DNA from: a virus
Direction: 5' to 3' (one strand)
IMG/VR virus record: IMGVR_UViG_3300032288_004815
Location: 1 to 64,000 of that record
DNA: 64,000 bases
The position numbers and the translations under genes were made by a program. Shown piece after piece: positions 1 to 64,000 of this stretch; within the stretch, counting starts at the first letter, position 1, and every line of letters begins with the position of its first letter. The notes below the pieces were generated by a model that was not told the origin of the DNA, did not search any database, and saw nothing but the letters and a program-made list of their open reading frames with translations.

Positions 1-1
1 A

Positions 2-184
2 ACACAGGACGCTAGTAAAAATATTTTCCCAGTGGGTATAATAATCGGTGGAGAAGAACTGCACAACAATCATCATTTGAATCCTGCCAGTGTAAAACTC
101 AGTAAAAAATGGTTTGAATTTGATATTGGGTGGTTTTGGTTGTCGGTGTTGCGTTTTTGCAACTTAGCCAAACTTAATAGATAA
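2..184 (+). CDS. Fatty acid (acyl-CoA, delta-9 type) desaturase, 3' end only
   Basis: Frame 2 reads ...GIIIGGEELHNNHHLNPASVKLSKKWFEFDIGW...LNR*; GEELHNNHH is the third His box of membrane desaturases; not in ORF track because the 5' end is outside the window. Confidence 0.85.
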   Translation, partial: TQDASKNIFPVGIIIGGEELHNNHHLNPASVKLSKKWFEFDIGWFWLSVLRFCNLAKLNR

Positions 185-227
185 TATAATAAATAACGGT
201 TTTCCCAAATTTTCTTCTAAAAAATTC

Positions 228-256
228 TTGCATTTAATTACCAATTGTGCTATAAT
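228..256 (+). promoter_or_regulatory. sigma70-type early promoter
   Basis: TTGCAT-N17-TATAAT with extended -10 TG. Confidence 0.75.
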
Positions 257-284
257 ATGGTTATAGCAACAAGTTTTTTCAGCA

Positions 285-632
285 ATGAAATTCTATCAAG
301 AAACCACCAAGTATGATGGTAACTATGCCAATGGCATTTATCTTTTGGACGACCGAAAGACTTTGATGTATGCTTATGTGTCCCCCGGAACCAAAACTCC
401 CAAAGAATTTAAATCACCAATCAGAATTGACACCAGGGGAAGAACATTTATAGAAGTTAAAAACACTTGGAATTTTAAAATTTCCAAAGAAGTCACCGTG
501 AATCCTCGCTGGGAAGTTAAAGGCAGCAAAGGGGATGTTTATGTTGTGGAGCAAACAGAACAAGGGCTAACTTGTAGTTGCACAGGATTTAAATTTAGGG
601 GTAACTGCAAGCATTTATCTATGATTCCGTGA
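285..632 (+). CDS. SWIM zinc-finger protein
   Basis: C-terminal CSC-x8-CKH after V.GSKGDVY.V. Confidence 0.75.
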   Translation: MKFYQETTKYDGNYANGIYLLDDRKTLMYAYVSPGTKTPKEFKSPIRIDTRGRTFIEVKNTWNFKISKEVTVNPRWEVKGSKGDVYVVEQTEQGLTCSCTGFKFRGNCKHLSMIP

Positions 633-658
633 TAAATAATTTAAACGGGATAATTCAA

Positions 659-1048
659 ATGCCTTATAAAATCACCAGTACTACAACAAAACCAAATCTT
701 TCTGTGCCAAATTTTGATGTTTGGTTAACTACAGTGCCTCAGTCTGTACTTGATCCTTTCCCCGATGCTGCTGGCAAAACACCAGCACAGGTAATTGATG
801 AATCTGTAGCGCAATTAGATGATACAGCAAAAGGCTTTATCAGCCAAGGAGCTGTGCCTGACCAAGACGATCTAGTATGGACTTGGGAAAGTGTTTGGGT
901 TGACAAAGCAGCTTGGACTAATGCAGCAGCAAAAAGTTCTTATATAGATGGCAATGCAAATGTTGGACGAACCGCAGGTAGTTTTCTTAGACAGTTATAC
1001 ATGACAGAAAACAACATTACAGTTACCACTTTCGAATCGAACATTTGA
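659..1048 (+). CDS. Hypothetical protein
   Basis: Open frame; ATG at 659 (MPYK) downstream of a TAAATA motif is the likelier start. Confidence 0.6.
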   Translation: MPYKITSTTTKPNLSVPNFDVWLTTVPQSVLDPFPDAAGKTPAQVIDESVAQLDDTAKGFISQGAVPDQDDLVWTWESVWVDKAAWTNAAAKSSYIDGNANVGRTAGSFLRQLYMTENNITVTTFESNI

Positions 1049-1073
1049 CAAAAAAAACATTCACTGCTAAAAT
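1045..1073 (+). promoter_or_regulatory. sigma70-type early promoter
   Basis: TTGACA-N17-TAAAAT with extended -10 TG, upstream of ligase. Confidence 0.75.
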
Positions 1074-1105
1074 AACATTGTGTCCAATAAATCAATGTTA
1101 TTTTT

Positions 1106-2425
1106 ATGACCGATCCTTGTTTTCAAGTAATTCGTGACCTAGAGCGTCACAGCAGCAGGCTCAACAAAGAGGCAATCATTCTTGCTCAGGCCCAGCAGGA
1201 AAATAATGAATTTTTTGAGGGTTGCAGACTAGCACTGGACAGCACTGTGACCTTTGGTCTTAAACAAATACCGGAGAAAAAAGATGCGGATGGTGCTGGT
1301 TTATCTTGGAATAGTTTTACTGTCATTGTCGCTGGTTTGGTTAATCGCCAACTCACCGGTAACCTTGCAAGGGATACAGTTGTTGAAATGATGCAATCAG
1401 CCACCAAGGCTGAGTGGAATGACTGGTATCGCAGAATTCTTATCAAAGATCTGCGTTGCGGTGTCAGCGAAAAAACCATTAATAATGTAGTGGCAAAACA
1501 ATACAAACATTATCAAGTGCCTGTGTTCAGTTGTCAGCTGGCTCATGACAGCCAAAATCATGAATCTAAGGTAACTGGCACAAAAAGAATCGAAGTAAAG
1601 TTGGATGGTGTTAGAGTAATTACTATTGTTTATCCTGATGGCCGTGTGGACCAGTTTAGCCGCAACGGCAAAGAACTGGTCAACTTTGAACACATAAAAC
1701 AACAGTTAAGTTTGAATGCCAGTACTTTTAAAGAACCTATGGTACTAGACGGCGAAGTAATGAGCAGTAGTTTTCAAGACTTGATGAAACAAGTGCATCG
1801 TAAAAGCAATGTCAAAGCCAACGATGCTGTGCTTTGGTTGTTTGATATCTTGCCTTTAAAAGATTTTGAGCAAGGTCTTTGCAAACTCAAACAACGGGAT
1901 CGCAGTGCTTGGCTTAACAGTTGGTATGACAGTAATCTAATTCGCAGCATGGCTAATGTGAGGTGTTTGGATCACGCTGAAGTGGACCTTGACACTGACG
2001 ATGGACAAAGGTTATATGCCATGTATAACAAAAGTGCCATTGAAAACGGCTACGAAGGTATCATGCTCAAAGACTTGAATGCGCCTTATGAATGTAAACG
2101 CACCGCCAGTTGGTTGAAACAAAAACCATTTATCGAAGTGTCTTTGGCCGTAACAGCAGTAGAAGAAGGCACAGGAAGAAATCAGGGTAAACTAGGAGCA
2201 TTTATTTGCGAAGGCAAAGATGACGGAAAAAACATTCGTGTTAATGTAGGCAGTGGCTTTACTGACAGTGACCGTGATAGTTATTGGTCTGCTAAATCTA
2301 AAGTTATCGGACAAATTGTGGAAGTCCGTGCTGATGCAGTTACACAAAATCAGGATGGCAGTTATTCGTTGCGTTTTCCGCGTTTCCTCAAATTCCGTGG
2401 CTTTGAAGTGGGCGAGAAAATTTAA
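1106..2425 (+). CDS. ATP-dependent DNA ligase
   Basis: Motif I EVKLDGVR, LDGE, FDIL, EGIMLK, WLKQKP, OB-fold VGSGF and SLRFPRF. Confidence 0.95.
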   Translation: MTDPCFQVIRDLERHSSRLNKEAIILAQAQQENNEFFEGCRLALDSTVTFGLKQIPEKKDADGAGLSWNSFTVIVAGLVNRQLTGNLARDTVVEMMQSATKAEWNDWYRRILIKDLRCGVSEKTINNVVAKQYKHYQVPVFSCQLAHDSQNHESKVTGTKRIEVKLDGVRVITIVYPDGRVDQFSRNGKELVNFEHIKQQLSLNASTFKEPMVLDGEVMSSSFQDLMKQVHRKSNVKANDAVLWLFDILPLKDFEQGLCKLKQRDRSAWLNSWYDSNLIRSMANVRCLDHAEVDLDTDDGQRLYAMYNKSAIENGYEGIMLKDLNAPYECKRTASWLKQKPFIEVSLAVTAVEEGTGRNQGKLGAFICEGKDDGKNIRVNVGSGFTDSDRDSYWSAKSKVIGQIVEVRADAVTQNQDGSYSLRFPRFLKFRGFEVGEKI

Positions 2426-2426
2426 C

Positions 2427-2660
2427 ATGGAAAAACAAGCAATTAAAGAACTAATGTACGGTGGCATTAACGAACTTTTGCAGAACCGTCGATTCTACTA
2501 TCAAAGTAGCGTTGGTAAAAATTACGATCACTGGACCGACGAAGGTAAAAGTGCTATAACAGAGTTTGTAAACCAAATTTCACATCTCATATTAGATGCG
2601 GAGGCAGTTGAGTTTGATCGGCGTGCTAAACAACAAACTTTTCAAGCATTAAAATCATAG
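2427..2660 (+). CDS. Hypothetical protein
   Basis: ATG immediately after ligase stop (MEKQAIK). Confidence 0.6.
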   Translation: MEKQAIKELMYGGINELLQNRRFYYQSSVGKNYDHWTDEGKSAITEFVNQISHLILDAEAVEFDRRAKQQTFQALKS

Positions 2661-2664
2661 GGTC

Positions 2665-2693
2665 TTGATTTTAAATTCACAACACTGTATAAT
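2665..2693 (+). promoter_or_regulatory. sigma70-type early promoter
   Basis: TTGATT-N17-TATAAT. Confidence 0.65.
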
Positions 2694-2723
2694 TGCACTA
2701 ACTTTTCTTAATGGAGAAATTAC

Positions 2724-3236
2724 ATGCTGACTCTTAAAGAATGGATGGAAGTGATTGACTATCGCATCACTGAAGGCAGTGATTACTGTTGGACTTGCTT
2801 TGGCAACAAGCCTTATACTTTATCCTCATGGAACGGAGATCATGATGGATACAGTTTCAATATTACATTTGATACTGGAACTCAAGAAGTCTATATGGTT
2901 GAGAGCTGTGACTACAAACACAACAGAGCATATCGTTTAATTAATCCCGATTGGGTAAAAGCTTATAACGATTATGCTGATCGTGAAAATCCAGAATACA
3001 AAAATGTTGCCTGGGACAATGTCGACTATGTTGATCTTGAAGTTGATGACGATTGGATCCAGAAAGCTTTAGCCATTAAAGCAGGCGAAAACTACGACAC
3101 TCGTGTCAGCGTTCCAGTTGACTTTACCGATGAAGAACTATTTAAGTACATGAAAATGGCACATGAACACGATATGTCTTTGAATCAGTTCATAGAACAG
3201 GCTCTGCGTAAAGTCATTGAGCAGGAGGTACAATGA
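2724..3236 (+). CDS. Hypothetical protein, possible C-terminal ribbon-helix-helix-like segment
   Basis: GGAG SD; C-term MAHEHDMSLNQFIEQALR. Confidence 0.6.
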   Translation: MLTLKEWMEVIDYRITEGSDYCWTCFGNKPYTLSSWNGDHDGYSFNITFDTGTQEVYMVESCDYKHNRAYRLINPDWVKAYNDYADRENPEYKNVAWDNVDYVDLEVDDDWIQKALAIKAGENYDTRVSVPVDFTDEELFKYMKMAHEHDMSLNQFIEQALRKVIEQEVQ

Positions 3237-3475
3237 CAGATCCTATGCGTGAAGCATTTGAGACTATTACATATTTGACATTGAATATTGCGGGTAGTTG
3301 TACAGGTCATGGTCTACGCCGTAAGCTCAATGGAGAGTATGTCAGTGACCTATTAGAAGATCATTGGAATACTTTTCAAGAAGGCTGGGAAGAAGCTGTT
3401 AAATATCTACAGAATAATCAAAACGATAATTATACCGACATTGTCAGCAACGGCGGTATGGACCCAAGAAATTAA
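3233..3475 (+). CDS. Hypothetical protein
   Basis: GGAGG SD, overlaps stop of previous gene. Confidence 0.6.
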   Translation: MTDPMREAFETITYLTLNIAGSCTGHGLRRKLNGEYVSDLLEDHWNTFQEGWEEAVKYLQNNQNDNYTDIVSNGGMDPRN

Positions 3476-3476
3476 A

Positions 3477-3851
3477 ATGAAAGTACAAGAGGATCAGTTT
3501 ATATATGAGTGGTTCAGCGGCACCGGCAAAGGAGGACAGCACCGTAACAAGCATCAAAATTGTTGTCGCTGTATACATGAACCAACTGGTATTACCGCCA
3601 ACGGCACAAACAGTCGTAGCCGCGAAGACAACCGGCGGCAAGCCTATATCACTTGTTTAAGCAGAGTCCAAGCGTACTTTCACAAAGACAAAGAAAGGAA
3701 TCTTGCTGGTAATGAACGGATCAGAACTTATCACGAACCTGACAATAGAGTGGTGGATCATGCCAGCAATTATGTTGACACCTATACTAATGTAGTCATA
3801 AAAGGTGATATGGAAAAGGTAATTGAACAACGAGCAAAAGCAGTTAGATAA
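3477..3851 (+). CDS. Short class I peptide chain release factor-like protein (GGQ domain only)
   Basis: GTGKGGQHRNK, HEPTGI, SRSREDNR, ERIRTY..DNRVVDH; no PxT/SPF codon-reading domain. Confidence 0.85.
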   Translation: MKVQEDQFIYEWFSGTGKGGQHRNKHQNCCRCIHEPTGITANGTNSRSREDNRRQAYITCLSRVQAYFHKDKERNLAGNERIRTYHEPDNRVVDHASNYVDTYTNVVIKGDMEKVIEQRAKAVR

Positions 3852-4060
3852 TGAAAGAAGAACGCGAACATATTGGCTATATCGAGCGCGAAGAAGGGTT
3901 TTACAAACTCTATGCTCCGCTGAAAGGTTCTATTGTGACTCATGCTTTCATTCTCTGTAAGTATTGCAACGGTGCCATCTATCACTGCATGGGTCCAAAA
4001 TATGATGCAGTATGTAAGCCCTGTTTTGAAAGTGCTGAACGGCGTGAAGGATATCTATGA
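3851..4060 (+). CDS. Small Cys-rich hypothetical protein
   Basis: CKYC...CKPC; coupled TAATG start. Confidence 0.55.
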   Translation: MKEEREHIGYIEREEGFYKLYAPLKGSIVTHAFILCKYCNGAIYHCMGPKYDAVCKPCFESAERREGYL

Positions 4061-4269
4061 ATGAACAAATTATACAGGATTTAGTAATTAAGGCAAGAGA
4101 ACTTGCTGTTAGCGCTACGCCTGACAATGGAAAGTGTTTTGACTTAGATGTATTCCACAATAAATTTGCTGAGTTGATTGTTAGGAAATGTATAAAACTT
4201 TGTGACCAGGTTGATATAGTGGGCGCTGACGAATGTATTGATAATGTTCGAAATTATTTTGGGGTCTAA
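4057..4269 (+). CDS. Hypothetical protein (MNE...KFAELIV family)
   Basis: Coupled start; shares termini with 4433 and 25542 ORFs. Confidence 0.6.
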   Translation: MNEQIIQDLVIKARELAVSATPDNGKCFDLDVFHNKFAELIVRKCIKLCDQVDIVGADECIDNVRNYFGV

Positions 4270-4271
4270 AA

Positions 4272-4433
4272 ATGAAAGAAATTGATATTGAACAATACTG
4301 CGATGGCTGGACCGTCAAAGTTGATGGAATAAGTTTTAGTTGGAACCATAATGATGAAGACATGGGAACTGAGGGTATCAAAGCACTGTTAGAATATCTC
4401 GGGCATGATGTAGAGATTGAGGAATGTTACTAA
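4272..4433 (+). CDS. Small acidic hypothetical protein
   Basis: 53-aa ORF MKEIDIEQYCDG...IEECY filling the gap; TAATG-coupled to next gene. Confidence 0.55.
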   Translation: MKEIDIEQYCDGWTVKVDGISFSWNHNDEDMGTEGIKALLEYLGHDVEIEECY

Positions 4434-4690
4434 TGAACGAACGAATTAAAAAACTCTATAACCAATCGCTTGAGGAAAAGTATCAATATGGTGGAAGTGA
4501 TGCTAAACCTGGCGAGATGTATAGCAATTATATAACGGTGTTGAATCCTGAAAAGTTCGCCAAGTTGATTGTAGAGGAATGTAGGACGGTTGTAACTGAG
4601 GTGTATCGTAAGACTCCTTTAGAATTATGTGGTCCTTTGCTTACAGCCGATGAAAAGATTGAAGAACATTTTTACGGAGTTGAAGAATGA
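4433..4690 (+). CDS. Hypothetical protein (MNE...KFAKLIV family)
   Basis: MNERIKKL...EKFAKLIVEEC...EHFYGVEE. Confidence 0.6.
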   Translation: MNERIKKLYNQSLEEKYQYGGSDAKPGEMYSNYITVLNPEKFAKLIVEECRTVVTEVYRKTPLELCGPLLTADEKIEEHFYGVEE

Positions 4691-4860
4691 GAGATAAAAT
4701 TTTTGAATGGTTAGGACGCAATCAACAAAAGATTGCTTATATTGGTGGAACCTGTGGGCTGCTGGCAGCTTTAGGTTACGCATTGCAAGGCAATTATGGT
4801 TTTGCAGCACTTTGGGCAGTTGTTGGCGGTATGATATTTATTGACACCCGAAGGCTGTAA
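4687..4860 (+). CDS. Small membrane protein
   Basis: 57-aa ORF with two hydrophobic segments, ATGA overlap with previous gene. Confidence 0.55.
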   Translation: MRDKIFEWLGRNQQKIAYIGGTCGLLAALGYALQGNYGFAALWAVVGGMIFIDTRRL

Positions 4861-4882
4861 ATTAAACTGCAATGAGATATGC

Positions 4883-5302
4883 ATGATTCAAAAAATTAAA
4901 AATGTAGATACACTAGGCAATGCTTTGGTCAGTATATTTCATAAACTGGCCTTATTTGGTATCGGAGCAGCCACCGTCTGGGCCGCAGCATGGGAGTTCA
5001 ATGAATTACTGCAAAAACATCATGCCTCGGTCAGTGATCTATTGTTGTTGTTCATTTATCTAGAAATTGGTGCCATGGTTGGTATCTATTTCAAGACCAA
5101 TCATATGCCAGTTAGATTTTTGCTGTACATTGCAATTACGGCACTAACTCGTCACATGGTGGATATCATGAGTCACTTGCCCATTAATATCCTGGAGATG
5201 TTAGCAGTGGCAGGGTCAACATTTGTTATTGCCGTAAGTGTGCTTATTGTGCGATATACCAGTGCTCGATTCCCCAGTGACCGCAAGGACGATGTTGTAT
5301 AA
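4883..5302 (+). CDS. psiE: Phosphate-starvation-inducible PsiE family membrane protein
   Basis: DLLLLFIYLEIGAMVGIYFKTNHMPVRFLLYIAITALTR signature; 4 hydrophobic helices. Confidence 0.85.
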   Translation: MIQKIKNVDTLGNALVSIFHKLALFGIGAATVWAAAWEFNELLQKHHASVSDLLLLFIYLEIGAMVGIYFKTNHMPVRFLLYIAITALTRHMVDIMSHLPINILEMLAVAGSTFVIAVSVLIVRYTSARFPSDRKDDVV

Positions 5303-5330
5303 GATATTATCCAAAATACTGACAAACAGC

Positions 5331-5927
5331 ATGACACCAATTGTAAATCAAAACATAACAATTACAGGCACTACCAGAGGGATTGGTAAATGCTTGTTGC
5401 ATCGTTTAGAATCTGCAAATCGAATAATTGAATTAAATCGGCCCGAATTCAATTTAGAAAAAATCCAAGACATGCAAAATATCAGTTTTAAGTACACAGA
5501 TATTTTGATATTAAATGCTGGATCTTTGGGCATTGGAAAATGTCTATTCAGTGAACACTATCAAGAAGACTGGATTCGGATCATTCAAGCAAATTTAGTT
5601 GGCAATTTATTTTTAATTCAAAAATATATAAGACAACGAGATTCGGGTTTGATAGTAGTTCTAAGCAGTATGCGAGCAGCAAAATTTACCGACGACGCAT
5701 TGGTTTACAGTGCAGCTAAAACAGCACTTAGCATGTCTGTAAGAAATTTGCGTTTAGAACTGAAAAAACAAAATAAAAACATAAGGCTGTTAGATGTAAA
5801 ACCAAGTTTTACCAAGGCAGACTCAAGCCCTGATCCACAAGATAGAAAAGTTTCTACTTATGATCAAGTAGCAGATGGCATTGTTGCTGCTATGACTAAC
5901 AGTCAAATTGAAGAATTACGATTTTAA
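5331..5927 (+). CDS. Short-chain dehydrogenase/reductase
   Basis: TGTTRGIG, ILNAG, SS, YSAAK. Confidence 0.85.
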   Translation: MTPIVNQNITITGTTRGIGKCLLHRLESANRIIELNRPEFNLEKIQDMQNISFKYTDILILNAGSLGIGKCLFSEHYQEDWIRIIQANLVGNLFLIQKYIRQRDSGLIVVLSSMRAAKFTDDALVYSAAKTALSMSVRNLRLELKKQNKNIRLLDVKPSFTKADSSPDPQDRKVSTYDQVADGIVAAMTNSQIEELRF

Positions 5928-5948
5928 ATAAACTTGGAGAGTCATAAT

Positions 5949-6236
5949 ATGTTACCCGATAATTGGACAGAATTAACAGTGGACCAACGCAACGGTTGGC
6001 TGCGACAGGCTCTTAAGGATGATCTTAACATTACATTTACTAAAGTAGACGGAACCCAAAGATCCATGCCCTGTACTCTAAGAGCTGAAGCACTGCCACC
6101 GCAGACTTTAACAGAGCATCACAAAACTCGTGTGTTCAAACCTGAAACACTGTCGGTTTGGTGTTTGGACAAAAAAGAATGGCGCAGCTTTCGAGTCATG
6201 AATGTTATTTCGGTTAAGAAACTTGATACAGTATAA
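5949..6236 (+). CDS. WYL-like/SH3-fold phage protein
   Basis: FTKVDGTQRSMPCTL...WCLDKKEWRSFR; GGAG SD. Confidence 0.65.
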   Translation: MLPDNWTELTVDQRNGWLRQALKDDLNITFTKVDGTQRSMPCTLRAEALPPQTLTEHHKTRVFKPETLSVWCLDKKEWRSFRVMNVISVKKLDTV

Positions 6237-6245
6237 CCAATAAAA

Positions 6246-6274
6246 TTGACCCCTTGGTATTTTTTGCTTATAAT
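6246..6274 (+). promoter_or_regulatory. sigma70-type early promoter
   Basis: TTGACC-N17-TATAAT. Confidence 0.7.
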
Positions 6275-6321
6275 AGACCGTAACTGCTAGTAAGCAGTAA
6301 CTTTTAAAAGGAAATTAAATT

Positions 6322-6582
6322 ATGTTTACAAAAGAATCTAAAACTCAACGCCTTCTAAATGCTTTGCAAAATGGTGAAGCAATGACCGCTAGCCAAATCA
6401 GCAAGCGTTTCAGCATTGGCAATCCCCGTGCTGAAGTCAGCCGCATTCGTCACGCTGGCTTTGCCGTTTACGCTAATCAGCGTAAAGCTGGCAACGGTGT
6501 TCGCGTTACCGAGTATCGTTTGGGCAAGCCCAGCCGTGCTCTTGTAGCTGCTGGCTACCGTGCAATGGCTCTAGGCCTGTGA
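6322..6582 (+). CDS. Small winged HTH DNA-binding protein
   Basis: LLNALQNGEAMTASQISKRFSIGNPRAEVSRIR; own promoter, SD and terminator. Confidence 0.65.
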   Translation: MFTKESKTQRLLNALQNGEAMTASQISKRFSIGNPRAEVSRIRHAGFAVYANQRKAGNGVRVTEYRLGKPSRALVAAGYRAMALGL

Positions 6583-6598
6583 TACTGTAAGTATCTTC

Positions 6599-6624
6599 AA
6601 AAAGGCACTTCGGTGCCTTTTTTT
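6599..6624 (+). terminator. Rho-independent terminator
   Basis: AAAAAGGCAC-TTCG-GTGCCTTTTTTT. Confidence 0.9.
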
Positions 6625-6645
6625 ATTCAATAAATAGATTATTCT

Positions 6646-7485
6646 ATGAAATTTTCTGTAATCAGCGATCTGCATCTAGAATTTTCAGATTTGGAACTAC
6701 CTGGCGGAGAAGTTTTAATTCTGTCAGGTGATGTCTGTGAGGCCAAACATGTTCATGCTGAATATGATATCAACAACATCATGAATCCCGGCGGGCCTGC
6801 TGACGGTAATTTTAAGCGGTCAGATCGTTACACACGATTTTTTCATGAAGAGTGCAGCAAATATGACCGAGTAATTTATGTTATGGGTAATCATGAACAC
6901 TACGGCGGCCGTTTTGATAAAACTTATCAGCATCTTACCAGTGTGCTGCCTAAAAAAGTTGAATTACTGGAAAAGACCTACACTGAAATTGACGATGTTG
7001 TTGTAATTGGCGCTACACTATGGACTGACTGCAATCGCGGTGATCCGATTACTATGATGACTTTGAAAAATGGCATGAATGATTATCGTGTGGTTCAAAA
7101 TTTTTATAAACAACAAGATCTGTACTATAAACTTACACCCCAAGTTACAGCAGAAGATCACATGTGGGCCAAAGATTTTATCACAACAACTGCCAAAAAA
7201 TTTGCTAACAGGCCTGTGGTTGTGGTCACGCATCACAGCCCCAGTAGACTCAGCACCAAACCCCGTTATGAAAAAGATTTTCATATGAATGGTGGGTACA
7301 GCAGTAGTTTGGAAGATTTAATTTTGGACAATCCAAATATTAAATATTGGACACACGGACACACACACGATACCTTTCAATACGAAATAGGTCAGTGTAC
7401 GGTGATCTGTAACCCCAGGGGTTATGTTGGTTATGAAGAAAGACCAAAAAGCTTTGACCCTACAGTGGGTTTTGTGCTACAATAA
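6646..7485 (+). CDS. Calcineurin-like metallophosphoesterase
   Basis: SDLH, GD, GNHE, THH, HGHTH, NPRGY. Confidence 0.9.
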   Translation: MKFSVISDLHLEFSDLELPGGEVLILSGDVCEAKHVHAEYDINNIMNPGGPADGNFKRSDRYTRFFHEECSKYDRVIYVMGNHEHYGGRFDKTYQHLTSVLPKKVELLEKTYTEIDDVVVIGATLWTDCNRGDPITMMTLKNGMNDYRVVQNFYKQQDLYYKLTPQVTAEDHMWAKDFITTTAKKFANRPVVVVTHHSPSRLSTKPRYEKDFHMNGGYSSSLEDLILDNPNIKYWTHGHTHDTFQYEIGQCTVICNPRGYVGYEERPKSFDPTVGFVLQ

Positions 7486-7490
7486 ACTAT

Positions 7491-7565
7491 CTGGCGTTAG
7501 TATAACGGATAATACAGCGGCCTTCTAAGCCGTCAATAGAGGTTCGATTCCTCTACGCCGGACCA
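7491..7565 (+). tRNA. tRNA-Arg (anticodon UCU)
   Basis: Acceptor CTGGCGT/ACGCCGG, D stem GTAT/ATAC, anticodon arm GCGGC-CTTCTAA-GCCGT, T arm AGAGG-TTCGATT-CCTCT, encoded ACCA end. Confidence 0.95.
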
Positions 7566-7628
7566 AGATTACTTTTATTTTACTCATTGAAATACTAGTA
7601 AATATAACTTTATAAGGAAACTTCTCTA

Positions 7629-8615
7629 ATGAAAAAAACTATAATTGCACTATTAGCCAGTGCGGGATTTGTGGCAGCGGTTCAGGCTCAAGTTACAATT
7701 TCTGGCCAATTTGATGTTGGTTTGATCAACCCCATCGGCGCTCAAAAAACTCGTGTTGATCAATCTGCCAATGGTATGAATCAAATTGTATTCAGTGGCT
7801 CTGAAGATTTGGGTGGGGGCCTTCGCGCTACATTCCGTCTAGCACAAAGATTCAGTCCTGAATCAGGTGCTGCGGATGGAACTTCTGGCAACCGTCCAAT
7901 GTTTCAAGGTGAATCTACAGTTGGTTTAGCTGGTGGCTTTGGTGCTCTAAGATTAGGTCGTGCTGTGACAGCCTTCCAAGGACCTATTAATGACACTGAT
8001 CCATGGGGAACTGCACAGGCAGCAAGCTTGGCCGTATTGACCACTGGTTATGCTACTGCTGCAGATTTTAATTCAGGTTCTGGATCTGGAGCAGGCCGCA
8101 CTGATGGTATATTTTATGTTAGTCCAAAAATTGGTGGTTTTACTGCATCTATGACTTATGGTTTGAAAGACAGCCAGGTAACAGGCACAACTACCACTGG
8201 CAGTAACAGCCTTACCAGTTATTGGTTAGCTTACAACCAAGGTGCTGTTACAGCGGGTGTGGGTATGGAAGAAAACCGCGACGGTGATAAAATCCGCGCA
8301 GTTTTAGCCAGTTATAATCTTGGTTTTGTTCGGGTAGGTACTACTTACGCAGTATTAAATCCTGTTGCTTCTTCCGTTGATCGTAAAAGCTACAATGTAA
8401 GTGCTGTTATGCCCATTGGCAAACTAGTGGTTAAAACAGGTATCGGCCAAAGCAAAGCTGACAATGCTGTAGCCAGTGTAAAGAAAACTGGTCTCGGTGT
8501 TGATTATGTTTTGAGCAAGCGTACATTGATCTACACTAGTATGGCTCGTGATACCGGCAGTGCCATTACAGGCGCAAAAACAGGTTATGATGTTGGTATT
8601 AGACATAGCTTCTAA
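7629..8615 (+). CDS. Outer-membrane porin (betaproteobacterial general porin type)
   Basis: Signal peptide AVQA, FSGSEDLGGGLRATF, VGLAGGFGALRLGR, DYVLSKRTLIY, C-terminal GIRHSF. Confidence 0.9.
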   Translation: MKKTIIALLASAGFVAAVQAQVTISGQFDVGLINPIGAQKTRVDQSANGMNQIVFSGSEDLGGGLRATFRLAQRFSPESGAADGTSGNRPMFQGESTVGLAGGFGALRLGRAVTAFQGPINDTDPWGTAQAASLAVLTTGYATAADFNSGSGSGAGRTDGIFYVSPKIGGFTASMTYGLKDSQVTGTTTTGSNSLTSYWLAYNQGAVTAGVGMEENRDGDKIRAVLASYNLGFVRVGTTYAVLNPVASSVDRKSYNVSAVMPIGKLVVKTGIGQSKADNAVASVKKTGLGVDYVLSKRTLIYTSMARDTGSAITGAKTGYDVGIRHSF

Positions 8616-8640
8616 TAGTAATTTAGAATCTTAATAACCG

Positions 8641-8663
8641 CCCCGCACCTGTGCGGGGTTTTT
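8641..8663 (+). terminator. Rho-independent terminator
   Basis: CCCCGCA-CCTG-TGCGGGG-TTTTT. Confidence 0.85.
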
Positions 8664-8677
8664 ATTTGTAAAAATAG

Positions 8678-8706
8678 TTGACAAATTGTTTAAGAATATC
8701 TATACT
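8678..8706 (+). promoter_or_regulatory. sigma70-type early promoter
   Basis: TTGACA-N17-TATACT. Confidence 0.75.
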
Positions 8707-8717
8707 AACACAGTTTT

Positions 8718-9191
8718 ATGATTGATCAATCTAATTCAGCTAAAGGCCGCACAAGTTTTGATGGCAACATTGGCAACGATCTGGTGCATTTTATTAATCG
8801 AAATGTAACGCCTTATGCCACAGAATCTTCAGGGCCAAAATTTGATTTAGTTCCAGTTACTAAACAAAAAGACATAATGGTCAATGCAGCCCGTATGCAT
8901 GCCAAACAAGAATATGACAGGATCATGCAATTGGTTGCTGTGTTGCAACAACAGGCTGCAGACATTAAAAAAAGATTAGACATTACTGATGCAGTACATG
9001 CTGCAAAATATGACTTTCAACTGTATCATGGTCAGTACTATTGGTTAGTATGGGACACTGATAAAAATATAACAAGACTGGTACATAATGGTCCAAATAA
9101 CTGGACCACAGCAGCGCCTAGAAATTATCAATACCTAACTCGCATACAATGGTTAGGAGATCATACATGGAGAGAAGCCAATGACAACTGA
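8718..9191 (+). CDS. Hypothetical protein (DUF2452-like)
   Basis: AKYDFQ..GQYYWL...P..W...GDHTW pattern. Confidence 0.55.
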   Translation: MIDQSNSAKGRTSFDGNIGNDLVHFINRNVTPYATESSGPKFDLVPVTKQKDIMVNAARMHAKQEYDRIMQLVAVLQQQAADIKKRLDITDAVHAAKYDFQLYHGQYYWLVWDTDKNITRLVHNGPNNWTTAAPRNYQYLTRIQWLGDHTWREANDN

Positions 9192-9642
9192 AAATCAGAA
9201 ACATAAAGACGATCTAAACATTCAAATTGATGACTACCAATATGATTGGAATGATTTAAGCAAAAGTTTAAGTATCGGCAATGGTGTAATTGATACAACA
9301 TCAGGTTATAATGGTGCCATATCTGGTGCTTATAGTAGTGGTAATTACACTATTGCAGGTTCTGGTCAAAACACTGTTTGGGCAACTAGTGCATCCCCTT
9401 ATGTAATGAATACTAGTGGCAGAATAGATATCACCGGTGAACAAGCTGATATAAACATGAACGGTAAAAGTCTTAGAACATGGATGGAGGCTGTTGAACA
9501 ACGATTGGCAATTTTGCAACCCAATACCTTATTAGAAGCCGAATGGGCTGAACTAAAAGAACTAGGTGATCGCTATCGTACTTTGGAAAAAGATATCAAA
9601 GAGAAAATGAAAACCTGGGACATTTTAAAACAACCAGAATGA
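9181..9642 (+). CDS. Hypothetical protein with C-terminal coiled coil
   Basis: ORF in coupled series. Confidence 0.6.
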   Translation: MTTENQKHKDDLNIQIDDYQYDWNDLSKSLSIGNGVIDTTSGYNGAISGAYSSGNYTIAGSGQNTVWATSASPYVMNTSGRIDITGEQADINMNGKSLRTWMEAVEQRLAILQPNTLLEAEWAELKELGDRYRTLEKDIKEKMKTWDILKQPE

Positions 9643-9854
9643 AATTACAGTGCATCGAGGGTGAATACGAAGTTTCTTGGACCGGACATGCGGATCGAGC
9701 ACATCGAGCCATAACTTGGTGCAATGAACAATTTGGTGCCGGTTGGGGAAAAGTTAACTCTGCAGGCCCTGGGGGTTCAGGTGTGGCCTTTTACAAATTC
9801 ACATTTAAACGACTTTACCATGCACAATGGTTTATGTTGCGTTGGAGTTTATAG
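9639..9854 (+). CDS. Small hypothetical protein (C-terminal FxLxW family)
   Basis: WCNEQFG...AQWFMLRWSL. Confidence 0.6.
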   Translation: MKLQCIEGEYEVSWTGHADRAHRAITWCNEQFGAGWGKVNSAGPGGSGVAFYKFTFKRLYHAQWFMLRWSL

Positions 9855-9885
9855 ACAATTATTACAAATTGTGTTATAATAAACT

Positions 9886-10062
9886 ATGACAACTGTTTAT
9901 GTTAATGGCAATAAAATCAGTACATTTGATGCAATTATTTGGGCCAAAGAGCAATTTGGTTCAGAGGCATTTAAAATAATTACCCCTTTTCCTGGACAAA
10001 ATTGGCAATTTAAATTTATTGATGCGGGCCAAGCTACACTATTTGCACTTAAATGGACTTGA
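9886..10062 (+). CDS. Small hypothetical protein (C-terminal FxLxW family)
   Basis: 58-aa ORF MTTVYV...WAKEQFG...ATLFALKWT, below track cutoff; preceded by TAGACA-N17-TATAAT (9852-9880). Confidence 0.6.
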   Translation: MTTVYVNGNKISTFDAIIWAKEQFGSEAFKIITPFPGQNWQFKFIDAGQATLFALKWT

Positions 10063-10067
10063 ACTTA

Positions 10068-10331
10068 ATGGCCAAAACTCTTACAATCAGTGTTCAAAAT
10101 TGGCAAAAACTGCAATATAAACTCAAAGAACAATACAAAAACAAGCCCAGCGTAATGCTAATTTCATCAGTGATGCGACAGGAATTAGGATTTACAGTGC
10201 GTCAACACAGCACATGGGAAGATGACTCAAATTTTGGCAAATATCCAGTAGCGGTTATTTGTTTAGATTTTTATGATGATCAATTGGAAACTTTGTTTAG
10301 ATTAAAATATCTGGAATACTGTTATGATTAA
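10068..10331 (+). CDS. Hypothetical protein
   Basis: Ends LDFYDDQLETLFRLKYL. Confidence 0.6.
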   Translation: MAKTLTISVQNWQKLQYKLKEQYKNKPSVMLISSVMRQELGFTVRQHSTWEDDSNFGKYPVAVICLDFYDDQLETLFRLKYLEYCYD

Positions 10332-10596
10332 TATAAGATTTTCAATCACCAATCCTTGGAGCAGACTTTGGGATGCAGGCTGGTCTTGGGCTAATCAGCT
10401 GACCAAAAACAAAGCGTGGGAACTACAAATTTATCGTGCCAATATCGTTGCAGAATTTCAATTTGAGTTTACCCACAGACAAGATCATGCTGGACTGAGA
10501 CTAGAGTTTGGTCTTTTTAGTTGGTGTGCAACCTTTGTAATTCACGACACCAGACATTGGAACTATGCCACCGAACGATGGGAAACTTTCGAATAA
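10324..10596 (+). CDS. Trp-rich hypothetical protein
   Basis: Coupled ORF. Confidence 0.55.
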   Translation: MINIRFSITNPWSRLWDAGWSWANQLTKNKAWELQIYRANIVAEFQFEFTHRQDHAGLRLEFGLFSWCATFVIHDTRHWNYATERWETFE

Positions 10597-10607
10597 CAGG
10601 AATCGAA

Positions 10608-10904
10608 ATGAGTACAGACTATTGGCAGCGACTGGCATACAAGCCTAAATATTTCATAGGTGACAGAGTTTTTGGTCACTGGAATAAAATTCCATTTGTT
10701 GGATCGATAGGTAACGACACTGTAATATCCTCGGCACAAGGACCAAGAATAACTGTGCTTTTAGATTTGCCCATTGTCTACAATAATAAAGTTCACAATA
10801 TTATAGTTACAAAACATAAATACATAGCAAAACTTGTTAGTTTTGACAACCTACTCCCTATTAAAAAGAAAACGAATACAAATGGAAAAAATTCAATCCA
10901 CTGA
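10608..10904 (+). CDS. Hypothetical protein (SH3-like)
   Basis: AGGA SD before MSTDY; KYFIGDRV. Confidence 0.55.
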   Translation: MSTDYWQRLAYKPKYFIGDRVFGHWNKIPFVGSIGNDTVISSAQGPRITVLLDLPIVYNNKVHNIIVTKHKYIAKLVSFDNLLPIKKKTNTNGKNSIH

Positions 10905-11616
10905 TGTCTTACTTTCTCCACACAGACCAAAAGGCGCCTTTGTTGAAGATGTAACGCCACCTGCTAGTTTTACTTGGCTACCTTTACCAGATTTGCCACA
11001 CCCTCCTGAACACTTTATTCAAAGAGCGTATGAACTGCAAGAAAAAGGCAGTCAGGGATTACTAGAAGATGTTATTTTAAAAGCCGGTTATATCACCAAA
11101 GAACACAGAAACAGAACCATAGTGAAAAATGGTAAAGAACAAAAAGGACAACACCAAGTTGGTTTTGCCATGGGCGCAGACTGGGAGCAATGGGTAAGAG
11201 AAAATATCACCGAATATTTTTACGATACCCATGTAAGAACAACAGGTTCCCCGGATCCTAATAATGCCACAGAACTAGGGCCACACACGGACGGAACAAA
11301 ACTCAGACTGTTCTATCTAATTGAAAGAGGCAGCGACGAAACCAGTACCAGTTTTTATGTCAAACCAGGGTGGCCAATGGTCATTGATCATCGAAAAGTA
11401 CAAAAAGATTCTACTACAACTCCACATGTGGACAATGTAGACAAAGATGTAGTAGAAATAGATAGGGCATTTTTCCCTATTAGGCAATGGGTTCTATTGA
11501 ACAGTTGGGTATTACATGGGGTGAATAATATTCCTGCTGTTTTTAAAAGACTAAATTTTCAAATTGCTATTCCCAGCAGTTCTATCGTTCATCAAATAAA
11601 ATTTAAAAAACCATAA
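10882..11616 (+). CDS. Putative 2OG-Fe(II) oxygenase-fold protein
   Basis: PHTDG (HxD) ... LHGV ... R.NFQI. Confidence 0.55.
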   Translation: MEKIQSTDVLLSPHRPKGAFVEDVTPPASFTWLPLPDLPHPPEHFIQRAYELQEKGSQGLLEDVILKAGYITKEHRNRTIVKNGKEQKGQHQVGFAMGADWEQWVRENITEYFYDTHVRTTGSPDPNNATELGPHTDGTKLRLFYLIERGSDETSTSFYVKPGWPMVIDHRKVQKDSTTTPHVDNVDKDVVEIDRAFFPIRQWVLLNSWVLHGVNNIPAVFKRLNFQIAIPSSSIVHQIKFKKP

Positions 11617-11655
11617 CAGATAATTTAAAAATTATGTTGCGATATTAAATATTGA

Positions 11656-12393
11656 ATGCGTAATTTTTTTATATTTTTAACATTTTATTTGACTTTGACT
11701 TGTAATTATGCACAAAATCATAGCATAATAGTCTATAACACCCAAAACAATTCTATAATTAAGCAGTCAAATGCAGATGTGGTCAGGCCCATTGCCAGTA
11801 TTACTAAACTGATGACTGCTATTGTGGCCTTAGAAACATATAAGTTAGAACAAATTATTCACATAACAAAAAAACAAACAGTGGCTGTGGCTGATTTAAT
11901 CACTAGTTTACTGGTTCGCAGTGATAATTTTGCTGGTGAGCTATTAGCTAGACATTATCCCGGAGGCCGTGCAGCTTTTATAGCAACAATGAACGCTAAA
12001 GCAAAAGAATATAATTTAGTCAATACAAAATTTATTGATCCCACTGGTCTTGGAATTTTAAATATAAGCACAGCACTTGAACTTGTAAATTTAGTAGTCA
12101 AAGCTTACGAATATCCGTTCATAAGAACTGTATCCAATCAACCAGAAATTTACACCACAATAAAAACTAAATATGGATATAAGGAAATACCTATATATAC
12201 TAATACAAGTAGGGATTTGCTAAATGAATTCGACAATATTTTGCTTACCAAAACAGGCTATACCAGTGGCGCAGGACGGTGCATTACAGTAATGATTGAA
12301 AAAGATAATCAAAAACAAATAATAGTTATTTTGGGCGAACGGTCCAAACAGCATCGCGATAATTTGGCAAGACAGCTAATAGCTCAAATTTAA
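11656..12393 (+). CDS. D-alanyl-D-alanine carboxy/endopeptidase (peptidase S11, PBP7-like)
   Basis: Signal peptide; SITK (SxxK), SDN, KTG motifs. Confidence 0.9.
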   Translation: MRNFFIFLTFYLTLTCNYAQNHSIIVYNTQNNSIIKQSNADVVRPIASITKLMTAIVALETYKLEQIIHITKKQTVAVADLITSLLVRSDNFAGELLARHYPGGRAAFIATMNAKAKEYNLVNTKFIDPTGLGILNISTALELVNLVVKAYEYPFIRTVSNQPEIYTTIKTKYGYKEIPIYTNTSRDLLNEFDNILLTKTGYTSGAGRCITVMIEKDNQKQIIVILGERSKQHRDNLARQLIAQI

Positions 12394-12414
12394 CATCAGT
12401 GTTATAATACAGTT

Positions 12415-13002
12415 ATGAAAAAAATGAGTCGTAGTCCGGATCGACATAGTTTTCAAAAACGAAGCTATCAACGAAAGATAGAACAGGCAAAAAGCCAAAA
12501 CAGTGTGGACGCTGCTTTGTCCATGCTTAATCTATATGAAACTTGGAATCAACAGGAGTTGGAATTAGAAGAAAGTGATGAGTGGAAAAAGAACAACATG
12601 AGTTATGATCTTTGCACCACTGATTGGATTTTGGATAAAGTTAGATCCAGTAAAGCTTATGCTCAAAACTTGTATGCTGCTATGTGCAACAATAGTTTCC
12701 AAAAAATAGAAACCTGGCCAATTTTAAAAGACGAACAATGGTCCTGCAGTTGGCGCAGTGCAGGTGGTATTATAGCTGACATGCGTCAAGAAGGCGATTA
12801 CATAGATTGGTACTGTTCGGGGATCAGAAATTCTGATACAAGCACAGATGAAGAGCAATCAAATTGGACAGAAGAACAAAAACATAATTGGCAAACTATT
12901 TTTTCAAAATATGTTTCAGAAAGTTGTGTTACTGAAGAAATTGAAAATGATTTGAATAAACTAGGATGGCGAGTAATTAAAGATGACAACAAACCCATTT
13001 AA
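12415..13002 (+). CDS. Hypothetical phage protein
   Basis: YAQNLYAAMCNN, WSCSWRSAGGIIA, GDYIDWYCSG. Confidence 0.65.
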   Translation: MKKMSRSPDRHSFQKRSYQRKIEQAKSQNSVDAALSMLNLYETWNQQELELEESDEWKKNNMSYDLCTTDWILDKVRSSKAYAQNLYAAMCNNSFQKIETWPILKDEQWSCSWRSAGGIIADMRQEGDYIDWYCSGIRNSDTSTDEEQSNWTEEQKHNWQTIFSKYVSESCVTEEIENDLNKLGWRVIKDDNKPI

Positions 13003-13378
13003 AGATCAAGAGAAGTTTATGCGAGCCTGCGATCAAACTGTAGGTGAAGTAAATTATCAGCAAAAGATGCTGTATACCAATTTGATTGAAGAAGAATTCA
13101 ATGAGCTGAAAACTGCAAACAGTGAAGTTGAAGAACTCGACGCTCTAATTGATATTTTAGTTGTTACTATTGGAGCCATACATTCAATGGGTGCCGATGG
13201 GGAAGGTGCTTGGCGAGAAGTCATGCGTACAAACTTCGCGAAGATTGATTCCACAACAGGCAAGGTTCGTAAACGCGAAGATGGTAAAGTTTTGAAACCT
13301 GAAGGTTGGCAACCCCCCAACTTAAAGCCTTATGTTCGTCATGACATAGGCAATGGTTTTGTTCCAGAATTTTTTTAA
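12983..13378 (+). CDS. MazG-like NTP pyrophosphohydrolase
   Basis: LIEEEFNEL, ELDALIDILVV, REDGKVLKPEGW. Confidence 0.85.
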   Translation: MTTNPFKDQEKFMRACDQTVGEVNYQQKMLYTNLIEEEFNELKTANSEVEELDALIDILVVTIGAIHSMGADGEGAWREVMRTNFAKIDSTTGKVRKREDGKVLKPEGWQPPNLKPYVRHDIGNGFVPEFF

Positions 13379-13388
13379 GGAGTATATC

Positions 13389-14063
13389 ATGGACACAGTA
13401 ATTTATCGTACAGCCGGTGCAGTAAACGACGCAATGGTTCGTGTATATCAACACATGAGTCTTGCTGTGATTACCAGTATGGTAGTCAGTTATTTGGTGG
13501 GCACAACACCAGAACTGTTACAATTTTTCTTTACAGGTGTAATGAAATGGATTGTAATTTTATCACCTATTGCGGCTATTCTGGCTTTTAGTTTTGCAGC
13601 AGACAAATTCAGCAAACAAGGACTAACAATGTTCTTGCATGGCTTTGCAGCACTAATGGGACTGAGTTTTAGTGTTATCTTTGCTGTTTACACCATGGGA
13701 TCTATTGTATCAGCGTTTATGGGAGGTGCAATCTTGTTTGCGGTAATGAGCTTTTATGGTTATTTTACTCGCAGAGATTTGACTAGCATAGGGCAATTTT
13801 TATTTGTAGGTGTCATAGCCATTGTAATTGCCAGCCTTGTTAACTTGTTTATTGGCAGCACAGTAATGCAAATGGTAATAAGTGCTATTGCTATTATTGT
13901 ATTTCTGGGATTAACTGCTTATGATACACAAAATATTAGACAGTTGGTCAGCCAAGACACAGATACAGGTCGAGAAGAAGTTCTTGGTGCGCTAACACTT
14001 TATCTAGATTTTATCAATTTATTTTTAAGCCTATTACAGTTGTTGGGCGGAAAGAAGGAATGA
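13389..14063 (+). CDS. Bax inhibitor-1/YccA family membrane protein
   Basis: 7 TM segments, AYDTQNI, ALTLYLDFINLFL; AAGGAG SD before ATG 13389. Confidence 0.9.
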   Translation: MDTVIYRTAGAVNDAMVRVYQHMSLAVITSMVVSYLVGTTPELLQFFFTGVMKWIVILSPIAAILAFSFAADKFSKQGLTMFLHGFAALMGLSFSVIFAVYTMGSIVSAFMGGAILFAVMSFYGYFTRRDLTSIGQFLFVGVIAIVIASLVNLFIGSTVMQMVISAIAIIVFLGLTAYDTQNIRQLVSQDTDTGREEVLGALTLYLDFINLFLSLLQLLGGKKE

Positions 14064-14896
14064 GAAACTATTGGTCTTGCACACCTTTTGCGGACTGGCT
14101 AAGAGGTACTAAAAAACTTAAATATGGTACAGGGCCGCAATGGGATGAATGGGACAGTAATGCTAAAAAGGCACATCCCATTCGTTGGTGGCTGGCTGAA
14201 GAAGCCCTAGATCGTGTGCAAGATGTAGTTTTGTTTATTCCTGATAAATTACATGCTATTAAGTACTATATTAATAACCGTTGGATTACTCGCACTCATA
14301 GTCTTACCGCTAACTCACGGGACATTAAACCCGGTCAGTGGTGCGACGTGGGCGACCGGTTTCTACCTTGTTTGTTCAATGAGTTACAAGACTTTGTTGA
14401 AGTTGAGCTAGCATGGTGGCATCTTGCCTGGGAAGGCCCTGAAGTTCGTAAACAGTATAACATGCCATGGTGGGCTGTAGGTTGGTGGCGTGTTCGTGCA
14501 TGGCGCTGTCCGCAGGCCGGGCTTGACAATCTAAAGTGGCAAAGCGAACTTGTTTGGAAAGAAGAAGAATGTGAATCGGGCAGTCCAAATATCGGCAAGC
14601 CTACATATCAAGCCATTAAAGCACAAGAAATTCTAACACTATACAAGTGGTGGACTGAAGTGTATCCCAATCGCCCAGACCCGCATGATGCAAGTGGCTG
14701 GAGTGCTTACTGCGAAGCAATGCGTTTAAAATATCCAGGTAGTTTTATGTCTAGTCTAAACAGTAAAGATTCCGAAGACCGTAAAGCTAGCGACAAGGCT
14801 CATAAGCTACTTCGTAAAATTGAAGCAGCTTATGAAAAAGAAGATGAACAAATGATGATTCGTTTGATCAAAGTAAGAAATTCACTTTGGACCTAA
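14060..14896 (+). CDS. Hypothetical Trp-rich phage protein
   Basis: 278-aa ORF, ATGA-coupled. Confidence 0.7.
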   Translation: MRNYWSCTPFADWLRGTKKLKYGTGPQWDEWDSNAKKAHPIRWWLAEEALDRVQDVVLFIPDKLHAIKYYINNRWITRTHSLTANSRDIKPGQWCDVGDRFLPCLFNELQDFVEVELAWWHLAWEGPEVRKQYNMPWWAVGWWRVRAWRCPQAGLDNLKWQSELVWKEEECESGSPNIGKPTYQAIKAQEILTLYKWWTEVYPNRPDPHDASGWSAYCEAMRLKYPGSFMSSLNSKDSEDRKASDKAHKLLRKIEAAYEKEDEQMMIRLIKVRNSLWT

Positions 14897-14898
14897 AT

Positions 14899-15261
14899 AT
14901 GGACTTGATTATCGAATTTGCAATTTTTATGCTACAGGCATTTGGCTGGTATTTGGTTTTATCTTTAGTATTTGCCTGGATTTTAAAATTGAATGGCTAT
15001 GAAAAAAAAGTAGCACAGATTACTCAATTTAAAGAAAAAATAAATGAAATTGTTCACAGGGTTTCAGTAGAAAAACATGGAGAAATTTATTTGTGGTTTG
15101 ACGAGGATGACGGCGAATTTTTGGGCCAGGGCCGAACAGATCAAGAATGTATAGATCATATTAAACAAAGATTCCCGCAACATTTATTTCTTTTTAGTAA
15201 TAATCTTTATATTAAAGGTCCAGAGTGGACTTTTCAAAAGTACACTTTAGAAAAAAATTAA
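14899..15261 (+). CDS. Hypothetical protein with N-terminal membrane anchor
   Basis: Hydrophobic N-terminus; FLGQG..CIDHIKQRFP. Confidence 0.6.
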   Translation: MDLIIEFAIFMLQAFGWYLVLSLVFAWILKLNGYEKKVAQITQFKEKINEIVHRVSVEKHGEIYLWFDEDDGEFLGQGRTDQECIDHIKQRFPQHLFLFSNNLYIKGPEWTFQKYTLEKN

Positions 15262-15275
15262 AACCAAAGTTTTAC

Positions 15276-15304
15276 TTGTCCAATAATTACAATTCTGCTA
15301 TAAT
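15276..15304 (+). promoter_or_regulatory. sigma70-type early promoter
   Basis: TTGTCC-N17-TATAAT with extended -10 TG. Confidence 0.6.
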
Positions 15305-15336
15305 AAAGCCTTTGTAACAACTTAAAGGTTATCGCC

Positions 15337-15735
15337 GTGTCAATGCACTTGCATCATCCTAGTTTGAGTCTAGCTGGTAAGAAAAAAGGCAAGCAAAAAT
15401 TTCGTAATGCTGCCGAAGCACAAAGAGCCAGACAGTTAGCTGAAGATTGGGTATTGTTAAAACAAAGACACGGCGTGCCCAGCAAGGAGAAGTCTATGGG
15501 GAAGTTTTTTGAACCGTTGCACACTGCTTACAAACTTACCGCACCGCCTGGTCGCGAAACACAATCCGTAGGTCGCAGTGTTCCTGATACCCATCTCGGA
15601 GCAGTGACCAGTAAACCTCGTCAACACTATACAGGTACTAAAATGATTGGTATTGGCACACTGCATAAAAGCAATGCTGTGCCTATTTTCAGCGACGAAG
15701 ATGCCAAAGATCAAGCAAGGATGCGCCGTGGCTAA
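15337..15735 (+). CDS. Basic hypothetical phage protein
   Basis: C-terminal YTGTKMIGIGTLHKSNAVPIF...MRR motif of the kind seen in large myophages. Confidence 0.65.
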   Translation: MSMHLHHPSLSLAGKKKGKQKFRNAAEAQRARQLAEDWVLLKQRHGVPSKEKSMGKFFEPLHTAYKLTAPPGRETQSVGRSVPDTHLGAVTSKPRQHYTGTKMIGIGTLHKSNAVPIFSDEDAKDQARMRRG

Positions 15736-15988
15736 TTACATATATTATGGTATTAAAGATGACTATATGTGGTGTCTAAAAGGCGAAAGATTATTAACTG
15801 AATGGTTTTATCCACAATTATTTCGTGACAGTGACAGAGTTTATCGTCAAGGTCCCAAAGGAGGCGTAAAACTAGTGCGCTCAAATTGGGACATACCCAG
15901 AGCGCCTATGCTGGGTTACATAGGCGATAATCAAAGACTACTGAAAGAATTTATGTGGATCAAGTTAAAAGCTAAACATTTAAATTAA
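15728..15988 (+). CDS. Hypothetical protein
   Basis: SDRVYRQGPKGGVK...EFMWIKLKA; start uncertain. Confidence 0.5.
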   Translation: MANYIYYGIKDDYMWCLKGERLLTEWFYPQLFRDSDRVYRQGPKGGVKLVRSNWDIPRAPMLGYIGDNQRLLKEFMWIKLKAKHLN

Positions 15989-16012
15989 ACATATAAGGAG
16001 AACAATTTAAAA

Positions 16013-16231
16013 GTGGCCAAAGAAGAAGCAATGAAAATGCAGGGCAAAGTTACAGAAGTTCTGGGCAATGCTATGTTTCGTGTACAGTTAGATAATTCAG
16101 ATCACATGGTAACCGCCTATGTGGGCGGTAAAATGCGAAAACATGATATCAAAATTATTGCTGGTGATAAAGTTTCATTAGAAATAAGCCCCTATGATCT
16201 AACAAAAGGTCGCATCATGTATAGGCAATAA
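16013..16231 (+). CDS. infA: Translation initiation factor IF-1
   Basis: [24 protein letters not shown]...[28 protein letters not shown]. Confidence 0.95.
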
Positions 16232-16239
16232 ATAATTGC

Positions 16240-16800
16240 ATGACACAAGAAATAAAAAAATTAATTGATTTAGTAGAATCTAAGGGCAAACAATTAGAAC
16301 TGATAAAATTGCCCTATGGCCGTAGTAGTTTAGCACCTATTATGAGCAAGCAAACTATAGATTATCATTATGGTAAACTGGCTCAGGGGTATGTAGATCG
16401 TTACAATAAAAAACAAGGAGATCCTGTTTTCAACGAAGCAGGTGCTTTCCTACATAATATTCTTTTTAGCCAATTTTCAAATCCCAGACCTAGTAATCAA
16501 CCCAGTGGGGCCAGCCTAAATCTTATCAAAAAGAAATATGGCGGTTTCAAAGAATTCAAAGAAAAATTCAAAGAAGAAGCCATGAAAATCCAAGGCTCCG
16601 GTTGGATTTACATGAGCCGTACGGGAGAGATTAAAACTATCAAAAATCACCAAATTAAAAACGATATAGCACTTTTAATTGATTGGTGGGAACATGCCTG
16701 GGCGTTGGACTATGGTGCCGACAAACAGCGATATTTAGATCGTATATGGCAATTGATTAATTGGGATCGTGTTAATATTAGAATCTACGCAGGAAAATAA
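16240..16800 (+). CDS. Fe/Mn superoxide dismutase
   Basis: [31 protein letters not shown]; all four metal ligands visible. Confidence 0.9.
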
Positions 16801-16802
16801 TT

Positions 16803-17129
16803 ATGTTAACTATTAGTGAAAATGCAGTTAACAAAATTCGTGACTTGTTAGCTGAAGAAAACAATCCTCATTTAAAACTACGCACTTTTGTACAAGGTGG
16901 CGGCTGTTCAGGTATGCAGTATGGTTTTACTTTTGACGAAGAGCAGAATGAAGATGATTTTACTATAGAAGAAAATGGTGTTACTGTTTTAATAGACAGT
17001 GCTAGCATGATGTACTTAGACGGCGCCAGCATCGATTACAAAGAAGATGTCATGGGCAGCAGTTTTACTATCAATAATCCCAACGCAGAAACCACTTGCG
17101 GTTGCGGCAGCAGTTTTAGCCCTTATTAA
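16803..17129 (+). CDS. erpA: Fe-S cluster insertion protein (ErpA/IscA family)
   Basis: [25 protein letters not shown]. Confidence 0.92.
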
Positions 17130-17130
17130 A

Positions 17131-17168
17131 GTTTTAAACCCGCTAAATAAGTAAAACGGGTTTAAAAC
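17131..17168 (+). promoter_or_regulatory. 12-bp inverted repeat enclosing a TAAATA late promoter
   Basis: GTTTTAAACCCG-ctaaataagtaaaa-CGGGTTTAAAAC, directly upstream of the virion gene block. Confidence 0.6.
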
Positions 17169-17172
17169 AACT

Positions 17173-18045
17173 ATGGCTTTATTACCAAATATCAATGTAG
17201 GATCAGCACCTAATGACGGTACAGGAGATACCATTAGGAATGCGTTCATCAAAGTAAATGAAAACTTTCAATTTATTGAAACTTTTTTTCCTAATACAGA
17301 TGTTGCTAATTTAACTGCTAATATTACTAGCACAGGTACCAGCACTTTTAACATTGTCAATGCTGCAACTGTTGGTAATGCGGGAACTACCTTTGTCGGA
17401 ACAAGTATTTCAGCTGCAACTGTTGGTAATTCGGGCACAGCTTTTACCGGAGCTAGTTTAAGCGCAGCAACAATTGGTAATGCGGGTACAGCTTTTACCG
17501 GAGCAAGTATTTTAGCTGCAACGGTTGGTAATGCAGGAACTGCTTTTACTGGGGCAAGTATAAATGCAGCCACCATTGGTAACACTAATGCTCTACTCAC
17601 TGGAACATTAACCACACCAGTTCAATCAAATATAAGCCAAATAGGATCGTCTATTACATCAAATGTATCTATTGTGGGTAACATTACATTATCAAGTACA
17701 ACAATTACAGGTTTGTTAGCAACAGTCAATCAAGTTGGAACAAGAACAGGCGGTGATCATAATATAGGATTTACAACCTCTAATATTCAAACTATTGCTT
17801 TTTACATGAACAGTAATGTAAATTTAACTTTAGTAGGCACAATCGAATCTGGTACCCAAAAAGATTTTTATTTTATTAACAACACCGGCACACTAAAATC
17901 AACAAATATATTTGTATATGGTAACAGAACAAATAAAGGAACAAATGTTAATATAGGAGTTGCTAGTAACACTGTGACTTTAATAAAAATGATTGCCTTA
18001 GATACTACACCTAATAACTTAGTGGCTATTATAAGCAATGTATAA
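17173..18045 (+). CDS. Virion structural protein (baseplate/fibre-associated)
   Basis: N-terminal INVGSAPNDGTGDTIRNAFIKVNENF resembles T4 gp9/gp10-type N-termini; internal 17-aa repeats. Confidence 0.7.
   Translation: MALLPNINVGSAPNDGTGDTIRNAFIKVNENFQFIETFFPNTDVANLTANITSTGTSTFNIVNAATVGNAGTTFVGTSISAATVGNSGTAFTGASLSAATIGNAGTAFTGASILAATVGNAGTAFTGASINAATIGNTNALLTGTLTTPVQSNISQIGSSITSNVSIVGNITLSSTTITGLLATVNQVGTRTGGDHNIGFTTSNIQTIAFYMNSNVNLTLVGTIESGTQKDFYFINNTGTLKSTNIFVYGNRTNKGTNVNIGVASNTVTLIKMIALDTTPNNLVAIISNV
17362..17595 (+). repeat. 51-bp (17-aa) degenerate tandem repeat, about 4.5 copies
   Basis: AATVGNAGTAFTGASIx units starting at 17362, 17413, 17464, 17515, 17566. Confidence 0.9.
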
Positions 18046-18054
18046 AGAATAAAA

Positions 18055-20877
18055 ATGGCTAACACCGCACCAATTTGGATAACTCCCCCCGGTAATTTAG
18101 GTATAATTCCTGAGCAAGAATACTATGAATTACCACTGGATGCCTATGATCCCTTGGCTGCACCATATCCGCCCTTGCAATTTAGTATTGTTGCTGGCAG
18201 TTTACCTGCAGGCTTGCAAATTTATGATGATGGCAGAATATTAGGCATTCCTGTACTAGGACAAATACGCGGTGTTCCTTCACCTGTAAGCAAAGTAACA
18301 ACCAGTACTTTTACAGTAAGAATTAAAAATATTCAAAATCAGGTAGCAGATAGAACATTTACTTTGACGGTAGCAGGCCTAACCCCACCTATTATTATTC
18401 CTACAAACAGTGATTTAGGCACTTACATAGATGGAACTTATGTTGATATACAGTTAGAATCTATAGAGCCAAATAATTTACTTACTCCTGTTTTTAGTAT
18501 AATAGATGGGGCTTTACCAGAAGGAGTAACTTTATCTAGTAATGGAAGAATAAGCGGCTATATAAGACCTGTAACCAGTGATCAAACCACACAAGGACAG
18601 GGTTATGATGTAAGTCCATTTGATCTTTACGGTTTTGATTTTAGTGGTATCAATGTTGACAGAAACTTTCAATTTACAGTTCAAGTTGCCGATGGAGTAA
18701 ATTTTGATACTCAAATTTACACGATTTATGTAATTTCTAGACAAAGTCTTACAGCAGATAATGATACAACCACAGTGGATAGTTCGTATATTACTGCAGA
18801 TGATACTACACTTTACAGTCCAGTAATTTACACTGAAGCTGGAAGTTTAGGTTCAATAAGACAGAACACAAGATTTGCTTATCAAATTGAAGCAGAAGAC
18901 TATGACGCAGATGCTATTACATATGAAATTACCACTGGTGCTTTGCCAACAGGATTAACATTGAACGCTACTAGTGGTTGGATTTCGGGGTTAGTTCCGT
19001 TTGGTGTGCTGGGCAGTATTACATATAATTTCGGTATTAGGGTTTATAAAACTGGAAATCCAAGCTATACCAGCGAAACTAAAAACTTCAGCTTAAAAGT
19101 ACTAGGTCAAATTTCAGACACTGTAACATGGGAAACAGATTCTGAACTTGGTATAATCTATACTGGCGCTATCAGTGATTTGTATATTAGTGCTACTACT
19201 CCCAGTAACCGCTTTTTACAGTATAGTTTAATTACTACAGGTGGTCTTCCAATTGGGTTAGAACTACAAAAAGATGGTACTATAACTGGTAGAGTAAGTT
19301 TTGAAACTTTTGGTTTAGATGGAGGAACTGTTACTTTCGATGACGGACTGACTACATGGGATCAAAAATATACATTCACAGTGTCTGTCAATGATTCAGA
19401 CAACTATGTGTATGACGAAAAAACATTTACACTAACAGTGTATAAACGAGACAATCAACCTTACGAAAATTTATATTGTCAACTACTGCCAACAAGAGCT
19501 CAAAGAGACATATTCTATGGCATTATAAACAACTCCGATATAATACCAAACAGCTATATTTACAGACCGTGGGATCCATGGTTTGGTGTTAATTTTTTGC
19601 GTAGAGTTTTACTGCAAACAGGTTTGAATCCAAAACAAATAGCAGAGTATGTGTCTGCGATGACTTTAAATCATTACTGGAAAACACTGCAATTTGGCAA
19701 TGTAAAAACCGCACGGGCCCAAGATGCGGATCTTAATACAATATACGAGGTTGTTTATTTAGAACTTATTGACAGTGTGGTCAATGACCAAGGACTAGGA
19801 CCAAATCTTGCAATTAGTTGGCCATTAAATAACAGCGGTATTACTACAGTATATCCCAATAGTTTTCCTAACATGTATCAAAGAATAGGAGATAATATAG
19901 GGTATGAAAATAGAAGTATTTTACCTGCATGGATGACCAGTACTCAGTCTGACGGAACTGTATTAGGATTTACACGAGCATTCGTAATTTGTTACACTCA
20001 ACCAAACAAGTCGCAAGAAGTTGCATATAGACTGAGCACAGTCATTGAAGAATTTGGATTAATTAATTTCACTATTGATAGATACGAATATGACAGCGTT
20101 TTGAGTGAAAATTTTGAAAAAAATAATGCCACAGGTACAGGCACAATTACATCTAATACTAGCAGTAATATAGTTATTGGCACAGGTACTGCGTTTACCA
20201 GTGAGCTGTATCCGGGTAAAACAATTTTCGTAAACAATATCACACTAGGCACAGTAAACACAGTAAGCAATGCTAGCGTTCTTTTATTAACTGCTAATGC
20301 TAACAGTAATGTCTCAGCAAACAGCTTTACTTATGATACTAATGTGTTTATAATCAATAATTTCGTAATTGCTTCAGGTAATATTACAGCAAACACTAAT
20401 AGCAAATATATTCAAGGTATTGTTACAAACATTACAGGTACAGGACTGATAACTGCCAATGTTGATAGTACAACAGTAACTGGTATTGGTACCGCTTTTA
20501 ACACTGAATTAACTGTGGGTAAACAGTTATATTACACAGGTAACAGCATTGGTACTATAACCAGCATTAGAAGCAATGCAATTTTAACACTTGATGCTCC
20601 AGTCAGCTCAAATTTAACTAATGTTGCATTTACTGCAGACGGAACTACTACTTTGTTCCTTACAGAATTGCATTTAAACGACACTATTGTTGTCAACACT
20701 AATGTGCGATTGGGAACTGTGGCTAATATTCACAGCGACACAAATGTGGAATTATACAGCAATAGTTTAAGCACAGTTTCTAATGTTAGTTACAGTCATA
20801 CCGCAAGAGATATATATACCACACCGACAACAGGAGATAAATATCTGAAGTACCCACAAATCGGAGTTTTGCCCTAA
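18055..20877 (+). CDS. Large virion protein with putative Ig-like repeats (baseplate-associated)
   Basis: Repeated GSLPAGL/GALPEGV/GALPTGL..G.I.G units; GTGTAFTSEL repeats near C-terminus. Confidence 0.7.
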   Translation: MANTAPIWITPPGNLGIIPEQEYYELPLDAYDPLAAPYPPLQFSIVAGSLPAGLQIYDDGRILGIPVLGQIRGVPSPVSKVTTSTFTVRIKNIQNQVADRTFTLTVAGLTPPIIIPTNSDLGTYIDGTYVDIQLESIEPNNLLTPVFSIIDGALPEGVTLSSNGRISGYIRPVTSDQTTQGQGYDVSPFDLYGFDFSGINVDRNFQFTVQVADGVNFDTQIYTIYVISRQSLTADNDTTTVDSSYITADDTTLYSPVIYTEAGSLGSIRQNTRFAYQIEAEDYDADAITYEITTGALPTGLTLNATSGWISGLVPFGVLGSITYNFGIRVYKTGNPSYTSETKNFSLKVLGQISDTVTWETDSELGIIYTGAISDLYISATTPSNRFLQYSLITTGGLPIGLELQKDGTITGRVSFETFGLDGGTVTFDDGLTTWDQKYTFTVSVNDSDNYVYDEKTFTLTVYKRDNQPYENLYCQLLPTRAQRDIFYGIINNSDIIPNSYIYRPWDPWFGVNFLRRVLLQTGLNPKQIAEYVSAMTLNHYWKTLQFGNVKTARAQDADLNTIYEVVYLELIDSVVNDQGLGPNLAISWPLNNSGITTVYPNSFPNMYQRIGDNIGYENRSILPAWMTSTQSDGTVLGFTRAFVICYTQPNKSQEVAYRLSTVIEEFGLINFTIDRYEYDSVLSENFEKNNATGTGTITSNTSSNIVIGTGTAFTSELYPGKTIFVNNITLGTVNTVSNASVLLLTANANSNVSANSFTYDTNVFIINNFVIASGNITANTNSKYIQGIVTNITGTGLITANVDSTTVTGIGTAFNTELTVGKQLYYTGNSIGTITSIRSNAILTLDAPVSSNLTNVAFTADGTTTLFLTELHLNDTIVVNTNVRLGTVANIHSDTNVELYSNSLSTVSNVSYSHTARDIYTTPTTGDKYLKYPQIGVLP

Positions 20878-22086
20878 ATGACCAGCAGTATTAATTATAC
20901 CAATATAGATGCAACTTTTCCAGTAGCTGGACAAGACAACAGCAGCCAAGGTTTTCGTGATAATTTCCAAAATATCAAGACTAACTTCCAATATGCAGCT
21001 ACAGAAATTTCCGCATTACAAGCCAATGCAGTGCAAGCGGGGCAAACTAGTAATTTGTCTGGTAGTGTTTTGGCTAATGCAGCTTTATCTGGACTTAGGG
21101 AAGTAGTATTTGATCATGGCACAGTCACTAGCGGAAGTTTAACTTATAATTTTTATAATGGAAGTTACCAATTAGTTAATCTCGGTGCTAGCTTAACTGT
21201 AAGTTTTAGTAACTTCAATACTATTACTGATCAGGCTATTACAATTAGACTGGCAGTTGTCGTTCCTAATACTGCCTATACTGTAACATGGCCGGCCAGT
21301 GTTAGTCAGAATATTTCAACTATTGACAGACAATCTGGTCAAGTAACCAGATTTGCCAATACAGGATATTATGTATTTCAACTAACTACAACCAATGGCG
21401 GCACAACTTGGTCAATTACAGAACTTACCAGAAATCAAAATGAATTTCAGGGTAATGTAAACTTTTATACAGTGGTCAGCAACACTGCGGTAGCAGGTGT
21501 AACAATTACGGTGGCTAATGTAGGCGGAGTAGTTAAAGGTAATATTTACGCAAACAATGTTATTGTAGACAGTGTAATTACCAGCGGCACTAATGCTACC
21601 TATACTGGTAATGTAACTGCGGGTAATTTAATTGCTAATACTGGCATCTATGGTAATGTCCTTACAGCAGTACAAACTGGAATTACTTTACTAGGCACTC
21701 AAACTTCTTTAAGTGTAAGTGGTAATGCTAATGTGGGCAATCTTACAGTTACTGGCATGACTGACATGTGCGGGGGTACCACTTATGGTGTACAAAATGC
21801 CACAATGGTCAATGGTGGTAGCACTCAAATTTTCAGTAATATCGGATTTGCATTGTTGAGAACAGGAGCAGGCGTTGGTACAATTGCTACTCATACAATT
21901 ATTATGCCAGCAACACCAATGAATGGCCAAGCCATCCAAATTGGTTTTGCAAATACAGTAACAGCATTGACTCAAAGCGGGTCTGGTTCACAGACTGTAA
22001 ATGGCGCATTTACCACTGCTAATACAAGTTTTGGTGCAACTTGGGTTTACGAATCTAGTACCAATGCTTGGTACAGAGTTGGTTAA
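20878..22086 (+). CDS. Virion structural/fibre protein
   Basis: FPVAGQDNSSQGFRDNF N-terminus; T/N/G-rich beta repeats. Confidence 0.65.
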   Translation: MTSSINYTNIDATFPVAGQDNSSQGFRDNFQNIKTNFQYAATEISALQANAVQAGQTSNLSGSVLANAALSGLREVVFDHGTVTSGSLTYNFYNGSYQLVNLGASLTVSFSNFNTITDQAITIRLAVVVPNTAYTVTWPASVSQNISTIDRQSGQVTRFANTGYYVFQLTTTNGGTTWSITELTRNQNEFQGNVNFYTVVSNTAVAGVTITVANVGGVVKGNIYANNVIVDSVITSGTNATYTGNVTAGNLIANTGIYGNVLTAVQTGITLLGTQTSLSVSGNANVGNLTVTGMTDMCGGTTYGVQNATMVNGGSTQIFSNIGFALLRTGAGVGTIATHTIIMPATPMNGQAIQIGFANTVTALTQSGSGSQTVNGAFTTANTSFGATWVYESSTNAWYRVG

Positions 22087-22093
22087 AATTAAT

Positions 22094-22122
22094 TTGATTA
22101 TTTGAAATTAATTCTGTATAAT
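22094..22122 (+). promoter_or_regulatory. sigma70-type promoter
   Basis: TTGATT-N17-TATAAT. Confidence 0.55.
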
Positions 22123-22259
22123 TTGCTCTATACTGTTATGAGTGACGAGCTTTACCGAGAACTAACAAAAGTTTTGCAATTAATGGCTTGTGGTAAAATT
22201 TTTGCTGCAAGAGAAATGTTGGAAAAATTGTTAGGCACAGAACAAAAGGATCGAGCATA

Positions 22260-22496
22260 ATGCATCCATTTACTCCGGATTTGTCTCAGACCAGTGATGC
22301 TGAGTTAACTAAAAAACACAGCGAACTTATGACAAAATTGAATGCTGCTTACAGAATGAATAACGGCTCACTGATAAATCAACTGCAAATGATCCTAGAT
22401 GATTACACTCAAGAAATTAATCGCAGACGGCAAAAAGAATTAGAAGAAATTCTCAAGAAAAACGACAAGTTTGATAAAATAATCGATATAAAGTGA
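22260..22496 (+). CDS. Hypothetical helical protein
   Basis: ORF coupled to next gene. Confidence 0.6.
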   Translation: MHPFTPDLSQTSDAELTKKHSELMTKLNAAYRMNNGSLINQLQMILDDYTQEINRRRQKELEEILKKNDKFDKIIDIK

Positions 22497-23008
22497 AATA
22501 TAACAATTACGGCGAATTAATTGTCGATGAGCATGACTTATTCGATTTGTTATACACAAATCCAAATCTAGACTTGACTAGATTTCGAGTACAAGACCCT
22601 TCGTTGTATAACAGTGCTGTTAAAACTTTACATGCAGAATTAGACAAACTAACTGAATATCATCCAGTAGACTATGCAAACATTGAAGATTTCGATCATC
22701 AACATCAAACTCAATGGATCATGCCTGATGAATATAAAAAATTTGACATTGCAGCGTGGTTGTTGGATCAATGCACAACAGAAGAACAACTACAGCGAGT
22801 TGGTCAAGAATTAATTATGTATCAGGATCGTAACTTATTTGATCTACTAAAGTTTATGAAATATCTAGTAGACAACATGAGAAAGAATAATATAGTATGG
22901 GGTGTTGGTCGAGGATCAAGTGTGGCCAGTTATGTTTTGTACTTAATTGGTGTACACAAAATTGATTCAATATATTATCAGTTAGACATCGAAGAATTCC
23001 TTAAATAA
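22493..23008 (+). CDS. DNA polymerase III alpha (DnaE)-like fragment
   Basis: RV.QEL..., IVWGVGRGSSVASYVLYLIGVHKID..YQLDIEEFL; only 171 aa. Confidence 0.8.
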   Translation: MKYNNYGELIVDEHDLFDLLYTNPNLDLTRFRVQDPSLYNSAVKTLHAELDKLTEYHPVDYANIEDFDHQHQTQWIMPDEYKKFDIAAWLLDQCTTEEQLQRVGQELIMYQDRNLFDLLKFMKYLVDNMRKNNIVWGVGRGSSVASYVLYLIGVHKIDSIYYQLDIEEFLK

Positions 23009-23025
23009 GTGTAAAGGATAATAAC

Positions 23026-23250
23026 ATGCCAAACGGAATATATAGAACAGCATTTGGAAAAACTGTTAATTTAGATCAATTGAGATTAATGCACGAAAAT
23101 ACAAAAGCTGTAGGCAACATGAATGCCAACGCTCGTGGTGATATTGTGGCCGCAGATGGATCAGTGGTCAAAGGTCGCAACCAAAGAATGCATGAACAAT
23201 ATCAACACAGGCCACCAGTTAACTTAAATCAATTACGACGAGGAAAATAA
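23026..23250 (+). CDS. Hypothetical protein
   Basis: AVGNMNANARGD motif; AAGGA SD after TAAATA. Confidence 0.65.
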   Translation: MPNGIYRTAFGKTVNLDQLRLMHENTKAVGNMNANARGDIVAADGSVVKGRNQRMHEQYQHRPPVNLNQLRRGK

Positions 23251-23672
23251 TGCCAATCGAAAATCCTTATGATCAAAAAATAGGCTACAAATTTGCTAAC
23301 AAAGTAAAGAAATTAATTCCATTAAACGACCATGTTCTAGCCACAGACATGAATTTTGGCCAAAGAACACTGACCAGTGGTATTATCTTAATGGGCGATG
23401 ACGGAAAAACTGACGGTATTAGACCTCGTTGGTGTCGCGTGTACGCAGTTGGCCCTACTCAACAAGATGTAAAACCTGGCCAGTGGATTCTAGTAGAACA
23501 CGGTCGTTGGACTAGAGGTATTGAAGTTGAAATAGAAGGTAAACAATTCACTGTGCGTAGAATAGACGCTGCGGCGATTATGATGGTTTCCGACGAAGAA
23601 CCTAATTCAATTGATACTATTAGTACAGCACTTCATGCCGAAAGACGATCAAGAGAATACTATGGAGAATAA
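23250..23672 (+). CDS. GroES-like co-chaperonin
   Basis: PLNDHVL...TSGIIL...VYAVGP...VKPGQWIL. Confidence 0.75.
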   Translation: MPIENPYDQKIGYKFANKVKKLIPLNDHVLATDMNFGQRTLTSGIILMGDDGKTDGIRPRWCRVYAVGPTQQDVKPGQWILVEHGRWTRGIEVEIEGKQFTVRRIDAAAIMMVSDEEPNSIDTISTALHAERRSREYYGE

Positions 23673-23847
23673 AAAAATCTGGACGGTTCAACTTGAAGAA
23701 GATCCAGAAACGCCAGGTGAACTGTTGTTTACTTTTCCTATGGATTTGTTAATTGCAGCAGGGTGGGCAGCAGGCGACACTATAGCATGGAGTCAAGACT
23801 CTCTAGGATCGTGGATTTTAAAAAAGAAATCTGACTTAGACAAATAA
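23662..23847 (+). CDS. AbrB/MazE-like small protein
   Basis: LLFTFPMDLL..AGW.AGDTI.W. Confidence 0.5.
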   Translation: MENKKIWTVQLEEDPETPGELLFTFPMDLLIAAGWAAGDTIAWSQDSLGSWILKKKSDLDK

Positions 23848-23857
23848 TAGATATCAA

Positions 23858-24112
23858 ATGGGTTTTAAAATTTCATGGGACAAGGCCGATATAGAACGGC
23901 AGTTGATGAGAATGTCGGGGGAATTAAATAACCCATTGAATGACGGTTTTTCAGCCTGGGCCATAAAAAAAGATCTATTAGAAATTGAATTCTTATTACA
24001 TGAACTAATATCAAAATCATATACCTTTGGCGATACCGAATCTAACTTTATAAATGAGTTAGAAAAGAAAAAAACTTGGAAAATATTAAATGACAAAACA
24101 AGCAATAATTAA
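23858..24112 (+). CDS. Hypothetical protein
   Basis: ORF in series. Confidence 0.55.
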   Translation: MGFKISWDKADIERQLMRMSGELNNPLNDGFSAWAIKKDLLEIEFLLHELISKSYTFGDTESNFINELEKKKTWKILNDKTSNN

Positions 24113-24302
24113 TCAAGATAGTTTCTGCACTTTTCTTGAAATTAAAAAACTGTCAATTGAAAGCCACCGAGGTTGTTATGCTTTAAAGTTTAGCACTACT
24201 TTTAGTAATGCCAAAGAACCTGCTGCAGAACAAACCAAATATCAGTTATTTTTAACACAACAAGAATTTTTAAAACTTAAGGATCTTATCAATGCGGTGT
24301 AA
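24090..24302 (+). CDS. Hypothetical protein
   Basis: ORF in series. Confidence 0.5.
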   Translation: MTKQAIINQDSFCTFLEIKKLSIESHRGCYALKFSTTFSNAKEPAAEQTKYQLFLTQQEFLKLKDLINAV

Positions 24303-24430
24303 TGTTTGTAATAAAGATTATAGTGTAACCTGTGATTATAATCAAGGTCGTTGTCCGCATCATCCACCTATAATAAATTCACACTCGTTTAGATTTTTAA
24401 ATTTATTTCGTACTTTAAAGGAGTGGATCA

Positions 24431-24598
24431 GTGGAAATTCAACCAAAAGATCCTAGTAAATGGCATTTTAGAATCAGTTTAATAAAAAGTGGCATTAGAA
24501 TTATTGCCGCTTGGAGGCTTATTCAGGGTGATTTACTGGCTGCGGGTATATTGTTTATAGCAGCCGAATTACTAGGCATTGCAGAGGAAATGTTTTAA
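24431..24598 (+). CDS. Small membrane protein
   Basis: GTG start after GGAG; HFRISLIKSGIRI...AELLGIAEEMF; TAATG-coupled to next gene. Confidence 0.55.
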   Translation: MEIQPKDPSKWHFRISLIKSGIRIIAAWRLIQGDLLAAGILFIAAELLGIAEEMF

Positions 24599-25101
24599 TG
24601 ATATTCAATAAAGTAAGAGAACTTAAAGACAAAGGTCTGCGGATTGGAATAACTTTTAGCACATTTGATTTATTACATGCTGGGCATGTAGCTATGTTAA
24701 GTGAATGTAAAAACCATTGCGATTATTTAATTGCAGGGCTTCAGACTGATCCTACTATTGATAGACCCGACACAAAAAATCCACCAGTACAAAGTATTGT
24801 CGAAAGGCAAATACAATTAAATGCCACTAGATATGTTGATGAAATCGTAGTGTATCAGACTGAAAAAGATCTGGAAGATATTTTACTAACCTTGCCAATT
24901 GATGTAAGAATTTTGGGCATTGAATACGAGCACAAAGATTTTACAGGGCGTAATATTTGTCTTGACAGAGGTATTGATATAGTTTACAATAAGCGCGATC
25001 ACAGTTTTAGCAGCAGTAGTTTGCGTAAACGAGTGGCCGAAGCAGAAGCACAAAAACATAGCAGTTTGTACAATGATCCTAATATACAACGAATACGATG
25101 A
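24598..25101 (+). CDS. Cytidylyltransferase (TagD/glycerol-3-phosphate type)
   Basis: TFDLLHAGH (HxGH), YVDEI, RDHSFSSSSLR. Confidence 0.88.
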   Translation: MIFNKVRELKDKGLRIGITFSTFDLLHAGHVAMLSECKNHCDYLIAGLQTDPTIDRPDTKNPPVQSIVERQIQLNATRYVDEIVVYQTEKDLEDILLTLPIDVRILGIEYEHKDFTGRNICLDRGIDIVYNKRDHSFSSSSLRKRVAEAEAQKHSSLYNDPNIQRIR

Positions 25102-25242
25102 TGTTTATGTTTGGGTTGAACCCAACGACCACAACATACCATTAAGTCCTGAATTTGATGAAGAACAACAAGCTTTGTTATGGAAAACAAGAATAAAAAA
25201 CATAATCAAAGAAGAACTTAAAAGTGGTCGTCTAGAAATAAA

Positions 25243-25542
25243 ATGACTGAAAATTCCGGGGGAAAAGGATCAGCACCTAGACCATTCAGTGTTGATCAAA
25301 AAACTTTCAGCGACAATTGGGACTTAATTTTTGGCAGCAAAAGTAAAACTGCAGGAAAACCAGATTGTTATTGCTATAATTGCAACAAGAATTATGCCGA
25401 ACCAGGGTTTCACTTTCCGTATGTAATGACCAGGATGATTGTTTGTCCTATGTGCGGAAACAAACGCTGTCCACATGCTACCGATCATAGCTTTGCTTGT
25501 ACCAATAGCAATGATCCTGGCCAACCAGGAAGTAGATATTAA
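25243..25542 (+). CDS. Hypothetical Cys-rich protein
   Basis: GKGSAPRP..NWDLIFG joined to CYCYNC..CPMCGNKRCPHA. Confidence 0.55.
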   Translation: MTENSGGKGSAPRPFSVDQKTFSDNWDLIFGSKSKTAGKPDCYCYNCNKNYAEPGFHFPYVMTRMIVCPMCGNKRCPHATDHSFACTNSNDPGQPGSRY

Positions 25543-25730
25543 TGAACGAACAAATTAAAAAACTGATAGAACAAGTAGGCACAGATACCAGCGGCAAATG
25601 GATCAGCGTGGACAATGCCGAAAAATTTGCAAAATTAATCATTGAAGAATACAATAAAGAACTTCGAGAGTCTCGAAGAGAAACAAAACACAAATTAGGT
25701 TATAGTCGTATTGGATTGAAAAACATATGA
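25542..25730 (+). CDS. Hypothetical protein (MNE...KFAKLI family)
   Basis: MNEQIKKL...EKFAKLIIEE. Confidence 0.55.
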   Translation: MNEQIKKLIEQVGTDTSGKWISVDNAEKFAKLIIEEYNKELRESRRETKHKLGYSRIGLKNI

Positions 25731-25918
25731 AAGAACACTTTAAAAATCAAATTGAACAGGGTGCTACAGAAATGTTTTTCTATGCACTTGAAAATGTAGA
25801 TCAAACTCGAGTCGAAGTAAAGAGCCACAAAGGCACAATTGATACTTTTCCTGAACTAGAATACATCCGCCATTTAACTGATGGCGTACCATTGTTTCGG
25901 AAACAAATTATGGACTGA
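25727..25918 (+). CDS. Hypothetical protein
   Basis: ATGA-coupled ORF. Confidence 0.5.
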   Translation: MKEHFKNQIEQGATEMFFYALENVDQTRVEVKSHKGTIDTFPELEYIRHLTDGVPLFRKQIMD

Positions 25919-25924
25919 AAAATG

Positions 25925-25956
25925 CTCTCTGTGTATAAATAACTATATACGGAGAG
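25925..25956 (+). promoter_or_regulatory. T4-type late promoter within an SD-sequestering hairpin
   Basis: TATAAATA 25934-25941; 13-bp stem (2 G-U) 25925-25937/25944-25956 covers GGAG SD of the endonuclease. Confidence 0.75.
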
Positions 25957-25960
25957 AAAA

Positions 25961-26659
25961 ATGTCCTACAAGAAACCACAAGCTGAAGAAATCGATACAA
26001 CTGAACTCTGCGAATACGGTTGCGGGACACACGCACGATATAAGTTCTGGAACGGAAAAGTATGCTGTTCTAAACATCACAACTCCTGCAAAGGCAAGCG
26101 TGAGGCTTTTTCTAAGTTAGATCATACAGAAAGAACTTCTAAATCACTTGCTACTCGAATCGAAAAAGGTATCACGAAAACTTCGCAAATCAAAGGGGCC
26201 GCCACTCGTAAAGAAAATAATCATTACGAAAAATTGGCGCATACAATGCGAGACCACTGGGCTAAGAATCCTTGGGACAACAATGCTCAATGTCCTATTA
26301 CCGAATTTAAAAATACAGGCGTAGTATATCAAGGCACTTATGAATTTGAGTTTCTTGAAGAATTGGAAGCAGAATACGGATTAGAATGGATCACTAAAAA
26401 TGTCACTCGCGGGCCAAGTGTTTGGTTTGACGATCCTACGGATAATGTCAAAAAACTTTACATCAGCGACTTTTTAATACACAATACAGTGTACGAGATT
26501 AAATCATCGTGGACTTGGAATAAGAATGGTACTGACATTAATCTTGAACGAAAAAATAAAGCAAAACTGACTGAATGTATTAATCAAAAATATAACGTAG
26601 TATTAGTATTAAATCAAAAAAGGATAGAGTATGCGAGAGTTATGGACGGAGTTGTATAG
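25961..26659 (+). CDS. Putative freestanding homing endonuclease, PD-(D/E)xK type with N-terminal Cys/His cluster
   Basis: CEYGCG..CCSKHHNSC; YQGTYE..F; YISDF..VYEIKS; overlaps start of clamp loader. Confidence 0.7.
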   Translation: MSYKKPQAEEIDTTELCEYGCGTHARYKFWNGKVCCSKHHNSCKGKREAFSKLDHTERTSKSLATRIEKGITKTSQIKGAATRKENNHYEKLAHTMRDHWAKNPWDNNAQCPITEFKNTGVVYQGTYEFEFLEELEAEYGLEWITKNVTRGPSVWFDDPTDNVKKLYISDFLIHNTVYEIKSSWTWNKNGTDINLERKNKAKLTECINQKYNVVLVLNQKRIEYARVMDGVV

Positions 26660-27554
26660 GCCCAAAACAGTTGATGAATATGTGTTCACTGATCAATCAG
26701 TAAAGGAACAAGTACAGGGCTGGATCGAAGAAGGCGCTTGTCCGCATCTACTGTTACATGGACCTGCGGGTACAGGTAAAACTACATTGGCCAAGGTGTT
26801 AGTAAATCAACTTGGTATAGACAACTTTGACTTTTTACAAGTAAACGCTAGTCGAGACAACGGTGTAGACTTTCTTAAAACTAAAATTGAAGGATTTGTC
26901 AGTACTTTGCCATTTGGACATCTTAAAATAGTGCTACTGGACGAAGCAGATTACTTGAGTCCAAACGCACAAGGCCTGCTGCGTGGACTCATGGAAACTT
27001 ATCAAGCACAGGCTAGATTTATTTTAACTTGTAACTTAGTACACAAAATCATTACTCCTATCAAAAGCCGTTGTGTAGATTTACAAATTAATAAAACTGA
27101 TCCAACAGAGTTCACTGCTCGCGTAGCAACTGTGTTAATGACTGAAAATATAGAGTTTGACTTAGACACACTAGACAGCTATGTCAAAGCCACTTACCCA
27201 GATCTTCGTAATTGTTTAAAACTAGTACAGCAAAACAGCAATACTGGCAAACTGATCAGTCCCCGAGAAGAACAGAACAGTACTGCAGATTACAGATTGA
27301 CCATGGTAGACTTGTTCAAACAACGCCGAATCCGCGAAGCAAGAAAACTATTGTGCGAACAGGCCAGGCCTGAAGAAATGGAAGAAATTTTTCGGTGGAT
27401 GTATGATAATCTAGATTTATGGTCCGCTACTGAAGAAGGCCGAGATGAAGCTATTATGATTATTCGTAAAGGCATTGTATGGCATAGTCAATGTGCGGAT
27501 CCAGAAATTAATTTAAGTGCGACTATTACTGAACTGGCGGGAATTCGATCTTGA
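26631..27554 (+). CDS. Sliding-clamp loader AAA+ subunit (T4 gp44/RFC-like)
   Basis: WTELYRP, GPAGTGKTT, NAS, LDEADYL, SRC. Confidence 0.93.
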   Translation: MRELWTELYRPKTVDEYVFTDQSVKEQVQGWIEEGACPHLLLHGPAGTGKTTLAKVLVNQLGIDNFDFLQVNASRDNGVDFLKTKIEGFVSTLPFGHLKIVLLDEADYLSPNAQGLLRGLMETYQAQARFILTCNLVHKIITPIKSRCVDLQINKTDPTEFTARVATVLMTENIEFDLDTLDSYVKATYPDLRNCLKLVQQNSNTGKLISPREEQNSTADYRLTMVDLFKQRRIREARKLLCEQARPEEMEEIFRWMYDNLDLWSATEEGRDEAIMIIRKGIVWHSQCADPEINLSATITELAGIRS

Positions 27555-28633
27555 ATTCAAGATTAAAATTTGGTGATACTTTTTGTGTTTTGCCTTGGAT
27601 CGAGCAGCATATTGATATTAAAGGCCAAAAAAGATTTTGTTGTCACTCTAACCAAACTTTAGATTCTGAAGAAACAGCTAATAATTTGCGGCATCAAATT
27701 TGGCAAGGTATTAAAATACCAGATTGTAGCTATTGCTATAGTTTAGAATTAAAAAAAGTTATAAGTCCGCGACAAAAAGAAAGTGCAAGATGGCTGCAAG
27801 ATAAAGATATAAAATTACATTTTGAAGCATCGCAGTGCCCCGAGCCAAAAGTAAAATTTTACGATTTAAGATTCGACAATAAATGTAATTTAGCTTGTAT
27901 TTCTTGCAATGCAGACGATAGTAGTTTTTGGGCTAAAGAACTTACAATACCTATAGTAAATAAAGTCAGAAAAATTGATTTTAATTTAGAAGGTATTAAA
28001 AAAATCTATTTTGCAGGTGGCGAGCCGTTAATAATAAAAAAATACATAGATATATTAGAAACTATTGCAAAAGATTACCCAGAAATTGAAGTAGTAATAA
28101 ACACAAATTTAAGTAGTTTATCTGACAGGTTTTTAAATGCTATTAGTCAAATTGATAATATTTCATTTATGGTGTCAATTGATGCATATAAAAAAGTAAA
28201 TGAATATCATAGATATCCAATTTCATGGGATAAATTTTACAATAATTTAAACTTATTGTTAACAAAAGATGCCGTTATACATTTTAATACTGTAGTAGAC
28301 GCAGTGTCCGTTTTTGGACTAGCAGATTTAAAAAAATTGCAGGATATTCCTATAACTTGGAATCTAACAGTGTTACAAAAACCAAATTGGTTAGTGCTTA
28401 AAAATATTCCAGAAAATTATAAATCTTTGGCGTTAGATGCAGTGCAAAAATTTTCAACTGATAATAAATTTTATTCAAATAGTTTAGATTTTAAATCTAA
28501 AATAAATCAAATTCAAAAAGAAATAAAAGAAATAGGCGATAAAAAACTTTTCATTGATAAAATCACAGAATTGGATATGAGACGAAATATCAATCACAGT
28601 GATTACTTGGGATTTGATTTCAATCAAAAATAA
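27551..28633 (+). CDS. Radical SAM protein
   Basis: FCVLPW..CC N-terminal Cys motif; CNLACISC; FAGGEP; NTN. Confidence 0.88.
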   Translation: MNSRLKFGDTFCVLPWIEQHIDIKGQKRFCCHSNQTLDSEETANNLRHQIWQGIKIPDCSYCYSLELKKVISPRQKESARWLQDKDIKLHFEASQCPEPKVKFYDLRFDNKCNLACISCNADDSSFWAKELTIPIVNKVRKIDFNLEGIKKIYFAGGEPLIIKKYIDILETIAKDYPEIEVVINTNLSSLSDRFLNAISQIDNISFMVSIDAYKKVNEYHRYPISWDKFYNNLNLLLTKDAVIHFNTVVDAVSVFGLADLKKLQDIPITWNLTVLQKPNWLVLKNIPENYKSLALDAVQKFSTDNKFYSNSLDFKSKINQIQKEIKEIGDKKLFIDKITELDMRRNINHSDYLGFDFNQK

Positions 28634-28640
28634 ATATTAT

Positions 28641-28886
28641 ATGATTCCAGGAATGTTCAAACCCAAGAAAAAGAAGGTTGTTGACCCCAATGCGCCCCCA
28701 AGGCCTACATTGTTGGGACACGAAAAAGAAATGAAATCTTGGCGTGAACAGTTTACTAAATTAGCTCAAACAAATACAGATCAAGCTATGGAGATAGCGT
28801 TTCTTCGTAGAAAATTAAACAGACTTGAAAATCAACTTGAAGCAACAATTGGTGTTGTTCAAAGACTTCAACAACAAAGAAGATAA
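28641..28886 (+). CDS. Hypothetical coiled-coil protein
   Basis: ATG 4 nt after TAAATA. Confidence 0.6.
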   Translation: MIPGMFKPKKKKVVDPNAPPRPTLLGHEKEMKSWREQFTKLAQTNTDQAMEIAFLRRKLNRLENQLEATIGVVQRLQQQRR

Positions 28887-28922
28887 TATCCCAGTTTAGG
28901 AGTACCTTGTATAAATACTTGT

Positions 28923-29450
28923 ATGAAACAAGTATTACACAAACATCATATTATTCCCAGACACGCAGGCGGCACAGACGACCCATCTAATTTAGTATAT
29001 CTAACAATTGAAGAACACGCTAACGCACATAAAAAATTGTTTGAACAATATGGCAGACAGGAAGATTTTTTAGCATGGAAAGGTCTTGATGGATTAATCG
29101 GCAAAGACGAGATGGTCAAATTGAAATGTTCATTGAATTCATCAAGACCCGGAGAACTTAACACTTTTTATGGTATGAAGCACACAGACGAAACAAAAAG
29201 AAAAATATCAGAAAAGAATAAAGGACATTCGTATAATAAGGGAATTCCAAAGTCAGACGAGCATAAAAAGAAAATAAGTGAAAGAAGAAAAGCTCAGGCA
29301 AAAAAGTATACATTTGAACATAAGGACGGAAGAACATTTACTGGAACTACAGGCGACTTAGTCAAAATAACTGGATCACAAGGAGCAGAAGCGTGGAAAC
29401 TTGTTGTCGGTATCTATAAAACACATAAAGGGTGGATTTTTAAAAAATGA
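28923..29450 (+). CDS. HNH homing endonuclease with NUMOD3 repeats
   Basis: HKHHIIPRHAGGTDDPSNLVYLTIEEHANAH; FYGMKHTDETKRKIS; KSDEHKKKIS; TATAAATA at 28910-28917. Confidence 0.88.
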   Translation: MKQVLHKHHIIPRHAGGTDDPSNLVYLTIEEHANAHKKLFEQYGRQEDFLAWKGLDGLIGKDEMVKLKCSLNSSRPGELNTFYGMKHTDETKRKISEKNKGHSYNKGIPKSDEHKKKISERRKAQAKKYTFEHKDGRTFTGTTGDLVKITGSQGAEAWKLVVGIYKTHKGWIFKK

Positions 29451-30043
29451 TGAATAAAAAAATTATATTAGTTGATTGTGATGGCGTCTTGTTAGACTGG
29501 GAGTATAGTTTTGATGTGTGGATGCAGCAACACGGATTTAATAAAGTAGATGGAGGAAACTTAAAATATAATATAGGAACCAGATATGGAATTGACCACG
29601 ATCAAGGCCGAAAACTCATTAAAATATTTAATGAATCTGCTCACATGGGTTTTTTACCTCCTCTCCGTGATGCCATGTACTATGTTAAACGATTGCACGA
29701 AGAACATGGTTTTATATTTCACTGTATTACTTCATTGACCACAGATGAAAATGCTCAAGAACTTAGAAAAATGAATCTAAGAAAGCTCTTTGGAACAACA
29801 GCATTTGAAAAGTTTGTATTTTTGGAAACCGGCGCAGACAAAGATCATGCACTAGAACCATACAGAAACAGTGGCTACTATTGGATTGAAGATAAAATTA
29901 TTAACGCTCAAGTTGGGTATAATTTAGGTCTTAATAGTTTATTAATGGAACACGGGCATAACATGAATGCCGATGTTGAATTTCCAATTGTAAAAAATTG
30001 GCGTGAAATTTATGAAATAGTTGCCAATTGTAAACATGTTTAA
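29447..30043 (+). CDS. HAD-family phosphatase/nucleotidase
   Basis: LVDCDGVLLDW, ITS, WIEDK. Confidence 0.82.
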   Translation: MMNKKIILVDCDGVLLDWEYSFDVWMQQHGFNKVDGGNLKYNIGTRYGIDHDQGRKLIKIFNESAHMGFLPPLRDAMYYVKRLHEEHGFIFHCITSLTTDENAQELRKMNLRKLFGTTAFEKFVFLETGADKDHALEPYRNSGYYWIEDKIINAQVGYNLGLNSLLMEHGHNMNADVEFPIVKNWREIYEIVANCKHV

Positions 30044-30878
30044 TAATGATGTAAATATCTTTTACACGGGCGGCAGCGGTGGATTTTTTTTATTACACAA
30101 TATTTTACTTTTGAATAAACATAATATATGCGTTCATTCACAGGCAATGAATCAAAGTTATATCAATTCAAAAGGAACTTTACTTTTAGATAAAGATAAT
30201 TTCGATACATTTAAAAGATTAGGCTGGCCGTCATATGAAGAATACTATAATCTTAATGTTTGGAATAAAAATTATATTAGTAAAATAAACGACTACACTT
30301 TGCAGGAAATATCAACAGTTGAAAAAATAAATGGATCAATAGGTCATCATTTACAAGACTATATGGATTTTGTAATTGATTTTTTAATTAAAAATCAATG
30401 GACAGAAACAGGATCGAAATGGAAGTGGAGTGAAATATGGCCAGATAATCTAAAAACATTAGAAACTTATTTTCATAATCATAGAAAATTTAAAATATAT
30501 TTTACTTGCAACGATATTGATCAATGGGTGACTTATCCTGGCACTAAAATTGTTTTGTATACAGACTTAAAGTCACAAATTAGATTAGCTTGGTACAAGA
30601 AAGCTAATTGGTTCTGTGATAAACATTTTCACAAAATGATAGAAACTAAAAAAATGATTAAACATCTAATACAAACTCATGATATTCAAAATCAAATTCA
30701 CACTTTAACAAAAAAAGCTATTAATATTTGCGATTATGCTATTAAATTACAAGATATCATTCACAGCCCGGATAAATTCCACTTTGTCACACAGGCTCAT
30801 AAAGATCTAAAATTTAGATGGTTGCAAAATCATCCCAACCATTTACTCAAGAAATGCCACATTGATTATCGCATTTAA
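30036..30878 (+). CDS. Hypothetical protein, sulfotransferase-like N-terminal loop
   Basis: NIFYTGGSGGFFLLH; very AT-rich. Confidence 0.45.
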   Translation: MFNNDVNIFYTGGSGGFFLLHNILLLNKHNICVHSQAMNQSYINSKGTLLLDKDNFDTFKRLGWPSYEEYYNLNVWNKNYISKINDYTLQEISTVEKINGSIGHHLQDYMDFVIDFLIKNQWTETGSKWKWSEIWPDNLKTLETYFHNHRKFKIYFTCNDIDQWVTYPGTKIVLYTDLKSQIRLAWYKKANWFCDKHFHKMIETKKMIKHLIQTHDIQNQIHTLTKKAINICDYAIKLQDIIHSPDKFHFVTQAHKDLKFRWLQNHPNHLLKKCHIDYRI

Positions 30879-31878
30879 ATAACCTACCATTTAAGTAAGA
30901 AGATTTTAACCAGCTTTGTTCAACTGCATTAAACCAACCAATGGCAGTTTCTAAACCTTGTTCCAGTGCGTTATTATTTTTTGCCATAGTCTGTAGAAAC
31001 ATGTTATCATGTTGCCAAGGATATTGATAATCTAATTTTGGATAAAATCCTAACCAACAACAAGGATAAACTTCACCAGTGGCAGTTACATAAATTTGCT
31101 GTGATTGTTTTGCTGCACAATTTACTTGTTTTTTCACAGGCAATATTTTATACTGTATTAATCTCGTATCAGGCAAATCGCCGTTTTTACCCCATTCTTT
31201 CCAAATTTCAATTCTTTTTGGATATTCAAAATTAATCATGTTAGGCAAATTACCTATATGGTATACAAAATTACCATGTCTATCATAAACTGGGCCCGAA
31301 TCTCTACCATCATCAAGCAAATCAAACCGTTGAAAACCTAACTCTCTACTCATTTGTCTACAACGATCAATCTGATGTTTGTTGTGGTCAAATTTAATCA
31401 TACGCCATATTGCGGTACCACCTGCTTCAATAAATTTTTTAGCATTAGTTATTACGGTTTTCCAATTTGTATTTCGTCTGTATATAGTATGAGTATCTTC
31501 TAATCCATCTATTGCAAATCCTATTTGTATGTTAGGTATTTTACCCAGTTGTTCCCATAGCCCGATTCGGCCGCCCGATGCATTTGTGCTAATTTCTATT
31601 CGCAGTTGTGGGTTACACATGCTAAAATATTGAACTATAGCCAAATTATCTTTGGCAGTAATGAAATCGCCGAAATTACCGTTTATTAATATATGATCTA
31701 GTTGATTCAAAAAATCAGGTGTAAATATTTTTTTGGCTTGAACTAGAGTCATGTCAGTTACTGGATAACCTAAGTCTTCGTCGTAACCTGAAGAATTTCT
31801 TGGACACATTGGACAGGCAGCATTACATCGTGTACTGATTTCTAAATGTACACTGCGAATGTTATTATAGTCGATCAT
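30847..31878 (-). CDS. Radical SAM protein with C-terminal SPASM/twitch-like domain
   Basis: CNAACPMC; GNFGD; TNA; GEVYPCCW; C..QC. Confidence 0.9.
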   Translation of the reverse strand: MIDYNNIRSVHLEISTRCNAACPMCPRNSSGYDEDLGYPVTDMTLVQAKKIFTPDFLNQLDHILINGNFGDFITAKDNLAIVQYFSMCNPQLRIEISTNASGGRIGLWEQLGKIPNIQIGFAIDGLEDTHTIYRRNTNWKTVITNAKKFIEAGGTAIWRMIKFDHNKHQIDRCRQMSRELGFQRFDLLDDGRDSGPVYDRHGNFVYHIGNLPNMINFEYPKRIEIWKEWGKNGDLPDTRLIQYKILPVKKQVNCAAKQSQQIYVTATGEVYPCCWLGFYPKLDYQYPWQHDNMFLQTMAKNNNALEQGLETAIGWFNAVEQSWLKSSYLNGRLFKCDNQCGIS

Positions 31879-31908
31879 ATTGTTATTTACGATCGACTAC
31901 TTTAACAG

Positions 31909-32649
31909 TTATATCTCTCGATATACCTTTAATACTTCTTTTACAGCAGGATGTCTTTGGATATCTCTTCCGGTAAGCTCTACTCCTGCTATATATTGAC
32001 AATTTTTGTAGTCTTCAACTAGTGCTTTGAAGTCTAATAGACCATTGTCGGGGTCTTGACGGTCCGCTTGTCGGGTGTCACCGGTAACAACCATTTTACT
32101 ATTTTCGCCTAAACGAGTTAACAGCATTTTCATCTGATTTGGTGTCGCGTTTTGCATTTCGTCTGCAATAATCCACGCATTTTTAAATGTCCGTCCTCGC
32201 ATGAATGCCAGTGGAGATATCTCTATAATTTGTTCGTCTAGCATTCGGGCTACTTCTTTTTTATCGTAATATTCATATAACACATCAAACAAAGGTCTAG
32301 TCCATGGTTCCATTTTTTGATTTAAATCACCAGGCAAAAAACCGTGTCGTTCATCGTCTACACCCACAGCAGGTCTTGTAAGAACAATTTTAGTTATACT
32401 GCCGTCTTTTAAGGCTTTTATTCCTGCTAACATAGCTAACATAGTTTTACCTGTACCAGCAGGGCCAGTGGCAAAAATTATTAGTTTGTTAGTGTCTGTG
32501 AGAAGATTAATATAGGTTTCTTGATTAAGTGTTTTGGGTAATAATTGAACTTGTCTTTTTTTGGTGTTATAGTAAGTGTTAATACTAACTACATTGTTTT
32601 CTACTTTTTGTTCAGGTTGGTAGAACAACCTACTCTTACGCTTCGACAA
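31909..32649 (-). CDS. phoH: PhoH family ATPase
   Basis: GPAGTGKT, GFLPG, AFMRGRTF, DEMQN, GD..QAD; TTG start at 32649 after GGAGG. Confidence 0.95.
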   Translation of the reverse strand: MSKRKSRLFYQPEQKVENNVVSINTYYNTKKRQVQLLPKTLNQETYINLLTDTNKLIIFATGPAGTGKTMLAMLAGIKALKDGSITKIVLTRPAVGVDDERHGFLPGDLNQKMEPWTRPLFDVLYEYYDKKEVARMLDEQIIEISPLAFMRGRTFKNAWIIADEMQNATPNQMKMLLTRLGENSKMVVTGDTRQADRQDPDNGLLDFKALVEDYKNCQYIAGVELTGRDIQRHPAVKEVLKVYREI

Positions 32650-32775
32650 TATGTCCTCCAAATGTGTAAATATGGACTCGAGTAGCGGACTCTAAACTCA
32701 GTGTCCACAATATTATTTAAAAATCGGATGAGATTACAAAACGCAGTTATAATTCTTGTAATACAGGACTAAGTA

Positions 32776-33498
32776 TTAGGCTAACTTGCTGTAAACAAAG
32801 TACAGTCTATCGTTAGCATCTTGCTTAAAAGTTTCTAATCTTAGATTATATTTGTCGGCAAACTCTTTCACTATGCTAAACGACCAGGGAAAGATATCAA
32901 CATATGGGCCTGTTTTATGCGTGATTCCAGGATTAGCTCTCAAATAAAAGTTACCTCCTGGTTTTAGAACACTAATACATTTTGAAAAACGAGCTTCAAT
33001 TTCATCACGACTGTTAAAATTTATACTGCCTAAAGCAATTAAAACATCGTGCTCACCTGTATAGTCTAATATGTCTACCATATAGTCAGCACAATTATTA
33101 TATGGATCAATACCTATTAAATTTTTAATTCTACCTTTAAAAGGATGATACCCACAGCCAATGTCTAAAACACTTTGAGGATTAAGTTGATTTATTTCGT
33201 CAGCTAGCTGCCAACCAGTATAATCATAGTCATTTGTACGGGGTTTCCAGATTTCTGCAAAAAATCTGTGAATGTATCGCTCACTTAAATCATGCGTAAT
33301 ATCTTTAAGAGTACCAAAATAATCGCAAGGCAAGCTTAATTCTGCCTCAACTATATCTTTAAATTTCCTATATCTTGCAGGAGTCCAGGGTAATTGATCT
33401 ACCAGAGTTGTTTCGTCAATTGAAATATTTGCATACTTGGGCAAATTAAATGCAGACTGCAAATTTTTTTGTAAAAGAGTAAAAATTTTCGTATTCAT
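32776..33498 (-). CDS. Class I SAM-dependent methyltransferase with N-terminal helical extension
   Basis: VLDIGCG, GIDP, LKPGG. Confidence 0.8.
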   Translation of the reverse strand: MNTKIFTLLQKNLQSAFNLPKYANISIDETTLVDQLPWTPARYRKFKDIVEAELSLPCDYFGTLKDITHDLSERYIHRFFAEIWKPRTNDYDYTGWQLADEINQLNPQSVLDIGCGYHPFKGRIKNLIGIDPYNNCADYMVDILDYTGEHDVLIALGSINFNSRDEIEARFSKCISVLKPGGNFYLRANPGITHKTGPYVDIFPWSFSIVKEFADKYNLRLETFKQDANDRLYFVYSKLA

Positions 33499-33580
33499 AA
33501 TAAATTTTTTTGTTTAGACTAAATATTTTTGTATTCGAACAAAATTTTTCAAGTAAAGTATTTAATCTATAAGGAACATC

Positions 33581-34540
33581 ATGAAACAATTTTTATCATT
33601 ATTAGCTTTAGTGCCGGCCATGGCTTTGGCTTGGCAACCAACTAAACCTGTTACAGTAATATTTCCCAATGGTCCCGGAGCAGGCAATGAAATATCATTT
33701 CGTATTGTAGCAGAACAAATTGAACGAACTTCGAATGTAAAGTTTGTGTCAGAATATAAACCAGGAGCCGACGGTAATATTGCTGGCAATTATTTTAATT
33801 CGTTACTGCCCGACGGACATACTATCATGGTACCTGCCTGTCAAAGCAATTGGGTAACACCAGATATTTGGTATAGTAAAATGGTCAAATATGATGCACA
33901 AAATTGGGAGCCTGTGGCAAACATTGCAAGAAGTCCACTGGCATTTTGGGCTAATCCTAAAAGTCCAATTAATACTCCTGAAGATTTGGTCAAATTAATT
34001 AACAGTAAATCCAGACCTGTAAACATAGCAATCGGCGGTGGCGGGCATAAACTAGCAGTAGAATATCTGACTACTTATTTGTCAGTTCCAGGTGGTGACC
34101 GTGTAGAAACACCCATGTACAAAGGACCCGCACAAGCACTGTTAGATGTTATGGGAGGTTCTGTAGAATTTGGTGTAACTCCAGTAGCAGTAGGCTACCC
34201 CCATGTTCAAGCAGGAAAACTAAAACTAATTGGTATTGCAGATACTAGAGTTTTACCAGGATTAGAAAAATATCCTTTAATGACTGCTGTTGTGCCCAAT
34301 CTCAGTATACACGGCTGCTGGAACATTGTGCTGCCCCCAGGAACACCCCAAGAAATACAGTCTTGGTACAATAAAAATTTTGTACCTGTAATAAGAAATG
34401 CACAGTCTGCAGAAAAATTTAAAGAAAATATGATGTACATAACTGTCAACGAGCATTCGCCCGAAGGAGTTAGAGCCAGTATGCATAAACTTAGACAACA
34501 ATGGCAACCCATTGCAAAGAAAATTAATCCACAACAATGA
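33581..34540 (+). CDS. Tripartite tricarboxylate transporter substrate-binding protein (Bug/TctC)
   Basis: Signal peptide; WQPTKPVTVIFPNGPGAG, KPGADGNIA, PDGHTI, YKGPAQALLDVMGG, PPGTP. Confidence 0.9.
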   Translation: MKQFLSLLALVPAMALAWQPTKPVTVIFPNGPGAGNEISFRIVAEQIERTSNVKFVSEYKPGADGNIAGNYFNSLLPDGHTIMVPACQSNWVTPDIWYSKMVKYDAQNWEPVANIARSPLAFWANPKSPINTPEDLVKLINSKSRPVNIAIGGGGHKLAVEYLTTYLSVPGGDRVETPMYKGPAQALLDVMGGSVEFGVTPVAVGYPHVQAGKLKLIGIADTRVLPGLEKYPLMTAVVPNLSIHGCWNIVLPPGTPQEIQSWYNKNFVPVIRNAQSAEKFKENMMYITVNEHSPEGVRASMHKLRQQWQPIAKKINPQQ

Positions 34541-35157
34541 AATATATTTTTGTGTCTGGCGCTCCAGGATCTAAGTGGAGCAGTGTAGTTAAAAACATTT
34601 ACTATAGTTCTAGTATTGACTCAAGTGACGCAAGCCCTAGTCGAGAATATTACCATGATGCCACTGGAGAAATGCAGCTCATGCACATGGGGGTATATTG
34701 GGGACCAGCTATGGAATTTGGAGACTGGTTTGAAAATCTTGATCAGTACTCGAAAGAAACCAACGAAGCTGAATTTGATCGTCCATTCTCGGGTAAAGGC
34801 ATAAGGATTATCAAAAGTCATGTGTTTGGTTATCATATAGATTACATTAAAAAAACTTGGCCAGACTGTCCAATTGTGCTTATAGATAGGTCAGATGATG
34901 CCTGTTTAGGCTGGTGGGTAAAGTGCGGAGAATTTAAAATTACCTATCCTTTGTATCGTGATTATTACAAAGATCTTAGACAAATGGCTGAATGTATTCG
35001 TAAGGAAAACCTGGGCAACAGGCGGGCTGCTAGAGAATGGCCCAGTAAGACTGTAGAAACAAACTTGCAGTTATCAAGATTACTGGGACTTTCGGACCCT
35101 CCACTATGTTATCGGCAAGATTACACTGCATCAGATATAAAGGTAACAGTTATATGA
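34537..35157 (+). CDS. Sulfotransferase/P-loop-like protein
   Basis: IFVSGAPGSKWSSV, RIIKSH, IVLIDR. Confidence 0.55.
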   Translation: MKYIFVSGAPGSKWSSVVKNIYYSSSIDSSDASPSREYYHDATGEMQLMHMGVYWGPAMEFGDWFENLDQYSKETNEAEFDRPFSGKGIRIIKSHVFGYHIDYIKKTWPDCPIVLIDRSDDACLGWWVKCGEFKITYPLYRDYYKDLRQMAECIRKENLGNRRAAREWPSKTVETNLQLSRLLGLSDPPLCYRQDYTASDIKVTVI

Positions 35158-35807
35158 AGTCCAATTGGGAATTGACCAAAGCTCGTAGCCAATATCATTT
35201 TGATACCGATAAGTGGAATCCTAAATGGGATCGTGTAGAAAGAATTGGGTCTATTCCAGTTACTTGGAAAAGCGAATTACTTGAAGTAATACAGTCAGCA
35301 CTGCCTGTAACTTGGCGAACAAGGGGCAGAAACAATGATCCTTTAAAACGCCAAGATATAGAGTATGATCAAGAAGATTATGATTTAGAACAACAGGGCT
35401 ACGGCAAAGATTATGTAATAACGAATTTAACATATTCATTGCCCTCAGTATTTCAGTCTATTGCAGATAAATTTTGTTTAGAAAACTGTATGGCTCGTGT
35501 GCATGTACAGCAGCCAGGGCAAGTATGGAATTTGCATTTAGACAAGTTAGAAAAATGGATGCCCGAAGACCCCACAAAAGTAGTTAGATATTTTGTACAA
35601 TTAACAGACTGGCAACAGGGTCATTTTTGGAATTTTGGCAACTATACTTGGTGGGGATGGCATGCAGGGGATGTTACAACTTTTGACTGGTTGAATGTTC
35701 CCCACAGCACCGCCAATGCAGGGCACACAGCCCGAGCAACACTACAAATTACAGGTTTAAAAACTATCAAAACTCAAGAGTATTTGAACTCTCTTGAATA
35801 TAAATAA
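35154..35807 (+). CDS. Putative 2OG-Fe(II) oxygenase
   Basis: QQPGQVWNLHLD, PHSTANAG..R.TLQITG. Confidence 0.65.
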   Translation: MKSNWELTKARSQYHFDTDKWNPKWDRVERIGSIPVTWKSELLEVIQSALPVTWRTRGRNNDPLKRQDIEYDQEDYDLEQQGYGKDYVITNLTYSLPSVFQSIADKFCLENCMARVHVQQPGQVWNLHLDKLEKWMPEDPTKVVRYFVQLTDWQQGHFWNFGNYTWWGWHAGDVTTFDWLNVPHSTANAGHTARATLQITGLKTIKTQEYLNSLEYK

Positions 35808-35811
35808 CTAC

Positions 35812-36342
35812 ATGCCTGCAAATATTAAAAAAATATTAGATAATACCAAAGATATCTACATGACTGACAGCAGTTTAGAAACTCTGCTGGATTTTGAGCG
35901 TGTATTAGATGACATGGACTTGTACGCTTTTCCCAATTGGAAAAAAGGAGAATTAGTTGAAGGTCCTGTGTATGAAAAATATTTCGTAACTTGTACTTTT
36001 ATGTATGATTACAAAGACATGCCAGATCCTGATGGTGGTGAAAGATTATTAAACTATGGCTGCGAAATAACTTACAAAAAAGATACCTTAGAGTACCCTG
36101 TACAAGTTAAAAGCCCCGATGATTTTAAACCTGGTACAAAAGTTCCCCGACTAGTCAGTAAGCCAATTTGGCTTGTTTCTATTACTATGCCCAAACAGCT
36201 AATGACTGACATAGAACAAGGCAGTATAGAACTAGAGAACGACTTGTTAGACCAAGAAGAAATTGAACAAGCAGCTGAACAAGGTGAAACAAATGATGTG
36301 TTTCAGCAAGACATGGAGCAACAAAATGCACCCGCTATCTAA
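35812..36342 (+). CDS. Hypothetical acidic phage protein
   Basis: ATG 5 nt after TATAAATA (35799-35806). Confidence 0.7.
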   Translation: MPANIKKILDNTKDIYMTDSSLETLLDFERVLDDMDLYAFPNWKKGELVEGPVYEKYFVTCTFMYDYKDMPDPDGGERLLNYGCEITYKKDTLEYPVQVKSPDDFKPGTKVPRLVSKPIWLVSITMPKQLMTDIEQGSIELENDLLDQEEIEQAAEQGETNDVFQQDMEQQNAPAI

Positions 36343-36886
36343 GCTATTTGAAGGTCTTGAACAAGGAGACCTTAAAAGACTGATAATTCCTGAGCTGCAC
36401 ATTGATGAATTCAAAAGTAAAATGGGTACCGATGAAGATATCATTGTTGTTAGTTTTAAAGTTAAAGAAAAACAGCCAGCAAATGCCTTAATGGTATTCA
36501 TGGAAACAGGTTATGAATTCATATTAGACGGAGATGTAAGTTCAGGGGTCATGGATGATGGCGATTATATTGTATTTGCAGAAATAGAAAGAAACCGTGA
36601 AGCTCCAAAACTTATTATGCGTCTAATAGATGATATTTTAAATTTAACCGATCAAGATATAACAGAGTGGCAATTTCAATATAGAAAGAATGCCAAGCTA
36701 TATGATTTAACTGAAGAAAACATTGCAAACATAGTGCCTTTGGAACCAAAGATTTATAAACAAAAATTCAAAGACAGCAACAATGAAATTACAGCCATGC
36801 AAGAAGCTGCTAGAGTACCTATCAACAAAACTGCCCCAATCAATTCATGGACAGAGCACTTACGAGTAGCAGCAGGCCTGAAGTAA
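36326..36886 (+). CDS. Hypothetical phage protein
   Basis: MHPLSKLFEGL..IDEFKSKMG. Confidence 0.65.
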   Translation: MHPLSKLFEGLEQGDLKRLIIPELHIDEFKSKMGTDEDIIVVSFKVKEKQPANALMVFMETGYEFILDGDVSSGVMDDGDYIVFAEIERNREAPKLIMRLIDDILNLTDQDITEWQFQYRKNAKLYDLTEENIANIVPLEPKIYKQKFKDSNNEITAMQEAARVPINKTAPINSWTEHLRVAAGLK

Positions 36887-37746
36887 TTGATATAATTGTA
36901 GTTGCATATCGCAATGACATTTTTCTATTAGAACTTCAAGCTAGATCAATTTCCTTATACTTTCCACAGGAACGCATTGGCAATATTTACATATGTGTAA
37001 ATGATGAAGATCATTATTGTACAGATATAAACCTAGACTGGTGGGGCGAAAATAAAACAAAAGTAAAAATTATTGCCCGTAGCAATTTTGGGTCCGATCC
37101 TAGTTTAGATGGTTGGAGAAGTCAACAACTTTATAAATTATTACTGGCTAATCAAGCCAAATCAAACTGGAGCCTGTGTTTAGACAGTAAAACTTGTTTT
37201 GTACAAAAGTTAGACTGGAACAGTTTATTTGACCAGTTGGGACGAGTAAATTTTAAACATTTGCCAACAATTAATGCTTTTCTATCCGCACAGTATTTTA
37301 TAGAAGAATATTTTCAAATTTCTTGCCCTCAAGTGCTAGGACCAGGCGGGGTGCCTTTTATGTTTCACACAACCACAGTAAACTCTATGATCAGTGAAAT
37401 TCCAGATTTTTTTAACTTCTTTTGTCAAAATGTTAAGAGTCCCAATGAGTTAACAGAATTTATGCTGTATACTGGTTTTGTGCTTTACAAATATGGCAAA
37501 TTTGATGACTTATACACCGACAATCAATACTACAGTATTTTCAATTTAGCAGATTTTCAAGTAAAAGATTTTGATAAAACATGGAGTTGTACAAAACAAT
37601 CTAATTTACTAACTGCCAGTGTACAAGAAAGAGCTTACCCTAATTTATCCAATGAACAATTTGATATTTGGGTAGATTTTTTGCAGAACAAAAACTTACT
37701 GACCAAAGATGATGCAATAGTCCAAAAGCTAAATACTTTGAGATAA
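36847..37746 (+). CDS. Putative glycosyltransferase (GT-A-like)
   Basis: IDIIVVAY, GWRSQQLYKL, LDSK; start uncertain. Confidence 0.55.
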   Translation: MDRALTSSSRPEVIDIIVVAYRNDIFLLELQARSISLYFPQERIGNIYICVNDEDHYCTDINLDWWGENKTKVKIIARSNFGSDPSLDGWRSQQLYKLLLANQAKSNWSLCLDSKTCFVQKLDWNSLFDQLGRVNFKHLPTINAFLSAQYFIEEYFQISCPQVLGPGGVPFMFHTTTVNSMISEIPDFFNFFCQNVKSPNELTEFMLYTGFVLYKYGKFDDLYTDNQYYSIFNLADFQVKDFDKTWSCTKQSNLLTASVQERAYPNLSNEQFDIWVDFLQNKNLLTKDDAIVQKLNTLR

Positions 37747-37763
37747 TATTTCGAGGAGTTTTT

Positions 37764-38396
37764 ATGGCCAATGGATTCGATTTTGATTTCACAGTAGATA
37801 AACTTAATGAATGTGTACATGGTAACCCATACATTCAGCAATGGTATAGCGCATTTTGCAAAATACTGCCCGATTATGAAATTCATACTATTCCCCGTGT
37901 AGCAGCGTTTGTGGCACAAACAGCACACGAAAGTGGGGGATTTAAGTTTATCACAGAAAACTTAAATTACAAAGCAGCTAGTCTACGCCGAGTATGGCCT
38001 AAATATTTTCCCGACGACGAAACTGCTGCAAGATATGCAAATAAACCTGAAATGATTGCTAACCGTGCTTACGGAAATAGAATGGGCAATGGTCCTGAAG
38101 AATCTGGCGACGGTTGGCGTTATCGTGGCAAAGGCCTTATTCAGCTTACTGGCAAAGACAATTATACTCGTTATGCAGAAAGCTTAGAAATTAGCGTTGA
38201 AGAAGCAGCAGAACATTTAACAACCTTTGAAGGTTGTGTACAATCAGCAGCTTGGTTTTGGGAAGCAAATAATCTAAACACTTGGGCAGATAAAGGTGAT
38301 ATACTTACACTGACCAAACGCATTAATGGTGGCACCTTAGGTTTAGAAGATCGCATCAAACATTACAAACATGCAATGGAAGTGTTTAACAGCTGA
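37764..38396 (+). CDS. Endolysin, glycoside hydrolase family 19
   Basis: AQTAHESGGF, ENLNY, YRGKGLIQLTGKDNY, SAAWFW, INGG..G..DR. Confidence 0.92.
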   Translation: MANGFDFDFTVDKLNECVHGNPYIQQWYSAFCKILPDYEIHTIPRVAAFVAQTAHESGGFKFITENLNYKAASLRRVWPKYFPDDETAARYANKPEMIANRAYGNRMGNGPEESGDGWRYRGKGLIQLTGKDNYTRYAESLEISVEEAAEHLTTFEGCVQSAAWFWEANNLNTWADKGDILTLTKRINGGTLGLEDRIKHYKHAMEVFNS

Positions 38397-38884
38397 TGTT
38401 TTTTTTAAGTTTTGTACCCGACGCTTGGTTAGAAATGGCAGTAAATGCCATGTTAATCACGGGCGCAATCTTAACATTTTTAAGCTTTTTTATTATTAAC
38501 AGGATATTAAGTTTTTGGCCTGGACTGTCGCCTTATTATCATGTTTTACAGATAGTCAGTGCTGCCATGTTGCTTGGCGGTGTCTATTTTAAAGGTAGTT
38601 ATCACACTGAAGCGCAATGGCGTGCAAAAGTTGCAGCAGCGGAAGAAAAAGTAAAAATTGCGGAAAAGCAAGCTGCCGAAGCCACAGGCAAAATTGAAAC
38701 TAAAGTTGTGACAAAAACAAAAGTAATAAAAGACAAAGCAGAAATAATTGAAAAAGAAATTGTAAAAGAAATTGTTAAATTCGACACAAAATTTGTGCCT
38801 GGGGGCGAATGTGAAATTCCAAAAGAATTTATTCTACTGCACAATCGTTCTGCAGAATCTCCCGCAGTCAAGGATAAAAAATAA
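38396..38884 (+). CDS. Putative i-spanin (Rz-like)
   Basis: N-terminal TM helices, coiled coil, C-terminal Cys; follows endolysin. Confidence 0.65.
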   Translation: MFFLSFVPDAWLEMAVNAMLITGAILTFLSFFIINRILSFWPGLSPYYHVLQIVSAAMLLGGVYFKGSYHTEAQWRAKVAAAEEKVKIAEKQAAEATGKIETKVVTKTKVIKDKAEIIEKEIVKEIVKFDTKFVPGGECEIPKEFILLHNRSAESPAVKDKK

Positions 38885-39186
38885 TGGACCATGATCAAAA
38901 TCGAAAAAGTACAATTTTTCTATCAACAATCTTTCTTTTGGTTATACTGGCCACTTGTGCGGGTTGTTCTACTCCACCTGTCAAACAAAAATGGCCCGAA
39001 GCCCCTAGTATAGCAATGCAAGCCTGTCCAGACTTAGACAAGTTAGGCAATGATGCTAAACTCAGTGATATTGCAAAAACTATAAACATTAACTACAGTA
39101 GATATTACGAATGTGCAGTTAAGGTTGATGCGTGGATAGAATGGTATAATATACAAAAAACAATTTATGAAAGTACTCACAAATGA
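38884..39186 (+). CDS. Putative o-spanin lipoprotein (Rz1-like)
   Basis: Lipobox CAGC, Pro-rich segment, additional Cys residues. Confidence 0.65.
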   Translation: MDHDQNRKSTIFLSTIFLLVILATCAGCSTPPVKQKWPEAPSIAMQACPDLDKLGNDAKLSDIAKTININYSRYYECAVKVDAWIEWYNIQKTIYESTHK

Positions 39187-39548
39187 AAAGACTTTTAATT
39201 ATATTAGGTTTAAGTTTTTCACTGTCTGCCTGTAGCGTTATAGCAGTGGTGAAAACATACTGGCCACGAAATCATGACCCTGTGATGTTTGACACACTGG
39301 TAGTTGTTGAACAAGAATTAGATGCAGTAGATTGTAAGAAACCAGATTGGTCAAAAGTACATTATCATGTTAAAAAATTAGATAGGTATGCAGCACTGCG
39401 TGATGATCCACAAAAAGAAAATATAAAAGGTCTTAATAATCATATAGAAAAGCTAAGTTCAAACACTAATCCAGTGTTTTGCGACTTAGGCAAAAGAACA
39501 GGCAAACAAAGAATTGAAGCAGCATTTTCTGCTTGGAAGGGACGATAA
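39183..39548 (+). CDS. Lipoprotein
   Basis: Lipobox LSAC. Confidence 0.65.
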   Translation: MKRLLIILGLSFSLSACSVIAVVKTYWPRNHDPVMFDTLVVVEQELDAVDCKKPDWSKVHYHVKKLDRYAALRDDPQKENIKGLNNHIEKLSSNTNPVFCDLGKRTGKQRIEAAFSAWKGR

Positions 39549-39736
39549 TGACAAAGTTGGTAGATGAAATACAATTAATTGATGAACAATATAAACTTGG
39601 TAATATTGGTGCAGAAGAAAGAAATTATCTTTTAACAGAAATACGAGACATTCGTGCTGCACAAGAATGTGCTGGCAACGAAGAACTTTTTAGATATATT
39701 GTTCAATGCTGTAATGTGGCTATGTCAGTGGTATGA
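39548..39736 (+). CDS. Hypothetical protein
   Basis: TAATG-coupled. Confidence 0.5.
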   Translation: MTKLVDEIQLIDEQYKLGNIGAEERNYLLTEIRDIRAAQECAGNEELFRYIVQCCNVAMSVV

Positions 39737-40029
39737 ACAAAACAGAACATTGGACCGAAAAAAAATGGCGTCCAATGATGGGTTGGATGTATATGATTAT
39801 CTGTTTTTTAGATTTCGCTGTGTTTCCAATACTTTGGTCAATTTTACAGGCTTATTACAAAGGTGAAGTTACTAATCAATGGGATCCATTGACGCTACAA
39901 GGTGCAGGTTTATTTCATGTTGCAATGGGTGCAGTTTTAGGGGTAGCTGCATGGAGTCGTGGTCAAGAAAAAATACAAGGAATGCAAAATGAACAGTCAT
40001 CCAGCTTGTCCTCAACTTATAAACCCTAA
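39733..40029 (+). CDS. Putative holin
   Basis: WRPMMGWMY, hydrophobic helices, AVLGVAAWSRGQEKI; lysis-cassette context. Confidence 0.7.
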   Translation: MNKTEHWTEKKWRPMMGWMYMIICFLDFAVFPILWSILQAYYKGEVTNQWDPLTLQGAGLFHVAMGAVLGVAAWSRGQEKIQGMQNEQSSSLSSTYKP

Positions 40030-40185
40030 AGCGCAAACACCAGTTACTCAAGAAAAAACTAACGATTATTTGTCTGATCAGTATCGAGCAGCCTTAGTAC
40101 AAGCAGCTTTAGAGGCGTATCTTCGTAAGGATACAAAAGATAAGTAATTACAAAGGTTCTAATAATTTACACAAAGGAATATATT

Positions 40186-40404
40186 ATGAAATTATATGCA
40201 ATTATTCTAAGTTTGGCAGTTGGGTTAGGTTTAGCTAGCACCGCACAAGCCGAAGCACAAGTGAAAGAAGTTTGTAAAGAAGTAATTGGTAAAGATGGTA
40301 AACCAATGAAAGATGCTAAAGGCAAACCAGTTCAAAAATGTACAAAAATAAAAGTGCATAAAAAAGTTGAAGGCGAAAAAGTGCCTGACAACAAGAAAAA
40401 ATAA
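40186..40404 (+). CDS. Small exported Lys-rich protein
   Basis: Signal peptide AQA; two Cys; AAGGA SD. Confidence 0.6.
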   Translation: MKLYAIILSLAVGLGLASTAQAEAQVKEVCKEVIGKDGKPMKDAKGKPVQKCTKIKVHKKVEGEKVPDNKKK

Positions 40405-40418
40405 TAGACTGGGCTGAT

Positions 40419-40458
40419 AAACCGGACTGTTGACTCTGTCCGGTTTTTCTTTTACAAT
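40419..40458 (+). terminator. Terminator overlapping a sigma70 promoter
   Basis: AAACCGGAC..GTCCGGTTTTTCTTTT hairpin; TTGACT(40430)-N17-TACAAT(40453). Confidence 0.7.
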
Positions 40459-40464
40459 TATAAT

Positions 40465-41295
40465 ATGAGTCATTATGACACTTTGGGCATACAAAGAACT
40501 GCTACGCCTGAGGAAATAAAAAGAGCATATAGAAAATTAGCCAGTCAGCATCACCCTGACAAAGGCGGAGATACGGGTAAATTTCAAGAAGTAGAAGAAG
40601 CATACAGAGTATTAAGCGATCCTCAAAAAAAAGCAGAATATGATAATCCAAGACAAAACAGTGTACACTTTAATTTTGGTGATGGGCAGAACTTTAATTT
40701 AGACGAAATTTTCAACAGATTTGGTTTTGGAAATCCTTTTGCCAATCACCCAAATTTTAGACAGCCCGAACGGCGCAACAAAGATATTCGCGCCGACATT
40801 CACATGTTTTTGGTTGATACACTGATAAGTCAAAGCAAGACATTAAGAATCAAAACCAGTAATGATCAAATACACACCGTGGACATTACTATTCCGGCCG
40901 GCATTACCTCTGGCACTACAATGAAATATCCCGGATTGGGCGACAATATGTTTACCAATCTTCAGCGAGGCGATCTGTATATTACTGTGCATGTAAACAA
41001 TAACACACAGTTTGAAGTAAGTGGTCTAGATCTTTCAACAACCTTGACTGTTAATTGTTTTCAAGCTATAATAGGCAGTGAGCAAACAGTTTTGGGATTA
41101 GACGGAAAACAATTTTTGATTAAAACACCTCCAGGTTGTCAACCAGACACTAAATTAAAAATTGCTGGAGAAGGGTTACCTGCATTTCAAAAAGATATCA
41201 AGGGTAATTTGTACATCAAAATTAAAATTACTATTCCAACTGATCTCGATGACAACGATCTTGAACAAATTCGTAAACTAAACTACAATTCATAA
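40465..41295 (+). CDS. DnaJ/CbpA-like co-chaperone (no Zn finger)
   Basis: J domain with HPD; G/F-rich linker; GDLY C-terminal domains. Confidence 0.92.
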   Translation: MSHYDTLGIQRTATPEEIKRAYRKLASQHHPDKGGDTGKFQEVEEAYRVLSDPQKKAEYDNPRQNSVHFNFGDGQNFNLDEIFNRFGFGNPFANHPNFRQPERRNKDIRADIHMFLVDTLISQSKTLRIKTSNDQIHTVDITIPAGITSGTTMKYPGLGDNMFTNLQRGDLYITVHVNNNTQFEVSGLDLSTTLTVNCFQAIIGSEQTVLGLDGKQFLIKTPPGCQPDTKLKIAGEGLPAFQKDIKGNLYIKIKITIPTDLDDNDLEQIRKLNYNS

Positions 41296-41303
41296 ATATT
41301 TTT

Positions 41304-43598
41304 ATGCTTGAATCAGGTCCAGAAATTGATAAACTTATTTTAGCAGCAACAAAAATTGCCGCTGATAAAAATCATCAGTATTTTACATTAGAGCATTTGG
41401 CTTTGGCCATGGTCACTGATGAATCTTTCGGACAATTTTGTCGAGACTATGGAGCAGATGTCGATGCGTTGACCCGGGATCTTCAAAACTATCTAGATCA
41501 ACAAACAGAAATTTTAGTCAACAAAAACAAAACTGGTACTCCAAAGAAAACAAGAACACTGGAAAGAGTTTTTAATAGAGCGTTTACACAGGTATTGTTT
41601 AGTGGTAGAAACAATCTACAAGTGATTGATCTATTCTTGAGCATTCTTGATGAAGAAGCCAGTCATGCTGTTTATTTTCTAACAAAGTACGGTTTTGAAA
41701 AAGACAAAATTATTAACTTTTGGAATAAAAGTTTTACCAAAACACACAAGAGAAAACCCAATAATCAAATCGAAGCTATTCTAAACGAATACTGCGATAA
41801 CTTGAATGTCAAAGCACAAAAAGGCAACATTGATCCTGTTATTGGTAGAGATTCAGAAATACAAGAAATTGTAGAAGTGTTGGCCAAACGAAACAAGTCT
41901 AACATTTTAATGGTAGGCGATCCCGGTGTAGGTAAAACAGCCATAGCCGAAGGACTGGCAAGAAAAATCATTGAGCAAGAAGTACCTGAATATCTATTGA
42001 ATCACACAGTGTATAATTTAGATATTGGAAGTCTGTTAGCAGGCAGTAAATATCGGGGTGAATTTGAAGAAAAATTCAAAGATGTAATGAAGGCCTTGGC
42101 CACAAAAGAAAAATGTATTTTGTTCATTGATGAAGCACATACAATGCGTGGGGCTGGGTCAGGTAGCAGCAGTAGTTTAGATTTTAGCAACATGATTAAA
42201 CCTGCGCTTACTAAAAGTAATATTAAAGTCATAGCTTCCACAACTTGGGAAGAATACAGTCAAAGCTTTGAAAAAGATCGTGCGCTAATGCGTCGTTTTT
42301 ATCGTATGACAGTTGAAGAGCCCACACCCGTTGTGGCCAAAGAAATATTGCACGGACTTAAAGATTACTTTGAAGAATTTCATAACGGTTCTGTAAGCAA
42401 CGAAGCCATTGACGCCGCAGTGGATCTCAGCGTAAGGTTTCAAACAGATAAGAGATTGCCCGACAAAGCCATTGATCTAATTGATGCCAGCATGGCAAGA
42501 TTAAAACTTGTTGCTCCTAATTTTGTACTGCGTAAAAGTCATATTATTGACAGTCTAAGTAAATTTACCAAGATACCAGTTTATCAATTGGATAATGAAA
42601 CTACAAAAAATCTAGAAAATCTTGAACCAAATATTAAAACAAGGTTGTTTGGCCAAGACTTTGCTGTGGAAAATGTATTAGATAAAATTTATGTCAGCCG
42701 TGCAGGACTAAAGTCGCTGAATAAACCTGTGGGCAGCTTTTTATTCTTAGGACCCACAGGCACTGGTAAAACAGAACTGGCAAAATTGTTGGCAGAAAAT
42801 CTTGGCATGAAGCTGTTGAGATATGACATGAGTGAATATCAAGAAAAACATTCAGTGGCCAAGCTGATCGGAGCTCCCCCCGGATATGTTGGCTATGATG
42901 ATGGAAATCTCGGCGGCGGCTTATTGATCAGCGAAGTTGAAAAGAATCCCAACTGTATTATATTATTTGATGAAATTGAAAAAGCACACCCGGATGTCAG
43001 CAACCTTTTGTTGAGTTTAATGGACGAGGGTGTGATAACCAGCAGTAACGGTAAAAAAGCTGATTGCAGAAACAGCATTGTTATTCTTACCAGTAACTTA
43101 GGTGCTCAAGACAGCGAACGCAATAGTATTGGATTTACCAGTCTCGAACGCCAAGGCGAAGATGATCAAGCAGTAAAAGATTTTTTTAAACCTGAGTTTA
43201 GAAATAGATTAGATGGTGTTGTCAAATTCAATAAATTGAACAAAAATCATATTGAAAAAATTGTTGATAAGTTTGTTAAAGAAATTAACGATTTGCTCAG
43301 CGACAAGCACATCACTATTAAACTCAGATCCAGTGCAGTGGATGAAATTATTGAAAAAGGCTACGACAGCAAAATGGGTGCAAGACCCTTGGCTCGTAAA
43401 ATCAATGAATTAATTAAAACACCGTTAAGTAAAAAGATTTTATTTGAAAATCTGCAAAATTGTACAGTGATCATTGATTTTATTGACCAACAATTTGATT
43501 TTGATGTAAGAGAAAATGAATACATTCTTTATCCCACTAACAAAGCAATAGATGAAAATGGATATGTTGTCTTGGACGAAGTTAAATCCAACCTGTAA
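41304..43598 (+). CDS. clpA: ATP-dependent Clp protease ATPase subunit ClpA
   Basis: Clp-N domain; GDPGVGKT and GPTGTGKT; IGF loop (NSIGF); no ClpB middle domain; GARPL. Confidence 0.9.
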   Translation: MLESGPEIDKLILAATKIAADKNHQYFTLEHLALAMVTDESFGQFCRDYGADVDALTRDLQNYLDQQTEILVNKNKTGTPKKTRTLERVFNRAFTQVLFSGRNNLQVIDLFLSILDEEASHAVYFLTKYGFEKDKIINFWNKSFTKTHKRKPNNQIEAILNEYCDNLNVKAQKGNIDPVIGRDSEIQEIVEVLAKRNKSNILMVGDPGVGKTAIAEGLARKIIEQEVPEYLLNHTVYNLDIGSLLAGSKYRGEFEEKFKDVMKALATKEKCILFIDEAHTMRGAGSGSSSSLDFSNMIKPALTKSNIKVIASTTWEEYSQSFEKDRALMRRFYRMTVEEPTPVVAKEILHGLKDYFEEFHNGSVSNEAIDAAVDLSVRFQTDKRLPDKAIDLIDASMARLKLVAPNFVLRKSHIIDSLSKFTKIPVYQLDNETTKNLENLEPNIKTRLFGQDFAVENVLDKIYVSRAGLKSLNKPVGSFLFLGPTGTGKTELAKLLAENLGMKLLRYDMSEYQEKHSVAKLIGAPPGYVGYDDGNLGGGLLISEVEKNPNCIILFDEIEKAHPDVSNLLLSLMDEGVITSSNGKKADCRNSIVILTSNLGAQDSERNSIGFTSLERQGEDDQAVKDFFKPEFRNRLDGVVKFNKLNKNHIEKIVDKFVKEINDLLSDKHITIKLRSSAVDEIIEKGYDSKMGARPLARKINELIKTPLSKKILFENLQNCTVIIDFIDQQFDFDVRENEYILYPTNKAIDENGYVVLDEVKSNL

Positions 43599-44286
43599 GG
43601 TCAAGGATACAAAAAAAATTTTTTACAGCCGATATTTGTACAAGGCTGTGCTGTATGTACCTATGGGTCAAATAGTCAGAGACGACAACGATGACAGTAT
43701 GATAATCGAAGCACAAATTGCTGCTAGAAAATCAAATTTTATTCGTTTTGGCAATCCTGGAACTTGGGCTTATTCTAATAGACGAAAACAATATGAACAT
43801 GCACGAGTAGATCAATTGATGTATTGGAAACAAAATTTTGTAAAACACAAGGATCAACTTAGGTATAGAATTGAAGAACCTTTAATACAGTTATACAGTA
43901 ACAATGAACAATTAATTTATGATTTAGTTGCTCAAGACAGCACAGCACTGCGTGAAATATATAGACCTAATAATAATTTAGCAAAATTGGCCTTGGAATC
44001 AAATCAAATTGTTGTTTCACGGCTGCCGGAGTATGAATACAAAATTTATCTTCGTGAGGGGATAAATCTAACCAACGACATACGAATAAGTATTGGTCAG
44101 TACTTAACAAATTTAGGCAGCGAAGTAAAGATCCCCGCAGCAACTTTACATAATTTTACCACAAGAAAATTATGGTTTACAAACTGTTATCTTTATGCTA
44201 AAGATAGTCAAATTGCCACTTTTCTAACATTAATGGCCCCAGGTATCATTGCAGGAATTTTTAAACAGGTATATATAAAACCATAA
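43552..44286 (+). CDS. Hypothetical protein
   Basis: 244-aa ORF. Confidence 0.6.
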   Translation: MKMDMLSWTKLNPTCKVKDTKKIFYSRYLYKAVLYVPMGQIVRDDNDDSMIIEAQIAARKSNFIRFGNPGTWAYSNRRKQYEHARVDQLMYWKQNFVKHKDQLRYRIEEPLIQLYSNNEQLIYDLVAQDSTALREIYRPNNNLAKLALESNQIVVSRLPEYEYKIYLREGINLTNDIRISIGQYLTNLGSEVKIPAATLHNFTTRKLWFTNCYLYAKDSQIATFLTLMAPGIIAGIFKQVYIKP

Positions 44287-44312
44287 ATAATTTAAAATTC
44301 AAGGACTGCACT

Positions 44313-44477
44313 ATGGCCAAAATTCAAGAACAAAATATTGTAATTACCGTTAGTAAACTAGTCAAAAACGACCAAGCAGACAAGTTGGTAATTTCACAAG
44401 AAGTTGCAGATGCTCTGGCATCTGTAGCAGAAGAATTACTAGGCAACAGTGTTGTTGTCGAAGTTAACTTAGCATAA
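44313..44477 (+). CDS. Small hypothetical protein
   Basis: 54-aa MAKIQEQNIVITVSKLVK...; TAAATA plus AAGGA upstream. Confidence 0.6.
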   Translation: MAKIQEQNIVITVSKLVKNDQADKLVISQEVADALASVAEELLGNSVVVEVNLA

Positions 44478-44500
44478 TCAACCACTTAAGAAAGAAACTC

Positions 44501-45436
44501 ATGAGCGATTCAAACAAAACAGTCGAAGCTAAAGAAATTACCCCCACTGAAACTTCAACCCCAGTTCCTAAACTTACTAAAGCCATTATGCCTGTGCCTG
44601 ATTTGGCAAAAACTGCTCCTCAGATGCCACAAGGTAATCAATTTGATTTTAGTAAGGTACATGTACACTTTGCAGTACCCTGTTATGGCGGTATGGTCAG
44701 TGAACCTACTATGACCAGCTTCTTGCGTTTTACACTATTGGCACAGCGAGTAGGACTAAACTGGAGCTTGGACACTATGGTCAATGAATCATTGGTCACA
44801 AGAGCAAGAAATAACTTATGTGCTAAAATGATGACTAATGCGGCTGCTACACATTTTATGTTTATTGATGCTGATATTAGATTTGAACCCGAAGCTATTT
44901 TTGGCATGATTGCAGCAGACAAAGATGTTATTGGTGGTCTGTATCCTAAAAAATCATTACCCATTGACTATGTTATCAATTTGAAGAACGGTGGTCGCAT
45001 TGAGGGACCTATTTTCCAAGTAGACACACAGGGCACAGGTTTCTTATTGTTCAGAAAGTCAGTGTATGAACAGCTGATCAAGGCTCACCCAGAGTGCAAG
45101 TATGTAGACGACATTGGCCTGGGCAAGCAGTTTGAACCGTTTATGTACAGTATTTTTGACACTGTAATCGATGAGCGTGGTCACTATCTCAGCGAAGACT
45201 GGACTTTCTGTCGTCGCTGGCAGGCCATGGGCGGCGATATTTGGGCTGACAGCCGTGTGCTATTGAATCATATTGGACATTATGAATTCAAGGGTGATTT
45301 GGCAGCACTAGAGCGCAAAGGTCTCAAGCGAGTTGATGCTAACAGTCCTGAAGGCCAGGCTGCAATAGAAGCACAAAAGGCCGCAGCGCAAAAGGCACTG
45401 GGAACGGCCAAAGTGGCAGTAAATGAATCAGCCTAA
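44501..45436 (+). CDS. GT-A fold glycosyltransferase-like protein
   Basis: ESLVTRARN, FIDAD (DxD), GTGFLL, YLSEDWTFC, HIG. Confidence 0.8.
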   Translation: MSDSNKTVEAKEITPTETSTPVPKLTKAIMPVPDLAKTAPQMPQGNQFDFSKVHVHFAVPCYGGMVSEPTMTSFLRFTLLAQRVGLNWSLDTMVNESLVTRARNNLCAKMMTNAAATHFMFIDADIRFEPEAIFGMIAADKDVIGGLYPKKSLPIDYVINLKNGGRIEGPIFQVDTQGTGFLLFRKSVYEQLIKAHPECKYVDDIGLGKQFEPFMYSIFDTVIDERGHYLSEDWTFCRRWQAMGGDIWADSRVLLNHIGHYEFKGDLAALERKGLKRVDANSPEGQAAIEAQKAAAQKALGTAKVAVNESA

Positions 45437-45866
45437 GGAAACACTGAATTTTAAAATAACTTTAAGCGGCACTTACTGGGACAAAGTGCCTGCTTACAGT
45501 GTGTTGCTTGACTCAGTGTTATTTGCTCAAGGTTCAGCTACTAAAGAACCCATAACAGTTGAGTTTACAACTGATGTAGATGAAGACAAAGAACATATAC
45601 TGGAAATAAGACTAGAAAATAAAAAAAACAGTGACACTGTTGAAAATGAAAGTCAAACAGCAATTGTTAAAGATCTTTTGTTGAACATTGACAAGATTGA
45701 AATTGACGAAATAGACATTGCTGCACTTAAATGGTCAGCCAGTGAATTTATAGCAGACGACGCAGATAGACCCTTGCTGAAAAACTGTGTTAATTTAGGA
45801 TGGAATGGCAGCTATAAATTGAAGTTTTCAAGCCCATTTTATCTTTGGTTGTTAGAAAACATGTAA
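45423..45866 (+). CDS. Hypothetical beta-rich protein
   Basis: Ends GWNGSYKLKFSSPFYLWLLENM. Confidence 0.6.
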   Translation: MNQPKETLNFKITLSGTYWDKVPAYSVLLDSVLFAQGSATKEPITVEFTTDVDEDKEHILEIRLENKKNSDTVENESQTAIVKDLLLNIDKIEIDEIDIAALKWSASEFIADDADRPLLKNCVNLGWNGSYKLKFSSPFYLWLLENM

Positions 45867-45896
45867 AGCTAAATACTGTATTAGATTTAATACAGT

Positions 45897-47801
45897 ATGT
45901 TTGCACACGAATTATACGAACAAAACAAACCCCGTGTTATTGTAACTTATCCAGGCCGTTTTCAGCCTTTTCATCAAGGACACGCGGAAGTTTTTGCACA
46001 GTTACAAAAGAAATTTGGTGCAGACAATGTTTTTATTGTCACTAGCAATGATACCAGCAGTGCTAAAAGTCCTTTTAATTTTGCTGACAAGTATCAATTG
46101 ATCACAGCAGCAGGTATCGCTGGAAATCACATTGTTGAAGCTAACAAAATGTATGTGTTACCTGATGGCATTGATCCAGCAAACACTGTGTTTATCGCTG
46201 CTGTAGGCGGGCCGGATGCTGATAGACTGCGCCCAGACAGTGTAACCAAAAGAGATCAAAAGGACGAACAAGGTAATATAATTAAACCTGCAGGAAGTCC
46301 CGGTTATTACAAAACTTGGGGTATTGATCCAAAACCTGTAACAGCAGACAAGCACGGTTATGTTATTGTTATTCCCGAAGTTCGAAAATCAATAACAATA
46401 AAAGGCAAAGAATATGATGTAAGTCATGGCACCGAATGCCGTAATTTATGGAACGCAATTAGAAATGATCAAAAATCAAGACAAGAATTTTTAGGTCAAA
46501 TGTATCGAAGACCTAGCGCAGAAATTGCAGCTATTTACGATAAAATTCCACAGAGCGCCACTGAAGATATTGTAGGTGTAAGTTCAGACACCAGCAGTCC
46601 TATTCCAGGCAGATTAGAAGAAATGGGTGGAGTTGGTGTTATTGCTAGCAAACGACAGGCAAAAGATCCAAGATATAGTAACAGTCTTACAAAAGATGTT
46701 AGACCAGGTGCAATAGAAAAAAATCTCAAAGCTTTTAGATTAGCTGAAGACGAAGACAGCAATAAGCTTGCATTGGCTGCTTTAGACTTTTACAAGAACC
46801 AAGTAGGCAATATTCAAGCTCAGCCCGTTGACAACTATACTAATCAAGCTAAACAATTACTTGCTCGTGCAGATTCAGACATTAAGCCTAAAGTATTAGA
46901 CATTCTTAAAAAAGGACAAAAGAATCCTTATCTGCAAGGTGGCATTATTACCACTGTGGGTGCATTATTAGCCGGTGGCTTACTGGCCAGTGCCCAGCAA
47001 ATGAATTTAAATCCTACACAAACTAACATGTTGTTACAGGCTGTGTTAAACACAGTTATTCCAACAATGGTCAGTCGTGTCAATGGAAAAAGTTGGATAG
47101 ATACTATTAAATATACTTTGGCCAGTGCTGGCATCGGGACTGGCATTGCAGCAGTAACGGAACAACAACCCACACTGACTGGCAAATTGCCTATGGTTAC
47201 ACCACCTGGCCTAAAAAGTCCTCAACAACAGGCAGCAGCACAGTTAGGCCATGGCGAAGAAGAACTTGAAGAAAAATGGACAAAAAAATATAAACAAGCC
47301 ATCAACTGCAATAATCCCAAAGGTTTCAGCCAGCGAGCTCACTGTGCTGGTCGTCGTGCAAGACAAGCAGGTCATAGTACAAAAAGTAAATCTGTAAGTG
47401 AAGATCAAAATAACAGCATCAGTAAAGAAGAAATTATACAAATGCTGTCAGACTTTTTGCCAATGGCCGCAGAACAACTGAACCTTAAAAAATTACCGCA
47501 AATCATAATTCAAAAACATGTTGAAACACATGACGGTCAAGCAACTTTCGGTCGTTTTGTCAATGATGAAGTTAAAATATATATAAGCATAGCAGACAGG
47601 CACCCTGTAGACATACTGCGTACATTAGCTCATGAACTAGTACATTTTAAACAATTTATAGATGGAAAAATGTATCAGGGTGCAGGTGAAACTGGTACTC
47701 CTATTGAAAATCAAGCCAATGCAGTTGCTGGCATAATCATGCGTAACTTTAACAAAAAGTATCCAGATGCAGTAAAAAGTAAACCCTTGGAGTTGCAATG
47801 A
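45897..47801 (+). CDS. Mosaic protein: HIGH-type nucleotidyltransferase + short modules + C-terminal zincin-like domain
   Basis: YPGRFQPFHQGH; internal modules starting after L/V-x-E; RTLAHELVH (HExxH). Confidence 0.7.
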   Translation: MFAHELYEQNKPRVIVTYPGRFQPFHQGHAEVFAQLQKKFGADNVFIVTSNDTSSAKSPFNFADKYQLITAAGIAGNHIVEANKMYVLPDGIDPANTVFIAAVGGPDADRLRPDSVTKRDQKDEQGNIIKPAGSPGYYKTWGIDPKPVTADKHGYVIVIPEVRKSITIKGKEYDVSHGTECRNLWNAIRNDQKSRQEFLGQMYRRPSAEIAAIYDKIPQSATEDIVGVSSDTSSPIPGRLEEMGGVGVIASKRQAKDPRYSNSLTKDVRPGAIEKNLKAFRLAEDEDSNKLALAALDFYKNQVGNIQAQPVDNYTNQAKQLLARADSDIKPKVLDILKKGQKNPYLQGGIITTVGALLAGGLLASAQQMNLNPTQTNMLLQAVLNTVIPTMVSRVNGKSWIDTIKYTLASAGIGTGIAAVTEQQPTLTGKLPMVTPPGLKSPQQQAAAQLGHGEEELEEKWTKKYKQAINCNNPKGFSQRAHCAGRRARQAGHSTKSKSVSEDQNNSISKEEIIQMLSDFLPMAAEQLNLKKLPQIIIQKHVETHDGQATFGRFVNDEVKIYISIADRHPVDILRTLAHELVHFKQFIDGKMYQGAGETGTPIENQANAVAGIIMRNFNKKYPDAVKSKPLELQ

Positions 47802-48898
47802 GAGCTCGTGAATTTGTTAGAGTCCAGCCGCAAGGCACTTTGACTATATTTGATATAGACGATACACTGATGCATACCACTGCCAAGATTCGTGTAGTGC
47901 GTGATGGCAAAACTGTTAAAGAATTAACTAATCAGCAATTTAACAATTATCGACTCCAACCTGGTGAAGAATTTGATTTCGGTGAATTTAGAGACGCAGA
48001 AAAATTTGCTCAAGAAAGCACACCAATTAAACCAATGATTCGCGAACTCAAAGCTATACTAGCTTATACTCGTGGCCGTGTTATCATGTTGACTGCTAGG
48101 GCTGATTTTGATGATCGCGACACTTTTATTGACACTTTCCAACGATTAGGCATTGACATGAGTCGTGTGCATGTTCATCGTGCAGGCAATTTGCCTGGTA
48201 ATGAAAATCCTGCTTATAAAAAGGCAGTTTGGGTTCGTAGATACTTGGACACTGGCAAATATCGTCAGGTAAGTTTGTATGACGACAGCATGACCAATCT
48301 TCGTGTGTTTAAAGAACTGGCTGCAGAATATCCCCAAGTAACTTTTAATGCTTACTATATTGGGCCCAAAGGTGCTGCCACTGAAGTTGAAGAAGATTAT
48401 CATCCAAATGATACGCCTCCGGGTCCAGAATTTAAACCTACCATGCCCAAAGGAACAGTGAGAGTTGATGTGTCGGATGTGTATGACTGGTACAAACTAG
48501 GGCAGCATATCAGCAATTTAAAGGGACTAGGTCGCCATGACTTTGGACAAGGGCCGCCAAGCACTATTTTTTCTTTTGGCAGTGAAGATGAAGAACATGA
48601 GTATATCAAAGACCTTGAAAAAACAGGACTCACTACCACAGACATAGATCCAGTTGACCCCAATCAACCAAAAGGCATGAAGCGTCAAAAAACTGATCCC
48701 ACATACAATGTGGGCGAAAACTTTGCTGACGGCCGCAACCCTGGACGCAAAGGACTAAGCCAGCGTGTGGGAATTCCCAAAGGTGCTTCCATAGCACAAC
48801 TTGAAAAACTTAAGAACGCTGAAGGCGAACGAGGTCGTATGGCTCGCTGGCAATTGAACATGCGTCGAGGTAAAAATCGTGCAGGATCTAAGAATTGA
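47798..48898 (+). CDS. Mosaic protein: HAD phosphatase + two short modules
   Basis: IFDIDDTL, LTAR, K, YDDS..N; then VEE/DYHP.. and VGE/NFADG.. modules. Confidence 0.7.
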   Translation: MRAREFVRVQPQGTLTIFDIDDTLMHTTAKIRVVRDGKTVKELTNQQFNNYRLQPGEEFDFGEFRDAEKFAQESTPIKPMIRELKAILAYTRGRVIMLTARADFDDRDTFIDTFQRLGIDMSRVHVHRAGNLPGNENPAYKKAVWVRRYLDTGKYRQVSLYDDSMTNLRVFKELAAEYPQVTFNAYYIGPKGAATEVEEDYHPNDTPPGPEFKPTMPKGTVRVDVSDVYDWYKLGQHISNLKGLGRHDFGQGPPSTIFSFGSEDEEHEYIKDLEKTGLTTTDIDPVDPNQPKGMKRQKTDPTYNVGENFADGRNPGRKGLSQRVGIPKGASIAQLEKLKNAEGERGRMARWQLNMRRGKNRAGSKN

Positions 48899-49157
48899 AG
48901 TTGATGTCTATTGCAACTGGCAAACTGAGCCACAGGCCTATAGACTATACATAGACAACGATTTATACACTGAACGCACTTATATTTGGCGCAACCCTCA
49001 TCAGTGGGTGCGTGAAATACTGATAGCAGAACTGACCCCAGGTTCACACTCTATTACTTTGCAGCCTGTAAACAATCAATTCAATGGATTTACACTGGTA
49101 AACTTTGCTGTTGACAACAAGTTTCAAATGTTAGAAAATGGCAAGTTTACAATTTAA
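48879..49157 (+). CDS. Hypothetical beta-rich protein
   Basis: YRLYIDNDLYTERTYIW. Confidence 0.6.
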   Translation: MQDLRIEVDVYCNWQTEPQAYRLYIDNDLYTERTYIWRNPHQWVREILIAELTPGSHSITLQPVNNQFNGFTLVNFAVDNKFQMLENGKFTI

Positions 49158-49186
49158 ACTAAATATACAATATCTGGGATAAAAAT

Positions 49187-50077
49187 ATGAAAAGTTCACA
49201 ATTTTTAGGCGAAAATTTTGTTGAAGACGCACATTCAGTTCATCAAGATCACGAAGTACAAATGGCTCGTGAAGAATTATATCACTCAGCAGAATACGCA
49301 TTAAGATTACACAAGTTATTACGCAATGTTGATGAACAACAAGGTTTAGAAGGGTGGGTCAGCAGTAAAATTACATTGGCCAGCGACTATCTGAAAACTG
49401 TGTTGGAATACATGGAATACGAACTAATGACTGCGGCTAATCAGCAAACTATGTTACCTATAGCCGAAAATATGCAGCAAGGTGTGGCGGAAGGCTCCGA
49501 ACAAGATGATCGTTATAAAGGTATAACACCTGGAAATGGCAGGAGTGCCGCAAGAAATGCTCATAGATTAGGAAAAACTTATAATAATCCGCACAACCCT
49601 AAGTACCATAAAGCAGCACATGCGGAATGGGAAAAAGAGTATAACAACGAAATAGCACGCCTAAAGAAGAAAAGTGTGGCGGAAGACATGTCTCGAAGAG
49701 TAGCAATTGGACCCGATGGTCAAGTGACAGGAGGTTATCAACCAAGCACTTCTGGTGAACCTGTAGCAACTCAACCAAAAAGTCCTGAAGAAATTGAATT
49801 TGATAAAAAACAAGCAGACTGGCAAAAGCAAAAACAAGAAAATTTATATCAACAAAAATTAAACAATTACATGCGTGGTGATAATAGAGGCGCAGGCTTT
49901 GGTTTTCAACCGAGACCAGAAGATATAGAAAAAGCCAATGCAGCGAGATCAAAATTAGGGATAAACGAAATGTCTGCTGGCAGTGTTGCAACTGTAGTTA
50001 ATCCAACGCCCAAAAACAAAGCAAAAACAGGCACACTGTTTGGTGGTACTTATAAACAACCTAAGGCTAAAAAGTAA
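49187..50077 (+). CDS. Mosaic protein with two GVAE-type junctions
   Basis: DHEVQMAREELY..WVSSKITLASDYL module; QQGVAEG; KSVAED; INE/MSAGSVATV. Confidence 0.7.
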   Translation: MKSSQFLGENFVEDAHSVHQDHEVQMAREELYHSAEYALRLHKLLRNVDEQQGLEGWVSSKITLASDYLKTVLEYMEYELMTAANQQTMLPIAENMQQGVAEGSEQDDRYKGITPGNGRSAARNAHRLGKTYNNPHNPKYHKAAHAEWEKEYNNEIARLKKKSVAEDMSRRVAIGPDGQVTGGYQPSTSGEPVATQPKSPEEIEFDKKQADWQKQKQENLYQQKLNNYMRGDNRGAGFGFQPRPEDIEKANAARSKLGINEMSAGSVATVVNPTPKNKAKTGTLFGGTYKQPKAKK

Positions 50078-53000
50078 TGCAGGATAAAAATAATCAAGAT
50101 TTTAAAAAAAAATCTTTTAGTGATTATTTTAAAACTTTAGAATCCAGTCACGAGTTTACAAATGAGCAGGCAAGACCGAAGCCCAGCACAGTAGATCAAC
50201 CTAGACCGGGCACTGCACCAACTAGACCTTCACAACCAATACAGGGTCCAAGTCAAGTAAGACCTCCAGGAACAACAGCAGCACCTTCTACGGCTGTAGT
50301 TAGACCTGTACCTACTGCAACCGCACCTGCTCCAGCCGCTGCCCCAGCTGCCGCTGCACCAGCTGGTCAATCTACTAGCACTTTAGGTAGAATTGCTCAG
50401 TCTGTGGCACCTTATGTGGCCAGAGCTGGCGCAGCAATAACCGGTGCATTAACACCAGGTAATGTGGGTCAGCAATACGATTTTCCTCAACAGGGTCCAC
50501 TGCGAGGGTCTGAACTTAATCCGTTAACTAATAAACCGTGGACTAAACAAGAGTTAGACTTATACAAAGCTGATCCCACAAAGTTCCTAAGACCACCTCA
50601 GCAACAACCATCAGCTGATGTCAGAAGACCAGAGCTAGACGATCCATTAAGAAGACAGCCTGCAACTAGACCAGCTGCGCCACAATCTGTGCCTACTTCC
50701 AGTGCAGAAATTAAAGCATTGCAAGATAGATTAAGACAAGCAGGTGCAAATATTAGAACAGATGGAATAATGGGCCCACAAACACGACTGGCCATGCAAC
50801 AGTTTCCGCAAGCTGTTCAACCAGCAGTATCTCAACCTGCTGGATCAGCTACTAGTGCAAGAAGACCAGAACTAGATGATCCATTAAGAAGGCAACCAGT
50901 TAGGCAACCTGTAATTGAGCCAGAACAAAGAGCAGATGTCAGAAGACCAGAACTAGATGATCCATTAAGAAGGCAACCAGTTGCTGTACAAAGTCCAACA
51001 ACCGCAGTTTCTCAAGTAACAGTACCGTCAGACGGTATAGTCCCAACAGGATTACCTATGCCTAGGCCGCCTATAGTGAGACCAGGGCCGTTAACTCCAC
51101 AACCTCCGCCAGGCACACCTGTACCTCCTATTAAGCCTGTCCCTGGCACACCAATACCGCCAAGGCCCGTAGAACAACCAGTACCAGAGCCAAGACCACC
51201 AATAACACCTGTGCCTGGAACACCAATTCCCCCAAGACCGCAACCCGCTCCAGCACCCGCTCCAGCACCAGGTCCTGCACCAGCACCAAGGCCACCAATT
51301 CCTTTACCTGAGCCGGTTACACCTCCAGGACCTCCTACTAGGCCGCAACCAGCGCCGGCTCCTGCTCCAGCACCAAGACCAGAACCAGTAAAACCAACAG
51401 AACCGGTGCCAGCGGCGCCCAGTCCACCATCTGAGTCACCGCCACAAGCTCCTCCTGTGGCGCCACCTAGACCTCTTAGAGTTCCAACAGAAAGACCTGC
51501 AGAACAACCTGCTCCAGCACCTGCTCCGGCTCCAGCACCTGCAGGACCTAAACCACAACCTATGCCAACAGGAGAAACGCCTGCACCTGCTGCTCCTCCT
51601 GTGCCCCCTGCTCCACCAGCTCCACCACTTCCCCCTGAGCCAGGTCCTGTCCCTCCTATTAAGCCTGTACCTCCACCAGAACCAGGCCCGCCTCCTGCCA
51701 CACAACAACCGCCAGCATCTGCGCCCCCAGTTAGACCAGTGCCTGTACCTGTTACACCCGGTGAACCTGAACAGCGCAGAAATTTAGATTTTTGGCGCTG
51801 GGGCGGGCAAAAATCAGGGCCTCCAGGTGCTTATAGGTCTGACAAAGAAATGGGCTATAGAGAAAGTTTTGAACACATGACCGACATGCAGAAAAGCATT
51901 TACATAGTTGAATCTATGTCAAAAGCTGAACAAAAATCAACAGGACCAAAGTTTCCAGGTTATTGGAAAGGCACAGATCCTGCCAGTATGAGTCGCAATA
52001 GAATGGTGGGCGGCAGCGAACAACAGCAAGAAAATATACTCAGTGATTTAGAAAGCACAATGAAAAAAACTAGGACACTGAAACAGTTAAAAGAAAAATG
52101 GCAAAAATTTAAAGAAGGCGATGTAATTTCCTTTCCAAGTAGCTCCTCCAATGATCCCAAATTTAAAAATTTAAGTATAGTTCCCACTGAGCCTGCAACT
52201 GCCGGCACTACATCACCACCGTTGGCAGAACCATCAGGTGTTCAATCAGCAACTGGCAAACCCACAACAAGTTCTACAACTGGCCAATCGACTGTAAAAC
52301 CAGAGATGTCTGTGGGAGATCGATATAGACAAAATTTAGGAGCTGTGCCTAATACACAATCAAGTGCTGCTCAATCAAGTGCTGTTCAAACTACAGGGAA
52401 ACCTAGTAATGTTGTTGAATTACCTAAAAGCACAGTATCTACTTCTACCACAACAGGAGCGGCGCCTGCTCAATCCAGTAATGTTGTGCAGATGCCTAGA
52501 TCAGCCCCGGCTGCTGCCGGCTCTTCAATTTTAAAAGGTATTGGGCAAACTGCATCAAAAGTTCTCGGGCCATTGGGAGTAGTGGGATTGGCAACAAACG
52601 CAGCGGCCGTGGCAGATTATGTGCAAAGTCCTGAAGTAGATTTAGGCCGCAGACTAGCTTCTGGTGAAGGATCGGCAGCAGAAAAACACGCTGCCTGGCT
52701 TCAAAAAAGTACAAACATAAGTCAGTACACCCCAACAGCACAGGAAGCTGCAAATTTACTGGCCAGCGGTGATAAAAGAACCATTGATATCTTTGGTGGA
52801 CAAGATAAATTAAAGCAACTGGCGGGCACAACAAAAGCTGCTGAACCCAGTGCTGGTAGTGTAGATAAGATTGTACAAAAAGCCGTTGATGTTGTAAATC
52901 CAAAACAATATCAATACAATCAATTGACTCCAGCGCAACTTGAATACATAAAAAAACGATATGCTGAAGCAGGACAAGGCGCAGGTAGTGATGCACAAAG

Positions 53001-54456
53001 AGTAATTTCAAATGCATTAGACTTTAATAACTTACCAGCAAATAACAGAGAAGCAATTTTTAAATCTTTAGAAGATCCTCGCATTAAACAAGAAATTCAA
53101 CAGTTAGAAAAATCAATGCCACAAAGACCTGGAAGCATAACTAGCACGCAGCCAGGAGCTAAACCATATGGCAACACTGTATTGGATGTAACAGATTCCA
53201 ATTCTGTGGCTGAATACAATAGAATAATTGGTGGTAGGGAGGGAGGAGCAAAAGGATATGATGCTGCATTTATAGCTCCAGGTTATAAAACTCCTGAACA
53301 ATGGTCTAAACAAACATTGGGAGTAGCAAAGAAATTATCTGACATGACATTAGATGAAGTTTTGCGATATCAAAAATTCAGAGGACCTCAGGACAATGCA
53401 GCTGGCAAATATGGTATGGTGCAAAGCACAGTGTTTGGAGAACTTAGAAACGGCAAATTTACCGGTTTAATAAATGATTTGGGAATAACTCCAGAAAATC
53501 TAAAAAGTCAAAAGTTTAGTTCTGATTTTCAAGAACGCCTCCAAGCTGCATTATTCCAAAGACAACAGGCTTCACTTCGACAAAATGGATTAGAATTAAC
53601 TCCTGCAAACCTATATGGATCACATAGTATAGGTGCTGGAGGTCATGCTCAGGTAATGCAAGCAGCAAAAACACAACCCAATACACCAGTAGTTGAAATA
53701 TTAGCTAATAATGCAGCAACAGCTAGAAATTTACAACCAGGATCTCGAGCATACAATGAATTTGTTAAGAAGCACAGCGAGTTTCTAACTAAAAGAAATC
53801 CACACCTACTTACTCCAGCAGGACAGTGGTATAATAGAATGGTGCAGATAGTTGATAATAAAACTGCGGTAAGGGAAACAAGAATGACAAACAAAAAAGA
53901 TGTGGCTGACAGATATAGTTTTGATGAGTTTGACGATTTAGTAAGAAGATTAGGTCAACGGGCTAAAGAACAAGAACGCCGATATGGTCCGGTGGATATC
54001 AAACAATTAGCACAAAGACTGCGCGACATTGCCGACAAGGATGACAAGCCTATCAAAGAACAAGACCCGGCAACTGATCCCACTCGTCAGTCAACTTCAC
54101 CAACTTTACAGGCTACTAGTGCCAACCAACAGGACACTAATCCAAATCAACAGATCACAAGCCAGACTGGCACTAGTCAAGAGCGTAAAGAAAAACAAGC
54201 ACAAGCACAAGACACTGCCACTGCTAAAACCATGGCCAGTAGTTTGACCACAGTTGTTCCTCCTGGAACTAACACAAACGCATTGGCGCAGGCCATAGTA
54301 AATACAAATGACGGTAGACCTTTAAGTGCCGACCAACAAAAAGCTATCAGTGTATTACAACCATTGGTTTTAAAAGCAGCAGAAACTCCAACAACTGCTA
54401 GCGCATTAGGTAGTGCTTTGCAAAAAGCTGGTATGTTAAGTAAACAAGGAAAATAA
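50077..54456 (+). CDS. Large Pro-rich mosaic protein with peptidoglycan-binding and lysozyme-like domains
   Basis: IKALQDRL..DGIMGPQTRLAM (PG-binding); about 240-aa Pro tract; REGG..YDA..LSDMTLDEV..AAGKY (lysozyme-like). Confidence 0.7.
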   Translation: MQDKNNQDFKKKSFSDYFKTLESSHEFTNEQARPKPSTVDQPRPGTAPTRPSQPIQGPSQVRPPGTTAAPSTAVVRPVPTATAPAPAAAPAAAAPAGQSTSTLGRIAQSVAPYVARAGAAITGALTPGNVGQQYDFPQQGPLRGSELNPLTNKPWTKQELDLYKADPTKFLRPPQQQPSADVRRPELDDPLRRQPATRPAAPQSVPTSSAEIKALQDRLRQAGANIRTDGIMGPQTRLAMQQFPQAVQPAVSQPAGSATSARRPELDDPLRRQPVRQPVIEPEQRADVRRPELDDPLRRQPVAVQSPTTAVSQVTVPSDGIVPTGLPMPRPPIVRPGPLTPQPPPGTPVPPIKPVPGTPIPPRPVEQPVPEPRPPITPVPGTPIPPRPQPAPAPAPAPGPAPAPRPPIPLPEPVTPPGPPTRPQPAPAPAPAPRPEPVKPTEPVPAAPSPPSESPPQAPPVAPPRPLRVPTERPAEQPAPAPAPAPAPAGPKPQPMPTGETPAPAAPPVPPAPPAPPLPPEPGPVPPIKPVPPPEPGPPPATQQPPASAPPVRPVPVPVTPGEPEQRRNLDFWRWGGQKSGPPGAYRSDKEMGYRESFEHMTDMQKSIYIVESMSKAEQKSTGPKFPGYWKGTDPASMSRNRMVGGSEQQQENILSDLESTMKKTRTLKQLKEKWQKFKEGDVISFPSSSSNDPKFKNLSIVPTEPATAGTTSPPLAEPSGVQSATGKPTTSSTTGQSTVKPEMSVGDRYRQNLGAVPNTQSSAAQSSAVQTTGKPSNVVELPKSTVSTSTTTGAAPAQSSNVVQMPRSAPAAAGSSILKGIGQTASKVLGPLGVVGLATNAAAVADYVQSPEVDLGRRLASGEGSAAEKHAAWLQKSTNISQYTPTAQEAANLLASGDKRTIDIFGGQDKLKQLAGTTKAAEPSAGSVDKIVQKAVDVVNPKQYQYNQLTPAQLEYIKKRYAEAGQGAGSDAQRVISNALDFNNLPANNREAIFKSLEDPRIKQEIQQLEKSMPQRPGSITSTQPGAKPYGNTVLDVTDSNSVAEYNRIIGGREGGAKGYDAAFIAPGYKTPEQWSKQTLGVAKKLSDMTLDEVLRYQKFRGPQDNAAGKYGMVQSTVFGELRNGKFTGLINDLGITPENLKSQKFSSDFQERLQAALFQRQQASLRQNGLELTPANLYGSHSIGAGGHAQVMQAAKTQPNTPVVEILANNAATARNLQPGSRAYNEFVKKHSEFLTKRNPHLLTPAGQWYNRMVQIVDNKTAVRETRMTNKKDVADRYSFDEFDDLVRRLGQRAKEQERRYGPVDIKQLAQRLRDIADKDDKPIKEQDPATDPTRQSTSPTLQATSANQQDTNPNQQITSQTGTSQERKEKQAQAQDTATAKTMASSLTTVVPPGTNTNALAQAIVNTNDGRPLSADQQKAISVLQPLVLKAAETPTTASALGSALQKAGMLSKQGK
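50623..50982 (+). repeat. Three copies of RRPELDDPLRRQP (about 42 bp)
   Basis: At 50623, 50860, 50941; last two identical over 42 bp. Confidence 0.9.
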
Positions 54457-54460
54457 AATT

Positions 54461-56416
54461 ATGTTTCTCTCGGATTTATACAATAAAAGAAATGTAAATG
54501 AAAACATAAGTCCCATTGATTTGGCAGAACTGTTGTTTAATGCAGTGCTGAAAAACTTTCCTGAAGCAATCACTCGCTATGGTCACGAAGTAGTAGGTGA
54601 TGCTGTGTTAGATTATGCCGAAGAAGCCACAGATTTGCGTAGCATGAGTGACATTGATATTGCTGCACAAGAAATATTAGACGACTTAGCAAACTATCAA
54701 GGAGATCGTACTAACGAACTAGAACCTGAAAAAAATAATGCTATTTCTGAAAATCTACGCAAATGGTTCAAAGAAAAATGGGTTCGTTTTGGTCCTGATG
54801 GTAAGATACGGGGAGCTTGTGCAAGGGGCGACGACAGCGAAGGCAAACCAAAGTGTTTACCACAAAGTAAAGCCCATGCATTAGGTAAAGCAGGTCGTGC
54901 CAGTGCAGCGGCAAGAAAACGCAGACAAGATCCAAATCCTGAACGCAGTGGTGCAGCTATCAATGTTGCCACTAAAAAGAAATCAAACGAAGGTGTGGCG
55001 GAGGGCTTCAGTGTAGTAAAAAGTGACTATGACTTAGATCAGATGGTGCTGACTTTTGACATTGAAGGTCCGCGTAAAGGCAAACCTTTACAGTTCACCT
55101 ACTGGGACTATGACGAAGATTTCGCCAACGCTGAACGCCGAGATGTGTTCGATCAACTGCAACAACAATCCTGGTATGCGGGTCTGGATCATCCTACCAA
55201 GATGGAAATACTTGATGCATCATACAAGGCTATCAGAGGTGAAGAACCCAGCGAATACAAACCTACAGTAGATGATGAACCTTTGGACGAACAAGGTGTG
55301 TCGGAAGGCTCTCTAGATGAACTACATGCTGACATGTCAAATGTATATAATAAACTTGCTCCCGGAATTGAAAAATACAAAGATAAATCTGGTGCCGATA
55401 AATTATATCAATCATTATTTTCAGTGGCACAACAACACGGTGCTAGCGCCATATTTGAATTCAAAAGAATGTTAAATAACGCCAGAAATAGTGCTCATAT
55501 GGACTATGATACTAATCCCGGTGGGTTCGAAAATTGGTTCTGGTATTTGCCATTCGCAGATGACGAGCAAGGTGTAGCAGAAGGCTTACAGCAGACTTTA
55601 CGCAAGATTGTCCCTGGATATGCCAAGCGTGAGATTGATAAAAAGATGGACACTGGAAAGTTTGGTAAGACTGATGCAGATAAAGATGCAAACTTCTATC
55701 GTTATAAAAAGATCCAAGACAAGATCAAAGGGCAAGGTATAGTGGAAGAAAAATGTCCACATTGTGGTGGCCCTTCCTTTAACAATTTAATTTTAGCAGA
55801 AAAACAGGATGCTTGTTATCACAAGGTAAAAAGTAGATACAAAGTATGGCCCAGTGCTTACGCTAGTGGTGCATTGGTTCAGTGTCGCAAAAAAGGTGCA
55901 GCCAATTGGGGCAAAAAGAAAACCAATGAGACTAAACAGCCGAGCTTGGATTCAGACACAGTTAAAAGATTACAAAATTACCTTAATATTAAGTTTGGAG
56001 CAAATTTAGATGTAGATGGCGTATTAGGCAATCTTACAAAAAAATCTATCAAGAAATTTATGAAAAAAACAAAAACTAAACTTGCTCCTGAGCCAGATAG
56101 AACCACCGCAGTACAGGGTAAGACAAAAAAAGTAAATGAAACAAGATTTTATTTTTATCCAAAAGCCACAGATGCCAGCACACTGGTCAACGAGTTTAAG
56201 TTAACCAAAGACAACCAAGGTTGGTACTTAACTGAATCACAAGGACCTGCAGCAGTGCTAGAAGCACAACGAGCATTTGGTATTCCAAAAATCAAAGAAG
56301 TCAAATTAAAAGAATTTAATCTGGCAGCTTTCAGTGGCAGTGCTGCAATTAAAGGCGATGACAATGTACTAAGTCCCATTGGCAGCAAGGCATTGAAAGG
56401 TCGTAAACATGCGTAA
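54461..56416 (+). CDS. Mosaic polyprotein-like ORF with four GVAEG-type junctions and a PG-binding-like module
   Basis: EGVAEG, QGVSEG, QGVAEG, QGIVEE; WFKEKWV..KPKCLP; DACYHKVKSRYKVWPSAYASGALVQCRK; VKRLQNYL..LDVDGVLG. Confidence 0.7.
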   Translation: MFLSDLYNKRNVNENISPIDLAELLFNAVLKNFPEAITRYGHEVVGDAVLDYAEEATDLRSMSDIDIAAQEILDDLANYQGDRTNELEPEKNNAISENLRKWFKEKWVRFGPDGKIRGACARGDDSEGKPKCLPQSKAHALGKAGRASAAARKRRQDPNPERSGAAINVATKKKSNEGVAEGFSVVKSDYDLDQMVLTFDIEGPRKGKPLQFTYWDYDEDFANAERRDVFDQLQQQSWYAGLDHPTKMEILDASYKAIRGEEPSEYKPTVDDEPLDEQGVSEGSLDELHADMSNVYNKLAPGIEKYKDKSGADKLYQSLFSVAQQHGASAIFEFKRMLNNARNSAHMDYDTNPGGFENWFWYLPFADDEQGVAEGLQQTLRKIVPGYAKREIDKKMDTGKFGKTDADKDANFYRYKKIQDKIKGQGIVEEKCPHCGGPSFNNLILAEKQDACYHKVKSRYKVWPSAYASGALVQCRKKGAANWGKKKTNETKQPSLDSDTVKRLQNYLNIKFGANLDVDGVLGNLTKKSIKKFMKKTKTKLAPEPDRTTAVQGKTKKVNETRFYFYPKATDASTLVNEFKLTKDNQGWYLTESQGPAAVLEAQRAFGIPKIKEVKLKEFNLAAFSGSAAIKGDDNVLSPIGSKALKGRKHA

Positions 56417-56837
56417 CTTTATTAATATCATGGAGGCAGCAGCAAAAAACTGTCCTGTGGCCACACACAACATTGATGTTAATCTTAAAAATAGGCAAAA
56501 AGCTATAGATTCTTATCATTATGGTCCAGCTAATCCCGACAAACCCGACAACTACTGGCGGCAAGCAGCTAAAAGATTCAAAGTTTCTGAAGCAGTGGCC
56601 AAGACCATGCAGTGCGCTAACTGTGCAGCTTTTGATGTCAGTGACAGTATGCGTGAATGCATTGCCAGCGGTATTCGTGGCAGCGAAACAAACATTGATG
56701 CTAATGCTAGTATAAATATTGCAGACATAGGCTATTGTAATTTCCTGCATTTCAAATGTGCAGGAGCAAGAAGTTGTGCTGCATGGATCACCGGCGGACC
56801 AATTACAGAAAAAGACAAAAATAAAAAGGCAGCATAA
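56409..56837 (+). CDS. Cys-rich hypothetical protein
   Basis: YGPANP, CANCAAF, GYC..HFKC..RSC.AW. Confidence 0.65.
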   Translation: MRNFINIMEAAAKNCPVATHNIDVNLKNRQKAIDSYHYGPANPDKPDNYWRQAAKRFKVSEAVAKTMQCANCAAFDVSDSMRECIASGIRGSETNIDANASINIADIGYCNFLHFKCAGARSCAAWITGGPITEKDKNKKAA

Positions 56838-56838
56838 A

Positions 56839-57273
56839 ATGGAAGAATTAATTAAAGCTACGAAAATAGGATTCAGCAGTACTTTTAGTTTTTATTTAAA
56901 AGCACACTACTTTCACTGGAATGTTGAAGGATCTGACTTTTTAGAATATCATGAGTTGTTTGGTAAAATCTACGAAGAAGTATATGGCAGCATCGATGAT
57001 TTTGCCGAAAATATTCGTAAACTAGGCAGCTATACTCCTGGCAGTTACACAAGACTCAGTATGCTTAGTCAAATTGAAGATGAAACAGCAGTGCTGCCCA
57101 AAGATGCCATGGTAACTGAATTATTGGCAGACAATGATAAAATTCTTAAAATCATTAAACTTGTCTATGATTTAGCCGAACGCGAAGGACAACACGGGCT
57201 CAGCAACTTTTTAGCCGAGAGGCTAGATGCACATCAAAAGCATGGTTGGATGCTAAGAGCCAGTCTTAAATAA
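56839..57273 (+). CDS. dps: Dps ferritin-like DNA-protection protein
   Basis: HYFHWNVEG..F..YHELF..IYEE..IDDFAENIR; HQKHGWML. Confidence 0.92.
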   Translation: MEELIKATKIGFSSTFSFYLKAHYFHWNVEGSDFLEYHELFGKIYEEVYGSIDDFAENIRKLGSYTPGSYTRLSMLSQIEDETAVLPKDAMVTELLADNDKILKIIKLVYDLAEREGQHGLSNFLAERLDAHQKHGWMLRASLK

Positions 57274-57276
57274 TTG

Positions 57277-58392
57277 ATGAAAGACTATTACTGTAGTGCA
57301 ATAGACACAGGTCTATTTGTGTCTGTCAACGGCGGCGTGGGTCTATGTTGTAGCGGCGACGGTTTTTTTGGTTCTGTAAGACAGCAACCAATACAGGAAA
57401 TTTTTACCGCGAATAAATTTACACAACTACAACAAGACCTGCATACAGGGCAGTCGAATGATTATTGCAAAGGTTGTTATAAAATTGAAAATACTGCTCC
57501 AGGCAGTAGTCAATGGTCTGCATTCAACGACCAATTTCAAAGGCAAACACAAAGACAACTTAAACTTATAGATATTCGCTGGAGCAATGTTTGTAATTTG
57601 ACCTGTAGATACTGTAACACACATGACAGCAGTGAATGGCGAAAAATAAGAAATTTACCCATCGAGTCAGTGAATAGGGATTATACAGAGTCGTTGTTTG
57701 ACTTAGTTGAAGAAAATTTACACAGTATAGAAGTTGTTTATCTATTAGGCGGAGAACCTCTGTTACAAAAACACAATATAAGATTATTAGACATGCTGCC
57801 CAAACATGTTAAGATTGATATATTAACCAACGGCAGTGTTGATTTGATAAACAACAAAGTATATGAAAAACTAACTGAATTTAAAAATACTTATTGGAAT
57901 TTAAGTTTCGATAATGTTGCCGATAGGTTTGAATATGTGCGAGCAGGCAGCAATTGGAATTTGCTGTGCAATAATATCAATATACTCAAACAAGACTTTA
58001 CAGCTAACAATGTAACTTTTCATCCTGTTTACAGTATTTTTAATGCCACAAGACTTAAAGAATTATATGACTTTTCAGACAGGTGCGGCAGTTTAAGAAT
58101 TAATTGGCAACTGGCTTTAGCCACTGTCGATCCTTATAATTTACCCACTGACAGTTTTTTAATTTTTGGACACAATCGTGAAATAATTAATTTGGCCTTG
58201 GAAGAAATTGATCAGTTAGATTTTGATGATTATTTCTTAAGCGGTGTTAAAACCAGTTTACAAGACAACATTACAGATCCCACAAAATCTCAAAAATTTT
58301 TAAATTGGATAGATCAAATGGAGCAAACAATTGTTCCAAAATATAGTTTCCAAGCACTGTGGCCTGAATTAAATACATTATTGAACAAATAA
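57277..58392 (+). CDS. Radical SAM protein
   Basis: YC..CC..CKGC N-terminal cluster; CNLTCRYC; LGGEP; TNG. Confidence 0.88.
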   Translation: MKDYYCSAIDTGLFVSVNGGVGLCCSGDGFFGSVRQQPIQEIFTANKFTQLQQDLHTGQSNDYCKGCYKIENTAPGSSQWSAFNDQFQRQTQRQLKLIDIRWSNVCNLTCRYCNTHDSSEWRKIRNLPIESVNRDYTESLFDLVEENLHSIEVVYLLGGEPLLQKHNIRLLDMLPKHVKIDILTNGSVDLINNKVYEKLTEFKNTYWNLSFDNVADRFEYVRAGSNWNLLCNNINILKQDFTANNVTFHPVYSIFNATRLKELYDFSDRCGSLRINWQLALATVDPYNLPTDSFLIFGHNREIINLALEEIDQLDFDDYFLSGVKTSLQDNITDPTKSQKFLNWIDQMEQTIVPKYSFQALWPELNTLLNK

Positions 58393-58427
58393 ACCTTGGC
58401 CTTAGGACCGGGTGGGCGGCTACTGCC

Positions 58428-58456
58428 TTGACTTATGCGATTCGCTACCGTATAAT
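58428..58456 (+). promoter_or_regulatory. sigma70-type promoter match inside a GC-rich structured intergenic segment
   Basis: TTGACT-N17-TATAAT. Confidence 0.6.
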
Positions 58457-58489
58457 CTAGAGTGTAGCACATTTCAATTAGGAGATTCC

Positions 58490-58756
58490 ATGACAGACTA
58501 CAATCGCAGCTTCAACGGTGAAGCTAAAATTAAACTTACCCAACTTATTAACGAAGGCATGCAAGTAATGGCCGAAGTCGACGATTTAAACGCAGGACTC
58601 AATGACACCATCAAAGCCATTGCCGAAGAACTAGAAATAAAACCTGCAACTCTTAAAAAAGCAATTAAAATTGCACACAAAGCCAAATTAGGCGAGACTA
58701 ATCGCGATCACGATGAGCTGAATACTATTTTAGAAACTGTAGGAAAAACTTTGTGA
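58490..58756 (+). CDS. Small helical dsDNA-binding protein (T4 DsbA/GapR-like)
   Basis: AGGAG SD; DTIKAIAEELEIKPATLKKAIKIAHK. Confidence 0.6.
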   Translation: MTDYNRSFNGEAKIKLTQLINEGMQVMAEVDDLNAGLNDTIKAIAEELEIKPATLKKAIKIAHKAKLGETNRDHDELNTILETVGKTL

Positions 58757-58842
58757 CAAACATTGTTGTGTGTTTTCCGGGCGGAGCAAGCGGGCATTTT
58801 ATAGCAAATTTATGTAGCTTGTTATTATTTAATATTAAATAA
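58753..58842 (+). pseudogene. ORF truncated at the palindrome axis
   Basis: GTGA-coupled start, MTNIVVCFPGGASGHFIANLCSLLLFN then mirror-derived IK*; N-terminus resembles that of 30036 ORF. Confidence 0.65.
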
Positions 58843-58910
58843 TAACAAGCTACATAAATTTGCTATAAAATGCCCGCTTGCTCCGCCCGGAAAACACACA
58901 ACAATGTTTG

Positions 58911-59177
58911 TCACAAAGTTTTTCCTACAGTTTCTAAAATAGTATTCAGCTCATCGTGATCGCGATTAGTCTCGCCTAATTTGGCTTTGTGTGCAATTTT
59001 AATTGCTTTTTTAAGAGTTGCAGGTTTTATTTCTAGTTCTTCGGCAATGGCTTTGATGGTGTCATTGAGTCCTGCGTTTAAATCGTCGACTTCGGCCATT
59101 ACTTGCATGCCTTCGTTAATAAGTTGGGTAAGTTTAATTTTAGCTTCACCGTTGAAGCTGCGATTGTAGTCTGTCAT
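58911..59177 (-). CDS. Mirror copy of 58490-58756
   Basis: Identical translation; within palindrome arm. Confidence 0.4.
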   Translation of the reverse strand: MTDYNRSFNGEAKIKLTQLINEGMQVMAEVDDLNAGLNDTIKAIAEELEIKPATLKKAIKIAHKAKLGETNRDHDELNTILETVGKTL

Positions 59178-59274
59178 GGAATCTCCTAATTGAAATGTGC
59201 TACACTCTAGATTATACGGTAGCGAATCGCATAAGTCAAGGCAGTAGCCGCCCACCCGGTCCTAAGGCCAAGGT

Positions 59275-60390
59275 TTATTTGTTCAATAATGTATTTAATT
59301 CAGGCCACAGTGCTTGGAAACTATATTTTGGAACAATTGTTTGCTCCATTTGATCTATCCAATTTAAAAATTTTTGAGATTTTGTGGGATCTGTAATGTT
59401 GTCTTGTAAACTGGTTTTAACACCGCTTAAGAAATAATCATCAAAATCTAACTGATCAATTTCTTCCAAGGCCAAATTAATTATTTCACGATTGTGTCCA
59501 AAAATTAAAAAACTGTCAGTGGGTAAATTATAAGGATCGACAGTGGCTAAAGCCAGTTGCCAATTAATTCTTAAACTGCCGCACCTGTCTGAAAAGTCAT
59601 ATAATTCTTTAAGTCTTGTGGCATTAAAAATACTGTAAACAGGATGAAAAGTTACATTGTTAGCTGTAAAGTCTTGTTTGAGTATATTGATATTATTGCA
59701 CAGCAAATTCCAATTGCTGCCTGCTCGCACATATTCAAACCTATCGGCAACATTATCGAAACTTAAATTCCAATAAGTATTTTTAAATTCAGTTAGTTTT
59801 TCATATACTTTGTTGTTTATCAAATCAACACTGCCGTTGGTTAATATATCAATCTTAACATGTTTGGGCAGCATGTCTAATAATCTTATATTGTGTTTTT
59901 GTAACAGAGGTTCTCCGCCTAATAGATAAACAACTTCTATACTGTGTAAATTTTCTTCAACTAAGTCAAACAACGACTCTGTATAATCCCTATTCACTGA
60001 CTCGATGGGTAAATTTCTTATTTTTCGCCATTCACTGCTGTCATGTGTGTTACAGTATCTACAGGTCAAATTACAAACATTGCTCCAGCGAATATCTATA
60101 AGTTTAAGTTGTCTTTGTGTTTGCCTTTGAAATTGGTCGTTGAATGCAGACCATTGACTACTGCCTGGAGCAGTATTTTCAATTTTATAACAACCTTTGC
60201 AATAATCATTCGACTGCCCTGTATGCAGGTCTTGTTGTAGTTGTGTAAATTTATTCGCGGTAAAAATTTCCTGTATTGGTTGCTGTCTTACAGAACCAAA
60301 AAAACCGTCGCCGCTACAACATAGACCCACGCCGCCGTTGACAGACACAAATAGACCTGTGTCTATTGCACTACAGTAATAGTCTTTCAT
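59275..60390 (-). CDS. Mirror copy of radical SAM gene 57277-58392
   Basis: Identical translation. Confidence 0.5.
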   Translation of the reverse strand: MKDYYCSAIDTGLFVSVNGGVGLCCSGDGFFGSVRQQPIQEIFTANKFTQLQQDLHTGQSNDYCKGCYKIENTAPGSSQWSAFNDQFQRQTQRQLKLIDIRWSNVCNLTCRYCNTHDSSEWRKIRNLPIESVNRDYTESLFDLVEENLHSIEVVYLLGGEPLLQKHNIRLLDMLPKHVKIDILTNGSVDLINNKVYEKLTEFKNTYWNLSFDNVADRFEYVRAGSNWNLLCNNINILKQDFTANNVTFHPVYSIFNATRLKELYDFSDRCGSLRINWQLALATVDPYNLPTDSFLIFGHNREIINLALEEIDQLDFDDYFLSGVKTSLQDNITDPTKSQKFLNWIDQMEQTIVPKYSFQALWPELNTLLNK

Positions 60391-60393
60391 CAA

Positions 60394-60828
60394 TTATTTA
60401 AGACTGGCTCTTAGCATCCAACCATGCTTTTGATGTGCATCTAGCCTCTCGGCTAAAAAGTTGCTGAGCCCGTGTTGTCCTTCGCGTTCGGCTAAATCAT
60501 AGACAAGTTTAATGATTTTAAGAATTTTATCATTGTCTGCCAATAATTCAGTTACCATGGCATCTTTGGGCAGCACTGCTGTTTCATCTTCAATTTGACT
60601 AAGCATACTGAGTCTTGTGTAACTGCCAGGAGTATAGCTGCCTAGTTTACGAATATTTTCGGCAAAATCATCGATGCTGCCATATACTTCTTCGTAGATT
60701 TTACCAAACAACTCATGATATTCTAAAAAGTCAGATCCTTCAACATTCCAGTGAAAGTAGTGTGCTTTTAAATAAAAACTAAAAGTACTGCTGAATCCTA
60801 TTTTCGTAGCTTTAATTAATTCTTCCAT
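60394..60828 (-). CDS. dps: Mirror copy of dps
   Basis: Identical translation. Confidence 0.5.
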   Translation of the reverse strand: MEELIKATKIGFSSTFSFYLKAHYFHWNVEGSDFLEYHELFGKIYEEVYGSIDDFAENIRKLGSYTPGSYTRLSMLSQIEDETAVLPKDAMVTELLADNDKILKIIKLVYDLAEREGQHGLSNFLAERLDAHQKHGWMLRASLK

Positions 60829-60829
60829 T

Positions 60830-61258
60830 TTATGCTGCCTTTTTATTTTTGTCTTTTTCTGTAATTGGTCCGCCGGTGATCCATGCAGCACAACTTCTTG
60901 CTCCTGCACATTTGAAATGCAGGAAATTACAATAGCCTATGTCTGCAATATTTATACTAGCATTAGCATCAATGTTTGTTTCGCTGCCACGAATACCGCT
61001 GGCAATGCATTCACGCATACTGTCACTGACATCAAAAGCTGCACAGTTAGCGCACTGCATGGTCTTGGCCACTGCTTCAGAAACTTTGAATCTTTTAGCT
61101 GCTTGCCGCCAGTAGTTGTCGGGTTTGTCGGGATTAGCTGGACCATAATGATAAGAATCTATAGCTTTTTGCCTATTTTTAAGATTAACATCAATGTTGT
61201 GTGTGGCCACAGGACAGTTTTTTGCTGCTGCCTCCATGATATTAATAAAGTTACGCAT
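60830..61258 (-). CDS. Mirror copy of 56409-56837
   Basis: Identical translation. Confidence 0.45.
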   Translation of the reverse strand: MRNFINIMEAAAKNCPVATHNIDVNLKNRQKAIDSYHYGPANPDKPDNYWRQAAKRFKVSEAVAKTMQCANCAAFDVSDSMRECIASGIRGSETNIDANASINIADIGYCNFLHFKCAGARSCAAWITGGPITEKDKNKKAA

Positions 61259-63206
61259 GTTTACGACCTTTCAATGCCTTGCTGCCAATGGGACTTAGTA
61301 CATTGTCATCGCCTTTAATTGCAGCACTGCCACTGAAAGCTGCCAGATTAAATTCTTTTAATTTGACTTCTTTGATTTTTGGAATACCAAATGCTCGTTG
61401 TGCTTCTAGCACTGCTGCAGGTCCTTGTGATTCAGTTAAGTACCAACCTTGGTTGTCTTTGGTTAACTTAAACTCGTTGACCAGTGTGCTGGCATCTGTG
61501 GCTTTTGGATAAAAATAAAATCTTGTTTCATTTACTTTTTTTGTCTTACCCTGTACTGCGGTGGTTCTATCTGGCTCAGGAGCAAGTTTAGTTTTTGTTT
61601 TTTTCATAAATTTCTTGATAGATTTTTTTGTAAGATTGCCTAATACGCCATCTACATCTAAATTTGCTCCAAACTTAATATTAAGGTAATTTTGTAATCT
61701 TTTAACTGTGTCTGAATCCAAGCTCGGCTGTTTAGTCTCATTGGTTTTCTTTTTGCCCCAATTGGCTGCACCTTTTTTGCGACACTGAACCAATGCACCA
61801 CTAGCGTAAGCACTGGGCCATACTTTGTATCTACTTTTTACCTTGTGATAACAAGCATCCTGTTTTTCTGCTAAAATTAAATTGTTAAAGGAAGGGCCAC
61901 CACAATGTGGACATTTTTCTTCCACTATACCTTGCCCTTTGATCTTGTCTTGGATCTTTTTATAACGATAGAAGTTTGCATCTTTATCTGCATCAGTCTT
62001 ACCAAACTTTCCAGTGTCCATCTTTTTATCAATCTCACGCTTGGCATATCCAGGGACAATCTTGCGTAAAGTCTGCTGTAAGCCTTCTGCTACACCTTGC
62101 TCGTCATCTGCGAATGGCAAATACCAGAACCAATTTTCGAACCCACCGGGATTAGTATCATAGTCCATATGAGCACTATTTCTGGCGTTATTTAACATTC
62201 TTTTGAATTCAAATATGGCGCTAGCACCGTGTTGTTGTGCCACTGAAAATAATGATTGATATAATTTATCGGCACCAGATTTATCTTTGTATTTTTCAAT
62301 TCCGGGAGCAAGTTTATTATATACATTTGACATGTCAGCATGTAGTTCATCTAGAGAGCCTTCCGACACACCTTGTTCGTCCAAAGGTTCATCATCTACT
62401 GTAGGTTTGTATTCGCTGGGTTCTTCACCTCTGATAGCCTTGTATGATGCATCAAGTATTTCCATCTTGGTAGGATGATCCAGACCCGCATACCAGGATT
62501 GTTGTTGCAGTTGATCGAACACATCTCGGCGTTCAGCGTTGGCGAAATCTTCGTCATAGTCCCAGTAGGTGAACTGTAAAGGTTTGCCTTTACGCGGACC
62601 TTCAATGTCAAAAGTCAGCACCATCTGATCTAAGTCATAGTCACTTTTTACTACACTGAAGCCCTCCGCCACACCTTCGTTTGATTTCTTTTTAGTGGCA
62701 ACATTGATAGCTGCACCACTGCGTTCAGGATTTGGATCTTGTCTGCGTTTTCTTGCCGCTGCACTGGCACGACCTGCTTTACCTAATGCATGGGCTTTAC
62801 TTTGTGGTAAACACTTTGGTTTGCCTTCGCTGTCGTCGCCCCTTGCACAAGCTCCCCGTATCTTACCATCAGGACCAAAACGAACCCATTTTTCTTTGAA
62901 CCATTTGCGTAGATTTTCAGAAATAGCATTATTTTTTTCAGGTTCTAGTTCGTTAGTACGATCTCCTTGATAGTTTGCTAAGTCGTCTAATATTTCTTGT
63001 GCAGCAATATCAATGTCACTCATGCTACGCAAATCTGTGGCTTCTTCGGCATAATCTAACACAGCATCACCTACTACTTCGTGACCATAGCGAGTGATTG
63101 CTTCAGGAAAGTTTTTCAGCACTGCATTAAACAACAGTTCTGCCAAATCAATGGGACTTATGTTTTCATTTACATTTCTTTTATTGTATAAATCCGAGAG
63201 AAACAT
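61251..63206 (-). CDS. Mirror copy of 54461-56416
   Basis: Identical translation. Confidence 0.45.
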   Translation of the reverse strand: MFLSDLYNKRNVNENISPIDLAELLFNAVLKNFPEAITRYGHEVVGDAVLDYAEEATDLRSMSDIDIAAQEILDDLANYQGDRTNELEPEKNNAISENLRKWFKEKWVRFGPDGKIRGACARGDDSEGKPKCLPQSKAHALGKAGRASAAARKRRQDPNPERSGAAINVATKKKSNEGVAEGFSVVKSDYDLDQMVLTFDIEGPRKGKPLQFTYWDYDEDFANAERRDVFDQLQQQSWYAGLDHPTKMEILDASYKAIRGEEPSEYKPTVDDEPLDEQGVSEGSLDELHADMSNVYNKLAPGIEKYKDKSGADKLYQSLFSVAQQHGASAIFEFKRMLNNARNSAHMDYDTNPGGFENWFWYLPFADDEQGVAEGLQQTLRKIVPGYAKREIDKKMDTGKFGKTDADKDANFYRYKKIQDKIKGQGIVEEKCPHCGGPSFNNLILAEKQDACYHKVKSRYKVWPSAYASGALVQCRKKGAANWGKKKTNETKQPSLDSDTVKRLQNYLNIKFGANLDVDGVLGNLTKKSIKKFMKKTKTKLAPEPDRTTAVQGKTKKVNETRFYFYPKATDASTLVNEFKLTKDNQGWYLTESQGPAAVLEAQRAFGIPKIKEVKLKEFNLAAFSGSAAIKGDDNVLSPIGSKALKGRKHA

Positions 63207-63210
63207 AATT

Positions 63211-64000
63211 TTATTTTCCTTGTTTACTTAACATACCAGCTTTTTGCAAAGCACTACCTAATGCGCTAGCAGTTGTTGGAGTTTCTGCTGCTTTTAAAAC
63301 CAATGGTTGTAATACACTGATAGCTTTTTGTTGGTCGGCACTTAAAGGTCTACCGTCATTTGTATTTACTATGGCCTGCGCCAATGCGTTTGTGTTAGTT
63401 CCAGGAGGAACAACTGTGGTCAAACTACTGGCCATGGTTTTAGCAGTGGCAGTGTCTTGTGCTTGTGCTTGTTTTTCTTTACGCTCTTGACTAGTGCCAG
63501 TCTGGCTTGTGATCTGTTGATTTGGATTAGTGTCCTGTTGGTTGGCACTAGTAGCCTGTAAAGTTGGTGAAGTTGACTGACGAGTGGGATCAGTTGCCGG
63601 GTCTTGTTCTTTGATAGGCTTGTCATCCTTGTCGGCAATGTCGCGCAGTCTTTGTGCTAATTGTTTGATATCCACCGGACCATATCGGCGTTCTTGTTCT
63701 TTAGCCCGTTGACCTAATCTTCTTACTAAATCGTCAAACTCATCAAAACTATATCTGTCAGCCACATCTTTTTTGTTTGTCATTCTTGTTTCCCTTACCG
63801 CAGTTTTATTATCAACTATCTGCACCATTCTATTATACCACTGTCCTGCTGGAGTAAGTAGGTGTGGATTTCTTTTAGTTAGAAACTCGCTGTGCTTCTT
63901 AACAAATTCATTGTATGCTCGAGATCCTGGTTGTAAATTTCTAGCTGTTGCTGCATTATTAGCTAATATTTCAACTACTGGTGTATTGGGTTGTGTTTTT
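63211..64000 (-). CDS. Mirror copy of 3' part of 50077-54456 (partial)
   Basis: Identical C-terminal translation; runs off the window. Confidence 0.45.
   Translation of the reverse strand, partial: KTQPNTPVVEILANNAATARNLQPGSRAYNEFVKKHSEFLTKRNPHLLTPAGQWYNRMVQIVDNKTAVRETRMTNKKDVADRYSFDEFDDLVRRLGQRAKEQERRYGPVDIKQLAQRLRDIADKDDKPIKEQDPATDPTRQSTSPTLQATSANQQDTNPNQQITSQTGTSQERKEKQAQAQDTATAKTMASSLTTVVPPGTNTNALAQAIVNTNDGRPLSADQQKAISVLQPLVLKAAETPTTASALGSALQKAGMLSKQGK

What the first reader, a model, noticed from the sequence alone, without database searches (positions are those of the whole stretch)
49478..55750. In-frame 18-bp GVAEG repeats delimit unrelated protein cassettes: candidate module-shuffling system
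Seen: six copies in two genes, all in the same codon phase: caaggtgtggcggaaggc (49478), aaaagtgtggcggaagac (49670), gaaggtgtggcggagggc (54989), caaggtgtgtcggaaggc (55292), caaggtgtagcagaaggc (55568), caaggtatagtggaagaa (55733). The sequences between them are mutually unrelated and encode 58, 95, 86 and 49 aa, like a repeat-spacer array inside a CDS. Four copies keep GTG-(G/T)CG-GA although CG-ending codons look uncommon in this AT-rich genome. The 55292 copy changes Ala to Ser but keeps the CG, hinting at DNA-level constraint. Cassette 55007-55291 looks richer in C-ending codons than 55310-55567, suggesting different origins. Inference: the motif serves both as a recombination or insertion site for exchangeable cassettes and as a V-A-E prohead-protease site that frees each cassette as a separate small virion-packaged protein. 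No recombinase is visible in this window.
Basis: partly seen in the sequence, partly recalled or inferred. Interest (0 to 1): 0.88.

Follow-up and report, generated by a model that had tools for sequence, protein, structure and literature searches.

The report
Codon-locked swap joints in phage polyproteins
Two genes of an uncultured freshwater giant T4-type phage are chains of unrelated small protein modules joined by one short linker (Gly-Val-Ala-Glu-Gly) whose DNA spelling is fixed even at silent positions; wild relatives gain, lose and swap modules exactly there, and the linker also looks like a cutting site for the phage's head protease.

Summary
The window holds six in-phase copies of an 18-nt repeat (core AAGGTGTGGCGGAAGG, peptide x-G-V-A-E-G) in ORFs 49187-50077 and 54461-56416. 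Five lie within 2 mismatches of the core, against 0.18 expected by chance. The sixth is a decayed copy.

Across 249 non-identical copies from viral contigs, silent positions are about 90% fixed on rare codons (GTG 88% vs 18% background, GCG 86% vs 9%). Invariant residues inside modules show no such lock.

Modules are exchanged at the repeat. Cassette 49496-49669 recurs in an unrelated gene, with homology starting and ending in the repeat. In contigs of four freshwater metagenome studies, near-identical phages delete or replace cassettes exactly between copies, with 12 shared letters at one deletion.

At the protein level only a hydrophobic P3 and Glu P1 are near-invariant. This matches the T4 gp21 rule L/I-X-E. 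Relatives carry gp21, gp23 and leader-like N-termini.

No tyrosine or serine recombinase was found. Cleavage, packaging and the recombination mechanism are all unmeasured. This scan noted the same joint earlier on other DNA (46 notes), and I found no paper describing it.

The parts
49478..49495 (+). joint copy 1, caaggtgtggcggaaggc (QGVAEG)
   Evidence: 0 mismatches to the 16-nt core. Left edge of cassette A. Breakpoint of a 192-nt deletion (run X10) and of replacements (X2, X5) in metagenome contigs.
49670..49687 (+). joint copy 2, aaaagtgtggcggaagac (KSVAED), partly decayed
   Evidence: 2 mismatches. The AGT GTG GCG GAA variant travels with cassette A in locus L137 too. Right edge of the deletion and replacements.
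54989..55006 (+). joint copy 3, gaaggtgtggcggagggc (EGVAEG)
   Evidence: 1 mismatch. Homology with P0002 and P0026 ends here. Loose end behind 55002 in run X11.
55292..55309 (+). joint copy 4, caaggtgtgtcggaaggc (QGVSEG)
   Evidence: 1 mismatch. Contigs of run X2 break here, with loose ends behind 55307 and 55309.
55568..55585 (+). joint copy 5, caaggtgtagcagaaggc (QGVAEG, two silent G>A changes)
   Evidence: 2 mismatches. Left edge of the M4 replacement in X10; loose end behind 55583 in X5.
55733..55750 (+). joint copy 6, caaggtatagtggaagaa (QGIVEE), decayed
   Evidence: Same junction reads QGVAEEKCP in P0028, P0030, P0038 and P0113. Right edge of the M4 replacement in X10.
49187..50077 (+). 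cargo gene 1 (296 aa): conserved N module, cassette A, a second variable stretch, conserved C-terminal module
   Evidence: Orthologues in L132-L151 are 123-663 aa. They share the N module and the C-terminal AGSVATVV..LFGGTY module and differ in between.
49496..49669 (+). cassette A (58 aa)
   Evidence: Present in an unrelated 376-aa gene of L137 (80% in tblastn). Homology starts at CAAGGTGTGGC and ends at AGTGTGGCGGAAG. Missing or replaced in near-identical genomes.
54461..56416 (+). cargo gene 2 (651 aa): N module plus WFKEKW module, then cassettes M2, M3, M4 and a C-terminal part with DUF5872 Zn-ribbon and PG-binding-like stretch
   Evidence: More than 7757 mosaic relatives. AF2 model places all four joint copies in or at the edge of low-confidence segments between folded blocks.
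55007..55291 (+). cassette M2 (95 aa)
   Evidence: 4 near-full-length homologues. All four are bounded downstream by GVAE and upstream by GVAE, GVSE or SVAE.
55310..55567 (+). cassette M3 (86 aa, helical, pLDDT above 90)
   Evidence: 22 homologues, mostly in proteins without GVAEG, whose junctions still read [VLMF]-x-E; fold.
55586..55732 (+). cassette M4 (49 aa)
   Evidence: 7 homologues at 78-88% identity with different neighbours. Bounded by the joint on both sides (6 GVAE plus 1 SVAE upstream; 6 GVAE plus 1 GMAE downstream). Replaced by 209 other letters in X10.
45897..48898 (+). two upstream neighbours with leader-like N-termini (634 aa cytidylyltransferase-like plus C-terminal HExxH; 366 aa phosphatase/PNK-like)
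   Evidence: Syntenic but of variable length in L132-L151.
50077..54456 (+). 1459-aa proline-rich neighbour with PG-binding-like stretch, no joint copy
   Evidence: In-frame indel variants in metagenome contigs.
61937..62698 (-). fold-back duplicates of copies 3-6, not independent

Best explanation
The repeat is a dual-coded joint in head-cargo polyproteins of a family of uncultured freshwater giant T4-type phages.

(1) Shown: at the DNA level, a 12-18-nt identical stretch (core GGTGTGGCGGAA inside AAGGTGTGGCGGAAGG) sits in one codon phase between unrelated small modules (median 78 aa). Whole modules are deleted, inserted and replaced between copies, both within a gene and between genes and phages.

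(2) Inferred: exchange is done by the phage's general recombination machinery (UvsX/RecA-type) acting on this short homology, as proposed for PeSL cassettes and gp38 glycine-rich motifs of T4-type phages. It is not done by a dedicated recombinase. On this reading the codon lock arises because every exchange copies the core, and because cassettes with intact cores are the ones that spread. Copies then decay by G>A changes.

(3) Inferred: at the protein level V-A-E|G is a cutting site for the gp21-type prohead protease. Proteins carried into the prohead by a short N-terminal leader would then be cut into separate small modules that stay in the head and enter the host with the DNA.
For: DNA lock. 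In 249 non-identical copies retrieved with N at all third positions, the codons are GGT 94% (background 41%), GTG 88% (18%), GCG 86% (9%), GAA 90% (76%) and GGC 75% (33%). The residue before the motif is Q, E or K, but its codon ends in AA in 94%. The lock is strongest where G-ending codons are rarest (GC3 below 0.30: GTG 94%, GCG 94%, n=93).

Controls. Invariant G, V and A inside conserved modules of the same loci use mixed codons (GCG 0-26%, GTG 0-33%). A conserved non-swap [IV]-A-E site in 10 orthologues uses GCA 5, GCT 3, GCC 2, GCG 0.

Phase. 449 of 454 core hits (up to 3 mismatches, 1.44 Mb of loci) are in the same codon phase on the coding strand, 438 of them in frames of 150 aa or more. 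None is intergenic.

Exchange. M4 has 7 homologues with different neighbours, bounded by the joint on both sides. Cassette A homology starts and ends in the joint. ORF 49187 orthologues range from 123 to 663 aa. There are 281 internal cassettes in 200 families, and families of 5 or more members mostly have about as many distinct neighbours as members.

Wild near-identical genomes. X10 joins 49481 to 49674 (skips 192, 12 shared letters; flanks differ at 6 of 482 and 2 of 474). X2 replaces cassette A after a 498-nt flank with 0 differences. X5 carries yet another cassette there. X10 replaces M4 between copies 5 and 6. Eight of the 24 loose ends shown lie at joint copies.

Machinery. 0 of 5 motif-bearing records hold PF00589 or PF00239 while controls ring. 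3 of 5 hold a RecA/UvsX-type gene.

Protease reading. The least variable letters are the T of GTG (1 change in 453) and the G and A of GAA (6 and 1), so P3 stays hydrophobic (V, M, L) and P1 stays Glu, while P4, P2 and P1' vary. Junctions of M3 homologues lacking GVAEG still read [VLMF]-x-E (22 of 22 upstream). 13 of 13 ORF 49187 orthologues have [LIV]-x-E before the C-terminal module. gp21 cuts after L/I-X-E, and the T4 leader is 10 residues with processing at residues 8 and 10 (PMC9026906, passages read). 4 of 5 large motif-bearing records hold gp21 (PF03420) and gp23 (PF07068), and three of these also hold an orthologue of the ORF 49187 N module. Leader-like N-termini occur in most of the 120 relatives and in 4 of 6 ORFs of the cluster against 2 of 54 others (post hoc pattern). 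All four joint copies of ORF 54461 lie in or at low-pLDDT segments between folded blocks.
Against: Nothing was measured: no virion proteomics, no cleavage assay, no recombination assay. The window's own record and five syntenic records hold neither gp21 nor gp23. They are 17-45% complete fragments, so the link to a gp21 protease runs through more distant orthologue-bearing records (47-61% identity). P3 is Val, not the Leu/Ile of the T4 rule, and the capsid propeptide of related records uses LLE and ILE, not VAE. [LIV]-x-E is a common tripeptide, so counts alone prove little. ORF 47798 has no Glu in its leader, and ORF 50077 does not fit the pattern. A short homology of 12-18 nt is well below what efficient homologous recombination is usually said to need, so a helper enzyme is not excluded. 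An HNH-NUMOD3 endonuclease is in the window. Second-order (cassette-level) selection as the cause of a roughly 90% codon lock is an argument, not a result. Many loose ends lie elsewhere: 16 of the 24 shown, mostly at widely shared modules and the proline-rich repeats. 77 further loose ends were not shown to me.
Confidence: 0.6

Rival explanations
1. Swap joint only. The repeat is a recombination joint and a flexible linker, but it is not cleaved. The polyproteins act as intact multi-domain ('polyvalent') proteins.
For: No cleavage datum exists. The joints lie in low-confidence linker segments, which any linker would. Polyvalent multi-domain phage proteins are a described class (PMC5512222, search listing and abstract start only). 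P3 is Val rather than the L/I of the T4 rule.
Against: A mere linker would not keep Glu at one position in 446 of 453 copies and a hydrophobic residue two places before it while its neighbours vary. Motif-less relatives would not keep [VLMF]-x-E at the same junctions. Leader-like N-termini and gp21 in related records fit processing.
Confidence: 0.22
2. Dedicated system. A sequence-specific nuclease, recombinase or template-switching enzyme recognises the 16-mer and moves cassettes, as an intragenic integron-like system.
For: The lock covers about 16 contiguous letters, including the AA of the preceding codon whatever its residue. This looks like a recognition site. 12-18 nt is short for general recombination. 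The window holds an HNH-NUMOD3 endonuclease. Exchange is precise.
Against: 0 of 5 motif-bearing records (878 kb, one 81% complete) have a tyrosine or serine recombinase. No integrase was found in the window ORFs scanned. The core is not palindromic. No antisense or intergenic copy exists in 58.8 kb of the window or in 1.44 Mb of loci. No back-joint at the motif appears in contigs. HNH homing endonucleases are common in T4-type phages, and none was tied to the motif.
Confidence: 0.13
3. RNA or translation signal. The fixed letters act on the mRNA (ribosome pausing at rare GTG-GCG codons or Shine-Dalgarno-like AAGG/GGAAGG, helping modules fold or be cut one by one). Recombination at the repeat is a by-product of its identity.
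For: Two of the locked codons are rare (GTG, GCG). All copies are on the coding strand and in one phase. The core holds purine-rich AGG stretches (read from the sequence).
Against: The other locked codons (GGT, GAA) are the commonest ones. There is no local RNA structure: mean z = -0.44 over 114 copies, with 9% below -2. The conserved non-swap IAE site needs no lock. No pausing or expression datum exists, and no RNA run holds the stretch.
Confidence: 0.12
4. Descent only. The copies are young duplicates of one linker that have not had time to diverge, and the spelling has no function.
For: Variation at silent sites is mostly G>A decay, as expected for copies that drift from one founder spelling.
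Against: The same spelling is kept in 249 non-identical copies from more than 100 contigs whose flanking modules are unrelated or saturated at silent sites. It is also kept in 200 unrelated cassette families. Conservation stops sharply at the edges of the core.
Confidence: 0.04

Closest known systems
T4 internal proteins IPI-III and Alt: capsid targeting sequence plus gp21 processing (PMC9026906, passages read; PMC3012670, passages read)
   Same: Diverse, fast-evolving proteins with only a short conserved N-terminal leader, carried into the prohead, cut after a Glu in an L/I-X-E context and delivered with the DNA. The relatives here belong to phages with gp21 and gp23 homologues.
   Different: T4 internal proteins are single small proteins cut once or twice. 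Here up to 7 joints per protein string unrelated modules together. P3 is Val. The site's DNA spelling is fixed. Packaging and cleavage are untested.
PeSL cassettes of T4-type phages (PMC2839356, abstract and passages read; PMC4122927, listing only)
   Same: Short conserved sequences flank non-essential cassettes in T4-type genomes. Close relatives differ by insertion, deletion and replacement between them. No integrase is present, and the phage's own recombination machinery is invoked.
   Different: PeSLs are intergenic promoter plus stem-loop units that move whole genes. This joint is 16-18 nt, inside a reading frame, in one codon phase, has no promoter or stem-loop, and moves protein modules. 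Mini-circles were shown for PeSLs, not here.
gp38 adhesin of T-even phages: glycine-rich motifs separating hypervariable segments (PMC3157838, abstract and passages read)
   Same: Conserved in-frame motifs inside one gene, at or near which recombination makes chimeras.
   Different: The glycine-rich motifs are five different, fixed-order pieces of one domain's structural core, and the segments are loops. Here one identical joint recurs, the number and order of modules are free, and the modules are independent folds.
Polyvalent proteins of phages and conjugative elements (PMC5512222, search listing and abstract start only)
   Same: Proteins of 2 to 15 domains deployed by phages in conflicts with hosts.
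   Different: I did not read the paper's body, so I cannot say whether conserved joints are described there. The string GVAEG is in none of the library's phage papers.
Integron gene cassettes
   Same: An array of exchangeable cassettes separated by a recurring site.
   Different: No integrase, no palindromic attC-like site; cassettes are in-frame protein modules, not genes.

Membership tests
T4-type head-packaged internal proteins (IP/Alt-like) | Short N-terminal capsid targeting leader ending in a gp21 site (10 residues in IPIII, processing at residues 8 and 10; PMC9026906) | tested here: inconclusive
   A post hoc pattern M-x(2-4)-[DEQ]-[FLIM]-[FLIVY] hits 4 of 6 ORFs of the cluster 45897-56416 and 2 of 54 others. 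A Glu follows at residue 8 (ORF 45897), 9 (ORF 49187) or 14 (ORF 54461). ORF 47798 has none. Most of the 120 relatives start alike.
T4-type head-packaged internal proteins (IP/Alt-like) | The phage encodes a gp21-type prohead protease and a gp23-type capsid | tested here: inconclusive
   Absent from the own record and from 5 syntenic records, all fragments. Present in 4 of 5 large motif-bearing records, three of which hold an orthologue of the ORF 49187 N module at 47-61% identity.
T4-type head-packaged internal proteins (IP/Alt-like) | Cleavage C-terminal to Glu in an L/I-X-E context | not testable with these tools
   Only the conservation pattern fits: P1 Glu changed in 7 of 453 copies; P3 is V, M or L.
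T4-type head-packaged internal proteins (IP/Alt-like) | Presence in the virion and delivery into the host | not testable with these tools
   No isolate and no proteome. No RNA holder listed.
PeSL-type modular shuffling | Conserved repeat flanks cassettes, and close relatives differ by indels and replacements between repeats | tested here: met
PeSL-type modular shuffling | The repeat is an intergenic early promoter plus stem-loop terminator | tested here: not met
   449 of 454 copies are in frame inside coding sequence, none intergenic. No local structure.
PeSL-type modular shuffling | Circular excision products | tested here: inconclusive
   No back-joint at the motif in contigs of 4 runs. Contigs drop rare forms, and raw reads were not available.
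Integron-like site-specific cassette system | Tyrosine (or serine) recombinase encoded with the array | tested here: not met
   0 of 5 records for PF00589 and PF00239, with controls ringing in 14 and 12 genomes. None found in the window ORFs scanned. All records are incomplete.
Integron-like site-specific cassette system | Imperfect palindromic recombination site | tested here: not met
   The core AAGGTGTGGCGGAAGG is not self-complementary (read from the sequence). No structure signal.
gp38-type motif-mediated chimeras | Several different conserved motifs in fixed order forming one domain's core | tested here: not met
   One identical joint recurs. Module number and order vary freely.

The most novel reading that the evidence does not exclude
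The 16-nt core is the recognition site of a dedicated, still unidentified machinery (a nuclease-primed or template-switching exchange). That machinery would give giant T4-type phages an intragenic 'integron' in which protein modules, not genes, are the cassettes. Each phage could then assemble and re-deal a combinatorial set of head-delivered effectors, with the same six codons serving as recombination site and as protease cut site.
Probability: 0.13. Interest if true: 0.95.

Novelty: new variant of a known kind. Interest (0 to 1): 0.8.

Why it matters
If the reading holds, this is a natural exon-shuffling-like system in phages. One short sequence is read twice: as DNA homology that lets unrelated protein modules be re-dealt in frame, and as a peptide that lets the head protease free them.

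It would explain how giant aquatic phages keep a large, fast-changing stock of small proteins delivered with the DNA. I counted 200 cassette families among 232 proteins, almost all of unknown function and likely aimed at host defences.

It gives a rare case where silent sites in a coding sequence are fixed for a reason other than translation. It also makes an old idea directly testable, namely that conserved linkers at module borders drive modular phage evolution.

In practice, the joint is a ready-made tag for mining such cargo modules from metagenomes.

Tried and rejected
Cultured phages. tblastn of ORF 54461 found only the DUF5872 stretch in cyanomyophages (365 records, none covering 80% of the query). 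ORF 49187 found nothing. The cyanophage homologues read (MC09, S-SSM7) carry the two shared modules but no GVAEG.

Fold search. Foldseek of the AF2 model against PDB gave no match at E up to 0.001 (93 rows at E up to 10, all weak). Module functions stay unknown.

T4 late promoter. TATAAATA (consensus recalled from memory): 5 matches against 6.2 expected, none before the cluster. No evidence on timing.

RNA structure at the joint. Mean z = -0.44, so no signal.

Bacterial genomes. The exact 18-mer gave 56 stretches, 41 of them in genomes of GC 0.6 or more (unrelated). Only one array-like low-GC contig was found (L200, 4 copies). My arithmetic for chance at equal base use is about 17.

Expression. 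No RNA holder listed.

Circles. No back-joint at the motif in contigs.

Short-sided joints. The joints 49495>55286 and 49497>54578 have sides of 20-21 letters. I set them aside as unreliable, as I did 54613>54746 (side 36) and 51287>51511 (side 22).

Parts without cover in run X11: no conclusion drawn.

Composition difference between cassettes: too weak to use.

High-GC copies. The 7 copies in frames with GC3 above 0.60 show no lock and are probably unrelated chance occurrences. They were kept in the totals.

Complex prediction was not used: an enzyme with its substrate peptide is outside its scope.

Literature. 'GVAEG' anywhere in the text gave 4 papers, none on phages. Two further searches found no description. 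Supplements are closed and subscription journals are not held, so an earlier description cannot be excluded.


Full report
WHAT IS IN THE WINDOW

The record is a perfect fold-back. Bases 1-58833 are unique and 58834-117666 are their exact reverse complement (0 mismatches). Everything after 58833 in the window therefore repeats 53667-58833.

The unique part belongs to a large phage. It encodes DNA ligase, clamp loader, PhoH, a ClpA-like ATPase, an endolysin, a spanin-like protein, tail-fibre-like proteins, three radical SAM enzymes and many host-like genes. CheckV rates the doubled record at 33% complete.

- Two copies lie in ORF 49187-50077 (296 aa).
- Four copies lie in ORF 54461-56416 (651 aa).
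- With the 16-nt core AAGGTGTGGCGGAAGG and up to 3 mismatches, the window gives five unique matches against 0.18 expected.
- The sixth copy (55733) has decayed to GQGIVEE. It sits at a junction that reads QGVAEEKCP in four relatives.
- The stretches between copies are 58, 95, 86 and 49 codons and are unrelated to each other.

THE MOTIF IS WIDESPREAD AND TIED TO MOSAIC PROTEINS

ORF 54461 has more than 7757 relatives of very different lengths that share only pieces of it (12-34% coverage at 75-90% identity for most).

Of the best 120, 62 carry the motif in a loose form. That makes 152 copies in 85,209 residues, with up to 7 copies per protein.

In 111 of these 120 the match lies in an open frame of 150 aa or more, often with further copies.

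Five large records hold 3-8 copies each, clustered in one to three genes.

In one-genome-per-species bacterial genomes the exact 18-mer is essentially absent. There were 56 stretches, 41 of them in high-GC genomes, and only one array-like contig.

THE SPELLING IS FIXED

In 249 non-identical copies the codon use is as follows:

| Codon | In the joint | Background in the same frames |
|---|---|---|
| GGT | 94% | 41% |
| GTG | 88% | 18% |
| GCG | 86% | 9% |
| GAA | 90% | 76% |
| GGC | 75% | 33% |

- In the 124 copies not selected for E-Q, the preceding residue is Q (50%), E (24%) or K (17%). Its codon nevertheless ends in AA in 94% of copies, and conservation falls to background within a few letters on both sides.
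- The lock is strongest in the most AT-rich frames.
- Two controls show it is not shared ancestry of the modules or a need of the peptide. Invariant G, V and A inside conserved modules use mixed codons. A conserved [IV]-A-E site at the end of the ORF 49187 N module uses GCA, GCT and GCC but never GCG in 10 orthologues.
- 449 of 454 core hits in 1.44 Mb of loci share the codon phase and coding strand, and none is intergenic or antisense. My arithmetic for chance is about 11 hits.

MODULES ARE EXCHANGED AT THE JOINT

- Homologues of M4 (7) and M2 (4 near-full-length) sit between joints in proteins with different neighbours.
- The locus is syntenic in 20 viral contigs: DnaJ-like, ClpA-like, three conserved genes, a variable run of cargo genes, then ferritin-like and radical SAM genes.
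- Within that locus the ORF 49187 orthologue keeps its N module and its C-terminal module but ranges from 123 to 663 aa.
- Cassette A (49496-49669) recurs in an unrelated gene of L137. The DNA alignment starts at CAAGGTGTGGC and ends at AGTGTGGCGGAAG, with unrelated sequence outside.
- A census of 232 motif-bearing proteins gives 281 internal cassettes (median 78 aa) in 200 families. The larger families mostly have about as many different neighbours as members.
- Variants of the joint's 3' end (GVAE-E before the QLD, KCP and WSQ modules) travel with the downstream module. The 5' variant AGT travels with cassette A. This places crossovers inside the core.

WILD, NEAR-IDENTICAL GENOMES DIFFER AT THE JOINTS

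The stretch 49000-56500 is held, in part, by 20 runs of 13 studies of freshwater metagenomes. I laid Logan contigs of four studies:
- One X10 contig joins 49481 to 49674. Cassette A is gone, 12 letters are shared by both sides, and the flanks are 99% alike.
- An X2 contig matches 49000-49497 without a single difference, then carries 460 other letters, then resumes at 49664.
- X5 carries a third cassette after 49497. Its first residues are those seen after a joint in P0044.
- An X10 contig replaces M4 by 209 other letters between copies 5 and 6.
- Every one of the six copies coincides with a breakpoint in at least one run.
- Eight of the 24 loose ends shown lie at joints. The other 16 lie at widely shared modules or in the proline-rich repeats, and 77 more were not shown.
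- The contigs come from 31-letter words, so an 18-nt repeat cannot by itself create false joins.

THE PROTEIN SIDE

- Among 453 copies found by DNA similarity, the least variable letters are the T of GTG (1 change) and the G and A of GAA (6 and 1). P3 therefore stays V, M or L and P1 stays Glu, while P4, P2 and P1' change in 8-25% of copies.
- Relatives of M3 that lack GVAEG still have [VLMF]-x-E at the upstream junction (22 of 22) and [LIV]-x-E within four residues of the downstream one.
- All 13 ORF 49187 orthologues have [LIV]-x-E before the C-terminal module.
- This is the rule given for T4 gp21, which cuts after Glu in L/I-X-E. The T4 capsid targeting leader is 10 residues long, with processing at residues 8 and 10 (PMC9026906; PMC3012670).
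- Four of five large motif-bearing records encode gp21 and gp23 homologues in the T4 order, with LLE and ILE sites in the capsid propeptide. Three of them hold an orthologue of the ORF 49187 N module.
- N-termini of the relatives and of four ORFs in the window's cluster resemble such a leader.
- The AF2 model of ORF 54461 (mean pLDDT 65.6) has folded blocks separated by low-confidence segments. These contain or touch all four joints. Copy 3 lies in a weakly supported helix.

MECHANISM AND LIMITS

No tyrosine or serine recombinase is in the five records, while three have a RecA/UvsX-type gene. The window has one HNH-NUMOD3 endonuclease and no integrase among the ORFs scanned. There is no RNA structure at the joint.

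I therefore read the joint as short homology used by the general recombination machinery. This is the in-frame counterpart of PeSL cassettes (PMC2839356) and of gp38 motif-mediated chimeras (PMC3157838), joined to a T4-type processing site.

Several things remain inference:
- cleavage;
- head packaging;
- the enzyme that recombines;
- why the lock is as strong as 90%.

The own record and its closest syntenic relatives are fragments without head genes.

PRIOR NOTES AND LITERATURE

This scan has 46 earlier notes on the same joint in at least 34 other genomes, with the same general reading. I treated them as leads only. Two of them pointed me to the T4 reviews.

The tests reported here are my own: the codon controls, phase count, mismatch profile, cassette census, orthologue comparison, recombinase searches and the laying of metagenome contigs.

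I found no paper that describes the joint. Supplements and subscription journals could not be seen.

Noticed in passing
window 1-64000 (record 1-117666): The whole record is a perfect fold-back palindrome centred at 58833/58834 (0 mismatches over 58,833 bp). IMG/VR classes it as 'inverted terminal repeats'. It is most likely an assembly or amplification artefact, so the true unique sequence is 58.8 kb and the completeness figure is inflated.
   Followed up: yes
window 40465-45866 and loci L132-L151: A DnaJ-like gene, a 764-aa ClpA-like ATPase (44% identical to those of jumbo phages Phosso, Atu_ph07 and PA5oct) and three small conserved genes always precede the variable cargo genes. A ferritin/Dps-like gene and a SPASM radical SAM gene always follow. 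The chaperone-cargo link is unexplained.
   Followed up: partly
window 49187-50077 and orthologues in L132-L149: All orthologues end in the same C-terminal module (AGSVATVVNP...LFGGTY) preceded by [LIV]-x-E, whatever lies between. It may be a second, C-terminal targeting or anchoring piece.
   Followed up: partly
window 45897-47801: 634-aa protein with an N-terminal cytidylyltransferase-like domain, a leader-like start and a C-terminal HExxH motif (HELVHF). Orthologues range from 491 to 903 aa. A cytidylyltransferase also neighbours the DUF5872 gene in cyanophage MC09.
   Followed up: no
window 50077-54456: 1459-aa proline-rich protein with three copies of RRPELDDPLRRQP and a PG-binding-like stretch. 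Metagenome contigs show in-frame variants (15 nt left out at 50335; CCAGCA put in at 51249 and 51531).
   Followed up: no
window 7629-8615: Phage-borne Gram-negative porin (PF13609, E = 8e-44).
   Followed up: no
window 3441-17129: A run of host-like genes: RF-1 domain protein, PsiE, short-chain dehydrogenase, metallophosphoesterase, S11 D-Ala-D-Ala carboxypeptidase, MazG-like, Bax1-I family, Fe/Mn superoxide dismutase and an IscA-like Fe-S protein. A Cpn10-like gene lies further on, at 23250.
   Followed up: no
window 28923-29450: Free-standing HNH endonuclease with NUMOD3 motifs, between a radical SAM gene and an unknown ORF. Not linked to the joint by any test.
   Followed up: partly
window 22493-23008: 171-aa ORF matching only a piece of the DNA polymerase III alpha NTPase domain (PF07733, positions 16-94 of 260). 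Possibly a split or broken gene.
   Followed up: no
locus L124 2633-3379 (record G001): An HNH-type endonuclease gene sits directly after the gp23 capsid gene in one related 300-kb record.
   Followed up: no
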